Positions 1 through 51,997 of a stretch of 51,997 nt of DNA are shown in pieces; position 1 is the first letter of the stretch; every line of letters starts with the position of its first letter. The translations under genes were made by a program, and so were the position numbers. A model generated the notes under the pieces. It was not told where the DNA came from. It ran no database searches and saw nothing but the letters and a program-made list of their open reading frames with translations. Origin of the DNA: Chthonomonadales bacterium (GTDB lineage: Bacteria > Armatimonadota > Chthonomonadetes > Chthonomonadales > CAJBBX01); NCBI GenBank assembly GCA_037443035.1, contig JBBIPC010000024.1:1-51997 (forward strand), read 5' to 3'.

Positions 1-216
1 GCGCCGATCCGTTTCAGGGTGGACGGCAACGAGATGCACCTGGCCATCCCTCGCAGGGTCCTCGGTCTTCGCACGGGAAACTCTCCGGTAAGGCTAGATT
101 TCCAGTGGATAGATAACGCCCAGAAGCCCGGTGATGTCCTCGATACCTACATCAGCGGCGATGCTGCACCTTCCGGGCGTTTTCGTTACCGCTACGTGGC
201 CGACCAGCGACGTTGA
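1..216 (+). CDS. C-terminal fragment of a hypothetical protein (5'-truncated by the window edge), probably carbohydrate-active
   Basis: The frame is open from base 1 to TGA at 216. The tail 'DFQWIDN...GD..D.YISGDAAPSGRFRYRY' resembles conserved C-termini of uncharacterised secreted glycoside-hydrolase-like proteins (recalled, not searched). Confidence 0.6.
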   Translation, partial: APIRFRVDGNEMHLAIPRRVLGLRTGNSPVRLDFQWIDNAQKPGDVLDTYISGDAAPSGRFRYRYVADQRR

Positions 217-307
217 AAGGGACACGCCGACCCCGCGACGTGCGTGGTAGGGGGCGGGTCGCCACGGTTCGAGATACCGCCTTCAGGCTCGGTGGGTGCT
301 GCCTCCG

Positions 308-1375
308 ATGACATCACGCGAACGGGTGAAGGCCGCGCTGATCCATCGAGAACCGGACAGGACGCCTGTCTTCGAGTACGTGCTCCTCCCCCCAATCGCT
401 GATAGGGTGCTTGGCCATCCCAGCGCCACAGACCCGGAACGCTGGCCGACCATCGTCGAGGAGTATGGGTGGGAAGGCGCAGTCCGGCGCATGGCGGCCG
501 ATTATGTCGGCATCGCCGAGCGCCTGGGTCATGATCTGATCTACGCGGTCCCGAATCCCGTGCCGCCAACGTCGAAGCCTGCACCCATGCCTGCCGCACC
601 GGTACCCACCGACCCGGTGGAGCGGCTCCAGCGGCGTAATGCCCAGGCCGCTTCCTCCGGCCCTGGCCCTGCCGACGAGAGCCTCGTCATCTACTCTTTC
701 ATGCGCGAGGAGATGGCCAGGCGCGGCATGGACTTACCGCTTGTGGCGCCGGCCTACGCCCATGGGGTGTGGACCGACACGGACCTTATGCAGACCATGG
801 CGTTGGCACCGGAAGTCGCGCGGGAGCACTTCGCCCTGGCTACGCGCCGTTCGCTTGCCGCGGTGGAGAAGTACCTTGCGCTCGGTATAGAGATCATCGG
901 CGTGGGAGGGGACTTCGCTGGCAATCGGCCCATCCTGTCGCCAGGCATGTATCGGGATTTCATCATGCCCGAAGTGCGCACCGTCGCCCGTCGCATCAGG
1001 GAGGGTGGTGCGTGGTCCGTGAACGCCAGTGACGGCAATCTGTGGCCGGTGATCGATGACTTTCTGCTCGGGTGCGAGGTGGACGGCTACTTGGAGATAG
1101 ATTGGGGTGCCGGTATGGACCTGCGCAGGCTGAAGGACGCCTACGGCTCGCGCATCACATTCTTCGGCAGTCTGGATTGCGGGAGTGTACTGAGCTTCGG
1201 CACGCCGGAGGACGTCCGCGAGCACACCCTCGCATGCATCCAGGCGGGCTGGGGGTCAGGCGGGCACGTTCTCTGCGCCAGCAATGCCATCACCGCCAGC
1301 GTCCCCTGGGCCAACTACCTGGCCGCTGTCAACGCCTATCGGGATCGCTTCGGATTGGCCCGCTACACCCTCTGA
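308..1375 (+). CDS. Uroporphyrinogen decarboxylase (URO-D/MtaA/CmuA) family protein
   Basis: Family-typical N-terminus MTSRERV..AL.H.EPDRTP, plus 'GDFAG..P.LSP.MYRDFIMP', 'SDGNLWPVIDD', 'LK..YG.RITFFGSLD', 'GTPEDV' and 'GGHVL..SN'. Start placed at ATG 308. Confidence 0.85.
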   Translation: MTSRERVKAALIHREPDRTPVFEYVLLPPIADRVLGHPSATDPERWPTIVEEYGWEGAVRRMAADYVGIAERLGHDLIYAVPNPVPPTSKPAPMPAAPVPTDPVERLQRRNAQAASSGPGPADESLVIYSFMREEMARRGMDLPLVAPAYAHGVWTDTDLMQTMALAPEVAREHFALATRRSLAAVEKYLALGIEIIGVGGDFAGNRPILSPGMYRDFIMPEVRTVARRIREGGAWSVNASDGNLWPVIDDFLLGCEVDGYLEIDWGAGMDLRRLKDAYGSRITFFGSLDCGSVLSFGTPEDVREHTLACIQAGWGSGGHVLCASNAITASVPWANYLAAVNAYRDRFGLARYTL

Positions 1376-1528
1376 AGCCATGGATCCTGCCGTCGCGGTT
1401 CTTCGGCTGGTCATTGATCCAGAGCTTGTTCGCGGTGGGTTCTGTGGAATACGGGACGGGGATGTCCTTACCGCGGAGTCAGCAGCACTATTCGGTAACG
1501 CGTCTGTCGATCTGCAGGGACGAGTGCG

Positions 1529-2647
1529 CTACTTGTGGACGTGGACTCCCAGTTCGTGGGGCGATTTCGTGCTGACGCCGAAAACGAAAACCTGGCCTTC
1601 GTGGAACTGCTCTACCATATCGAAGTTCTCGAAGGCGGTTCCGCCAGGGATGGGGTTATGGGTGGCCCAGTATACGCTCCGGCCATTCACACGCACACGC
1701 AGATCCGGCTTGGCGGTGCCCCTGGGTTTCCTCCAATACTGGGTGAAGGTCCTGTCACCTCTGTATCGCCACCAAGGGCCTCTCGGGTCGGCGGGGACCT
1801 TCCATGGTGCCTCTTCGTCGGACGTTGCACAGACGAGCACGTCTCCCGTACGGGTCCGAGGCAGGCGCGATAGGGGGAAGAACGCCTCCAGCGTGAACTC
1901 GTTTCCGGCGAAGCCCGGCCAGAGGGCTTCCGGTGTGACTACGCCGTCGGAGAGCCACAAGCGGCGGAGCCGAGCGTAATTTCCCATGGTCGCTGTGAGC
2001 ACGCAGTATTCCATGGGAGCACTGCCAGGAGCGGATCGGACGGTGAACCGGACCTCCTCCGGCTTGCTGGAGGCGATCTGGAACTCCACGATGGGTTGCG
2101 CACCGTTGGCGAACTTCTCGACGTGAACCGTGACTGTCAGACGTTCCACTCCGCCGGATCGCGTCAGTGTGCCCGGTTGCGGCTTCTCTTGCGGGCTGTC
2201 CGGCGACCCGGTCCAGAACAGCTTGCCGGGGCGATCATCGGTGCTGCTCTTCTCCAGCTCGCTGAAGCCCCGGTAGCCCCCAACGATGGGCTCGACGGCC
2301 ACGAAGTTGATGAGACCGTGCTTCGTGCCACCTTCGAGCATGGGGACTCCGATGCGGAAGAGACCTCTAGGCCCGCCGTTGCCAGGTCCTTCCACCGATG
2401 CTGGCCACAGAGCCACCTGGATCCCGGATCGTAGCCCCCAGATCGGCCTATCCGTGTCGAGTCCGCCACGTATCCATCGTGAGCTCATCCGACCTCCTCC
2501 TGGCCTTACCCGTGCGTTTCTGCCGCTTCCTTGAACCACAGACGCCGCTGCCAGGGCGACGGTTGCAGATGTTAGGATAGATAGCCCTATCCACGTGCGC
2601 GTAGACCGTGCGGGTCTGGAGGGAGACGTCGCTGTGGAGTGGTGCAT
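1529..2647 (-). CDS. Conserved hypothetical exported protein
   Basis: ATG 2647 follows the RBS-like GAGGA that overlaps the upstream stop. An N-terminal hydrophobic stretch (WIGLSILTSATVALAAA) precedes a Trp/Gly-rich soluble domain. Confidence 0.7.
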   Translation of the reverse strand: MHHSTATSPSRPARSTRTWIGLSILTSATVALAAASVVQGSGRNARVRPGGGRMSSRWIRGGLDTDRPIWGLRSGIQVALWPASVEGPGNGGPRGLFRIGVPMLEGGTKHGLINFVAVEPIVGGYRGFSELEKSSTDDRPGKLFWTGSPDSPQEKPQPGTLTRSGGVERLTVTVHVEKFANGAQPIVEFQIASSKPEEVRFTVRSAPGSAPMEYCVLTATMGNYARLRRLWLSDGVVTPEALWPGFAGNEFTLEAFFPLSRLPRTRTGDVLVCATSDEEAPWKVPADPRGPWWRYRGDRTFTQYWRKPRGTAKPDLRVRVNGRSVYWATHNPIPGGTAFENFDMVEQFHEGQVFVFGVSTKSPHELGVHVHK

Positions 2648-2655
2648 GGTGTTCC

Positions 2656-4620
2656 TCAGTTTGGCAGAAACTGTGGCGCGGTTACGCCGGTGATCATGCC
2701 CCATACGGCTGCGCAGCCTCCGAAGACTCCCTCACCGAACAGCAGACCCAGGAAAAAGGGAAGGGCGGTGCGGTAGCTGCGCAGACCGCCAACCCGCAAG
2801 ACGAGGCTCTTGGCAAGCCAGCCCAGGAATACCGAGAACCAGATTCGGTTCATGGCGTACGTCGAGGCCATGACAAGGCCGATCGGGCCAAAGGGCCACC
2901 AGAGGAAACTCGAGCGCATATAGAGGAGCCAGGCGGAAACCGCAGCACCCAGTCCCATGGCTTTCAGATCGCCGGGATTCGGTGACAGCGGTGCTTCCAC
3001 ATACTGCAGAGCCCGGTCCAGCGACCACGAAGGTGCCATGGCTGGCCCGTACTGATCCAGGGTAACGGCGCCGAAGCGATAGTTCACCCAGATCGAAGAG
3101 AAGAAGGACACAACGAAACCGATGAGGATGGCGGCCGCGATACCGGTGGTGAAGGAGCGCGGATGCATGCGGCTCTCGTTACTGAGAGCGTAGGCGTTGG
3201 AGATGGCGGGCATGATATGTTCTCGAGGGTCGTGCATGAACACGACCTCTGTGATGAGAGTTGCGCCAGCCGACGATGGCGTGTAGTAGCCGGTCCCCCA
3301 GAACGCCATCATGTCTGTGGGTATGAAGGGCGTCTGGACGAAGAGCAGACCCGACTCGGCCACGATGCGGGTCAGCACCAGCATGATCAGGATGAAGAGA
3401 ACCAGCACCGCACCCGCGAGCAGCCACGGCATGCCCACGATCCGCATCCAGACAAGGAAGCCCGCGCCACCGACGATGGTAAGGAGCAACGCACCCCGAG
3501 GTGGAAGGGGTTCCTCTTCCTCCTGGGGCGACTCCCTGCGGCGAAGGAGCCTGCCCAGGTCCTGCCAGTGGGGCCGCGCGATCCAGATGAGCCACGGAGC
3601 CCAGACTAGGACCGCGCCAACTCCCATGGCACCCTCGTGGTTCAGAGGGCCGATGACGAGGGCATCGTAGCCCATGGAGACCCGAACTACACGCACGAGG
3701 TGCAGCAAGACGAAGGTTGTCCACAGGGTAAGGGAGACATCGGTGGGAATGAGGAACACTGCCCCGACAACGGCGAAAAACACCTCCAGCACAGGCAGTC
3801 CCAGGGCGTTCCATGGCGGCGTCTGCTGGACCGCGCTCAGATCGAAGCGGTTCACCAGGTCCGGCACGCTGGGAACGAAGTGGTGCGCTGTACTGATGAG
3901 GTGGAGCAGAATCACCACCGAGCAGCCGGCCCAGAAGGCGCCCTGTCGTACGAGGGACGGCCCCCTTCCCGATCCACCTACAATGGCGATGGGCAATCGA
4001 GCGAGCGGGAACGTCAGCCTCTCACGCCGTACCCACTGACCTCGGAAGAGTGCGCAAAGTCCCAACGACAGCGCAACGGTACAGGCGAATGCGACGCCCC
4101 ATCCCAGGGTCACACGTATCCAGGGTGTCCATGGGATCTTTGCGCCCACCGGGACGCCGTGATAGAACCATTGAGCAAGAGGACTCTGGGGATCCCTGGT
4201 CAGGAGGAGCCAGCCGGGAGCATCACGGAATAGATCGAGCCAGCGCCTTCCTGCTCCAGCGAAGTACGCTGGCGCGACCACCATGGGAGCGAGATAGCGC
4301 CAAAGACCTGAGGAAGCGAGACCGGCTCCGCACATGAGCATGACCCAGATAAGCAGGAGCTCGCCTTTGCTCAGGACAGGCCGACCGCGGCGTGTGGCAA
4401 GCCAGGGATTGACCGCCATGGCCAGGAGCGAGAAGAGGCATAGCCCGCCGATGGGGAGGTGGTTTCCATAGAGAAACGTGTTCTGAAGCCGTAGGTCGTT
4501 ATACGGTGTGACGGCACAGAGCACGGCCACCCCGACACCACCGATGACGATCGCACGCAGAGGATGCTCTATTTTGCGGGAGGGAGGACTGACCATACCC
4601 TTGGAAGGTGGCGCGGGCAT
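2656..4620 (-). CDS. DUF6785/DUF6784-type polytopic membrane protein (putative transporter)
   Basis: 654 aa with many hydrophobic segments. Motifs W..RERLTFPL, PWNALG, TRIVAESG, WWPFGPIG and FLGWLAKSLVLR.GG...YR are shared with the paralog at 48934. Confidence 0.8.
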   Translation of the reverse strand: MPAPPSKGMVSPPSRKIEHPLRAIVIGGVGVAVLCAVTPYNDLRLQNTFLYGNHLPIGGLCLFSLLAMAVNPWLATRRGRPVLSKGELLLIWVMLMCGAGLASSGLWRYLAPMVVAPAYFAGAGRRWLDLFRDAPGWLLLTRDPQSPLAQWFYHGVPVGAKIPWTPWIRVTLGWGVAFACTVALSLGLCALFRGQWVRRERLTFPLARLPIAIVGGSGRGPSLVRQGAFWAGCSVVILLHLISTAHHFVPSVPDLVNRFDLSAVQQTPPWNALGLPVLEVFFAVVGAVFLIPTDVSLTLWTTFVLLHLVRVVRVSMGYDALVIGPLNHEGAMGVGAVLVWAPWLIWIARPHWQDLGRLLRRRESPQEEEEPLPPRGALLLTIVGGAGFLVWMRIVGMPWLLAGAVLVLFILIMLVLTRIVAESGLLFVQTPFIPTDMMAFWGTGYYTPSSAGATLITEVVFMHDPREHIMPAISNAYALSNESRMHPRSFTTGIAAAILIGFVVSFFSSIWVNYRFGAVTLDQYGPAMAPSWSLDRALQYVEAPLSPNPGDLKAMGLGAAVSAWLLYMRSSFLWWPFGPIGLVMASTYAMNRIWFSVFLGWLAKSLVLRVGGLRSYRTALPFFLGLLFGEGVFGGCAAVWGMITGVTAPQFLPN

Positions 4621-4641
4621 GCAGAAGGGATACCACAGAGA

Positions 4642-4691
4642 GGCCGTCCGCCGTCGTGCGTTCCTTCCACAACGCCTTGCGGCGGACGGCC
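4642..4691. terminator. Intercistronic hairpin (terminator, attenuator or mRNA-stabilising stem)
   Basis: Perfect 12-bp inverted repeat GGCCGTCCGCCG (4642-4653) / CGGCGGACGGCC (4680-4691), with an inner GCGTT/AACGC pair. It lies just after the stop of the 4697-4894 gene and has no strong U tract. Confidence 0.5.
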
Positions 4692-4696
4692 GTCAA

Positions 4697-4894
4697 TCAG
4701 CGCCGCGGAGGGGCGCTCGTCCGACGGGCTCCACCACCGTAGCTCTGGATGATCTTGGCGCGTAGCTCTGGCGACATGGAGGCCGACGTGTCCACGCGCT
4801 TGCCGACCAGACCCCGGTACACGAAGTAGCCAGCAACGATCACGACAACAGCAAGCACGACGACGACCACTGCCGGATGAAGCTGTGTTTTCAT
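4697..4894 (-). CDS. Small single-pass membrane protein (65 aa) following the DUF1559 gene
   Basis: MKTQLHPAVVVVVLAVVVIVAGYFVY forms one TM helix followed by a short polar tail. It is co-directional and starts 30 bp after the DUF1559 stop. Confidence 0.7.
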   Translation of the reverse strand: MKTQLHPAVVVVVLAVVVIVAGYFVYRGLVGKRVDTSASMSPELRAKIIQSYGGGARRTSAPPRR

Positions 4895-4924
4895 CGGTAC
4901 GCTATCCCGCTTCCGCGAGCTGCG

Positions 4925-5752
4925 CTACTGACGACACTGTGGGAGGGGATCCACGGCTGCATCATCCTGGACGGTCCACTCGTTGGGACAGGACTGGAAG
5001 ATGCGCCTGGACTTGACATGGCCATCGCAGTAGCCCACGTTGATCTGGCCGTTGAAGGCACCGATGACGTTGGGATCTGTGGAATCCCATGAGAAGTAGC
5101 CCACCGGCGTGAATCCGCACGGAAGTGCGCCTCCAACGAGAATGTCATGGTCAGAAGCAGCCCACAAGTCGGGGAACTTGGCGTTCGTTAGCAGGTTGGT
5201 GGTTGCTGGCAGCACGATGGCCGCGAGCCGCGTCACCTTCCACGGAGGACTTGCGGGTCCGCCATGGCCGAATCCGTTGGAGCCGTCTGCCCAGCCCTGA
5301 AGGATTCCACCGCAGGTGTTTTGCCAGGCCCAATCGTCGGTGTTGTTGATACCATAGGACACGTCCATGTAGTAGCCCGTTCCTGTGTACGTCGTGATGA
5401 TCGGGGTCATCAGCGCCCAAGCCCAGTCCGGAAAGTCGGTGTTGGTCCACCGAAAGGCATACTGCGGTGACTTGTAGAGCTGAGAGTTCTTGATGTAGGG
5501 ATAGATGGAGTACTGCCACGTGTAGTATCGCACGTCAGCCTCGTACATCCCTGCCGAGCACATGACCTCGTCGTAATCCTCGACGTACATGAGGATGGCG
5601 AGGGCCATCTGCTTCTGGTTGCTCAAGTCCGACGCTTGACGCGCCTTCGTGCGCGCCTGCGCGAAGACGGGGAACAGGATCGCTGCCAGGATCGCAATGA
5701 TAGCGATCACTACCAGCAGTTCGATGAGGGTGAAACCTCTGCGCTGTGTCAC
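4925..5752 (-). CDS. Prepilin-type N-terminal cleavage/methylation protein, DUF1559 (SBP_bac_10) family with H-X9-DG-like tail
   Basis: Class III signal [31 protein letters not shown] and C-terminal '[15 protein letters not shown]'. GTG start with the RBS AAGGAGG. Confidence 0.92.
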
Positions 5753-5788
5753 GGTGTTCCTCCTTTGCTTAGGACACGTCGCGTAGTC

Positions 5789-6802
5789 TCAGGTCTCGGT
5801 GCGACGCAGATGCGCGCCACACGAGCGGCGGACGACGAAGCCGGTGGGCAGGATGATGGTCTCTGAACGGTGTGCGGCACCGGCGAGAGTGCGCAATGCC
5901 AGGTCGCCGAGAACCTGGCCGAGCTCCAGCTTGGGCTGGCAGACAGTCGTAAGGGGCACCGCGACATGGGCCGAGCACTCTGTGTTGCCGAACCCGACAA
6001 TGGCGATGTCCTCGGGTACACGAAGACCCCTGTCCAGAGTGGCCCGAAGGGCGCCGATGGCTGAGGGGTCGTGGGAGACGAAGACGGCCTCGACGGAACC
6101 ATCGTCGAGGAGCGAGGTCATGCCCTTGTAGCCGTTCTCCTCGCCGAAACCGGCCTCCCGGATGAGCGGCTCCGCCCCGTGTTCCCGCATGGCCTCCACG
6201 TATCCTTGCACACGAGCTCGTGCTGGCGAGAATCGCATGTCGCCAGCCAGATGGGCCACCGCGCGGTAGCCTAGGGACAGGAGATGCTCCGTTGCACGCC
6301 TTGCGCCTCCAATGTCGTCGGCGTAGACGCCTGGCGAGCGGACCGTCTCCCCATGCCGGTCGAAGAGGATGACGGGAACACCCTCTTCTCGAACCTCTTC
6401 GATGACGTCGGCGTTCCTGTCCGGATCGCACGAAGCCAGAAGCACTGCGTCCACCCGCCGTCCCACGAGAGCCCATATCTCCTCGCGCTCGAGCTCAGCT
6501 TCATCCGCGGAATGGGAGAGAAAGACCTGGAAGCCTCCCTGGCGAGCCACGCGCTCGGCGCCCATGACCATTTCGAGCCAGAAGGAATGGCGGAGATTCG
6601 GCACGATGATGCCCAGTACTCCCACACGCTTCGCAGCCAGGCTTCGCGCCGCGAGGTTCGGCCGGTAGTTCATGCGCGCGGCGTGCTCGCGGATCCGTGC
6701 GGCCGTGGCGGCGCTGACGCCCCCCACTCCACGCAAGGCACGGGAGACCGTCATGGGGGAGACGTTCAGCTCATCGGCGAGTTGCTTCAGTGTGCGTCGC
6801 AT
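5789..6802 (-). CDS. LacI-family transcriptional regulator
   Basis: HTH 'TLKQLADELNVSPMTVSRAL', hinge 'YRPNLAARSL' and a sugar-binding domain with 'GLRVPEDIAIVGF..' and 'PLTTV.QP'. Confidence 0.95.
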   Translation of the reverse strand: MRRTLKQLADELNVSPMTVSRALRGVGGVSAATAARIREHAARMNYRPNLAARSLAAKRVGVLGIIVPNLRHSFWLEMVMGAERVARQGGFQVFLSHSADEAELEREEIWALVGRRVDAVLLASCDPDRNADVIEEVREEGVPVILFDRHGETVRSPGVYADDIGGARRATEHLLSLGYRAVAHLAGDMRFSPARARVQGYVEAMREHGAEPLIREAGFGEENGYKGMTSLLDDGSVEAVFVSHDPSAIGALRATLDRGLRVPEDIAIVGFGNTECSAHVAVPLTTVCQPKLELGQVLGDLALRTLAGAAHRSETIILPTGFVVRRSCGAHLRRTET

Positions 6803-6814
6803 GGCAAGATCCAA

Positions 6815-6830
6815 ACGTTAGCGCTAACAT
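6815..6830. promoter_or_regulatory. LacI-type operator O2 (core GTTAGCGCTAAC)
   Basis: 12-bp perfect palindrome at 6817-6828 with the central CG step typical of LacI-family operators, located at the predicted transcription start. Confidence 0.85.
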
Positions 6831-6834
6831 CTAC

Positions 6835-6863
6835 AGGATACACGTTAGCGCTAACGTTGTCAA
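6835..6863 (-). promoter_or_regulatory. Sigma70-type promoter of the lacI-DUF1559 operon
   Basis: Minus strand reads TTGACA (6863-6858), a 17-bp spacer, then TATCCT (6840-6835). Confidence 0.8.
6842..6857. promoter_or_regulatory. LacI-type operator O1 (ACGTTAGCGCTAACGT)
   Basis: Perfect 16-bp palindrome filling the -35/-10 spacer, 27 bp from the second copy. Confidence 0.88.
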
Positions 6864-7014
6864 GGCTCTGGCTGACATTTCCTGAGGTATCTACGGTTTG
6901 TGGCCGCAGAACTTATCGCGCAGGCTCGTCAGACCTTCGGGGTCTTGCGCCACGACGGTTCGTGGCTGCTGCGCCCCGCTCAAGACCACGCGCTCCCACA
7001 CGCGCGAGACGCAA

Positions 7015-9744
7015 TCAGGGAATACCCCCACTGAGGATCAGGACTTCCTCCATCTCTTCTTCGCCATCCATGCGGATGCTGGGCATCGTCCGCGCTCGAG
7101 CGTAGTCGGGATCCGTCGGATCCTTCGCCTTCTCGGGATCGAAGACGCGCGGGTCCACGGGTACGCACTTGTACGGTCGGTAATCGGGCCTGGTCGTGAA
7201 ACAATCGGAGAAGTCGTTCGCAAGCGCGTCGAACATGTTCAGCGGAGGGAGCCCGAAGATGCTGTAGAGCGTTCGGTGCATGCTGACGATGGTCGTATGC
7301 CGATGGGAGACATATCCCCGTTTGGCCCATGGGCTGACAACCAAGAGGACGCTCCGCTGCGCGTCCACATGGTCGGGTTCGCCACCGGCGTCATCCTGCG
7401 TGATGAAGATGACCATGTTCTTCCAGTAAGGAGTGTGGCTGAGGAATTCCACGATGCGTCCCATGGCCAGGTCATTGTCTGCCATCCACGACGCGACATA
7501 GGGATAACCCTTCTCGGGTCGAGGTCGGGTCCCGTGGTCGTTGCATAGCGCAATATTCAGGAACCGTGGTAACGGCTTGCCTTTGCTGAGATAGTTGCGT
7601 TCGATGTCCTGCATGAACCAGTAGGCTCGGTACTGGTCAGGAATGTTCATGTTGAAGATGGGAAAGTCTCGGCAGGTGTTGTCGAACAACACCTTGGGCA
7701 TGGGTATGTTCACCACCTCACGAGCGCCGGTTCTGTGGGTGCCTTCGTCTTCGAGGACTCCAGGGAATTCGAACCCTTCGCCATAGTTTCGGAACGTGAC
7801 GCCGTGGCGGGCCAGATGTTCCCACATGGATCCGGCCTCAGGATAGTCCTCGGGGATCATGGAACCGTTGGATCCCATGGAATAGAGGCGGCCAGGTGCT
7901 GTGGTGGGAAGACGGAAATCCCACCCGACGGTGTAGGTCATCTGCATGAGGTTGTTCGGCTGGATACCGACGAGCCACCGGTGGCCGACGCCCGACGCCT
8001 CTGGCTCCATGTAGAAGTTGTCGCTGACCGTGAACTGCCTGGCCAAGGCGTTGTGATTCGTCATGACTGGCACGTTCTCCAGCGTCGGCTGTCCCGGGGC
8101 GCTAATGGTCTGGCTCAATCCCCAACGCAGGAGGGAGGGATCGTTGTTCGTGCCCGGTACTCGGTCGAAGATGGTGTCGAAGGTGTGGTTCTCCTTGGTG
8201 ATGAACACGACGTACTTGATTTCCTTCGAGACCCTACCCGGTATTCCCGGAACCAAGGGCGTGGACATCTTCGCGCGCTCGGACGAGCGATCCACCAGTC
8301 CGTTGCAGACGAGCACGGTCTTGGTCAACGCCGGTAGTGCCTTTGCATCGGGAACCTGGGCAACAGTGAGGACGCCTTTCATACCGAGGAAGGGGCTATT
8401 GGGGCGATTCGCGCCTGCGTTCGGGCCGTTTCCGAAGCCACGGAAGCAGATATGCGCCATGAACTTGCCATCCGGCGCAACCACGACGCGGTAGGGATAC
8501 CAGGCCGTCGGGATACGACCCAGGGTCCGCAGACTCACAGCATCGAGCACAGCGATGGAGTTGATGCCCATCTCGGCGACAAAGAGGCGGCGTCCATCAG
8601 GTGAGAGAGCCATACCCGCCGGCGCCACTCCGCGGACTCTGGCCACGAGAGGAGAGGGTATAAGACGCGCGACTGCCACGATCCGGTTCGTTCTTAGATC
8701 GAGCCGCTCGATACGGTCGTTGTTGCCGTTGGAGACCCAAAGGGAACTGCCCCGCGCGATGACGAAGTTCGGCGCGCTGCCACCCACGGTCTTCCCGTTG
8801 TCCGAAATCGCGCCCACCAGCAGGCCCGTTTTCACCTTGCTGATGACCTTGGGATGGTAAGGATCCGTGGCGTCCACTCCCCAAACTGAGAAGCTCTCCG
8901 CGACATTGGGCTCGCCGAGGCCGGGTATGCGACGCCCCTCCACAAACACCCCGTCCCGTGCCTCTTTGCTCGGATAACCGAACGGTGGAAAACTGAGACC
9001 GCGGGGATCCGGAAGCCTGGCGCGACCCTCCTCACCACCGTACGTGTACTCCTTGCCAGGCGGCAGCGGAGGAATGGGCGAGTACTCGAAAAGCCCTATG
9101 TTCGCCACGTAGACACGCTTGCCGAGCGGAGCGAGTGCGTAGGGATAGCGGCCCACACGGACGGTCCCGACAACCTTTCGGGAAGCACTGTCTGCCACCA
9201 CCACCCGGAAGTTGGCCACATCCGCGCAGTAGACGAGCTTGCCGTCCGGCGAGCACTTCACGTCTACTGCGTAGCTATCCTTCCACTCTTTGCCGCCACA
9301 CGGGACATCCAGCGCTATCTCGCCGATGCGCTCTCCAGACGCAGCGTCGAAGACCAGGACGCTGCCGCTGTCGCCCCCGGACCAGTAGAGGGTCTTACCG
9401 TCGGGCGAGAAGTCAGCGCCGCCAGCGTTCTGCTTCGCTCCCTTCTCGGAGACTGGCACAATGGGGCGGATTGTAGGATTGGGCGTGCGCCAGGCCTCCA
9501 CAATTTGACCGATACCGTCGCTAGCCACGAAGAGGGTGGCTCCGTCGCGCGTCATGGCGAGGCCGTAGGGCCACCTGCCGACAGGAAAATGACGACCGAC
9601 CGGTTTCAGCCACCTGCCGTTGGGCAGGATGGTGATGCCCTTGGGGTCATGCCGTGCATACGTGGTGACCGACGGGGCGCGAAGATATGGTGGAGGTGCA
9701 CCGGTGGCCAGAAAAACGGCCAGCAAGGCAGACAGTGAGCTCAT
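7015..9744 (-). CDS. Secreted bifunctional YncE/YVTN beta-propeller + alkaline-phosphatase-superfamily phosphoesterase
   Basis: Signal peptide MSSLSALLAVFLA, 'LPNG..L.P.G' and propeller repeats (P.G.A.SPDG..L.VA). The C-terminal domain has 'IKYVVFITKENHTFD', 'SDNFY....S..GH.W', 'NDH', 'ADNDLA.GR.VE' and 'DDA....DHVD'. RBS GGAG precedes ATG 9744. Confidence 0.85.
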   Translation of the reverse strand: MSSLSALLAVFLATGAPPPYLRAPSVTTYARHDPKGITILPNGRWLKPVGRHFPVGRWPYGLAMTRDGATLFVASDGIGQIVEAWRTPNPTIRPIVPVSEKGAKQNAGGADFSPDGKTLYWSGGDSGSVLVFDAASGERIGEIALDVPCGGKEWKDSYAVDVKCSPDGKLVYCADVANFRVVVADSASRKVVGTVRVGRYPYALAPLGKRVYVANIGLFEYSPIPPLPPGKEYTYGGEEGRARLPDPRGLSFPPFGYPSKEARDGVFVEGRRIPGLGEPNVAESFSVWGVDATDPYHPKVISKVKTGLLVGAISDNGKTVGGSAPNFVIARGSSLWVSNGNNDRIERLDLRTNRIVAVARLIPSPLVARVRGVAPAGMALSPDGRRLFVAEMGINSIAVLDAVSLRTLGRIPTAWYPYRVVVAPDGKFMAHICFRGFGNGPNAGANRPNSPFLGMKGVLTVAQVPDAKALPALTKTVLVCNGLVDRSSERAKMSTPLVPGIPGRVSKEIKYVVFITKENHTFDTIFDRVPGTNNDPSLLRWGLSQTISAPGQPTLENVPVMTNHNALARQFTVSDNFYMEPEASGVGHRWLVGIQPNNLMQMTYTVGWDFRLPTTAPGRLYSMGSNGSMIPEDYPEAGSMWEHLARHGVTFRNYGEGFEFPGVLEDEGTHRTGAREVVNIPMPKVLFDNTCRDFPIFNMNIPDQYRAYWFMQDIERNYLSKGKPLPRFLNIALCNDHGTRPRPEKGYPYVASWMADNDLAMGRIVEFLSHTPYWKNMVIFITQDDAGGEPDHVDAQRSVLLVVSPWAKRGYVSHRHTTIVSMHRTLYSIFGLPPLNMFDALANDFSDCFTTRPDYRPYKCVPVDPRVFDPEKAKDPTDPDYARARTMPSIRMDGEEEMEEVLILSGGIP

Positions 9745-9934
9745 TCTCGTCGCTCCATGCAGCGGTGAGTATTGGGTTACTCTACCCGACGCCGTCGCGA
9801 TGCACGCCGCTATTGGCACGCTCGAACATTCTTGCGATACACTCGAGGGAGAGGATGAAGGTTGGTGGGTCGTAGAAACAGTGGTGATGTCCGCTGCGTG
9901 AGGCACATGGGAACGTATGCGCGGGGAGGGATAC

Positions 9935-12604
9935 ATGGGCAATAGAGCAGTCTTGCGGTGCAACGACAGGGAGTACAGCTACTATCCCCTGGACGGGACA
10001 GGCGTACCACGGGAACGTCTGAAGGCGCTCCCCTACAGCCTCCGCGTGCTACTGGAGAACCTGCTCCGGCATGCGGCAGACGATACGGTCTGTTCGGATG
10101 ACATCCGAGCGTTGATCAACTGGGAGCCGAAGGCTGAGCCGTCCCACGAAATCGCGTTCAGCCCGGCCCGGGTCATCCTCCAGGACTTCACCGGCGTACC
10201 GTGCGTCGTGGACCTTGCAGCCATGCGCGATGCCATGGCCTCGCTCGGAGGCGATCCGCAGAAGATCAACCCGCTCCTCCCTGTCGAGCTGGTCATAGAT
10301 CACTCGGTACAGGTGGATTTCCACGGGAGCCCGGACGCCCTGGAAAAGAACGTCGCCCTGGAGTTCGAGCGCAACAGGGAACGCTACGCGTTTCTCAAGT
10401 GGGGCCAGAAGGCTTTCCGTAACCTCAGGGTAGTGCCGCCGAGTACGGGCATTGTCCACCAGGTGAATCTCGAGTATCTCGCCCGAGTGGTGTGCGTGGA
10501 CGCAGCGCAGGATCCTCCGTGCGTGTACCTGGACACGCTCGTCGGAACCGATTCGCACACGACCATGATCAACGGCCTCGGGGTCCTCGGGTGGGGCGTC
10601 GGTGGTATCGAGGCAGAAGCCGCCATGCTCGGACAGCCCATCTCGATGCTCATTCCCCAGGTTGTCGCAGTGCGGCTCGTCGGCAAGCTCCCTGCTGGAT
10701 CCACCGCAACCGACCTCGTGCTGACCATCACCCAGATGCTCCGTCACTACGGCGTGGTCGGGAAGTTCGTCGAGTTCATAGGCCCTGGTGCCTCGGCGCT
10801 GCCGCTTGCCGACCGGGCCACCATCGCGAACATGGCACCGGAGTACGGGGCGACCTGCGGTTTCTTCCCAGTGGACGCGGAGTCGATCCGTTACTTGGTG
10901 GGTACGGGACGAAGTGCGGGTCATGTGGCCTTGGCGCAGGCCTACCTGGAGGTGCAGGCACTGTTCCGGCAACCGGACGATGTCGAGCCGACCTACACGG
11001 ACGTGCTCGAGTTGGACTTGGGCACCGTACGGCCGTCTGCCGCCGGTCCTAGACGTCCCCAGGATCGCGTGGATCTCAAGGACGTGACAGTGTCCTTCGC
11101 CAAGGCCCTGCCGGAGCTCCGAAAGGCAGGTGTGGATGGCCGGAGCCGCACGAATGCGTTAGGGCTGCTGGATGGTGCCGTTGTCATCGCCGCGATCACG
11201 AGCTGCACGAATACATCCAATCCTTCTGTCATGGTTGCGGCTGGCCTCCTGGCGAAGAAAGCGTTGGAGCGCGGCTTGAAGCTGCGAAAATGGGTGAAAG
11301 CCTCCCTGGCGCCCGGGAGCCGGGTCGTTACCGACTATCTCCGGGCGGCGGACCTCCTGGAACCGCTCCAGGAACTGGGCTTTCATATCGCGGGGTACGG
11401 ATGCACTACCTGTATCGGCAACTCTGGTCCACTTCCCAAGGAGGTGTCGGAAGCAATCGAGCAGGACGGGCTTGTGGTCGCCAGCGTCCTCTCGGGAAAC
11501 CGAAACTTCGAGGGGCGCGTCCAGCAGGAAGTCCGAGCCAACTATCTCATGTCGCCCCCCTTGGTAGTCGCCTACGCGCTAGCCGGCTCTGTAGCAATCA
11601 ACCTGACGCGGCAGCCCCTGGGCATTGACAAGGACGGGGTTCCAGTCATGCTAGAGGAGATCTGGCCGTCAGCCGGCGAAGTCGCCGAGACGGTACGGAA
11701 GTGCGTCAGGGCCGAGCTCTTTGAAGATCGCTATGCCGAGGTCTTCGCTGGCGACGCCAACTGGCAGGCCATTCCCGATGCCGGAGGATCCCTCTACGCA
11801 TGGGATCCGGCATCCACATACATCAAGCGACCGCCATACTTCGAGGGAATGCAGCCGGACCCACCGACGTCGGTTGCGGATGTACGGCACGCTCGTGTGC
11901 TCCTCTATCTGGGTGACAGTATTACAACGGACCATATCTCGCCGGCCGGCGCCATCCGCGCTCAATCGCCGGCGGGGCAGTGGCTATTGGAGCACGGCGT
12001 GACGCAGCAGGAGTTCAACTCCTACGGTTCACGGCGAGGGCACGACGAAGTCATGGTGCGCGGCACATTCGCCAATGTGCGGCTCCGCAACCGCCTGGCA
12101 CCAGAGACCGAGGGCGGTTACACGACCCACATGACCAGCGGCGAAGTCATGACCGTCTTCAAAGCTGCCATGCGGTACCGGGAGGAACGAACTCCGCTTC
12201 TGGTGGTCGCGGGGAAGGAATATGGTTCGGGTTCCAGCCGCGACTGGGCAGCGAAAGGCCCCTTCTTACTGGGTGTCCGGGCCGTGCTCGCCGAGAGCTT
12301 CGAGCGCATTCACCGCTCCAATCTGATCGGTATGGGTATCGCTCCGCTGCAGTTCCTCGCTGGACAGAACGGCGACAGCCTTGGCCTTACAGGGAGGGAG
12401 CGATACAGCATTCTTGGCATGGAGCACGCCCTGAACCAGTCAGACCCAGCAGCCAGACAGGTGGAGGTCGTTGCTGAAGGCGACGGTGGTGTCGTCCGAT
12501 TTCTGACCCTGCTGCGCATTGACACGCCGCGGGAAGCCGAGTATTACCGGCACGGTGGAATCCTGCAGTATGTGCTGAGGCAGTTGCTGAGAAACCCGTC
12601 CTAG
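9935..12604 (+). CDS. acnA: Aconitate hydratase A
   Basis: LPYSLRVLLENLLR, QDFTGVP, DHS, GIVHQVNLE, GTDSHT, the Fe-S ligands SCTNT and GCTTCIGN, SGNRNFEGR, TTDHISPAG and GSSRDWAAKG. RBS GGAGG precedes ATG 9935. Confidence 0.98.
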   Translation: MGNRAVLRCNDREYSYYPLDGTGVPRERLKALPYSLRVLLENLLRHAADDTVCSDDIRALINWEPKAEPSHEIAFSPARVILQDFTGVPCVVDLAAMRDAMASLGGDPQKINPLLPVELVIDHSVQVDFHGSPDALEKNVALEFERNRERYAFLKWGQKAFRNLRVVPPSTGIVHQVNLEYLARVVCVDAAQDPPCVYLDTLVGTDSHTTMINGLGVLGWGVGGIEAEAAMLGQPISMLIPQVVAVRLVGKLPAGSTATDLVLTITQMLRHYGVVGKFVEFIGPGASALPLADRATIANMAPEYGATCGFFPVDAESIRYLVGTGRSAGHVALAQAYLEVQALFRQPDDVEPTYTDVLELDLGTVRPSAAGPRRPQDRVDLKDVTVSFAKALPELRKAGVDGRSRTNALGLLDGAVVIAAITSCTNTSNPSVMVAAGLLAKKALERGLKLRKWVKASLAPGSRVVTDYLRAADLLEPLQELGFHIAGYGCTTCIGNSGPLPKEVSEAIEQDGLVVASVLSGNRNFEGRVQQEVRANYLMSPPLVVAYALAGSVAINLTRQPLGIDKDGVPVMLEEIWPSAGEVAETVRKCVRAELFEDRYAEVFAGDANWQAIPDAGGSLYAWDPASTYIKRPPYFEGMQPDPPTSVADVRHARVLLYLGDSITTDHISPAGAIRAQSPAGQWLLEHGVTQQEFNSYGSRRGHDEVMVRGTFANVRLRNRLAPETEGGYTTHMTSGEVMTVFKAAMRYREERTPLLVVAGKEYGSGSSRDWAAKGPFLLGVRAVLAESFERIHRSNLIGMGIAPLQFLAGQNGDSLGLTGRERYSILGMEHALNQSDPAARQVEVVAEGDGGVVRFLTLLRIDTPREAEYYRHGGILQYVLRQLLRNPS

Positions 12605-12608
12605 CGCT

Positions 12609-12649
12609 TGCCGCAAGCCACCGGGTTCGCAGGAGCCCAGGCAGCGGCA
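12609..12649. terminator. Hairpin between convergent acnA and nuoI (possible bidirectional terminator)
   Basis: Outer stem TGCCGC/GCGGCA and inner stem GGGTTC/GAGCCC in the 46-bp gap, without a U tract. Confidence 0.35.
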
Positions 12650-12650
12650 G

Positions 12651-13184
12651 TTACTGCTGTGATGGCGCGGTAGCTGGCGTCGGGGAAACGGTCGTGCGGC
12701 GTACCGTCATGCGCAGAGGGATCGGTTCCAGCAGCATTTCCTTGGTATAGAGGAAGTCCTGTCGGCTGTAGTCGGCCAACTCGAACTCCTTGCGAAGGAC
12801 GATGGCGCCGGTGGGGCACGCTTCCTGGCAGTATCCACAGAAGACGCAGCGGAGCATGTTGATCTCGTAGCGACGTGCATAGCGCTCGCCCGGCGAATAG
12901 CGCTCCTCGTCGGTATTCTCGGCAGCTTCGACGTAGATGCAGCGCGCAGGACACGCGCCGGCGCACAAGCTGCAGCCGATACACTTCTCCAGGCCATTGT
13001 CGTAGCGGGTCAGATAGTGCCGCCACCGCGTGCGGGGGTATTGCTCGCGGCGTTCTTCGGGATACTCCACAGTGAACTTCGACCGGCTGCGGGTGGCGAG
13101 CATGCGTAGCAGGTGGCTGAGCGTCACCCACAGCCCCTTCACTACGGGGAGGATCACCTGTCTCACGGTTCGCAAAGGGTTCAT
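12651..13184 (-). CDS. nuoI: NADH-quinone oxidoreductase subunit I
   Basis: T.EYPEE, two ferredoxin motifs ([12 protein letters not shown] and [12 protein letters not shown]), and '[16 protein letters not shown]'. Confidence 0.95.
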
Positions 13185-13222
13185 GGTCTGTCGAGTGCTT
13201 CGCTTTCTATGCAGAAGGGAAG

Positions 13223-13774
13223 CTAGATGCTTAGCTTGCCCGGGAACTCGAGGATCTTACCAGAGCCTGACGCCTTGATCTTCTCCTGTAGCTTCAGGAT
13301 GCCGTAGAGAAGCGCGTCGGGACTGGGCGGACAACCTGGAACATAGACATCCACGGGCACGATCTGATCCACGCCCTGGATGATGGCGTAGTTGTTGTAG
13401 AAACCGCCCGAGGACGCGCACGCTCCCATGGAGATAACCCACTTCGGATTGGCCATCTGGTCGTAGAGGCGCCGGAGTACAGGCCCCATCTTCGTCGAAA
13501 CCCGGCCCGCTACGATCATGACATCTGCCTGACGAGGAGACGAGCGGAAAACCTCGGATCCGAACCGAGCGATGTCGAACCGCGAGGCGACCGTCGCCAT
13601 CATCTCGATGGCGCAACAGGCCAACCCAAACCCCATGGGCCAGAGGCTGTTACGCCGGCCCCAGTTGACCAGCTCTTCCAGCTTGGCGAAGACGAACGGC
13701 GCACCGCCATGGCCTGGTATCGGCGAAGCTACCGACGAGTCATGGACGGCTATCTCCACAATGGATCGTGCCAT
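13223..13774 (-). CDS. nuoB: NADH-quinone oxidoreductase subunit B
   Basis: [34 protein letters not shown] and [10 protein letters not shown] (N2 cluster ligands). Confidence 0.97.
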
Positions 13775-13964
13775 ACGTTTCCTACCTTGTTGCTCGGGCT
13801 TCCGCGCCGTGTACTGCAGCGACTATCCTGACGCGGGCTACGCTTCGTTATACCAGACCGACGGCCTACCCGTTCCCTTTTCCCTTCCTGCGCTTGGACC
13901 CCACGCGACGTGGGTACTATGCATGGATGCGTGCCCAACGCCTAGTCCGAGGAGGAGATGCCAG

Positions 13965-16103
13965 ATGCCAGCGATCTGGATGGCCCTATGCATGGCGGTA
14001 TCCGCAGTCAGTAAGCAGGGGGATCCTGTGGTGATTCGCAGCTTTCAGCCAGAGCCGCCCATCTGCAGGGCCATGCGGCCGGCCAGGATCACGGCTGTTG
14101 TCGCCAATCAGAGCGAGACACCCATCACGGTCACAGCGACAATCAGCTTGCCGTCAGGCGTTCGGCTCGTGGGCGCGCCCGCGACGGTGACAGCGCGGGT
14201 CGCTGATTACGACGAGCGAAAACTCACCTGGACTGTAGAAGCCGCGAAGCCCGGTGTGTATCGGCTCGGATGCCAGGCTGGCGACCAGCGCGCTGAAGTG
14301 GCTGTCCGGTTTCTCGACGCGGTGAAGGCTCGGAAGCTCCCGTACATCCCTGAGCCACATCCGGTGCAGACAGACATGCTAATCGGCGCACACAACTGCC
14401 CTCTGTGGGAAGCGGATAAGCCGTTCATGTGGGCCAACGTCCTCAAGCACCCGGAGCGCACGCCGGCGCTCGGTTTCTACGCTCAGGAGAACCCTGAAGT
14501 GGCCGACTGGGAGACGAAGTGGGCTGCCGAGCACGGTGTGAACTTCTTCATCTACTGCTGGTACCGGGATGGGCAGGGCGGCCCCGTCAAGCAGAAGTTC
14601 GGCAGCGCGATCCACGACGCGTTCTTCAAGTCCCGTTTTCAGAAGCACATGAAGTTCACCATTATGTGGGAGAACCAGGCGCGGGGCACTGCTGGTGTGA
14701 GCGACGAGCATGACCTGATGGAGAACCTGCTTCCCTTCTGGATCGAGAACTACTTCAGACATCCCAGTTACCTGAAGGTGGACGGCAAGCCCCTGCTGTT
14801 CATCTACAGGCCCGAGTTCCTAGTGGACGATCTCGGCGGCGTAGAGAACGTCCGTCGCGCCTTCGACAAGATGCGTCAGGCGTGCAAGGAGGCTGGCTTT
14901 CGGGGACTGTGGATTCTCGGGGAGTACCGAGGTCTGGATCCGAGGCACCTGGAGTTGATGAAGAACCTGGGTCTGGACTATACGTTCGCCTACTGCTGGC
15001 CCATCCCTGGCAGCCCTCCGCCGGAACGCGCTATCTCAGCCCAGATGGAGTACATCCGCAAGACGCAGGAGCTGGGCATCCTACCGCAGGTCATCACCGT
15101 GTCGCAAGCATGGAGCGGTTGGGCGGATGAAGGAAGCATCTGGAAGATCCCGCCTGACGGGTTCGAGAAGCTCCTGCGGTGGGTCAAGCAGTTCGCGCGG
15201 ACATTGCCGAGCACCGAACTAGGCAGTCGGATGATATTGCTGGATAACTGGAACGAGTGGGGCGAGGGGCATTATATCGCACCCTACAGGGAGTACGGTT
15301 TCGGCTATCTCGACGCCGTGCGTCGCGTGTTCTCTGCGGCCCCCGAGCGACACGAGGACCTGATACCCGAGGACATCGGCATGGGCCCCTATGACAGGCC
15401 CTACCGCGCGTTCGCGGAGCGGGAGGAGCAACTCCGTCGGCTGGGTTCGCGCAAGGTGACGGCTCCTAGCGCCGCGAAGGAGAAGGGACTCATCGGCTGG
15501 TGGACCTTCGACGAAGCGAAGGATGCGCCCGTGGCTCTGGACTATTCGGGCCATCGGCTGGGCGGTGTGCTGCACAAGGCCGCCAGGGCACAGGGACGGA
15601 CTGGCTTAGCGCTCCTGTGCAACGGTGGATGCGTCCTCATCGGCAACCATGCCAGCCTCAACCCCGCCCAGGGGCTGACCATCGAGTGCTGGGTAGAGAC
15701 GGACAAACGGGACCAAACGAACCACTGGATGGTGAACCGCATTCTCCAGGGCGGCACTTCTACGGGATACCGCCTAGGGTTGCTGCATGACAGGCCGTGC
15801 TTCGAAGTGCCCGTCACGGATTGGAGCCACCATCTGACGGCGCCGGATCCCCTGCCGCTTGGTCGGTGGGTGCACCTGGCGGGCACGTTCGACGGACAAG
15901 TCATGCGGCTATACGTGGACGGTCATGAAGTCGCGACGATGGAACGTCCCGGCCCGGTGCGTTCGAACAACTTCCGCCTCTGCCTCGGCTCGTACGACGC
16001 AGACCATGCTGCCCACTTCACGGGCCTGCTGGACGATGTCAGGCTCTACGGAAGGGCTCTGGCCGAAGAGGAAATCCGCTCCCATGCTGCGGCCAGGCCG
16101 TGA
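13965..16103 (+). CDS. Secreted GH99-like/WbsX-family glycoside hydrolase with an N-terminal Ig-like domain and a C-terminal LamG domain
   Basis: RBS GAGGAGG and a signal peptide. Catalytic domain has 'P.LGFY', 'G..FF.YCWY', 'YLKVDGKP...IYRP' and 'NWNEWGEGH'. LamG motifs are 'GWWTFDE', 'GRWVHLAGTFDG..MRLYVDG' and 'F.G.LDDVRLY.RAL'. Confidence 0.8.
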   Translation: MPAIWMALCMAVSAVSKQGDPVVIRSFQPEPPICRAMRPARITAVVANQSETPITVTATISLPSGVRLVGAPATVTARVADYDERKLTWTVEAAKPGVYRLGCQAGDQRAEVAVRFLDAVKARKLPYIPEPHPVQTDMLIGAHNCPLWEADKPFMWANVLKHPERTPALGFYAQENPEVADWETKWAAEHGVNFFIYCWYRDGQGGPVKQKFGSAIHDAFFKSRFQKHMKFTIMWENQARGTAGVSDEHDLMENLLPFWIENYFRHPSYLKVDGKPLLFIYRPEFLVDDLGGVENVRRAFDKMRQACKEAGFRGLWILGEYRGLDPRHLELMKNLGLDYTFAYCWPIPGSPPPERAISAQMEYIRKTQELGILPQVITVSQAWSGWADEGSIWKIPPDGFEKLLRWVKQFARTLPSTELGSRMILLDNWNEWGEGHYIAPYREYGFGYLDAVRRVFSAAPERHEDLIPEDIGMGPYDRPYRAFAEREEQLRRLGSRKVTAPSAAKEKGLIGWWTFDEAKDAPVALDYSGHRLGGVLHKAARAQGRTGLALLCNGGCVLIGNHASLNPAQGLTIECWVETDKRDQTNHWMVNRILQGGTSTGYRLGLLHDRPCFEVPVTDWSHHLTAPDPLPLGRWVHLAGTFDGQVMRLYVDGHEVATMERPGPVRSNNFRLCLGSYDADHAAHFTGLLDDVRLYGRALAEEEIRSHAAARP

Positions 16104-16136
16104 GCGACGGAAGCCGGCCCACTCGCCAGTGTCGGC

Positions 16137-19100
16137 TTATCTCGGCATGACCTGTAGATCCTGACCGCCTAAGAGCTGCTGGAGTAGGCTCGGACCGGAC
16201 GCGGCCGGCTGGCCGATCATCTGCTTCGCGTCGAGAGCACGTTCGATGCGCATGAGCGACTCGTCTACATGCACGCGCGTATAGGTATCTCTCGGTCGAG
16301 CCTTCTGCGCCACCCGAAGCCGGCCTTTCAGGGTCCTCAACTGGTCCCATGCCAGCATCCTCGCATCTTCCGGAATGTCCGGTGCGGGCTGCGTCACCAT
16401 GTTGATCATCGTCTCGAGATGCACCCTCTGGAGCCGTCGCCGCAGGGGATCCACTGCCTTGCCGGTATCGATGTCGGCCCAGACTTGCTGGCCCACCGAT
16501 CGGAAGATCTCGGCGAGGGAAAGAACCGGTCCGTTGTCGGGCCGCCGGAACTCGTTGTTCAGCACGCGTCGCATGACGGGAGCGCTGAACACTCTCCGGA
16601 GCGCGGACGCCTGCACAGACGAGAACGTATCCAGCATGGGAAAGTCGGCGGAAGAGCCCGACATGACCGACCGGATGAGATCCGGGAAAGGATCCGCCCC
16701 CAGCTTTCCGTAGTAGGACTTCGGTAGCGCGAAGGCGTTCGGAGCGAAGACATAGGTGTTCAGGAGAGATAGGGCCAGGCGCTGTTTTTCGGCCGAGACC
16801 GGTTCCAGCACCGGCTTCTCCCCTGGGTCTCCGCGGAAGTTGCCCCGCACGTGGACACCGCCGATATAGCGGCTCGCGCTGGCAGCGGCCCTGGCATAAA
16901 GCGAGAGGAGCATGTTGAGCTGCTGCGTGAACTCCCAGTAACTCTCCCCCTTGCGCGGACTGCGGTCGCCGAGGTGCAGGACCAGGTAGCGCACCATCTG
17001 CAGACTTCGCTGCCAGTACGCCAATGGGTCCGAGGAAAGGTCGAAGCGAGCCACCTCCGGGTCGAACTGGTCGGCGAGCTCGTCGCCCTGATACGCTAGA
17101 CCAGGCTGTGCACTCTGGGAGGCGATCTTCCTTAGAAAGGCGGTCTCGCTCCCGGAGCCTGGGGTGGCTTCGGCGTAGCCGTACTTGATGGCCCAGATAT
17201 CGTAGCGTCCCACACACGCCGACCAATAGGGCACGCCCTTCTGCTTCGCTGCTGCGATATTGAAGGGGGTGTAATCCATAACGGAGGCGGTGACACCTTC
17301 CTTGGCCACGAACGCCGGGTCCTTGAGCCGGGACATGGAGAATGCCGTGCTGGCAACGAAGTTGTGCCGCAGGCCGAGTATGTGACCCATCTCATGGGTG
17401 ACCGTGTTGCGCAAGAAAGCCTTTGTGTACGCGTTTTCATCGGGCACAAGACCGGTCGGAGAGATAAGACCCAGAAGCATGTGCCCAAACCACGCCTGCT
17501 GCATGGCCTCCTCGGCGTAGTGGCAGGAGTACGGGCCGGGTGTTGCCTGCTGTGGCATCTCCAGGTGCTCGAAGTGGGAGGCCGGTGCTACGATCTTCCG
17601 CCGTTCGATCTTCGTGTAACGGACGATATTGGCATCCACTGTGATACTGGCGTTGAGGATCTGGCCCGTCAGTGGGTTGACGCGGAAGAGCGCCACAGCG
17701 TAGCCGTCCGACGGCGAGGTTACCCAGCGGATGACGTTGTAGCGCATGTCCGCATGGTCCCAGTCGGCGTCGTCGGGCATTTGCTTCACGACGATGGCAT
17801 CCTCGATGCCCGCTGCCAGGAACGCCTTGTTCCAGTCCAGAAGGCCCTGGCGTACAGCATCGCGATACTCCGTCGGTATGGCGTTGTCGAGCCAGAACAC
17901 GATGGGTTGCTTCGGCGGTGATACGGCTGCCTTGGGGTCCGCCTTTTCGAGGTGCCAGCGGTAGATGTACCGAACCACATTCTCGTCCCGATTGTCGCGG
18001 GTGAAGTCGCGGTAATCCGTGAAGAAGTATCCGACGCGAGGATCCGCCGGACGGGGCTTGAACCCCGTGTCCTTCAGCTCGAAAAGCGTGTAGACCACAC
18101 GGAGCGGGAGGCTCCGAGGATCTACGAGCGGGCTATCCGCCTCCGCCAGCATGGCGGACAGGGAGGCCCGCCCGCCAGAGCCCTTCGTGAAGTGGTAGTG
18201 GGATGTGACCACCACGTTCTCCGGGAAGACCTTGATCGTCTCGACGAACGTCTTGTCGCGGTCCATGGAGTAAGAACCGCCGCCACTCAGCAGTCCCGTC
18301 ATACCCGTTCCGCCCGACAGCGCCTGGGTGATCTGGGCGATATCGCCACGGAAGAGGTCGCTGATGTTGATAAGGAGGCTCTTCCGGTCCGGCTGCCTAG
18401 CCTCGATCTTGAACGCTTCGAGGTAGGCGTCAGGGAAGGATCGCTGCACTGCCCGCGCGATGGGATGTTTCTCCGATGCCCGGAAACGGTAGTTCGGTGT
18501 GATCAGCATGATGCGCTCGTCCATCTGGACGAACTTGAAGACGAGGTCATTGATGGGCATGCCCGCAGGTAGACGATCGGGTGTACCGGTGCTGGCGGTG
18601 ACTTCCAGCATCATCAGCTTGCCGAGCTTATCCTCCGGGATTTCCAGATAGATGGTGTCGCGTCCCGACTCCTTCTTCCGGTAGATGGTGAAGAGGCCCT
18701 CGAGCTTCTCGTAGTCCTTCACCACCTCGTCAATGGTCTTCTCTTTCTTCGGCTCGGTCTTGGTCTCGGTCTTGGGTGTGGAGGGCGTAGCGACCGCCTC
18801 CCCCAGCGGATTGCCTTCGATACGTTCCTCGTGGATCTTGCCGCTGGCCAGGGCCGACATGCCCTCTTCGCCGAATGGAACGTTTTCGACCTCAGTGTCG
18901 GCGGCCAGAGTGTCACCAGTGCTCTTCTCGATCCACGCTGTGACCGTCGCTGCTAATGCGGGTGATCCCTGGGTCTCCTTGTAGGTCAGCTTGATTTTGA
19001 CCGCGTCCACACCTCCGTGTTTCTCGAAGGCGAGCACCTCGTAGTCGCCATGACCAGCGCGTACGCCTAGACCGTTGTCCTCGGCGTAATCATGGGACCA

Positions 19101-19547
19101 TTTGTCGCCGACGCCCACGGGATGATCGGGGAAGACGACCGTGGTGGCGCAATACAACCGCACCGATAGCTTCGTGGGGTCAGGTTCGGCGGTGTCCTTC
19201 TTGTAACTGACGAGTGTTCGGTTCGGTCTCACGACCACGGTAGTCTTGTCCGGCTTATCTTCGGAAGGAAGCTTCTGGCCGTTGATCAGCGTCTCGTAGG
19301 ATTCACTCACGCTCTCGCTGGTAATGTCGCCGCTCGGAGCTACGGCCGTAATGGTGACCTTCTCTGTCTGTCGGATCTCGATGGTAACCTTGTTGCCCCC
19401 AGCTTCCAGCGTCAGCGTTCCCTCCGCCTTGTAGCGCATCACCTGACCGGGCTTCGCCTTCATGACAAGGGTCGTCTTCTCCTGACCCGTGGCAGGGGCC
19501 AGCCCGACAAGCACAGTAATGACGACGATGAGCAGGTTTCTCGGCAC
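16137..19547 (-). CDS. Secreted zinc metalloprotease (DUF5117/DUF5118/EcxA-like metzincin) with an extra N-terminal domain
   Basis: HEMGHILGLRH zinc motif and Met-turn SVMDY, plus 'PR.ADPRVGYF', 'RW.LE' and 'P.TG.IL.A'. Signal peptide present; GTG start with RBS AAGGAGG. Confidence 0.9.
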   Translation of the reverse strand: MPRNLLIVVITVLVGLAPATGQEKTTLVMKAKPGQVMRYKAEGTLTLEAGGNKVTIEIRQTEKVTITAVAPSGDITSESVSESYETLINGQKLPSEDKPDKTTVVVRPNRTLVSYKKDTAEPDPTKLSVRLYCATTVVFPDHPVGVGDKWSHDYAEDNGLGVRAGHGDYEVLAFEKHGGVDAVKIKLTYKETQGSPALAATVTAWIEKSTGDTLAADTEVENVPFGEEGMSALASGKIHEERIEGNPLGEAVATPSTPKTETKTEPKKEKTIDEVVKDYEKLEGLFTIYRKKESGRDTIYLEIPEDKLGKLMMLEVTASTGTPDRLPAGMPINDLVFKFVQMDERIMLITPNYRFRASEKHPIARAVQRSFPDAYLEAFKIEARQPDRKSLLINISDLFRGDIAQITQALSGGTGMTGLLSGGGSYSMDRDKTFVETIKVFPENVVVTSHYHFTKGSGGRASLSAMLAEADSPLVDPRSLPLRVVYTLFELKDTGFKPRPADPRVGYFFTDYRDFTRDNRDENVVRYIYRWHLEKADPKAAVSPPKQPIVFWLDNAIPTEYRDAVRQGLLDWNKAFLAAGIEDAIVVKQMPDDADWDHADMRYNVIRWVTSPSDGYAVALFRVNPLTGQILNASITVDANIVRYTKIERRKIVAPASHFEHLEMPQQATPGPYSCHYAEEAMQQAWFGHMLLGLISPTGLVPDENAYTKAFLRNTVTHEMGHILGLRHNFVASTAFSMSRLKDPAFVAKEGVTASVMDYTPFNIAAAKQKGVPYWSACVGRYDIWAIKYGYAEATPGSGSETAFLRKIASQSAQPGLAYQGDELADQFDPEVARFDLSSDPLAYWQRSLQMVRYLVLHLGDRSPRKGESYWEFTQQLNMLLSLYARAAASASRYIGGVHVRGNFRGDPGEKPVLEPVSAEKQRLALSLLNTYVFAPNAFALPKSYYGKLGADPFPDLIRSVMSGSSADFPMLDTFSSVQASALRRVFSAPVMRRVLNNEFRRPDNGPVLSLAEIFRSVGQQVWADIDTGKAVDPLRRRLQRVHLETMINMVTQPAPDIPEDARMLAWDQLRTLKGRLRVAQKARPRDTYTRVHVDESLMRIERALDAKQMIGQPAASGPSLLQQLLGGQDLQVMPR

Positions 19548-19770
19548 CTTGTAGCCTCCTTCAGTAGAGTGACGCGCTCATGCGGGTTTCGGATGGTATA
19601 GCCCGCCAGACTTTCTGCGCAGGAACACCGCGTGGTCGCACCGAACCCGGAAACACCAACGGTTATACCCGTCGCGAAGCGCACTGGACTCGGCCCGTTC
19701 ACAACGTCCCGACTGCATACGTTGCAGGCGGCCGACAGGTTGCGGCGCAAAGTAGATGCAGAGGTCCCGA

Positions 19771-20754
19771 ATGTCGGCATTCCCATACGACGACCATTCT
19801 CTCCCATCTGCCGAGATCACCTCATGCCCTCCCACCTGTCGCGTGGGAGTGCCGGCCATGGGCTGCCTCTTCGAGGTGATGGTCTGGGATGAGGATGCGG
19901 AGCGGTGTCGTCTGGTAGCTCAGGAGGCCCTGGCCGAGGTTCAGCGGTTGGACCGTCAGTTGAGTCACTATAGGGACGATAGTGACATCAGTCGGCTGAA
20001 TGTTCTTGCGGCGAGACAATGGGTCCGCGTGGAACCCGACCTATTTCGCCTACTGCAGTTGTGTGCAGCGTGGACCGTCGAGACCGATGGAGCGTTCGAC
20101 ATAGCCATAGGAGCGCTTCTGGAGTGCTGGGGGTTCCATCGAGGGACAGGGCACGTCGCGGATCCAGAGGCCATCGAGCGGGCTATGGCCTCGTCTGGCA
20201 TGGACAAAGTCGTACTGGAACCTGAAGGGTGTCTGGTACACTTTGCTGCGCCGGAGGTGGCCCTGAACCTAGGAGCGGTCGGCAAAGGGTACGCCCTAGA
20301 TCGAGCCGCCGCCACGCTGCGTTTCTACGGCGTGCAGAGTGCCCTGCTGCACGGAGGTCAGAGCACCATCGTTGCAGTAGGGGCGCCTCCCGACGCGGAG
20401 GCATGGCGTTTCCATATCCGAGACCCACGCGATCGCCGGGTCGTACTCGCAACGGTGGATCTTCGCGACGCGGCGCTATCCACATCCGGAAACTACGAGC
20501 AATACGTGGAGGTGAATGGCATGCGATACGGACACATCCTCGATCCCCGTACAGGCAGACCTACCCAGGGCACGATATTGGTCTCTGCTAGTACCCGGTC
20601 CGCGGCCCAATCGGATGCCTTCTCGACAGCTCTGTTCGTTCTAGGGCACGAGAGCGCCTCTACGTTCGCTGAACGCCATCAGAACGTGAACTTCGTCATG
20701 CTGTCCGAGGACGCTCGCGGCGGCACGGTCATCAGCCGGGCAGGACTACCGTGA
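19771..20754 (+). CDS. apbE: FAD:protein FMN transferase (ApbE family)
   Basis: AMG..FE, S.Y..DSDISRLN, T.GAFDI..G.L...WGF, LNLGAVGKGYA.D, STSG.YE, YGHILDPRTG.P and DA.STALFVLG. The exact start is uncertain. Confidence 0.9.
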   Translation: MSAFPYDDHSLPSAEITSCPPTCRVGVPAMGCLFEVMVWDEDAERCRLVAQEALAEVQRLDRQLSHYRDDSDISRLNVLAARQWVRVEPDLFRLLQLCAAWTVETDGAFDIAIGALLECWGFHRGTGHVADPEAIERAMASSGMDKVVLEPEGCLVHFAAPEVALNLGAVGKGYALDRAAATLRFYGVQSALLHGGQSTIVAVGAPPDAEAWRFHIRDPRDRRVVLATVDLRDAALSTSGNYEQYVEVNGMRYGHILDPRTGRPTQGTILVSASTRSAAQSDAFSTALFVLGHESASTFAERHQNVNFVMLSEDARGGTVISRAGLP

Positions 20755-22022
20755 TTTGGCGCGTCGTTCGTCGGCGGCTCTACCACACACGCCTATGGGC
20801 ACTACTGAGTGTGGTGGGGCCGGGCATCATTGCAGCCAACGCCGACAACGATGCGACTGGCATACTGGGCTACTCGCTCGCAGGCGCGCGCTACGAGTAT
20901 CGCCTCCTATGGGCACTAGTAGCGTGTACCATCGCCCTAGGGGTATGCCAGGAGATCTGTGCGCGCATGGGGGCAGTCACTGGCAAGGGTCTTGCAGATC
21001 TCATTCGCGAGGAGTACGGCGTCAAGATTACCATCCTCGCCATGGCGGCCCTGTTCGTCGCGAATGCTGCCACGACGGTGGCGAACTTCGCGGGCATTCT
21101 CGCCGCTGTGCAGATCTTCACTGGTCCGGAGATCCGGTTCTTCATCTTGCCGGCTGTGGCGGTGGTGGTCTGGCTACTGGTCTCGCGAGGTAGCTACCGC
21201 GGCGTGGAGCGCATTCTTCTACTGGCGGCCTCCATCTACCTCCTCTACGTCGCGAGTGCCTGGCTGGCTAGACCGCCATGGCACACTGTACTGCACCAGA
21301 CGTTGCTTCCTTCTCTTCGGAACGTGCCAGACCTCCGAGACTACGTATTCGTCCTGATCAACCTCATCGGGACGACGATAACACCGTGGGGGCAGTTCTA
21401 TGTCCAGTCCTCCGTTCGAGACAAGGGCATCCGCGCAGAGGAGTACGGCTACACACGCCTCGACGTCTTCTCTGGCGCCGTATTCACCACTGGCATTGCC
21501 TACTTCATCATTGTCTGCTGCGGCAGCACGCTCTACGCGGCTGGCATCCACAGCCTTGCTGACGCCGGTCAGGCCGCCGCCGCACTACGACCGCTGGCCG
21601 GGCCGTTGGCTGCGACGCTCTTCGCCATTGGTCTCTTCAACTCGGGATGCTTCGGCGTGGTGGCGGTTCCCCTCTCGACGGCGTACGCCTTCACCGAGGC
21701 GCTGGGCTGGGAGTCCGGCCTAGGCCGCAGGGCGAAAGATGCGCCTCTCTTTGTGTGGATGTTCACGGTACTGGTCATTGGCGGCGCTTTGACAGTCATG
21801 CTCTTCCCACGACATCTCACCTTCCTCATCATCCTGCCGAACATTGTGGGTGGAATGCTCCTGCCTATCATCCTTGTGTTGATGCTCAGACTCGTCAACA
21901 ACCCGCGGATCATGGGGCATTACACGAACGGTCCAGTCATGAACGTTGTCGCCTGGACCACGGCCATCGTACTCATCGTCCTCTCCATCATCCTCATCGC
22001 AGCCACGCTGACGGGAGCGTGA
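20751..22022 (+). CDS. Nramp/SLC11-family divalent metal transporter (Mg2+-type NRMT-like)
   Basis: GPGII...ADNDATG, 'Q.I.ARMG.VTGKGLA.LIRE' and 'IGTTITPW'. About 11 TM segments; GTGA overlap with the apbE stop. Confidence 0.88.
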   Translation: MIWRVVRRRLYHTRLWALLSVVGPGIIAANADNDATGILGYSLAGARYEYRLLWALVACTIALGVCQEICARMGAVTGKGLADLIREEYGVKITILAMAALFVANAATTVANFAGILAAVQIFTGPEIRFFILPAVAVVVWLLVSRGSYRGVERILLLAASIYLLYVASAWLARPPWHTVLHQTLLPSLRNVPDLRDYVFVLINLIGTTITPWGQFYVQSSVRDKGIRAEEYGYTRLDVFSGAVFTTGIAYFIIVCCGSTLYAAGIHSLADAGQAAAALRPLAGPLAATLFAIGLFNSGCFGVVAVPLSTAYAFTEALGWESGLGRRAKDAPLFVWMFTVLVIGGALTVMLFPRHLTFLIILPNIVGGMLLPIILVLMLRLVNNPRIMGHYTNGPVMNVVAWTTAIVLIVLSIILIAATLTGA

Positions 22023-22084
22023 AGGATGAGAGGAGGAGCGCACATGCTCCACGCGCTACGACCACAACAGAATGGAGGGCAGAC

Positions 22085-22573
22085 ATGAACGTCGAGCCTT
22101 GGACGGCGTACTTCGCTTCGGTGGTACTGCTCTGGGGCTGGTGGAAGCTGGCTTTTCCACTGCGAATCCCGGCTCTGGTGTGGGTGACCGAGTTGGCCGA
22201 GCGAATCGTCCGAGGCGACCTGCCGCAGGAACTGGCGTCGCTGGATGTCTTCGCGGATGACAAGCTGGGCATGGTGGAAGACGTCCTCCGATTGGGAAGC
22301 TCATGGAACATGGCCTACGCCAGGTGGCGGATGGTCAGCATTACGACGGGCACGTCTGCTACGGTGTTCGGTTTGTGTTCCCTGGTAGCTCGATGGTCCG
22401 AGCGTTTCGCGGGACCTTTGGCGCTCGTGGGTGTGGTGGCCTTGCTCCTCGGACTGGTGACGCTCGTGGTGGAGGAGCGAGTCCGCCGCCAGATTGGGGA
22501 TGCCATGGTGGAGGATCTCAACACCGTGGTCAAGGCATGGCATGCACGCCTGAGCCGCACGGAAACCGGATAG
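22085..22573 (+). CDS. Hypothetical membrane protein (about 3 TM)
   Basis: RBS GGAGG before ATG 22085 (MNVEPWTAYF...). Hydrophobic segments present; no recognised family. Confidence 0.55.
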   Translation: MNVEPWTAYFASVVLLWGWWKLAFPLRIPALVWVTELAERIVRGDLPQELASLDVFADDKLGMVEDVLRLGSSWNMAYARWRMVSITTGTSATVFGLCSLVARWSERFAGPLALVGVVALLLGLVTLVVEERVRRQIGDAMVEDLNTVVKAWHARLSRTETG

Positions 22574-22749
22574 ACACGCGTGCACGGCCAGGCTCGCGTG
22601 ACCAGCACCGTATCACGCGGGCATTCGATACCTTCTCCGGGAGGGGGTAACGGACGTGCCGTCCGTTCTGGGGCGAGGCTGCACTTAGGGATAGTAGCGA
22701 TAGCAGGTGGCCGGATTCCGGAGGGCCTCGCAGACGACGCGAGGAAGCA

Positions 22750-23871
22750 TCACTTTCGCGCCGAGGGCAACAGCTCGAACCTGCCTTCGACGGTATTCCA
22801 CGCGTCGTTGGAGCCGGTACCGCTGAACACCATCACGAACCGAACTCCATCTGCGGACCACCACGCAGGAGCGAAGTTCCAATAGAACGTAGTGGGTTCG
22901 ATGTTGCCGCTCCCCCAGTTCTCGGAGTAGAGCACCGTATGCCAGGGACCCCACAGATGGGGCGCCTCGAACACACCGATATTCCCGGCTGCCGTACGGT
23001 GGTGCTCGGTGATCAGCAGGTACCGGCGCAGGCGAGGATTCCAAGCGACGCTGACCATCATTGCGCCTCCGGACGGGTCGCTCCAGATGGGTTTCCGTGC
23101 CGCGGGTGACGCTGTCCACTGGGGGCGACCGTATGTATCCAGTCCTGCGTAGAACGTCCAGGCACGCGGGAGCCCAATCTCGTGTTTCCTGGCGCGTAAG
23201 AGCACAACCTCTCCCGGCACGTGTACATCCCACCGGCTTGTCTTGATGTTGGTCGCGCACACATAGACGTAGCCATCTACGGCAAGGCCATGCTCCTTTC
23301 CGTACTGCACGAACGTCGGAGCGAAGAACCCGGAGTCGGGGTGGGCGAAGTCAGCAGCCGCGAAACGCACACTCGTTGGTGCCCAGCTCCTGCCAAGATC
23401 GCGGGACTGCCATAGCTCCTGGAAGACGTATGCACTGGTCGTAGACCCATCGCCAGTCCGCCATGCATACAGAGCACGATTGACCGCGAGGATGCCGTAG
23501 CACTTGCCCGTGAAGGCAGCCGGTGCTTCTGCGGCAAAGCCTCCGGCCACGTTAGCGCCCTTGTAGTTGCTCGGTGAACCCTTGATGACGGCGAAGCCGC
23601 AACTGACCCTGCCGCGCTCGTCCGTGCCACCGAAGCCGCCGCCGTCGCCCCATGATGTGTACTGGTTACCATCGTGGCCCCAGGTCATCGGCCAGTTGTC
23701 GCTTCCAGGCGCCAGGCGTCGGCGTGACCGGAAGTCGAAGACCATGCGTCGGATGACCGTGCTGGGCGGATAGGGCGCGCCACGCACGATCCGCGCGCCC
23801 ACCGACGATAGACACACTCCTGCGTAGGAAGCATCCACCAATACCGCCAGACCTAAGAGTCGCCATCCCAT
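22750..23871 (-). CDS. Secreted DUF4185-like beta-propeller protein
   Basis: Signal peptide, 'GSDNWPMTW..DG..YTSWGDGGGF', 'F.QYG', 'D.YVYV' and 'EAP..WGPW'. Confidence 0.7.
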   Translation of the reverse strand: MGWRLLGLAVLVDASYAGVCLSSVGARIVRGAPYPPSTVIRRMVFDFRSRRRLAPGSDNWPMTWGHDGNQYTSWGDGGGFGGTDERGRVSCGFAVIKGSPSNYKGANVAGGFAAEAPAAFTGKCYGILAVNRALYAWRTGDGSTTSAYVFQELWQSRDLGRSWAPTSVRFAAADFAHPDSGFFAPTFVQYGKEHGLAVDGYVYVCATNIKTSRWDVHVPGEVVLLRARKHEIGLPRAWTFYAGLDTYGRPQWTASPAARKPIWSDPSGGAMMVSVAWNPRLRRYLLITEHHRTAAGNIGVFEAPHLWGPWHTVLYSENWGSGNIEPTTFYWNFAPAWWSADGVRFVMVFSGTGSNDAWNTVEGRFELLPSARK

Positions 23872-23994
23872 GCGTCCATCCTACCGCACCCGACACTTCC
23901 GCGCCATGGCTGCACAGACGCGGCCTGGATGACAACGGCCGACACACGTAGCCGGCATGGCGACAAGCGCATCGCGTGTGACCAGGCTCAGACC

Positions 23995-24023
23995 TTGCAT
24001 CCGTCTGCCGGTCATGTTAGAAT
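23995..24023 (+). promoter_or_regulatory. Putative sigma70 promoter for the glycyl-radical-enzyme operon
   Basis: TTGCAT (23995-24000), a 17-bp spacer, then TAGAAT (24018-24023), with an extended -10 TG at 24015-24016. Confidence 0.55.
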
Positions 24024-24086
24024 GACAGTACACAGCGCCAGCGGCGGATAACGTGCCGGGGTGTCGGCTGGCGGGAGGTTGTGAGG

Positions 24087-26333
24087 ATGGGCGAGACCGA
24101 GATGAGCCGCAGGGAGTTCGTGAAAGCCACAGGAGCTTCGGCGGTCGGTGGTGCGGTGTTCTTGCTGGGCGCAGAGAGCGCCTTGCGTGCGGCTCCTGCG
24201 GACGAATCCCAGGCGCTGGCCGGTTGGGGTAGCCCGTGGCGGCCGCCGTGTCCCAAACGCCTGTCGGATACGACACGCGCCCTGGCGCATCGCGCCATCT
24301 CCGGTGAGCACGGCAAAGGGCTCGTACCCGCTCCTGTGGAATTGAGTCCGTCCGACCGGGCCCTGTCGCCGGACCTCCGCTATGCCCGTGCTGTCTATCT
24401 TGCCGCCCAACATGCTCCCCTGCGCATCCTACCGAACGAGCTCGTTGTCGGCTCAGCTTCGCTGCTGGAGGCTGCACGTCATGTGACGCCCATAGCAGGC
24501 GATCCCAGCACGAGCCACACGACAATCGGTTTCGCCAGGGGTCTCGTCGAGGGCTACAACGGCATCCGTCGCCGAATCGCCGAACGGAAAGCACGGGGCG
24601 GGCTCACGGCAAAGCAGACGGAATTCCTCCGTGCCATGGAAACCTGCCTCGACGCTGCCGACGTCTGGCGCAAGCGGTACCTGGCAGCGCTTCACGAGCT
24701 GGCATCCACTTCCAGCGGCAAGGAACGTGCCAACTACCTGCGCGTCGCGAGGACCCTGGAACGCGTGCCGAATGACCCACCACGGACCTTCCACGAAGCG
24801 GTGCAGTCGCTGTGGTTCCTTTGGGCGTTTCAGAGGCTCATGGGGAACTGGTCGGGCATAGGGCGCATTGACGAAATGCTCGGTCCGTATCTCAAGGCGG
24901 ATCTGGCAGCGAAACGCCTTACCCTGGACGAGGCACGCGAGATCCTGGCGCACTTCTGGATCAAGGGCTGTGAGTGGATCGGTGTGCCGGGTGCGGGCGG
25001 TGGATCGGGCGACGCGCAGTTCTATCAGAACGTGATACTTGCGGGTGTGAATGCGCGGGGTCAGGAAGTCGCCAACGAGGTGACCTACCTCGTGCTGGAC
25101 ATTGTGGAGGAGCTGCACATCAGCGACTTTCCCATCGCCGTGCGCCTGAATAGCCGGACGCCGGACCGTCTCCTTCGTCGTGTCGCGGAAGTTCAGAAGC
25201 ACGGCGGAGGTATTGTGGCGGTGTACAATGAGGAAAAGGTCATCGCTGGCTTGGAGAAGATGGGCTTCCCAACCGAGGAAGCTAGATGCTTCGCCAACGA
25301 CGGCTGCTGGGAGGTGCTCATCCCGGGCAAGACGGCCTTCTCGTACGTGCCCTTCGACATGCTGTCCCACGTCCAGAACGCTCTGGGACTCCACACCGGC
25401 GCCGTTCCCAACTACCCAACCTTCGAAGCATTCTACGCGGCTGTCATGGACGGCGTAAGACGTCACGTGGACTGGCATCACGCGATGGCGGACAATTGGT
25501 GCACGCAGGGGCCGCCCACTCCCCTCCTATCGCTGCTGGTGGACGATTGCATCGAGAAGGCTTGTGGGTACTACGAGCGTGGCGCCCGCTACTACATCCT
25601 GTCTCCGCACGCCGGTGGCATGGCCGATGTCGCCAACAGCCTCCTCGTCATACGCGATCTCGTGTACGAGCGACGCGTCCTCGGACTTCAGGACTTCGCG
25701 GAGATTCTGCGAGGGAACTGGACAGGGCAAGAGCACCTGCGCCGCAAGATCGCGCGCACGTTCGAGTTCTACGGTAACGATGACGACGCGTCCGACGCCA
25801 TGATGCAACGAGTGTTCCATGACTATGCCGCCATGGTAGCCACGGTTCCGGAGCGCAAGGGGGTGCTTCGGCCTGCGGGTATCAGCACTTTCGGGAGGCA
25901 GATCGAGTGGGCGTCTCAACGTGCGGCAACTGCTACGGGCCAACACGCAGGCACGTATCTTGCCAGCAACTGCTCTCCGACGCCAGGCACGGACCTTCAT
26001 GGACCGACGGCAGTCCTGCGGTCGTACTGCAAACTCGATTTCACCCAGACCCCCAATGGCGCCACGTTGGAGCTGAAGATCCACCCCGAGTCCGTCAAGG
26101 GCGAGAAAGGCGTGGCTGCCCTGGTCGGCCTGCTGAAGGGTTTCGTCGCCCTTGGCGGCTGGTACGTCCATGTGGACGTCATGGACACGGACCTTCTGCG
26201 GGACGCTCAAGAGCACCCCGAGAAGTATCCGAATCTTTCGGTGCGGATCGCGGGCTGGTCGGCACGCTTCGCCACGCTGAACAAGCAGTGGCAGGACATG
26301 GTCATCGAACGTACCCAGCAGTTCATGGCGTAG
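24087..26333 (+). CDS. Glycyl-radical enzyme (PFL-like superfamily) with a twin-arginine-type N-terminus
   Basis: 'P.TFHEAVQSLWF', 'GRIDEML.PY', Cys loop 'NDGCWE', Gly loop 'PEKYPNL.VRIAGWSA.F' and canonical end 'VIERT'. N-terminus SRREFVK followed by a hydrophobic stretch. RBS GGAGG 8 nt before ATG 24087. Confidence 0.92.
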   Translation: MGETEMSRREFVKATGASAVGGAVFLLGAESALRAAPADESQALAGWGSPWRPPCPKRLSDTTRALAHRAISGEHGKGLVPAPVELSPSDRALSPDLRYARAVYLAAQHAPLRILPNELVVGSASLLEAARHVTPIAGDPSTSHTTIGFARGLVEGYNGIRRRIAERKARGGLTAKQTEFLRAMETCLDAADVWRKRYLAALHELASTSSGKERANYLRVARTLERVPNDPPRTFHEAVQSLWFLWAFQRLMGNWSGIGRIDEMLGPYLKADLAAKRLTLDEAREILAHFWIKGCEWIGVPGAGGGSGDAQFYQNVILAGVNARGQEVANEVTYLVLDIVEELHISDFPIAVRLNSRTPDRLLRRVAEVQKHGGGIVAVYNEEKVIAGLEKMGFPTEEARCFANDGCWEVLIPGKTAFSYVPFDMLSHVQNALGLHTGAVPNYPTFEAFYAAVMDGVRRHVDWHHAMADNWCTQGPPTPLLSLLVDDCIEKACGYYERGARYYILSPHAGGMADVANSLLVIRDLVYERRVLGLQDFAEILRGNWTGQEHLRRKIARTFEFYGNDDDASDAMMQRVFHDYAAMVATVPERKGVLRPAGISTFGRQIEWASQRAATATGQHAGTYLASNCSPTPGTDLHGPTAVLRSYCKLDFTQTPNGATLELKIHPESVKGEKGVAALVGLLKGFVALGGWYVHVDVMDTDLLRDAQEHPEKYPNLSVRIAGWSARFATLNKQWQDMVIERTQQFMA

Positions 26334-26336
26334 TAC

Positions 26337-27788
26337 GTGAACGTCCAGCCCTTCGGCAGAACGTTGGATGCCCGCAAGAGGCACGTGACGTTACCTGCGA
26401 ATCCCGATTACAACGCGCCTCCCTTGACGGTCGAGTGCCTGGCTAGGCTGTTCGGCCACGACAGTTTCAATATCCTCGTAGCCAGCGAGCCCAAAGAATC
26501 CGCCACGCACTGGGAACTCTACACCTACGCGCAAAGCGGCTGTCTAGCGGCCTATCTTCCAGGTTACACACCGGCGGAGATCGTATCGGGTGCCGCCGTG
26601 GCGGACGGCCAATGGCATTACTGCGCCATGACGTTCGATGGCCGGACAGTGAAGCTCTACGTGGACGGTAAGGAAGTGGCCTCCGAACGAGTGCGTCGGC
26701 GAACCGGGGTGGCTTCGGTGGCGGGCCCTTTGTGCGTGGGTCACGTCGCCGGAACGACCCTGGGTTGCGATGGCGAGCTGGACGAAGTGCGAGTGTCTAG
26801 CGTGATCCGACAGACGCAGGCCATGCCGATGCAGCCCTACGAGGACGATCGGGACACACTGGCGCTGTGGCACTTCGATCCGGTCTTTGCAGGCGTGGGC
26901 GCTTCGAGGGAGACGGACCCATTTCGCGCTGGAGCTGACGCGGCGTTGCAGGCCAGGAAGGCCCTGGGTGCTGCGGAAGCGAGCGCCGTGCTCGTCTTCG
27001 ACTGTATGGACGGGGGCGCTCAATCCAGGATACGCATGATAGAGGGTATAGGTTGGTTTTTCGATACATCGCTGGTGTTCGGATGCAGCGGATTCGGGCC
27101 CATCACGCGACATGGCTCAGGCGCGACGGTCGGCGTCCTCGCGCTTGGAGAGGAGTTCACGGTGCTATCGGCGGTAGCGGACGTCGCAGGCGACCATCGT
27201 GCGTGCGGCAGGACTCTCGCCACCACCCTGCGTGGGATCGAGGAGTCACGCAAAGGCCTGGGACGACTTGTGCTGCTGATGGGTGACTGCCATGTTCCAG
27301 CCAACGACGCTCTCGTTCAGGGCTTCTCGGAGAGTTTCGGCGAGAATGTGCCCGTCGCGGGTGGATCATGTCCGCAAGACGGTCTCCTGTACTACAAGGG
27401 TGTCGTGCGACAGTCGGCGAACCTGGCATTGTTGCTGGCAGGCCGGTTCGCGGTGCAGATGGCCATGGGCGCGGCGGCAACCGCCGACGGGATCGCATCC
27501 TCTCGCCGCGAAATCGTCGCCCGTGCCTGCCCGTCAGACGGGGCAGATCTGTTGCTGCTGTTCGACTGCGTCAGCCGCAAGCAGGAGGGAGCGATCACAG
27601 CACCGGAGGAGGCGAGACAGCAGCAGTTCAAGGGCTTATCTGGGCCGGTATTCGGCTTCTACGGCTCCGGCGAGATAGGCGCTGAGGCAGTGGGGACGTC
27701 GGCCAGGGGAGTGGGCGGTCACCTCGTCGCAGTCGCCCTTACGGCCTCGCCCGACAGCCCGGCCCCGCCACCGCCTCACGCCCGATAG
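26337..27788 (+). CDS. LamG-like jellyroll + FIST_N/FIST_C fusion protein
   Basis: LamG motifs 'LTVECL', 'DGQWHY.AMTFDG...LYVDG', 'G.LDEVRVS' and 'TLALWHFD'. FIST motifs 'GVGAS...P..AG..AA..A...LG', 'GCS..G.I', 'PVAGG', 'LLFDCVSR' and 'GFYGSGEIG'. Confidence 0.8.
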   Translation: MNVQPFGRTLDARKRHVTLPANPDYNAPPLTVECLARLFGHDSFNILVASEPKESATHWELYTYAQSGCLAAYLPGYTPAEIVSGAAVADGQWHYCAMTFDGRTVKLYVDGKEVASERVRRRTGVASVAGPLCVGHVAGTTLGCDGELDEVRVSSVIRQTQAMPMQPYEDDRDTLALWHFDPVFAGVGASRETDPFRAGADAALQARKALGAAEASAVLVFDCMDGGAQSRIRMIEGIGWFFDTSLVFGCSGFGPITRHGSGATVGVLALGEEFTVLSAVADVAGDHRACGRTLATTLRGIEESRKGLGRLVLLMGDCHVPANDALVQGFSESFGENVPVAGGSCPQDGLLYYKGVVRQSANLALLLAGRFAVQMAMGAAATADGIASSRREIVARACPSDGADLLLLFDCVSRKQEGAITAPEEARQQQFKGLSGPVFGFYGSGEIGAEAVGTSARGVGGHLVAVALTASPDSPAPPPPHAR

Positions 27789-27922
27789 CCGGCTTGGCGG
27801 ACGTAAGCGAGACCGGAACGTCGAGCGACCGTGTGCGTGTCTGGCGGCCGATCCTGCCGAACGCCGGACGGCACGAGTCTGGCTCGCTGCCAGATGCATA
27901 CAAGAGCTGGGAGATTGAAAGG

Positions 27923-30900
27923 ATGAAATCCTTCGCACGTTCCATGTGCCGTGCTAGTTTGCTGTTCCTATCGGTCGTCTGTTGGCCGGGGCGGCTGACG
28001 GCGGTGCCCCAGTACGTGTGGCTCGAAGGAGAGGCTCCGACAAGCGCCAATTTGAAGGTGACTGCGGCAGGCTGGGGGCGCAAAGAGTTCCTATCCGGTG
28101 AGCAGTGGCTGCACGTGTCCATCGATGCCGACAAGGTCGCCGCAGAGCTACCTGCAGAAGGCGGCTGGTTCACTTACACGTTCAACATACCGTCAGCCGG
28201 ACAGTGGGAGATCTGGAACCGCGTGGGTTTCGAGTTCGTCCGGTCGCCGTTCGAATGGCGGATGGACGACGGGCCATGGGCTACCGTTACGCCAGACGAG
28301 CTGACCACGGACCTCATGGAGATCTCCGAGTGGTGCGAGGCGGCATGGTTGAAGCTGGGCGTGCGCGAGCTCGGTGCCGGTCAGCATGCGCTGACGATAC
28401 GCTTGCCTCTCACGAAGGACGAGAAGGGCACTCCCGCACGCGTTCTCTATGCTTCCGATGCCCTATGTCTGACGGCGGGATCGTTTCATCCTCATGGCAA
28501 GCTCAAGCCGGGCGAGGTTGCGAGAACTCCGCAGGACGAAGAAGCAGCAAAGCACGTCTTCGAGCTGCCAGAGCCTGGTGCCAATGGACAACGGACCTCT
28601 GTGAAGCTCGAGGGGCTTTGGGAGGTATGCCGCCACGATGAACAGACACCGCCTGCCGACGTGGCAGTGCCCATGGAAGGGTTGCCCGAAGATCCCTATT
28701 GGACAGCCATTCCCGTACCGAGCGACAAGAACCGGGTCCGGCCGGACCTTCTCTTCGCCCATCGGCTGTGGTATCGAACCCGGGTAAGGGTACCGGCATC
28801 CTGCGCAGGACGTTCCTTCTATCTCACTTTCCCGCAGAACAATCTCAACACGACGGTGGTCGTCAACGGCAGCCTGTGCGGCTTCGGCAAGAACCCCTTC
28901 GCACGCTTCGACGTGGACATCACGAAAGCCGTGCGGCCAGGCGTCAACGAAATACTCGTGGGGATACGGGACGCGTGGTACGGCTTCTCCACCAATCCGA
29001 CGAACCCCATGAAGCTTCGACGGAAGTTCAACCTACCGGTGCGGTTCTTCGAGGAGGGCTTTCAGGATCTTGCGTATCCCATCTGGAATCACGCCCAATC
29101 CGGCATTCTCTTCACTCCCGTACTGACCTGCGCTGGTTCGGCCTACACCGCCGACACGTTCATCAAGCCCTCCGTGGCGCGGAAGGAGCTTGCGGTGGAA
29201 ACCGAGTTAGCAGCCCCCGCGGCTGCCGGATTCAAGGGCGAACTCGTAGCCGAAGCGCTCGACGAGAACACGGGCAAAGTGGCGCATCGGCTGCCGCCTG
29301 TGAGCGTGGACGTTGCCGCCGGGCAGCGAAAGAAGCTCGAGATTCGAGGCCCATGGCCCAACCCGAAGCTCTGGTGGCCCGATCAGCCCCATATGTACCG
29401 GCTCCGCCTTACACTCTTGGCCGATGGCAAGCCGGTTGATGTGGCGGAAACGCCGTTCGGATTCCGAGAATGGACCGCAGACGGAACGTACTTCCGCCTG
29501 AACGGGGTGAAATGGCGCCTCTGGGCCGATCTGAAGGAGGGTAACACACCGGCCGAGTGGCTGGCCAACTACCGGCGCACTGGCCAGCGCATGCAGCGGT
29601 TCTGGGGCATGAGCTGGATGGGCATGTCTCCCGACGAAGCGCTGGACTTCTTCGACCGGAACGGGGTGGTCATCCGCAGGTCCGGTCTATTGGATGGTGA
29701 GCGGATCGGTTACTTCGCCATCGAGAACGATCCGGACCTGCGCCGGCTCTACGGCTCCGAAATCAAGATGGATCTCATGCGCAACTGGCGGGATCAGGTT
29801 GTGGCGCAGGTCAAGGGAGAGCGCAATCACCCGTCTATCCTCATCTGGTCCATCGAGAACGAGTGGCTCTACATCAACTGCATCAACCTCTACGGACACC
29901 TCATGGATGCCTTCGAAAAGGAGGTGCAGACGGTGGCCGACGCCGTAAGGGCTGTGGATCCCACGCGCCCGGTCATGAACGACGGCGGAGGTGCGCACAA
30001 AGCCCAGACCATGCCGGTTCACGGTGACCACTACGTCTTCGATCCAGCCGACAGCCGCTACCCGGATCTAGCGTACGAAGCCAATCCAAAGGGCGGCGGG
30101 CGCGGACGCTGGGAATGGGATGGTAAGCGGCCACGGTTTCTCGGAGAAGACTACTACGCCAATGGTATCAATCCGTTCGACTACGCCTACTTCGGTGGCG
30201 AGGAGACTTTCCAAGGCAAGGCGGCTGCCCGCCGGGCAGCGGGGATCATCGCTCGCATGCTCAACGAGGGATACCGATGGGCCGGCTACGCTGCTTGGCA
30301 TTTCTGGATGGGTGAACGTGAGGCCGTGGGACAGTACGCCTCCAATGCTGCTCGAGCGGTCTTCTGCAGGCAGTGGAACTGGACGTTCGGAGCAGGGCAA
30401 AAGGTCCAGCGCACGTTCAGGATCTACAACGATACGCAGTACCCCGATCCGCTGACGTTCCGGTGGGAGCTGACGGTGGGAGGCAAGCCCATCGGTTCCG
30501 AGAAGATGGAACTGCGCGTTCCTCCAGGGGAGTATGTGGAGCTCCAGCGGACCCTGACCATGCCATCCGGCATCGCATCTGGCAAGCGTGCGATCGGCAA
30601 GCTCACACTTATCCTGAGCGCCGCTGGCAAGGAGGTGTTCCGGGACACGAAGCCTGTCTCCGTGCTGGCATCCGCGAAGCCGTCACAGGCAGTGGCCAGC
30701 CTCGGTGCGAACGGGCTATGCGTCTACGATCCCTCTCAGACGGTCACGAAGTACCTCCTGGCGCGCGGAGTTCGCTTCACGTCGCTCAAGAGTCTGGCCG
30801 CCATACCTTCGGCAGCCCGGGTCTTGGTGATCGGGAAGGACGCTCTAGACGCTCAGACGAGCACAACTAGCCGTCTAGCTGCGTGGGCAGCGCCAGGACG

Positions 30901-32983
30901 CCGTGTGGTGGTGCTGGAACAGAAGGAACCTCTCCGGTACCAGGGACTACCTGTTCCCATCGAGAGCACGGACCACGAGGGACGAACTGCGTACATCGAG
31001 GATGCATCCCACCCGCTATGCGCGGGGCTTCAGTCAGCCGATTTCTGGACGTGGGGGGTGAATATCCCTGTCTACAGGGCGGCCTACAGCAAGCCGTCCC
31101 AAGGCGCCCGCTCGCTGATCCAGTGCCACGCACGCTTGGCGGACTCCGCGTTGTTGGAATTACCAGCGGGTACGGGCGTTCTCCTCCTATGTCAGCTTAC
31201 GGTAGGGGCCAACCTGGCGACGAACGCCGTGGCGCAGCGAGTCTTCGATAACCTGCTTGAGCGGGCTGCCACGTACAGGCTGCGTGTTCGCTCCGTGACG
31301 ACCTGTGCCGACGCAGATCCTCAGTTCGCGAAGGCGCTGGACGCTGTGGCGCTGAAGCACACGAAGACGAAGGATCCTTTGGCTGCCTTGCAGACGCCGG
31401 GGCCAGATCGGCTTGCCATCATCGAAGCAACGCCCACGAACCTTAGTCTCCTGGCGGCCAACATGGAGCGTGTCCGTGCCTTCACGCAGGCAGGTGGCTG
31501 GATCCTCTTGCACGGACTGACGCCCGAGGGACTTCAATCGTACAACCGTATCGTGGGCTTCGAGCACATGATCCGGCCCTTCCGTATGGAGCGCGTGACG
31601 CTTCCTCCTCATCGGAGTGCCCTTACCGCCGGTCTCACACTCACCGATGTGGTCATGTACAGCGGCGAGAGGATCTTCGGATGGACGTCGGACGAGTATC
31701 TCGCGTCCGATATCTTCTCCTATTGCGTGGATTACGAGGATGTGGCACCGTTCGGGAAGATGCCCAGCGACTACCACTACAACATCGTCAACGGCATGTA
31801 CTCGGCGGACGCGTGGAAGTATATCTTCTCGTTCGACCTGAATACCGACCGACCCGAGTTCACGATGGAATTGCCCAAAGAACAGGAGATCGTGCGGATG
31901 GACTGGGCCGGAAACGCCTTCTACCATCTCGTGACGAAGATCAGCCTGTCGTCGGAGCGCGGGCAGACCGTTACCTTCGACACCAAGCCGGGTAACGACG
32001 AGCAGACTTTCGACGTAAAGCCGCCACTGCAGGGAAGGCGCATCACCCTGAAGATCCTGGATTGGGCCAAGGTCAGCCGCGGAGCCAACGTGGTCGGCAT
32101 TGACAACCTGCGCTTGTACGCGAGAAGGCCTGTGGATTTCGAGACACGCGTCAAGCCCCTGGTCAACGTGGGAGCGATGATGGAGTACCCGATGGGCAAG
32201 GGCGGCGTCGTCCTGTGCAATCTGCTCTTCAAGGACCGGGAGGCCGTGCCGATCAACGCTACGAAGAAGTTGAGAATACTCTCGGTCCTGCTGGCCAATC
32301 TCCAGGCGCCGCTAGGGCATGGGAGCGGCGTCATCGCCGGAGCAGACCTCCAGTACGAACCGCTGGACATCTCGAGCAAGGCGAATCAGTACCGAAACGA
32401 AACGGGCTGGTATGGAGATCCGAGCTTGACTCTGGCCGCGCTCCCGGCAGGCAAGAACACCTTCGCCGGCGTTCCCTTCATCGTTCACGACTTCCCGACC
32501 TCGCCAGTACCCACAGTCATCATGCTGGGCGGGCCAGGCGTGCCAGGGAACCTGCCTGATTCGGTCCATGATATCCCAGTAGGGAAGAAAGCTGACGCGC
32601 TGTTCTTCCTCCACGCAGCCCGAGTAGACCAGCCACTCAATCCCGACGAGAGGCGCCAGCGCAGACGGGTCGAGCTGTGTCGCTACGTCGTTCATTACGC
32701 CGACGGTTCGAACGTGGACGTGCCGGTATATCTCGACGAAGACATCCGTGACTACCGTCAGGCGGAACCTACGGCGATACCCGGTGCGCAGATCGCCTGG
32801 ACTCGACCCTACGAAGGGAAAGGACTGCACGCCGTCATCTACGCGAAGAAATGGGATAACCCTCGCCCCGATGCAGTCATACGGAGCGTGGATCTCCTCT
32901 ACGGCCCGGAGCGAAGAGGCGTACCCGCTCTCATCGCCATGACAGCCGCCAGCAAGCCGCACAACATACCGAACCGGCAGTAG
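27923..32983 (+). CDS. Large secreted GH2-like (beta-galactosidase-type) multidomain glycoside hydrolase
   Basis: Signal peptide, sugar-binding domain 'LWYR..V.VP', 'PKLWWPD.P.MY', 'FGFRE', 'F.LNG' and the GH2 acid/base motif 'RNHPSILIWSIENE'. Long C-terminal accessory domains follow. Confidence 0.8.
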   Translation: MKSFARSMCRASLLFLSVVCWPGRLTAVPQYVWLEGEAPTSANLKVTAAGWGRKEFLSGEQWLHVSIDADKVAAELPAEGGWFTYTFNIPSAGQWEIWNRVGFEFVRSPFEWRMDDGPWATVTPDELTTDLMEISEWCEAAWLKLGVRELGAGQHALTIRLPLTKDEKGTPARVLYASDALCLTAGSFHPHGKLKPGEVARTPQDEEAAKHVFELPEPGANGQRTSVKLEGLWEVCRHDEQTPPADVAVPMEGLPEDPYWTAIPVPSDKNRVRPDLLFAHRLWYRTRVRVPASCAGRSFYLTFPQNNLNTTVVVNGSLCGFGKNPFARFDVDITKAVRPGVNEILVGIRDAWYGFSTNPTNPMKLRRKFNLPVRFFEEGFQDLAYPIWNHAQSGILFTPVLTCAGSAYTADTFIKPSVARKELAVETELAAPAAAGFKGELVAEALDENTGKVAHRLPPVSVDVAAGQRKKLEIRGPWPNPKLWWPDQPHMYRLRLTLLADGKPVDVAETPFGFREWTADGTYFRLNGVKWRLWADLKEGNTPAEWLANYRRTGQRMQRFWGMSWMGMSPDEALDFFDRNGVVIRRSGLLDGERIGYFAIENDPDLRRLYGSEIKMDLMRNWRDQVVAQVKGERNHPSILIWSIENEWLYINCINLYGHLMDAFEKEVQTVADAVRAVDPTRPVMNDGGGAHKAQTMPVHGDHYVFDPADSRYPDLAYEANPKGGGRGRWEWDGKRPRFLGEDYYANGINPFDYAYFGGEETFQGKAAARRAAGIIARMLNEGYRWAGYAAWHFWMGEREAVGQYASNAARAVFCRQWNWTFGAGQKVQRTFRIYNDTQYPDPLTFRWELTVGGKPIGSEKMELRVPPGEYVELQRTLTMPSGIASGKRAIGKLTLILSAAGKEVFRDTKPVSVLASAKPSQAVASLGANGLCVYDPSQTVTKYLLARGVRFTSLKSLAAIPSAARVLVIGKDALDAQTSTTSRLAAWAAPGRRVVVLEQKEPLRYQGLPVPIESTDHEGRTAYIEDASHPLCAGLQSADFWTWGVNIPVYRAAYSKPSQGARSLIQCHARLADSALLELPAGTGVLLLCQLTVGANLATNAVAQRVFDNLLERAATYRLRVRSVTTCADADPQFAKALDAVALKHTKTKDPLAALQTPGPDRLAIIEATPTNLSLLAANMERVRAFTQAGGWILLHGLTPEGLQSYNRIVGFEHMIRPFRMERVTLPPHRSALTAGLTLTDVVMYSGERIFGWTSDEYLASDIFSYCVDYEDVAPFGKMPSDYHYNIVNGMYSADAWKYIFSFDLNTDRPEFTMELPKEQEIVRMDWAGNAFYHLVTKISLSSERGQTVTFDTKPGNDEQTFDVKPPLQGRRITLKILDWAKVSRGANVVGIDNLRLYARRPVDFETRVKPLVNVGAMMEYPMGKGGVVLCNLLFKDREAVPINATKKLRILSVLLANLQAPLGHGSGVIAGADLQYEPLDISSKANQYRNETGWYGDPSLTLAALPAGKNTFAGVPFIVHDFPTSPVPTVIMLGGPGVPGNLPDSVHDIPVGKKADALFFLHAARVDQPLNPDERRQRRRVELCRYVVHYADGSNVDVPVYLDEDIRDYRQAEPTAIPGAQIAWTRPYEGKGLHAVIYAKKWDNPRPDAVIRSVDLLYGPERRGVPALIAMTAASKPHNIPNRQ

Positions 32984-33107
32984 CCGCCGCGCCCTGCTGG
33001 GGGGTGGTGTGCCGCAGGGCGACGAGGGGCTCGGTCACTCCTTCACCCGTAGCGGCAGGAAGTACAGTAGTACCGCGCGAACGGAGGGACGTTGGGAGGG
33101 TGCGAGG

Positions 33108-34991
33108 ATGGACTCAGACGAACGGCTTACGCGCCGGGAGGTCCTGCAGAAAGGCGCGCAGGTGAGCGGTGCCGTCGTGGCGTTGGCGACGACGTCGGAT
33201 GCCCAAGGCGCTGCCGTCGCAGCAGAGGGGTGTCTACTGGTGCGGGGCGGACTTCCGGAGGCGAGTATCGTTGTGGCCGGGGATGCGCCGCCCGCCGTGC
33301 GATTCGCGGCTCAGGAACTCCAGAGCCACATCGAACGCATGACCGGCGCACAATTGCCCATCGTCGCCGATAGTGCCCAGGTCAAGGGGCCTCGCATCCT
33401 TGTGGGCGAGAGCGCCATGACGCGCCGACTCGGACTGCGAAGCGATGTGTTCCGGTCGCAGGAGTATCTTGTCCGCATTCGTTCCGACACGATCGTTCTC
33501 ATGGGCCGTGACGCAACCACGGGACAGCGCTCAAGGGCAAACGAAGGGGACGCAACAGCACGAACGGAGCCACCAGGGGCCTACGAGGAACAGGGCACTT
33601 GCTACGCCGTATACGACTTCTTGGAGCGGTTCTGCGGCGTGCGCTGGTACGCTCCTGGTGAGCTCGGCCTCATCTGTCCGAAGCGGCGCACCCTGCGCGT
33701 AGCAGGTCCCGATGTGCGTCGCGCGCCGGCGTTCAAGTTCCGGCAGGGCACGTATCTTCCTGTCTACGGAATGCTCAAGGAGATCTGGGATTCTCCGACT
33801 GCAGAAGAAGTGCGCCTGTTCGCATGCCGTATGCGCCTGGGCGGCCAACCGTACGCTGCCAATCACTCCTTCTACGGATACTACGATCGCTTCTTCCAGC
33901 GCAACCCGCAGCATCCCGAGCTTTTCGAGGCGGAGCACCCCGAATGGTTCGCAAGAGGTTACTCCGGTCAGCCGCCCCAGATGTGTTACACCAACCCTGG
34001 TTTCATCGCCCAGGTCATTCAGGACGCACGCGACTACTTCGACGGCAAGGGGGCCAAACCGGGCGCACAGGCGAACGGGGACTTCTTCGCCCTCGTGCCT
34101 ATGGACAACAGTTCATGGTGCCTTTGTCCGACCTGCCAGGCGGAGCTGAACGCCGACGAGAAGAACAGCCCTCATTTCTCCAACGGTTGGGCAAGCGATT
34201 ACATCTTCGGGTTCGCCAACAAGGTGGCACGGGAGATTGGCCGAACCCACCCCGGCAAGTACCTGGCCACGCTGGCGTACTCGTCTTACGCCTACTATCC
34301 TCGCCGAACGCGCTTGGAATCCAATATCGCCGTGCAGCTATGTCTCCACACGCGAAACTGGTGGGCTCCTGCCATGGAGCGCAACGACATGGCGATCTAC
34401 AAGAGCTGGACCACCAAGGAGAAGGACCGCCCCATCTATCTGTGGCTTTACTACACTTTTCCCGAGGAGATCGCCATGAACCAGGGGTGGCACTGCTTCC
34501 CTGGATTCTTTGCACATACGCTGGACCGCCAGTTCGAGATGTTCGCACGCGACGGTATCAGAGGTGTGTTCCTGAACAATCTTGGTGAGTACCTCGACTC
34601 TTACTTGACGTTTCGCCTCCTGGACGATCCCACGCTGAACGTGGATCGGATGATCGAGGAGTTCCACAAGCTCTACTATGGCGCTGCTGCGGAACCCATG
34701 CGGAGGCTGTATCTGGCCATCGAGGCGACCTTCTGTAACCCGGCCAACTACCCCGAAACGATCCGCAACGGTAACCGACATGAACACCAAACGGAAGAAC
34801 TGGCCTGGCAATACCTAGGAACTGCCGAGCGTATGGCAGCGTTCGGTACGCTCATGGAAGAGGCGGTGCGGTTGGCAGGTTCCGAGATGGAGCACCGCCG
34901 CGTCGCATTGTTCCGTCGTGCTATATGGGATTACATGGTGGAAGGCCGCCGTATGTGGGAATCGAAACAGAAACTGCCGCCCCGAACCTAG
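33108..34991 (+). CDS. DUF4838-domain protein with Tat signal and GH20/GH67-like N-terminal domain
   Basis: LTRREVL twin-arginine motif, 'AA.ELQ.HI..MTGA.LPI', 'GT.YAVY.FLE...GVRWY.PG', 'P.F..R', 'HPEWFA', 'Q.C.TNP', 'D....CxCxxC' and 'LAY'. Confidence 0.85.
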   Translation: MDSDERLTRREVLQKGAQVSGAVVALATTSDAQGAAVAAEGCLLVRGGLPEASIVVAGDAPPAVRFAAQELQSHIERMTGAQLPIVADSAQVKGPRILVGESAMTRRLGLRSDVFRSQEYLVRIRSDTIVLMGRDATTGQRSRANEGDATARTEPPGAYEEQGTCYAVYDFLERFCGVRWYAPGELGLICPKRRTLRVAGPDVRRAPAFKFRQGTYLPVYGMLKEIWDSPTAEEVRLFACRMRLGGQPYAANHSFYGYYDRFFQRNPQHPELFEAEHPEWFARGYSGQPPQMCYTNPGFIAQVIQDARDYFDGKGAKPGAQANGDFFALVPMDNSSWCLCPTCQAELNADEKNSPHFSNGWASDYIFGFANKVAREIGRTHPGKYLATLAYSSYAYYPRRTRLESNIAVQLCLHTRNWWAPAMERNDMAIYKSWTTKEKDRPIYLWLYYTFPEEIAMNQGWHCFPGFFAHTLDRQFEMFARDGIRGVFLNNLGEYLDSYLTFRLLDDPTLNVDRMIEEFHKLYYGAAAEPMRRLYLAIEATFCNPANYPETIRNGNRHEHQTEELAWQYLGTAERMAAFGTLMEEAVRLAGSEMEHRRVALFRRAIWDYMVEGRRMWESKQKLPPRT

Positions 34992-35131
34992 CTAGTCAGA
35001 CGCGCCGAGCCGGGTTTCCCCCGACTGGTCGCTGGCGAGGCTGCCAAGCGACGCACCATAGTGGGACTGACGTACGTGAACGCCGCTGTAAGAGACGAAG
35101 CGGATGGTATCGTACTCTGAGAGGATGGGGT

Positions 35132-38038
35132 ATGCCGACGAGTAATCCGATGGACTCTAGTGACAACCGCCCGAGTGATGCGAAGCCCACGATGCAGGCG
35201 ACAGCCATTGTCGTTCCGCCAGATGTTGCGTCCATCGACTCACTGCACCGTGATTTCAGACCGATGCCGCGAAAGCTGTTGCTGCACCCGGACGTCCAAG
35301 ACCACCTCGATCCCTCTGCTGTTCCCACGAAGCGGCTCTCCATCGTGTTGCAGCACTTGGCGGCACACGGTCGCACATCACGGGTCAAAGGCTGTGGCGA
35401 TGCGCAGAATCGAGGTTGGAGACGCTCACCGCTCGGGGGGAATGGCCCTTACCACTATTATCTGTGGTGGGCACCTGCTGGCACCCCGCAGACGCGGAAG
35501 CTACACCTTCCGGACGGCGCCATCGTCGTCCGCGACGTGCGACACCACGACGATCATTCACCTCTCCACGCTGGAAATCGCAGTGAGTACTTGGAGCTCA
35601 GCCAGAGAGAGATTCTTGGGAATGGCATCGGTGAGGAGCCTTGGACAGACGAGCAGAGGGCGTATGTCCAGAGTTCGGACGCGATACGGGTCGTACTCGG
35701 GCGGCCAGGTTCAGGGAAGACCACGGTCCTCTGGAATGCTGTGGAAGCTCGCAGTCACGAGCGGGTGTTGTATCTGACATGGTCTGGGCGGCTCCGTGCA
35801 ATGACGGAGGAGCGCATCGCGGCCTTCGGCTCGCCCACGAGCACCATCCAAACACTGACGTTTCATGAGTTTCTCGGCGAGCTAAGCGGTCACGATATTC
35901 CACTGCGGCCGTATCGTGACATCCTGGATGCATTCCTTCAGGCGATTCATCGGCTTCCCGACAGTGAGCTGGGACCGTGGAAAAGTCGCCGGGAGACATT
36001 GTTCGCGGAGCTGCGCGCTTTCCTTATTGGCCATGCGACCGTACCTGACGGCTTGGAGCCTGTACCCCGGCTCTCTGATGAGGCCTATCGTGCGCTGCGC
36101 GGGGAGACTATTGGCGGGGAATGTGTTCGAGCGTTACTGCGCATTTACCGCCTGCTGAAGCAGCGGGGCCGCCTGGGCACGCTCTTCCCAGAGTTCGTGG
36201 CGGTCAAAGCAGCCCATGAGCGTCTCGCCGCCGGCACATTGCCGGACCGATACGAGCGCTTCGATCGGGTTGTGTTGGACGAAGTACAGGACCTGACACC
36301 CTGCGAGATGAGCGTCATACTCGCGTTCTGCCACTGCATGGCGTCGCGGACGGGCCGTGCACCATGGATACTCATGGCAGGTGACAGCGGACAGACGGTG
36401 CGACCCACCGGCTTCGATTGGGGCACCCTCAACGGAAGCATCTCGGCTACGCTGGGGAGACCTACGCGGTACGATCTTCGCCAGAGCTTGCGCTGTCCCG
36501 AGCCCATCGCCCGTGTCGTCGCCCGAGCTGATGCTCTCTACAAGGAGCTCACGAAGGATCTGCACCCCGACAAACAGCTTCAGTACATTGAGGCATTGCC
36601 CGGGGAGGATGTCCAACTAGGTGCGGAGGAGATTGGGAACTACGCGCTTGTGTACGTGACTCTGGCGGATGTGTCGGAGGCTGTAGAGCTCCTGGAGAGC
36701 CTCGAGCAGATGGACGCTCAGCAGACCGCGGTTGTGACACCGTCCCCAGTGCTCCCCTCCTGGCTTGGTGTTGAGCACCGCGACCAGGTCCTTACTCCTG
36801 CCATAGCAAAGGGTCTGGAGTTCGAGACGGTCATTATCCTCGAGCCGGGCAAGGTCGTCCAGCAGGTCCGCGGCCGGCAGACCGATAATCCGTACGAGTG
36901 CTTGGCCGACTTGGAGCGCCGTCTCGTGATTGACGGTCTTCGCGTCGCAGCCAGCCGTGCGACGCAGGTCCTCGTCTTTGTGGACATCGCACCCGATGAC
37001 GAGACTCTCCGCATGTCCCAGGAGCTCCTCGGCGACTACCAGCCCATGGACTTGGGCGAGCTGCTCGCGTTTCTCGGCGAGGAAGAGGCTCCGCTCTACC
37101 AGCGGATTCGCGATCGGCTCGACGAAGCGGAGCGTCTCTTCGATGAGCTTCCACGCCGGGCGTGGCATCGTGCCTATCAGGCATTGGTCCTGGCCCGCGG
37201 AGGTGGGGGTGCCACAGCACAGGCAGAACCCCAGCAGGCGCTAGATGCTGCTCGCATGGTGCTTCGCTTCGCCGCTTCGTGGCTGGCGTCCGGCGTGCCT
37301 CGGGGCATCAGTCGCGACATGATCATAGATGGCGCCAGTGAGGCGCTGGACAATGCGTCACTCGCACCAGAGCGTCGCCTATTCGACGCGTTCCTGGCTT
37401 GGACGTCCCACCCGCACACCGCGGCATACGCATTCCTCGATACGGTCTGCGAGTACTGCGACGGCCAACGCAAGAAGCCGGAGTGGCTGGACGCTGGGCT
37501 GCGGTTGCGCCAGCAGGCGCTTCGCAAGTTCCTCATGGATGGGCCGCGCTCTGTCGAACATGCCCCCAAATACGTAGGCAATGTCGAGGGCTGGCTATCT
37601 GCACTGGGGTACTCGGCCGATAGAGGGAAACTGGCGGATAACCTACGCAGCATCGCCTTCGAGACGTTGCTGGAAAACGGCCGCCTGGAATCGGCGGAGG
37701 AGCTGCTCTCGAGCGTTTGGCCGAGGGACCGACTGCGCCGTGCAAGGCTGCGGGAGAAGCAGGGACGTCATGAGGCCGCGGCGCGTTTGTATGAGCGGGT
37801 GGGGCGTCAGCAGGATGCTCTCCGCAACTGGCGGAGGGCGGCCGCGTGGGACGAAGCCTATCGTCTCGCGACCGACGCTGATGAACAGGCGGACCTGGCA
37901 TGGCTTCGGGAAGTGCAGAAGCTGATGGGACGCCGCCCGCCCGGTATACGTCGTAGGCTGTCACCCGCAGAGGCCATGAAACTCGCTCAACTGGTGAAGG
38001 ACTGTACGCAGGCATCCTCCCAGACGGAAGAAGACTGA
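35132..38038 (+). CDS. SF1 (UvrD-like) helicase with a RelE-like N-terminal domain and a TPR-like C-terminus
   Basis: Walker A GRPGSGKTT, motif Ia VLYLTWS, Walker B VVLDEVQD, motif III AGDSGQT, motif IV LRQSLRCP, motif V AKGLEF and motif VI VAASRA. The C-terminus has helical repeats (AARLYERVG..DALRNWRRA..W.EA). The start is uncertain. Confidence 0.8.
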   Translation: MPTSNPMDSSDNRPSDAKPTMQATAIVVPPDVASIDSLHRDFRPMPRKLLLHPDVQDHLDPSAVPTKRLSIVLQHLAAHGRTSRVKGCGDAQNRGWRRSPLGGNGPYHYYLWWAPAGTPQTRKLHLPDGAIVVRDVRHHDDHSPLHAGNRSEYLELSQREILGNGIGEEPWTDEQRAYVQSSDAIRVVLGRPGSGKTTVLWNAVEARSHERVLYLTWSGRLRAMTEERIAAFGSPTSTIQTLTFHEFLGELSGHDIPLRPYRDILDAFLQAIHRLPDSELGPWKSRRETLFAELRAFLIGHATVPDGLEPVPRLSDEAYRALRGETIGGECVRALLRIYRLLKQRGRLGTLFPEFVAVKAAHERLAAGTLPDRYERFDRVVLDEVQDLTPCEMSVILAFCHCMASRTGRAPWILMAGDSGQTVRPTGFDWGTLNGSISATLGRPTRYDLRQSLRCPEPIARVVARADALYKELTKDLHPDKQLQYIEALPGEDVQLGAEEIGNYALVYVTLADVSEAVELLESLEQMDAQQTAVVTPSPVLPSWLGVEHRDQVLTPAIAKGLEFETVIILEPGKVVQQVRGRQTDNPYECLADLERRLVIDGLRVAASRATQVLVFVDIAPDDETLRMSQELLGDYQPMDLGELLAFLGEEEAPLYQRIRDRLDEAERLFDELPRRAWHRAYQALVLARGGGGATAQAEPQQALDAARMVLRFAASWLASGVPRGISRDMIIDGASEALDNASLAPERRLFDAFLAWTSHPHTAAYAFLDTVCEYCDGQRKKPEWLDAGLRLRQQALRKFLMDGPRSVEHAPKYVGNVEGWLSALGYSADRGKLADNLRSIAFETLLENGRLESAEELLSSVWPRDRLRRARLREKQGRHEAAARLYERVGRQQDALRNWRRAAAWDEAYRLATDADEQADLAWLREVQKLMGRRPPGIRRRLSPAEAMKLAQLVKDCTQASSQTEED

Positions 38039-38048
38039 CCAGCAGCCT

Positions 38049-39419
38049 CTAGAACTCCCTGTCAACCGTCTTGCCAGGCTGTGGCACGGGGTAACGGCCG
38101 TCGGGCCCGGCACGCAGAGGAGCGGGCGAGTCGGCGGTCAGCTTGTCAAGGCCGGGCGCTAGCTCATGGGGGTGGTTCAGGGCTTGTTCGTAGGTGATGG
38201 TCTGGCCGGTATGAGCCGCCATCCGGCCCATGACTGTCACGAGGCTTGCTTCGGCTCCGCGTTGCACTTCGTTGTAGGGTTTGTTGGACCGAATCGCCTC
38301 CAGGAGTTCCCGCCATTCCAGTTGGTAAGGGCTGGGTTCGCGCTGGCCATAGGCCCATGCGACGGCCGATGGGTCTTTCAGATGCCCCTTGTAGATCCGC
38401 GATCTGGCAGGTGCGTGTCCGTTTTCCGAGATGATGGCAAGCCCTTTGGTCCCGTGGGCGTAACTGGCAAACGCGTTCTGGCATCCGTCCATGCATCGGC
38501 CCTCGAGGAAGAGCTTCGTACCGTCGGCAAAGGTGTACTCGACGGAGTATGCGTCGAAGTTCTGATCCACGGAATCGCCCCGGTAGTGGCGTCCGCCCAG
38601 CGCGTGCGCCTGTATCGGCCAGGAGTTCTTCATCCAGCAGCACTCGTCTATGTGATGGATGTAGAAATCGCTGAACGCACCCCCGCCGGCCCAGAGGAAG
38701 CTGTGAAACCGCTGGATCTGGTATAGCAGTTCCGAGATGCCATCGGGCTTCGAACCCGACGAGAAGTAGCCAATGGGGCCGTGCATGCGATAGGCACGAA
38801 GGAGCACCAGGTCTCCCGCATCTCCAGCTTGAATGCGCTCGAACAGCGCGCGCCGGGCGACGCAATGGCGACACATGAGGCCAACGCCAACCTTCAGACC
38901 CTTGGCATCCGCCTGTTTCCCCAGCTCCATCATGCGCCGCGAGGTCGGACCGTCCACGGAGATGGGCTTTTCCATGAAAACATTGAGTCCCTTGGCAATG
39001 GCGTAGGTGAAATGGACCCATCGAAACGCAGGGGGTGTGGCGAAGATGGCAACGTCACCTGGTCTGAGACAATCCATGGCCTTGGCGTAGGCGTCGAGTC
39101 CCAGGAATCGCCGCTCCGGTGACACGTCTATCTGGACCTTGAGGGCATCTTTGAGGCCGTTGTAGCTGCCCTCCAGGCGTTGGGGGAAGAGATCCGCCAT
39201 GGCAACCAGCTTCAGCGGACCTACCCCGGAAGCGAAGGCATCATATACGGCGCCAGTGCCGCGTCCACCGCATCCGATGAGCGCCATCCGGATAGTATCG
39301 TCTTGTGCCAAATGCACATAGGGTATAGCTGCCGCCGTTAGCGCCGAGGCGGCTCCTGCACTGCCGAGACCTCTAAGGAGGGTCCTTCGGGATACGCGGA
39401 GATTGTCTTCCTTGTTCAC
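38049..39419 (-). CDS. Gfo/Idh/MocA-family oxidoreductase with Tat signal
   Basis: SRRTLLR twin-arginine motif, 'ALIGCGGRG', 'ATPPAFR', 'VFMEKP' and 'H.ID'. GTG 39419 follows RBS GGAGG. Confidence 0.92.
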   Translation of the reverse strand: MNKEDNLRVSRRTLLRGLGSAGAASALTAAAIPYVHLAQDDTIRMALIGCGGRGTGAVYDAFASGVGPLKLVAMADLFPQRLEGSYNGLKDALKVQIDVSPERRFLGLDAYAKAMDCLRPGDVAIFATPPAFRWVHFTYAIAKGLNVFMEKPISVDGPTSRRMMELGKQADAKGLKVGVGLMCRHCVARRALFERIQAGDAGDLVLLRAYRMHGPIGYFSSGSKPDGISELLYQIQRFHSFLWAGGGAFSDFYIHHIDECCWMKNSWPIQAHALGGRHYRGDSVDQNFDAYSVEYTFADGTKLFLEGRCMDGCQNAFASYAHGTKGLAIISENGHAPARSRIYKGHLKDPSAVAWAYGQREPSPYQLEWRELLEAIRSNKPYNEVQRGAEASLVTVMGRMAAHTGQTITYEQALNHPHELAPGLDKLTADSPAPLRAGPDGRYPVPQPGKTVDREF

Positions 39420-39503
39420 GCATGCCTCCAAGAATCGTCGCGAATGTCCGCGGGCTTCGTCGGTATTGCCCGGATTACCCGCATGACAGGCTCGACGGCT
39501 GGG

Positions 39504-40340
39504 CTATCGCCCTTTCACGCCAGCGATCTCGAAGACCCGCTCCATGAGCTGGGCTACCCAGACCGCTGGATTGCCAAACGGCTCTGGCACGACGGGGCCG
39601 TCGTAACCAATGGCCTGCAGGGCTTTCAGGAATCCTACAAGATCTATGACGCCCGTGGCTCCTGGAAGGGACCGCTTGTTGTCAACATGTTCATCCAGCG
39701 GCACGCCCCGCGGGGCATCGTTGACGTGCACGTAGACCACGCGGTCGTTGGCGAGCTTCGCCATCTCGTCCAGTGTGCCTCCGGATGTGTACCAGTGCCA
39801 GCAGTCCAGGAGAAGACCCACGTTCGGCCCGATTTCCGACGCCAGCTCGAGCATGTCCAGCATACGATAAATGAAGGGGTACCTTAGGCGATCGCGGATG
39901 GTCTTGGGACCCAGAAACTCCAGCCCGAGTCGACAGCCATGCGCTGCGAGAATCTCGGCAATGGGGCGGAACCGCGCAATGTGGAACCGACGGTTTTCTT
40001 CAGGTTCTCTATCGTTGCTGCCTGAGAGGATCCACGTCATCGTACGGGGGCAGCCGATCGCTTGGGCGGTCCTGGCGTACTTGGCAAGCTGCTCCAATCC
40101 CTTGCGCCACTCCTCGTCAGCGCCGTTCCATGCCACAGGAAGCCCCCACCCCGCCGGCCGGACACCCGATTCTTCGAATAGCCCCCTGACATAGGCTTCA
40201 CCGTGCTCGTCCACGAGGGACGTGACTTCCTGAATGCTGACTTCCACACCGGCGTAGCCCGAGTCCGCGGCGAGGCGAATGGCTTCCTGCAAGGACCCCG
40301 TCCGGATTCCCAGAGCACCTGGGCTGAGTGCTAGATACAT
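39504..40340 (-). CDS. Sugar phosphate isomerase/epimerase (xylose-isomerase-like TIM barrel)
   Basis: 'A...GY.GVE', 'LGLEF', 'GLLLDCWHWY', 'VHVNDA', 'R.LPG..G.ID', 'IGYDGPV..E'. Confidence 0.9.
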   Translation of the reverse strand: MYLALSPGALGIRTGSLQEAIRLAADSGYAGVEVSIQEVTSLVDEHGEAYVRGLFEESGVRPAGWGLPVAWNGADEEWRKGLEQLAKYARTAQAIGCPRTMTWILSGSNDREPEENRRFHIARFRPIAEILAAHGCRLGLEFLGPKTIRDRLRYPFIYRMLDMLELASEIGPNVGLLLDCWHWYTSGGTLDEMAKLANDRVVYVHVNDAPRGVPLDEHVDNKRSLPGATGVIDLVGFLKALQAIGYDGPVVPEPFGNPAVWVAQLMERVFEIAGVKGR

Positions 40341-40470
40341 GGTTGCGCAGACTCCCTGTATGGTGTATGAGATGAAGCGAGGAAATACTTACGTGGAGAC
40401 GGAGGAATAGGGACGCAGAGGAGCCATGAGCGGCTCCCCTGCACTGTACCTAGCGTGGTCACGGACAAGC

Positions 40471-40911
40471 CTACTGGTCGCCCGCCTTTTCCCGCGCCTC
40501 TAGCTCTGCCTCGATAAGGCGTCGGAGCCAATGCGGTGGGCGTCCAGCTCCATTGTAGGGCCGCATGCCTTCGGGCGCCTTGTCGAAGAGATGCTTGAAG
40601 TCACGCACATTGTAGTCACGCCGCATTGGCGTGGCAGCCTTGGCGCCCCTACCTGCCCGCTGCCTCCTCGCACCAGGTGCCTTCGGTGCGGCGGCCGCAA
40701 CCGGTGTCTCCGCCTTGGTGATAGGCTTGGCGAGCTGACCGGTCACGTACCGGGAAGCGACCAAGACGCCCAGATCCGTGCCGGTCTGCAGGGCTTCCTG
40801 GGCAAGATCGGCCAGTGTGGCTTCAGGTATCTCCACTTCGATCTTGACACTGACCCGCCGCATGCCTGGCTTGACAGATGCATCTGTTTCCGTGTTCATT
40901 GCTTGTCGCAT
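40471..40911 (-). CDS. Small putative DNA-binding/nucleoid protein (H-NS-like C-terminal motif)
   Basis: C-terminal 'YNGAGRPPHWL' resembles the H-NS WxGxGRxPxW motif. It is preceded by an Ala/Lys/Arg-rich linker and an N-terminal strand-helix-helix pattern. Confidence 0.6.
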   Translation of the reverse strand: MRQAMNTETDASVKPGMRRVSVKIEVEIPEATLADLAQEALQTGTDLGVLVASRYVTGQLAKPITKAETPVAAAAPKAPGARRQRAGRGAKAATPMRRDYNVRDFKHLFDKAPEGMRPYNGAGRPPHWLRRLIEAELEAREKAGDQ

Positions 40912-41060
40912 GGGTTACATCCCCTATGTCGTTGGCTTCCGCTTTCATCATCTTTCGCCGACTAGCATACCCCAGAATCGTCCGTAATAGTTCCTGAGGA
41001 AAACGTTGGCGAGACGAGCTTTTCCTGCGAAGCTTTTCTCTTCGTGGGAGATAGCATCCG

Positions 41061-42530
41061 CTATGCGACTGCGAAATCTATGTAGCCTCGCAAAACATCC
41101 ACTTCCAGGAGCCGCACCACCACTCGATCGCCTACGTCCAGGCGCTTACCTCCCTCGACGACACGCCCCTCTACTGGAGGAGTGAAAATGCGCACCCATA
41201 CCCCCTTGGGCTTGGCGCCGGTGATGATCCCTTCGAACCGCTGGCCGATCCTTGGTGCTAGGAGCATGGCCGCCGCCGACTTGGCTACTTGACGCTCCAC
41301 TTTCTTCGCGGCATCCTCTTGCACCGTGCAGTGCTGGGCAAGCTCCTCGAGTTCCGCGGTGGCGTATGCAGGAACGCCTCCGGCCAGAGCTGCCTTCAAC
41401 AAGCGTTGCGTGATAACATCGGGATAGCGGCGATTCGGGGCTGTGGAGTGGGCGTAGTCACGAACGGCAAGGCCAAAATGGCCATCGGTAAGCTCACCCG
41501 GTGCATGCACAACGTACTCGCCGCGGCCCAGGAGCTTGATGATGGTGAGCGAGAGATCGGGGAAGCTCACGGGTTCGGCCGCCCGACGACGGATAAGGAA
41601 CCGCTGCAAGGCCAGAGGATCGGGATCGTCAGGAAGCGTCGTGCCATATTCCGCCGCAAGTGCCTGAATCCGGTCCCATCGCTCGGGGGTCCGTACCACC
41701 CTGCGAAAACTGGGATACCCGCGTGCATCGAGGAAGGACGCTACCACGCCGTTAGCGGCGATCATGAAATCCTCGATGATGCCATGCGCTCGGTTCTTTT
41801 CCTCTGGCACGATGTCGCGCACGGTGCTGTCCTCCAACACTACTTGGGTCTCCACGGTGTCGAGTACAAGCGCACCGTGCTCGTGCCGCTGCTCACAGAG
41901 CTTCTGCGCTGCCTCGTCCTGCAAGCTCAGTTGGTCCGCCAGCCCCTCCACGGCTGCCACAGAGGGAGGCATCTCCGCGCGGCCCTCCAGCCAAGCGCCC
42001 ACGGAGCTGTATGCCAGCTTCGCCTTGTTGTGGACCATCGCCCGGTATATCTCGGAATCGTGCACAAGCCCGTCGCGGTCCACCGTGTAGCTCACGACGA
42101 CGGCCAGCCGGTCTTCGCCTGGATTCAGGGACGTCAGGTTCGTCGAAAGCTTCTCAGGCAACATGGGGAAAATGCGCGCCGCCGTGTAGACCGACGTTGT
42201 GTTGTACCGCGCGTGCACGTCCACAGGGCTGCTGCGGTGCACGAGGGCGTCCACGTCCGCGACGGCGACATGCACTCGGACGTCCCCCTTGCCAAGGTCC
42301 TCGGCGACCGTGAGCTGATCGAGATCCCGGGAGTCGTCGTTGTCAATGGAAGCCCACAGCAAGTGCCGCAGATCCCGTACGTCATCAGCGGCTGCAGGCC
42401 GAGCTGGACCAGCAAGCTTCTCGACCTGACGAAGAACCTCGCTGGAGAACTCGGGCTTCAGCCCCCGTTCCAGCATCACCTGGGCGGCAAGCTCGGCAAG
42501 ATCTATGCGGGGCTGAGCATGATGGGACAC
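41061..42530 (-). CDS. RNB-domain exoribonuclease (RNase II/R family, RNB + S1)
   Basis: 'DLR.L.W.SIDNDDSRDLDQ', 'VAVADV', 'TSVY.....PMLP', 'IIEDFMIAAN', 'HFGLA...YAHSTAPNRRYPD' and a C-terminal S1. GTG 42530 follows RBS GGAGG. Confidence 0.92.
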   Translation of the reverse strand: MSHHAQPRIDLAELAAQVMLERGLKPEFSSEVLRQVEKLAGPARPAAADDVRDLRHLLWASIDNDDSRDLDQLTVAEDLGKGDVRVHVAVADVDALVHRSSPVDVHARYNTTSVYTAARIFPMLPEKLSTNLTSLNPGEDRLAVVVSYTVDRDGLVHDSEIYRAMVHNKAKLAYSSVGAWLEGRAEMPPSVAAVEGLADQLSLQDEAAQKLCEQRHEHGALVLDTVETQVVLEDSTVRDIVPEEKNRAHGIIEDFMIAANGVVASFLDARGYPSFRRVVRTPERWDRIQALAAEYGTTLPDDPDPLALQRFLIRRRAAEPVSFPDLSLTIIKLLGRGEYVVHAPGELTDGHFGLAVRDYAHSTAPNRRYPDVITQRLLKAALAGGVPAYATAELEELAQHCTVQEDAAKKVERQVAKSAAAMLLAPRIGQRFEGIITGAKPKGVWVRIFTPPVEGRVVEGGKRLDVGDRVVVRLLEVDVLRGYIDFAVA

Positions 42531-42739
42531 GGTGCACCTCCTGGCTCGGACTGGCGGATTATCCCACGCCGATTGCCGTTCGGTCAAGGAAGCGCGTGCG
42601 ATACGGGGACACTCGTCGACGCCCGTCGCGTACACTAGGCAGGGATGCTTGCACGGCGGGCGAACTCAGGAACGGACCGCGATGCCGAGGCGATTCAGCA
42701 GCATGGACTGCCCGAGGTACACGCTCCGGAGGTTGGGGG

Positions 42740-44071
42740 ATGGACACAGACGACATCTCGCGCAGAGCGGCCTTAGCTATGATGGGCGGCCTCATGATGG
42801 CCGCAGGCTCAGGCGCGGCAGAGAGCTGGGCACAGGGACAGGGTGAGGAAGGGAGCATCGCCATGAGAGAGCAGCTCAGAGGTCGCTTCCACGTTACCGA
42901 CTATGGTGCGAAAGGCGATGGGAAGACGGACAACACGGACGCCTTTCAGAGAGCGCTGGATGCGGCGGGCAAGGCGGGGGGCTACGAGGTCTACGCGCCT
43001 CCAGGCCGGTATCTCTTCGAGGGGTCGCTCAAGATCCCGCCGGCGACGGCACTGACCGGTTCGTTCCTGACGGTGCCGGCCCACAACGGCATCCGCGATG
43101 CGCACCTCCCGAAGCCAGGAGACGATGGCACGACGCTGATGCCGGTGGGCCATACAGGTGCGGAAGATGGGCCTCCGTTCCTGACACTGGATACCAACAG
43201 CGTCCTCCGAGGTGTCACCATCTGGTACCCCCAACAGGATCCGAAGGGCCGTCCGAAGCCCTATCCGTGGACCATTGCCATGCGGGGCAAGAACCCTGCC
43301 GTGCTGGATACAGAGCTCCTCAACCCCTACAACGCCATTGACACGACAACCACCGAGCGCCATCTCATCCGCTGTGTGCACGGCCAGCCACTGCGCCGCG
43401 GGATCCTCGTGGATCAGATCTACGATATCGGACGGATCGAGAACGTCCACTGGAACCCATGGTGGAGCATGGCTGAGCCTGTCATGAAGTTCATGGAGGC
43501 GGAGGGCGAGGGGTTCATCCTAGGGAAGACCGACTGGGAATACATGGTGAACTGTTTCTGCATCATGTACAAGGTCGGTTTTCGTTTCACCGAGTTCAAA
43601 CACGGTCCCGGCAACGTCGTCCTTACCCAGTGTGGCTCCGATGTGGGCCCCTTAGCCGTACTCGTGGAGAACTGCCAGACCCATGCGGGCATAGCGTTCG
43701 TCAACGGCCAGTTCATGGCGGGCATCAAGGTCGCAGCGACCAACACTGGCCCGGTCAAGTTCGCCAACTGCGGCTTCTGGCCCATTCCTACTACCGAATG
43801 GCACGCTGACCTCGAGGGGAGCGGGCATGTGACCTTCAACAGCTGTCACTTCTCCGATTGGGCGATGAAGAATCGCGACACGCCATGTATTCGGGCGCGG
43901 TGCAACGGACTGACCGTCATGGGATGCGACTTCATGGCTGGCGGCAAACGCCAACTGGAGATCGGCCAGGAAGTCCAGTCGGCTGTCGTGGTGGGGAATC
44001 GCCTACGGGGCGGGCAGAGAATCGCCTGCAATGCTCGCGACGCGCAGATAGGCTTCAACACGACGACGTAG
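42740..44071 (+). CDS. Tat-exported pectate-lyase-superfamily (right-handed beta-helix) protein
   Basis: SRRAAL twin-arginine motif and 'VTDYGAKGDG.TDNT.AFQ.ALD...VY.PPGRY', followed by beta-helix repeats. Confidence 0.85.
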   Translation: MDTDDISRRAALAMMGGLMMAAGSGAAESWAQGQGEEGSIAMREQLRGRFHVTDYGAKGDGKTDNTDAFQRALDAAGKAGGYEVYAPPGRYLFEGSLKIPPATALTGSFLTVPAHNGIRDAHLPKPGDDGTTLMPVGHTGAEDGPPFLTLDTNSVLRGVTIWYPQQDPKGRPKPYPWTIAMRGKNPAVLDTELLNPYNAIDTTTTERHLIRCVHGQPLRRGILVDQIYDIGRIENVHWNPWWSMAEPVMKFMEAEGEGFILGKTDWEYMVNCFCIMYKVGFRFTEFKHGPGNVVLTQCGSDVGPLAVLVENCQTHAGIAFVNGQFMAGIKVAATNTGPVKFANCGFWPIPTTEWHADLEGSGHVTFNSCHFSDWAMKNRDTPCIRARCNGLTVMGCDFMAGGKRQLEIGQEVQSAVVVGNRLRGGQRIACNARDAQIGFNTTT

Positions 44072-44200
44072 CCAGCGTACCGTCAACAAGCACCGGCGGT
44101 GGGCGGAGCATGTTGCCGCTGTACCGGAAGGGAGCGGAGAGCAGCTTACTGGCGTAGAGATTCCTGCCGGAGCAAGCAAGCCCGGCAGGAGAAGGATCAC

Positions 44201-44782
44201 ATGAGCAACATCGTGGAGGAAGTCCTATCAGCCAACGCGGCCTACGCGGCGTCGTTCGGTGACAAGGCCAACCTGCCGATGCCGCCAGGCAGGCACTTCG
44301 CCATACTGACGTGCATGGACGCGCGTCTGGATCCAGCCAAGTTCGCTGGTCTGTCCGAGGGTGATGCGCACGTCATACGTAACGCCGGCGGCAGGGCGAG
44401 CGACGACGCAATACGTTCCCTCGTGATATCCTATAAGCTGCTCGGCACGAGAGAGTGGTTTGTGATTCATCACACCGACTGCGGCATGCAGTTCTTCACC
44501 GACGACGTCATGCGCACGCTTCTTGCTAGTAGTCTGGACACTGCTGTTCTCGGGCCAGATGGCTTCCAGGATGTGGGCCGGGGCCCGGGATCGACAGAAG
44601 GGCAGTACATCGACTGGCTGACCATCGCTGATCAGCCCGCAAGTGTCCTGGCGGATGTCGTGAGAATCCGCAATCATCCGCTGGTACCCGGACGGATTCC
44701 CATCTACGGCTACATCTACGATGTGAAGTCGGGGAAGCTGGTGGAGGTGCCTGCCGCCATGGATGCAGGCCGACCGCGCTAG
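44201..44782 (+). CDS. Beta-class carbonic anhydrase
   Basis: Zinc motifs LTCMDARL and HHTDCG, plus '[11 protein letters not shown]' and '[10 protein letters not shown]'. RBS AGGAGAAGGA. Confidence 0.95.
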
Positions 44783-44861
44783 CAGCAGCGACGGGAAGTG
44801 TGCGGGGGGAGAGCGGTCAGCAAGATACCGACTCCTCGCAACGCCAGTGGAGCAACGCTGG

Positions 44862-46040
44862 CTACTGCTTCGCGCTACGTTGGGGGCGGCGGTCCTCCAA
44901 CGCGGCACCCTTGGCGTCCACGAGATTGCCGCCAAGCACCACGTCGCGGACCTTCTCGCCGATGACAATGCCGGCCGCTTGGCTTTCCACGTGGTTGCCC
45001 TGGAGGACCGTCCGACCCCCCAGCAGAAGAACCGCCGGTGGCTTGTACTCCTGCATGGGGCGTAGGAGGCTACAGCCCGTCACCACCACGTGATCGCTGC
45101 TGCGTACCTCCACAGCGGCGCCGTTGTTGGCTTTCATCTCGGCACCAGTCAAACGCACACGCGCTTTGTCGCCATCCACGAGGAGCCCTTGTGCATGCGT
45201 CCAGTAGGTTCCTCCCGAGATGCTGACGGTGTTCTCGCCTTCGACCCGAATCCCCACGCCGCAGAAGTCCGCTGCACATCCTGTCAGGACGCCCCATGTC
45301 CCTCCCTCGATCTTGCAGCCGGGTATCTTGTCTCGCAGGAGAAAGCCGGTGCCCATGGCGAAGGCGAAGCAGTCCGTCAGCCGGATCAGATCGTTCTTGC
45401 CGAGGTCGAAGCCGATGCCCTTCTCGAGCGGTCGAGGGACGGGGCCCAGGTTCCACACTTCGATATTGCGAAGGGCGGGAACGTCCCAGGTACCCGTGAC
45501 GCGGACGCCGATATTCCTCGGGGCAACGATGAATACGTCGGCGATGTTCAGGCGTCCGACATTCGAGACACCATCCGTCACGATGCCATCCCAGGGATAC
45601 TGAAGCTTCACCGACGATATCCATGCGCCAATGCCTGACACGAGCACCGCTGCCGGGCCCGATTCGGGCTCCCTATCCCATTCGTAGCGAATACAAACAC
45701 CCTTCAAGCTGCCTCCGGCCTTCAGCTCCACGCATGGGCCGTCCCGGTGCGTCGGTAGGAGTAGCGGTAGGGTGTCGGTGTCCGCAGGCCAGGCGCCCGC
45801 ATCGGGACCGTGGAGGGCCACGCCTTCCAGAACGATGGGCTTGCTGAGGCGATACCTGCCCTGCGGAACGTACACCGAGCGGCTTTCCTTTCGCGCAGTC
45901 TCGACTGCGGTCAAGAAGGCCGCCGTATCATCGCTGTTTCCATCTCCTCGGGCGCCCACGGACTTGACGCTGACGGCATCTGGGTTTGCAAGGCCGGCCA
46001 GCGAGAGTAACACGAGCGCCGCGCATACAAAGCACCTCAT
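44862..46040 (-). CDS. Secreted pectate-lyase-superfamily beta-helix protein
   Basis: Signal peptide MRCFVCAALVLLSLA and 'VKSVGARGDG.SDDTAAF..A...VYVPQGRY'. ATGA overlap with the GH16 stop. Confidence 0.82.
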   Translation of the reverse strand: MRCFVCAALVLLSLAGLANPDAVSVKSVGARGDGNSDDTAAFLTAVETARKESRSVYVPQGRYRLSKPIVLEGVALHGPDAGAWPADTDTLPLLLPTHRDGPCVELKAGGSLKGVCIRYEWDREPESGPAAVLVSGIGAWISSVKLQYPWDGIVTDGVSNVGRLNIADVFIVAPRNIGVRVTGTWDVPALRNIEVWNLGPVPRPLEKGIGFDLGKNDLIRLTDCFAFAMGTGFLLRDKIPGCKIEGGTWGVLTGCAADFCGVGIRVEGENTVSISGGTYWTHAQGLLVDGDKARVRLTGAEMKANNGAAVEVRSSDHVVVTGCSLLRPMQEYKPPAVLLLGGRTVLQGNHVESQAAGIVIGEKVRDVVLGGNLVDAKGAALEDRRPQRSAKQ

Positions 46041-46876
46041 TGCCGTTTCTTCCATGCACGCACGTAGTCTATGGAGTACGTCGAGGGCAAATCCTCCGGC
46101 CTGGGCAGTCCGAACCAGTCCGGCATCGTCTCTGTATCGAAATTCATGGTAAGTGGTTGGTGCCAGTGAGTGTTGGGGCCTTGCCGCACCAAGACGCCGT
46201 CCAGGTAGAACTTGATCTCCTTCTCGTCCCATTCCAGACCGTACACGTGGTAATCATCCGCCAAGTTGAATGGAGCCTCGTAGATACCGCCGATCTGCCA
46301 ATGCTGCTTCTCCGTGGGAGTATGGAACACATGGACCGTCATGAAGAGTTTCCGTTCGTATCCAGGAGCACCGCCCCCGATTTCGAAAACGTCTATCTCC
46401 GTCCATTGCTCGGGTTCCGAGTAATAAAACCAGAACGCACTGGAGCCGTGGGATCGCATGGCCTTTGCTCTGACTTCGAAGTAGCCGTAGAGGACGCGCT
46501 CCTTGCTTTGAACGGCGGCCGCGGTGAAAGTGTGGTAGCCGTCCTTCTTCAATTCCTCCGAAGGTTCTTCGCAACGCATGGTCAAGTGCAATTGGCCGTC
46601 GCGGACTTCTACATTGGACGGAAGAAACGGCGCCGGTTGGCGGCCTTTCCACGTGGGGTTATGGTCCCACCACTTCTTCGGGTCGAGTTTCTTGCCGTTG
46701 AACTCGTCCCACAGTGGTCTGTAAGGCACCCACTTGCCGGTGTTCCGCCGATCGGATAGGGGGTAGCGGTCCGTCATCCGCTTGACGGCTTCCTGAGGAA
46801 GGTTCGGGCGCAGGTTCTGCCACGCCCAGGGGTCCGGTTGTTGTGCAACCGCTAGCAGTAGGGGAATCAGTACCAT
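46037..46876 (-). CDS. Glycoside hydrolase family 16
   Basis: 'DEFNG..LD..KW', 'YGYFEVRAK', 'SAFW', catalytic 'EIDVFE' and 'YHVYGLEW...I.FY.DG'. Confidence 0.93.
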   Translation of the reverse strand: MVLIPLLLAVAQQPDPWAWQNLRPNLPQEAVKRMTDRYPLSDRRNTGKWVPYRPLWDEFNGKKLDPKKWWDHNPTWKGRQPAPFLPSNVEVRDGQLHLTMRCEEPSEELKKDGYHTFTAAAVQSKERVLYGYFEVRAKAMRSHGSSAFWFYYSEPEQWTEIDVFEIGGGAPGYERKLFMTVHVFHTPTEKQHWQIGGIYEAPFNLADDYHVYGLEWDEKEIKFYLDGVLVRQGPNTHWHQPLTMNFDTETMPDWFGLPRPEDLPSTYSIDYVRAWKKRQ

Positions 46877-46991
46877 CCCTATAGACCTCCGAAGGTATGG
46901 GCGAGCGGACCCGACGGACGGTCGGCCCGTCCAGCTCGTCCTTACATAGCGCCGCCGTACGGGTCAGCCACACGCTGCGCATTCATCTTGC

Positions 46992-48605
46992 CTACGGACG
47001 ACCGGCCACCGTCGTAGTCACATGGGGAAGGTGCCCCATGAGACTATCTCGGAGACCCTTGACGTACGGCTTGTGTAGCTCCACGTCGCGCAGATGATAG
47101 ATGGGTACCCACGGTGCATCCTCCACCGCGATCTTCTCTGCTTTGGCATAGAGCTGAAGCCGCTTCGCAGGGTCCGGCTCGACGTCGGCCTGATCGCACA
47201 ACCGGTCGAACTCGGGGTTCGAATAACCGATCGTGTTCTCGGCGGAGCCTGTGTGGAGCATGAGGGACAGGAAGTTCTGCGGGTCCAGATAATCTGCTGC
47301 CCACCGGAGATGGTAGCAGGGCATGGTACCGTTGGTGCGCTGCGTCAGAAACTGCGCCCATTCCACCTGTTGGATATCACATTCGATGCCCAGGTTGCGC
47401 TTGAGATCGCTGCGGATGGCAATGACGGCGTCCTCGATGTACTTGTAGCCTTGCCGAAAGGTGATCGTCAGTCGCGGGAAACCCTTACCGTCAGGATAGC
47501 CGGCCTCAGCAAGGAGACGTCGTGCCCTGGCCGGGTCGTAAGGCAGCCCTCTGTAGGCGGGATTGTAGCCCAGTACTCCGGGCGGGATAATGCCGTTGGC
47601 CCTGACAGCAGTTCCCTTGAGTGCGAGCCTGATGACCGCGTCCTTGTCTATGGCGTACGCAAAGGCCTGCCGTACCCGTCGGTCCTTGAATGGCGGAAAC
47701 GCCTGCTGATTCAGTGCGAGATACCATATGTTGGCACGGGCGAACTCCCGAATCTGCGTGTGTAGGTTCGGGTCCGCCTGCAGACGGCTCAGATCCGCCC
47801 GCTGAATGTCCGTGATATCGGTTCCCCCGCTCTCGTACCGCGTCTGGCGGCTGTTGGAGTCGGGGAGGATGGGTCGTTCGATCCCGTCCAGGATCGGCTT
47901 GCCTCCGTGGTACAGAGGATTGGCAGCCAGCAAGACGCTGTAACCAGGTCGGTACTGGGCCAGCGCGAACGGTCCCGTACCGATCATGCTCTTTTCATCG
48001 ATTCGGCCGCCGTTCTTCTCGACAGCTTCCTTGCAGACGACGTAGGCGGTGGGATAGGTCAACTTGCCCAGGAAGTACGGCTTGCGCCTGTCAATGGTGA
48101 TCTGGAGCGTGTGTTCGTCCAGCGCCTGCGCTCCCGCGAGCGTCGCGGTCTTGCCGTCGGCCACGTCCTTGGCGCCGACGATATCGTTGAGATAGTTCAT
48201 GGCCGTGGCGGATTTCGTCGCCGGCAGGAGGGATCGGGTCAGGCTATAGACGAAATCGTGGGCTGTTACAGGACGCTCGAAGGGCTTGTGGAACAGCACG
48301 TTCGACTTCAGGTGGAACGTGTAGACGGTACCATCGTCGCTGATATCCCAACGTTCGGCGATATTCGGGACCACCTCGTTCTTCTCGCTCCACTGGACGA
48401 GCCCTTCGAAGACCTGCATGAGCATGTCTATCGTGTCCCCGTCCTCCACAAGGGCAGGGTCGAGGGTTGTCGGGCGGTTTTGCAGGGCGTAGCGGAAGAC
48501 GTTCTTGCCAGTTACCGAATAGGCGGCCTTCGTAGCCTTCCGACCACAACCGGCGACGAGAATGACCGCCGCAGCGAGTATGGCGGCGATAGATGCAAGA
48601 CGCAT
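46992..48605 (-). CDS. ABC peptide/nickel substrate-binding lipoprotein (OppA/DppA, family 5)
   Basis: Lipobox VAG|C, 'P.TLDPA', 'FEGLV', 'AERW.IS.DG..YTF.L', 'GTGPF', 'D.RVRQAF..AID' and 'W.ADY.DP'. Confidence 0.93.
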   Translation of the reverse strand: MRLASIAAILAAAVILVAGCGRKATKAAYSVTGKNVFRYALQNRPTTLDPALVEDGDTIDMLMQVFEGLVQWSEKNEVVPNIAERWDISDDGTVYTFHLKSNVLFHKPFERPVTAHDFVYSLTRSLLPATKSATAMNYLNDIVGAKDVADGKTATLAGAQALDEHTLQITIDRRKPYFLGKLTYPTAYVVCKEAVEKNGGRIDEKSMIGTGPFALAQYRPGYSVLLAANPLYHGGKPILDGIERPILPDSNSRQTRYESGGTDITDIQRADLSRLQADPNLHTQIREFARANIWYLALNQQAFPPFKDRRVRQAFAYAIDKDAVIRLALKGTAVRANGIIPPGVLGYNPAYRGLPYDPARARRLLAEAGYPDGKGFPRLTITFRQGYKYIEDAVIAIRSDLKRNLGIECDIQQVEWAQFLTQRTNGTMPCYHLRWAADYLDPQNFLSLMLHTGSAENTIGYSNPEFDRLCDQADVEPDPAKRLQLYAKAEKIAVEDAPWVPIYHLRDVELHKPYVKGLRDSLMGHLPHVTTTVAGRP

Positions 48606-48687
48606 GGGGTGCCAAGACCTCCGTTATCGCGAAAGGAACATGCCGTAGTCATACCCCATGACCGCCACCAACACGCGCTTGCCATCT

Positions 48688-48878
48688 CGCCGGTGGTTGA
48701 GTAAGCCCGACGCCCGCTGTCGGGCTGTATCGAAACCACCGGCCCGGTTGCCCCTCTCGGGCTGTATCGAACCCACCTGCCCAGGCGTCGCCATGACCCC
48801 GATCGAGACGCCCTCGCCATACCACCGGTCGCTTCGATACGCCCCGTCGCTTCGCGCCGGGACACTCAACGACCGGCG
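48688..48878. repeat. REP-like inverted-repeat element with an internal partial duplication
   Basis: Left arm CGCCGGTGGTTGAGT-hairpin(AGCCCGAC/GTCGGGCT)-GTATCGAA. The reverse complement of the right arm reads CGCCGGTCGTTGAGT-hairpin-GTATCGAA. Direct repeat CGGGCTGTATCGAA(A/C)CCACC at 48721 and 48758. Confidence 0.7.
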
Positions 48879-48933
48879 TAACAGCACGGTCCTGCGGAGA
48901 CGGGGTACGATAGTCGGTCAGAACGGCCCAGCC

Positions 48934-50862
48934 ATGCACGAACCGAATCTCCGACCAGTCACCCTGCGAGCAATGCTCGTGGCCGCGGCCCTCATCCCCG
49001 CCAATATTGCCTGGTGCGTCATGATGGAGCGGGTGGATGGTCGAGCGTTCAGCACAACGGCGTCCATCTTCTTTACCGCTGTGTTTTCGCTCCTCGTGGT
49101 AGTGCTCCTCAACGCTCTCGTCCAGCGTGTACGTCCAGCGAAAGCCATGAGCCAAGGGGAGCTGCTTGTCATCTTCACCATGCTCTCCCTGGCCACGGCC
49201 ATGGCAGGCATCGATTGGGGCATGCCGCTCATCACGCTCATGGGCCATGGCTTCTGGTTCGCCACTCCCTCCAACGGGTGGGAGCAGACTTTCCACGCCT
49301 TCTTGCCGCGCTGGCTGACGGTGAGCGATCGGACGGCGCTGGCAGGCTACTACCTTGGCGCCTCGAGCCTCTACCGCTGGGAGAACCTGCGCGCGTGGCT
49401 GGTGCCGGTCGGATGGTGGACTGTCTTCATCATGGCGCTCCTGTGGGTCATGCTCTGCCTCAACACCTTGGTTCGAGCGCGCTGGACGGAGAAGGAACGC
49501 CTGACCTACCCGATGATCCATCTGCCAGTCGCCATGACCGCTCCTGGCGGCGGCCTCTACCGAAACCGCCTTTTCTGGATTGGATTTGGCTTGGCGGCTT
49601 CGCACAGCCTCGTAAACGGTCTGCATAATCTCTATCCGGCGGTTCCGGCGTTCACTTTCAATGGCTTCGATGCGGGGCAGTGGTTTACGTCTCGACCCTG
49701 GAACGCCATCGGTTGGACGCCTTTGGCCGTCTTTCCGTTCATCGTTGGCCTGGGATATCTGCTGCCTGTGGATCTGCTTTTCAGTTGCTGGTTTTTCTTC
49801 CTCTTCTGGCGCATGGAGAAAGTGGTGTCGAGCGCGCTTGGTTACATGGCTGAGCAGCCGAAATTCCCGTATGTGGACGAGCAGATGTTCGGGGCCTACA
49901 TGGCCGTCTTCGCTCTTGCGGTGTATTCAGCGCGCAATGATCTACGAGAAATCGTCCGTAGTGCGTTGCGTGGAGATCGCCACGAGGGAGACGGCCGAGA
50001 ACCCATGAGCTTCCGCACGGCGGTCGTGGGTGCCCTCGGCGGTCTCGTGTTTCTGACTATCTTCTCTTATGTAGCCGGCATGCCCGTATGGCTGGGTGCA
50101 CTGTTCTTCGTCATCTACTTCGCCATTGCCGTAGCCGTCACACGCATGAGGGCTGAGCTGGGTCCGCCAACGCATGATCTGCATTTCATCGGCCCCGATC
50201 AGTCTTTGACCACGATCCTCGGTACCCGCGGTATGAGTGGGCCTTCGCTCGGCACCATGACGTTGTACTACTGGTTCAACCGTGCCTACCGCTGCCATCC
50301 CATGCCCCACCAGCTCGAAGGGTTGAAGATGGCGCAGATCACGCGGACTAACCCCCGGGGGCTTGCGTTGGCCATGATGTTAGCAGCATTCCTCGGGATC
50401 GTCGCGACTTTCTGGGTCACGCTCCATGTGTCCTACCGTCTCGGTGCCGCAGCGCGCATCACGGGGTGGGGTTCCTTGGGGTATGGGCCGGAAGCCTACA
50501 ATCGTCTGGCGGGATGGATAGCTTCACCGCAGAAACCCAACGTGGCTGGCATCTGGGCCATGGTGGTGGGCTTCGCCGTGGCGGCAAGCCTGATGACGAT
50601 CCGGATGCACGTCTACGGCTGGCCGTTCCACGCCTTGGGGTTCGCCATTAGCGGAGGGTGGTCCATGATGTGGGCATGGCTCAGCCTGTTCGTGGCGTGG
50701 GTCCTGAAAAGCGTCGTGCTTCGGTACGGCGGCCTCGAGGGTTATCGAAACGGTCTGCCCCTCTTCTTCGGCATCATTCTTGGGGATTTCGTGGTGGGCG
50801 GCACGTGGACGATTCTGGGTCTTCTCTTCGATATACCCATCCACAGCCTCTGGAGCGGCTAA
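48934..50862 (+). CDS. DUF6785/DUF6784-type polytopic membrane protein (paralog of 2656-4620)
   Basis: 'ELLVIF.ML', W..KERLTYPM, PWNAIG, TRMRAELG, WPFHALG and WVLKS.VLRYGGL..YR..LP.F.G..LG. Start placed at ATG 48934. Confidence 0.82.
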   Translation: MHEPNLRPVTLRAMLVAAALIPANIAWCVMMERVDGRAFSTTASIFFTAVFSLLVVVLLNALVQRVRPAKAMSQGELLVIFTMLSLATAMAGIDWGMPLITLMGHGFWFATPSNGWEQTFHAFLPRWLTVSDRTALAGYYLGASSLYRWENLRAWLVPVGWWTVFIMALLWVMLCLNTLVRARWTEKERLTYPMIHLPVAMTAPGGGLYRNRLFWIGFGLAASHSLVNGLHNLYPAVPAFTFNGFDAGQWFTSRPWNAIGWTPLAVFPFIVGLGYLLPVDLLFSCWFFFLFWRMEKVVSSALGYMAEQPKFPYVDEQMFGAYMAVFALAVYSARNDLREIVRSALRGDRHEGDGREPMSFRTAVVGALGGLVFLTIFSYVAGMPVWLGALFFVIYFAIAVAVTRMRAELGPPTHDLHFIGPDQSLTTILGTRGMSGPSLGTMTLYYWFNRAYRCHPMPHQLEGLKMAQITRTNPRGLALAMMLAAFLGIVATFWVTLHVSYRLGAAARITGWGSLGYGPEAYNRLAGWIASPQKPNVAGIWAMVVGFAVAASLMTIRMHVYGWPFHALGFAISGGWSMMWAWLSLFVAWVLKSVVLRYGGLEGYRNGLPLFFGIILGDFVVGGTWTILGLLFDIPIHSLWSG

Positions 50863-50991
50863 GTGCCGTCCCCAAGCACGGCTCAGGCAGACGGTAGCGG
50901 ACCTCTGGCCTGCAGTAAGGTTTTCGTTAGCAGGACAGGGGTTGTCCTGGAACTACGTGCGTACCGCACAGACGGCGCCTGATTGCACTAC

Positions 50992-51798
50992 CTAGAGAGG
51001 TTCCTCTGCGACCGGATTCGTGAGCTGACCGATGCCGTCGATGTCAACGGTCACCGTATCGCCGGGCCGGAGCCATCGCGGCGGTTTGCGGGCCATGCCC
51101 ACCCCGTGAGGAGTGCCGGTCAGGATGACCGTACCTGGAAGGAGCGTCGTGCTCCCGCTCAGGAACGCGATGAGCGTGGGCACGTCGAAGATCATGTCGC
51201 CGGTCGTCCAGTCTTGCATGACCTCGCCACTTACGATACAGCGAATCGCCAGCGCATTGGGATCGGGGATCTCCTCGGGGGTGACCAGACACGGACCCAT
51301 GGGTGCGAACGTGTCGAACGTCTTGCCGCGACACCATTGCCCTCCGCCCCATTGCTTCTGCCAGTCTCGGGCGCTCACGTCGTTGGCGCACGTATAGCCC
51401 AGCACGTATTCGAGCGCTCGCTCCTTCGGCACGTTCTTGCATTGCTTGCCGATCACCACAGCCAGTTCGGCTTCGTAGTCCACCTCGTCGCTCCGCAGGA
51501 CGCGCGGCAGCAGAATCGGCTTGCCTGGGTCCTGAGTCGCAGCGGGCGATTTCATGAACAGGACCGGAAACTCAGGTATCGGCGCGCCGCTCTCGGCGGC
51601 ATGGTGGCGGTAGTTCAGCCCGATGCATAGAATGGCGGTTGGTTGCACGGGGGCAAGCAGCTCGCTGGGATGGACGATCTCATCTGTGACGCGCCATTCC
51701 CCGAACAAGTCACCTTCGATGCGATGGGCTGTGCCGTCGGCATGGAGCGCTGCCCACTCCGGCGACCCGCTCTTCTCACGATAGCGGACGATTCTCAC
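50992..51798 (-). CDS. Fumarylacetoacetate hydrolase family protein
   Basis: 'CIGLNY..HA.E', 'P.LF.K', '[12 protein letters not shown]', 'NDVSARD', 'GK.FDTF.PMGP' and 'TL.PG.VILTGTP.GVG'. Confidence 0.95.
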
Positions 51799-51997
51799 GC
51801 GTTGCGTTGACCTCCATTCGTGGTAGTCCTTCTACGATCGGCACGCTGCACGGTGGCGTGGCGGCGTGAAAGTGGCTCGCGCCGTTCAGCAGCGAACAGC
51901 TGTCGTGCCAGCGCTGGTACTAGCGTCCATCTGCCAGCGCCTGATCCTCCGAGTCGATCAGGGAACCGGTCGATCACATGATCCCTTCGATGAGACC

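Follow-up and report, generated by a model that had tools for sequence, protein, structure and literature searches.

Can an enzyme that carries a radical on its own backbone be exported from the cytoplasm, and which activase would then install the radical? The question is raised by the gene of a glycyl radical enzyme (GRE) in a stretch of 51,997 nucleotides from a Chthonomonadales bacterium, referred to here as the window: its product opens with a leader of the twin-arginine (Tat) type, and no activase gene lies beside it. A literature search, with subscription papers and supplements (network figures and tables) outside its range, found no exported GRE. In a 2026 review (PMC13450708) the terms 'periplasm', 'signal peptide', 'twin-arginine' and 'secret' each occur zero times, and the only GRE locations named are the cytoplasm and microcompartments; PMC5606693 contains both GRE and export terms, but in unrelated passages. 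As far as the literature was searched, the leader-bearing GRE is an unpublished case of a known kind of enzyme in a new predicted compartment.

The enzyme and its leader

In a Pfam scan, the open reading frame (Table 1) scores 318.9 bits (E 1e-94) with PF02901 and 85.9 bits (E 3e-24) with PF01228; a PFL-like barrel and a C-terminal glycine radical domain are both present, by Pfam as well as in an AlphaFold2 model of the mature part (pLDDT 94.8, pTM 0.94). All 36 matches to PDB sequences are glycyl radical proteins, the best of which, diol dehydratase and HypD, reach about E 1e-80.

Table 1. Features of the GRE locus, in positions of the window
Feature	Position	Strand	Remarks
DUF4185-like protein, divergent, hydrophobic N-terminus	22750..23871	-	ESM Atlas feature match 0.97, PF13810 on 45% of that cluster
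Shine-Dalgarno-like GGGAGG	24073..24078	+	8 nt upstream of the ATG situated before the twin arginines
GRE open reading frame	24087..26333	+	748 aa, ATG 24087 to TAG 26333; uncharacterised NDGCWE/RxAGW clade
Tat signal peptide (predicted)	24087..24191	+	S-R-R-E-F-V-K, uncharged h-region, basic c-region residue; predicted cleavage after Ala35
His144	24516..24518	+	by alignment, matches His164 of glycerol dehydratase
Cys loop NDGCWE	25296..25313	+	Cys407, Glu409; CxE type, single Cys; DGCWE at 25299-25313
Gly loop VRIAGWS	26241..26261	+	Gly723, radical site
LamG + FIST/FIST_C protein, signal-less	26337..27788	+	starts 3 nt past the GRE stop; Pfam
LamG domain of the LamG-FIST protein	about 26346-26876	+	same subfamily as the GRE inserts
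GH2-family glycoside hydrolase, large, Sec-like N-terminus	27923..32983	+	possible operon partner
DUF4838 protein, own twin-arginine leader	33108..34991	+	leader read by eye; scanned fragment without TIGR01409 match

Both catalytic loops are intact, as the original prediction had read them. Gly723 and Cys407 are invariant over 108 aligned rows and, together with Glu409, unchanged in all 37 leader-bearing rows; the NDGCWE loop is found in 100% of the clade rows, leader-bearing and signal-less alike, and His144 is kept in 37/37 leader-bearing and 33/33 other clade rows. The clade-invariant set, which includes also Trp255, Trp297, Asp309, Trp408, Phe418, Tyr420, His508, Phe602 and Arg604, is identical with or without a leader; which of these residues would line the pocket can be predicted from their strands, the ones that carry the active site in relatives. 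Cys407-Trp-Glu409 provides the CxE feature of 1,2-eliminases and isomerases, described as the mark of these GREs in PMC13450708, from which the role of glycerol dehydratase His164 is also taken. Judged by its sequence, the protein is an intact member of the PFL-like superfamily, of the CxE eliminase/isomerase type.

The proposal that it represents an uncharacterised subclass stands in so far as the GRE scores under the cut-off of all 12 NCBIfam GRE models that it matched. The part of the argument that relied on Trp in both loops is weak, because RVAGWS is also found in the Archaeoglobus enzyme 2f3o, and CWE and GW are common to the signal-less members of the clade.

A downstream start that would skip the arginines was ruled out: the ribosome site sits before position 24087, and homologues retain the leader. 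Translation through the TAG into the following gene, in the same frame after a 3 nt gap, was ruled out as well: an ARAGORN scan found no tRNA with a CUA anticodon, orthologues of the LamG-FIST protein have their own start, sometimes elsewhere, and homologous GREs have the same C-terminal end. Promoter and terminator scans of the locus returned matches at chance level only, and a search of sequencing runs listed no RNA run with the locus. The closest named relatives are Chthonomonadales, within the Armatimonadota.

The N-terminus reads MGETEMSRREFVK, followed by an uncharged Gly/Ala-rich stretch and by ALRA/AP, with a probable cleavage after Ala35. A motif of the S-R-R-x-F-L-K type near the start, an h-region and a c-region are all present, as expected of a Tat signal, described in PMC7317946 by the S-R-R-x-F-x-K motif and a basic c-region residue. 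The N-terminal 45-50 residues score 19.1-19.5 bits with TIGR01409 and pass its cut-off of 16.7; with PF10518 the leader scores 21.8 bits, 0.9 under the cut-off of 22.7. The leaders of nine relatives vary when compared to TIGR01409, 4 of them passing, 3 falling below the cut-off and 2 giving no match.

A twin-arginine motif lies within the first 45 residues of 88 out of 120 homologues (the best 120 of 2024), against a background of 31 in 1964 windows of 45 residues taken from inside the homologues; among more distant full-length GREs, only one in 99 has such a leader. For several of the 32 homologues that lack one, the start seems to have been annotated too far downstream. Among the 88 leaders, the F of the motif follows in 96% and the K in 65%, charge is almost absent at +7 to +18, and AxA is found in 65, the other 23 having no clear AxA; a lipobox occurs in none, and none of the best 120 of 2024 GRE homologues showed a plain Sec leader. 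On these sequence features the leader is genuine and conserved. The original prediction of a GRE with a Tat-type leader is thus borne out, both by the TIGR01409 score and by the persistence of the peptide in orthologues.

Leaders were found in 26 of 80 loci from GTDB, distributed over Armatimonadota, Planctomycetota, Hydrogenedentota, Bacteroidota and Nitrospirota, and flagged in 25 of 80 loci from JGI metagenomes, one flag (L176) being false. In a tree of 92 rows, built without outgroups, truncated rows and 27 rows that were near-duplicates or had long branches, all 36 leader-bearing rows fall inside one 50-row clade (SH-aLRT 97), with 14 signal-less rows nested among them, a distribution that would fit one gain of the leader, followed by losses. 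P0257, the single leader match among the 99 distant GREs, falls within another GRE clade, GCEE/RxGG[FY], where 17 of the 36 members bear the leader, versus 0/83 for its next neighbours. Since branches with support 100 part this second clade from the NDGCWE/RxAGW one, the leader was joined to GREs at least twice independently. The residue before the radical Gly is Ala in 33 of 34 leader-bearing rows and Ser in 51 of 55 others; this split is not shown to go beyond ancestry, because the independent pairs on well-supported branches number just two (p 0.5).

Activases in the host and its relatives

Across the whole genome, the open frames of at least 250 aa include 21 CxxxCx[WYFHM]C frames, none of them on the contig of the GRE, which confirms the reported lack of a radical-SAM activase in the window. 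From this lack another activation route had been proposed as a possibility, a step which is not supported. The genome encodes three GREs, namely the leader-bearing one, a HypD (1243 bits, cut-off 1100) and a short GRE whose gene adjoins that of a zinc dehydrogenase, with Gly loops RIAGWS, RVAGYS and RVSGFS; no activase is found beside any of them, in flanks of about 1.5 kb or, for the leader-bearing GRE, in the whole window. The sole GRE activase of the genome, an ordinary signal-less protein (TIGR02494, 343 bits, cut-off 174), is encoded on contig C14, unlinked to the GREs. The absence of a neighbouring activase is therefore not special to this GRE. Tat-tagged activases, suggested in the original prediction as a further possibility, were ruled out: an RRxF leader is present in 0 of the 38 activases examined.

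Within the host family (24 genomes), GRE matches and activases are confined to the very same 14 genomes, and the GRE matches (E 1e-30 or better, a few being fragments) add up to 67, versus 16 activase matches; some of these genomes contain nine GREs and a single activase. Among leader-bearing loci, an activase, again signal-less, lies directly downstream of the GRE in 10 out of 26, in Planctomycetota and Bacteroidota relatives, and an activase is encoded somewhere in the genome in 26 of 27 leader-bearing genomes. The ten adjacent activases form a clade of their own (SH-aLRT 100), outside which the host C14 activase falls. Orthologues of the latter in two other genomes, G068 and G070, adjoin a different GRE, and no activase of the cognate clade was found in the host or in its four closest named relatives.

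We infer that the C14 activase acts on the leader-bearing GRE. This runs against PMC13450708, in which activases are described as specific, with few cross-reactions, and their specificity as little studied and following the Gly-loop sequence. The ratio of GREs to activases within the family, together with the equally orphan HypD, points to a generalist activase.

The LamG module and neighbouring genes

The protein encoded directly downstream of the GRE combines LamG with FIST, which we take to be a NO sensor. A LamG domain of the same subfamily is inserted near residue 175 in 40 of the 120 homologues (the best 120 of 2024); 39 of these bear the leader, and the 40th is seemingly cut short at its N-terminus. 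The neighbouring LamG shares 31-52% identity with the inserts of 41 homologues, compared to mostly 25-32% for the other LamG of the window, and in the model of a fused homologue (pTM 0.86) the LamG is predicted to fold confidently. In L165 as well, a LamG-FIST gene lies downstream of the GRE, at a distance of about 940 nt, and in three more pairs of GRE and LamG-FIST proteins (P0007/P0278, P0009/P0273 and P0013/P0283) both partners come from contigs of equal length, a hint, short of proof, at the same linkage; in G013-G015, three close relatives, the two genes lie on different contigs. The arrangement is not an assembly error, since a contig from run X1, spanning 23990-28200 with 106 differences and no gaps, shows the same order. 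Other proteins have a LamG of this subfamily following a Sec-like leader, and a leader of this type is also seen in some FIST homologues; the LamG-FIST protein of this locus has none.

The link between GH2 and GRE genes is not conserved in the relatives examined. The divergent upstream protein has no Pfam match; DUF4185, which it resembles, is presumably an arabinanase family. Out of 105 neighbours of leader-bearing GREs picked, 97 were scanned: many are carbohydrate-related, in agreement with the carbohydrate setting originally proposed, and many are not. The former include SusD, GH97, GH51-like, GH38, alpha-amylase, sulfatase, 3-keto-disaccharide hydrolase and acetyl xylan esterase; beyond the activase, an AraC-type regulator is the only neighbour to recur widely. 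In Prolixibacteraceae, two closely related loci have the GRE-activase pair after SusD and GH97, among exported proteins. Hosts of leader-bearing GREs are rich in sugar enzymes anyway, which weakens the carbohydrate context.

Predicted function, alternatives and known systems

On balance, we favour a reading in which the GRE would receive its radical in the cytoplasm, be exported by Tat and act in the periplasm on a carbohydrate-derived substrate; export of the active enzyme, taken by itself, appears quite likely. The precursor would fold in the cytoplasm, where a signal-less radical-SAM activase would put the radical on Gly723. The genes for this step have been found, and activation is presumed to rely, in the host, on the only GRE activase, shared with two other GREs, and in Planctomycetota and Bacteroidota relatives on the dedicated downstream one. 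Tat would then move the folded, radical-bearing enzyme into the periplasm. This route fits, because making the cofactor presumably requires a folded protein and the SAM and reductant of the cytoplasm; moreover, since a radical installed once supports tens of thousands of turnovers (PMC13450708), Tat would be the only route able to deliver an active enzyme. Once exported, the GRE would act only under anoxia: a Gly/Cys radical relay, with Glu409 and His144, would catalyse a redox-neutral 1,2-elimination or isomerisation without a cosubstrate; the molecule acted on would most likely be a polyhydroxy compound derived from carbohydrate and freed by neighbouring periplasmic hydrolases. LamG, fused to the enzyme in many relatives and adjacent to it here, would probably aid substrate binding.

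A more specific version of this scheme is possible, if doubtful. The enzyme may be a periplasmic radical glycan or glycoside lyase, one of a set of pre-activated GREs exported via Tat in several phyla, with at least two origins, and a single generalist activase may serve all GREs of the host. The thiyl radical would take the hydrogen next to the anomeric carbon, Glu409 would deprotonate the hydroxyl, and the C-O bond would be broken as in YbiW, but in unphosphorylated sugars or glycosides held by LamG.

The host genome encodes TatC and Omp85, as expected of a cell with a Tat translocase and a periplasm. TatC, found in 27/27 leader-bearing genomes, does not discriminate, because 36 of the 39 genomes that have signal-less members encode it too. 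Targeting to a microcompartment was ruled out: the genome, rated 100% complete, contains no BMC shell gene (0 PF00936 matches). The host also encodes a heme-copper oxidase, and its periplasm may therefore see oxygen. A GRE quenched in the periplasm could not be reactivated, and nothing ensures that activation precedes export.

The oxygen lability of GREs, in a host with a terminal oxidase, is one of the reasons for considering that the leader may function without active export, as an anchor on the cytoplasmic side of the membrane or a handle for a chaperone or activase, the enzyme acting in the cytoplasm like its signal-less relatives. These have an identical active site, so that GRE chemistry does not require export. 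Moreover, 20 open frames of the genome match the strict RRxF pattern, many of them by eye presumably NAD(P)-dependent oxidoreductases, whose export is likewise only predicted. NarG provides an example of a twin-arginine remnant in a protein which is not exported. We regard a cytoplasmic role as unlikely, though not negligible, in view of the tripartite organization of the leaders, with their conserved F and K, uncharged h-region and frequent AxA, of the near confinement of LamG inserts to leader-bearing members and of the two independent gains of the leader. Decaying signals, such as those of P0079, P0081 and P0089, lose the arginines and keep part of the h-region.

The protein could instead be exported without a radical, as a binding protein or a non-radical lyase, or be exported unactivated after loss of its cognate activase. 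The lack of a cognate-clade activase in the host and its four closest named relatives would agree with this, as would the conflict between one activase per three GREs and the specificity reported for these enzymes. It is nonetheless very unlikely, considering that Gly723, Cys407 and Glu409 do not vary in the leader-bearing rows, that a dedicated activase adjoins more than a third of the leader-bearing loci (10/26), and that the true HypD of the genome is just as orphan, in a family where GREs largely outnumber activases. An exported, radical-bearing GRE might, on the other hand, act on a substrate other than a carbohydrate, such as a sulfonate, an amino acid derivative or a small polyol: the closest solved relatives use diols, glycerol and hydroxyprolines, the invariant Arg604 could bind an anion, and no sugar-pathway neighbour is conserved. 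The LamG inserts, the SusD/GH97, GH51-like, GH2 and sulfatase neighbours and the numerous aromatic and polar residues that never vary, in strands which bear the active site in relatives, make such a substrate distinctly unlikely.

If the favoured reading of a Tat-exported, radical-bearing GRE is true, a protein-backbone radical survives membrane translocation and works away from its activase, and glycan breakdown in the periplasm, in anoxic sediments and digesters, gains radical chemistry. Two questions become directly testable, the lifetime of a glycyl radical without its activase and the specificity of activases; on the latter bears the host family, where as many as nine GREs accompany one activase. 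An activase of generalist type would, in addition, relieve the bottleneck that PMC13450708 sees in the activation step of GRE discovery.

Among known systems, the best Foldseek match of the model (TM 0.87) is the B12-independent glycerol dehydratase of C. butyricum (1r8w), similar in fold, CxE feature and Gly loop, and with His164 in the place of His144; 1,2-propanediol dehydratase of R. inulinivorans (5i2a/5i2g) has the same fold, a CxE Cys loop and the Gly loop. From both, the GRE differs by a structural identity of about 25%, a shorter N-terminal part, a change of residue at other pocket positions, a Trp that replaces Val in the Cys loop and the Tat leader, and it scores 365 bits with TIGR01774, against a cut-off of 678. 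The trans-4-hydroxy-L-proline dehydratase HypD (6vxc), also of the CxE eliminase type, is the second-best sequence match (E 1.5e-79); with the HypD model the GRE reaches 331 bits out of the required 1100, and a separate, true HypD is present in the genome. Scores with the models for HypD, CutC, two sulfopropanediol dehydratases, IAD and HPAD range overall from 191 to 331 bits, all under cut-offs of 1000-1150. Pyruvate formate-lyase (1h16) shares the glycine radical domain; as originally stated, the GRE is not one of these enzymes, having a single Cys (GCWE) and 92 bits with TIGR01255, where 994 are required.

The GRE sugar isomerases YbiW (8id7) and PflD (8id0) have the same CxE feature (TM 0.82-0.83) and show, according to PMC13450708, that a C-O bond of a sugar ring can be cleaved by redox-neutral radical chemistry. 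They use sugar phosphates, the GRE is only distantly similar to them (E 1e-71 to 1e-69), and their export is not reported in the review. GRE microcompartments (GRM), the only compartmentalised GREs in that review, face the same problem of activation away from the cytoplasmic reductant; they differ from the present case, where the genome has no shell gene and the leader is a twin-arginine signal. Tat substrates of the TorA/SufI type share with the GRE leader the S-R-R-x-F-x-K motif and the basic c-region residue, as described in PMC7317946. Cofactor-bearing Tat substrates carry a metal, a flavin or a pterin, whereas the cofactor of the GRE would be a radical on the protein backbone.

Activase supply and the other GREs of the host

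In the host family (24 genomes), 16 activases, the radical-SAM enzymes installing the glycyl radical, were found against 67 GRE matches, the latter belonging to different clades. Co-presence of GRE and activase was exact, being observed in 14 of the 24 genomes, where a single activase may stand alongside as many as nine GREs. The only GRE activase of the host, located on another contig, C14, is a candidate generalist that would serve GREs of several clades. Two other GREs are found elsewhere in the host genome: HypD, with no adjacent activase, and a short enzyme scoring under every NCBIfam cut-off. Loops similar to those of the short enzyme were found again in several relatives. Separately, an activase open frame of 980 aa with a long C-terminal extension lies directly behind a signal-less GRE in locus L028, and may represent either a fusion or a missing stop.

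Features in the window and in related sequences
Feature	Location	Strand	Remark
DUF6785-DUF6784 membrane protein	window 2656-4620	-	
DUF4185-like gene	window 22750-23871	-	
LamG-FIST fusion	window 26337-27788	+	
UvrD-like helicase domain with TPR repeats	window 34925-38038		1037 aa; weak HelR similarity
Gfo/Idh/MocA oxidoreductase	window 38049-39431	-	RR leader
DUF6785-DUF6784 membrane protein	window 48658-50862	+	
Sole host GRE activase	G000:C14:80767-81666 (L004:1459-2361)		
Short GRE	G000:C29 (L002:43-3294)		708 aa; loops GCIE/RVSGF; zinc-dependent alcohol dehydrogenase directly before
HypD	G000:C13 (L001:1333-4878)		over its cut-off; followed by N-acetylglucosamine-kinase-like gene
Long activase frame	L028:10095-13034		
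Two-gene insert	L165:4870-5800		

Leaders within and outside the main clade

Among signal-less relatives of the main GRE, P0079, P0081 and P0089 have lost the arginines but kept an h-region-like stretch, and their N-termini are apparently decayed Tat leaders. An insert of about 160 aa, of a different kind, is found in signal-less Lentisphaerota-type members (L042, L044, L049, L052, L059, L066; P0123).

A second uncharacterised clade, composed of P0257 and P0289-P0323, features the motifs GCEE and RxGG[FY]; 17 of its 36 members carry a twin-arginine leader, and in many the leader looks short. Named members come from Planctomycetota, Verrucomicrobia and Kiritimatiellales.

Neighboring genes and further RR-leader proteins

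The LamG-FIST fusion defines a small family, with 14 near-full-length matches. Since Sec-like leaders are present on other FIST homologues, one of which (P0284) also has, as fusion partner, a domain resembling by eye the DUF4185-like product, this FIST subfamily may be extracytoplasmic. Inhibition of GREs by NO is reportedly the subject of a preprint (10.1101/2025.02.23.639758). At L165, a small insert, judged by eye a PIN-type toxin-antitoxin pair, separates the GRE from the LamG-FIST gene.

Elsewhere in the window, the UvrD-like/TPR frame is possibly defence-related; the surroundings of one DUF6785-DUF6784 gene include a prepilin-type N-methylation/DUF1559 gene as well as a LacI regulator, and a family 5 solute-binding protein adjoins the other. 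Genome-wide, the strict RRxF pattern was passed by 20 open frames, several of which resemble aldo-keto reductases, enzymes whose usual location is thought to be the cytoplasm.
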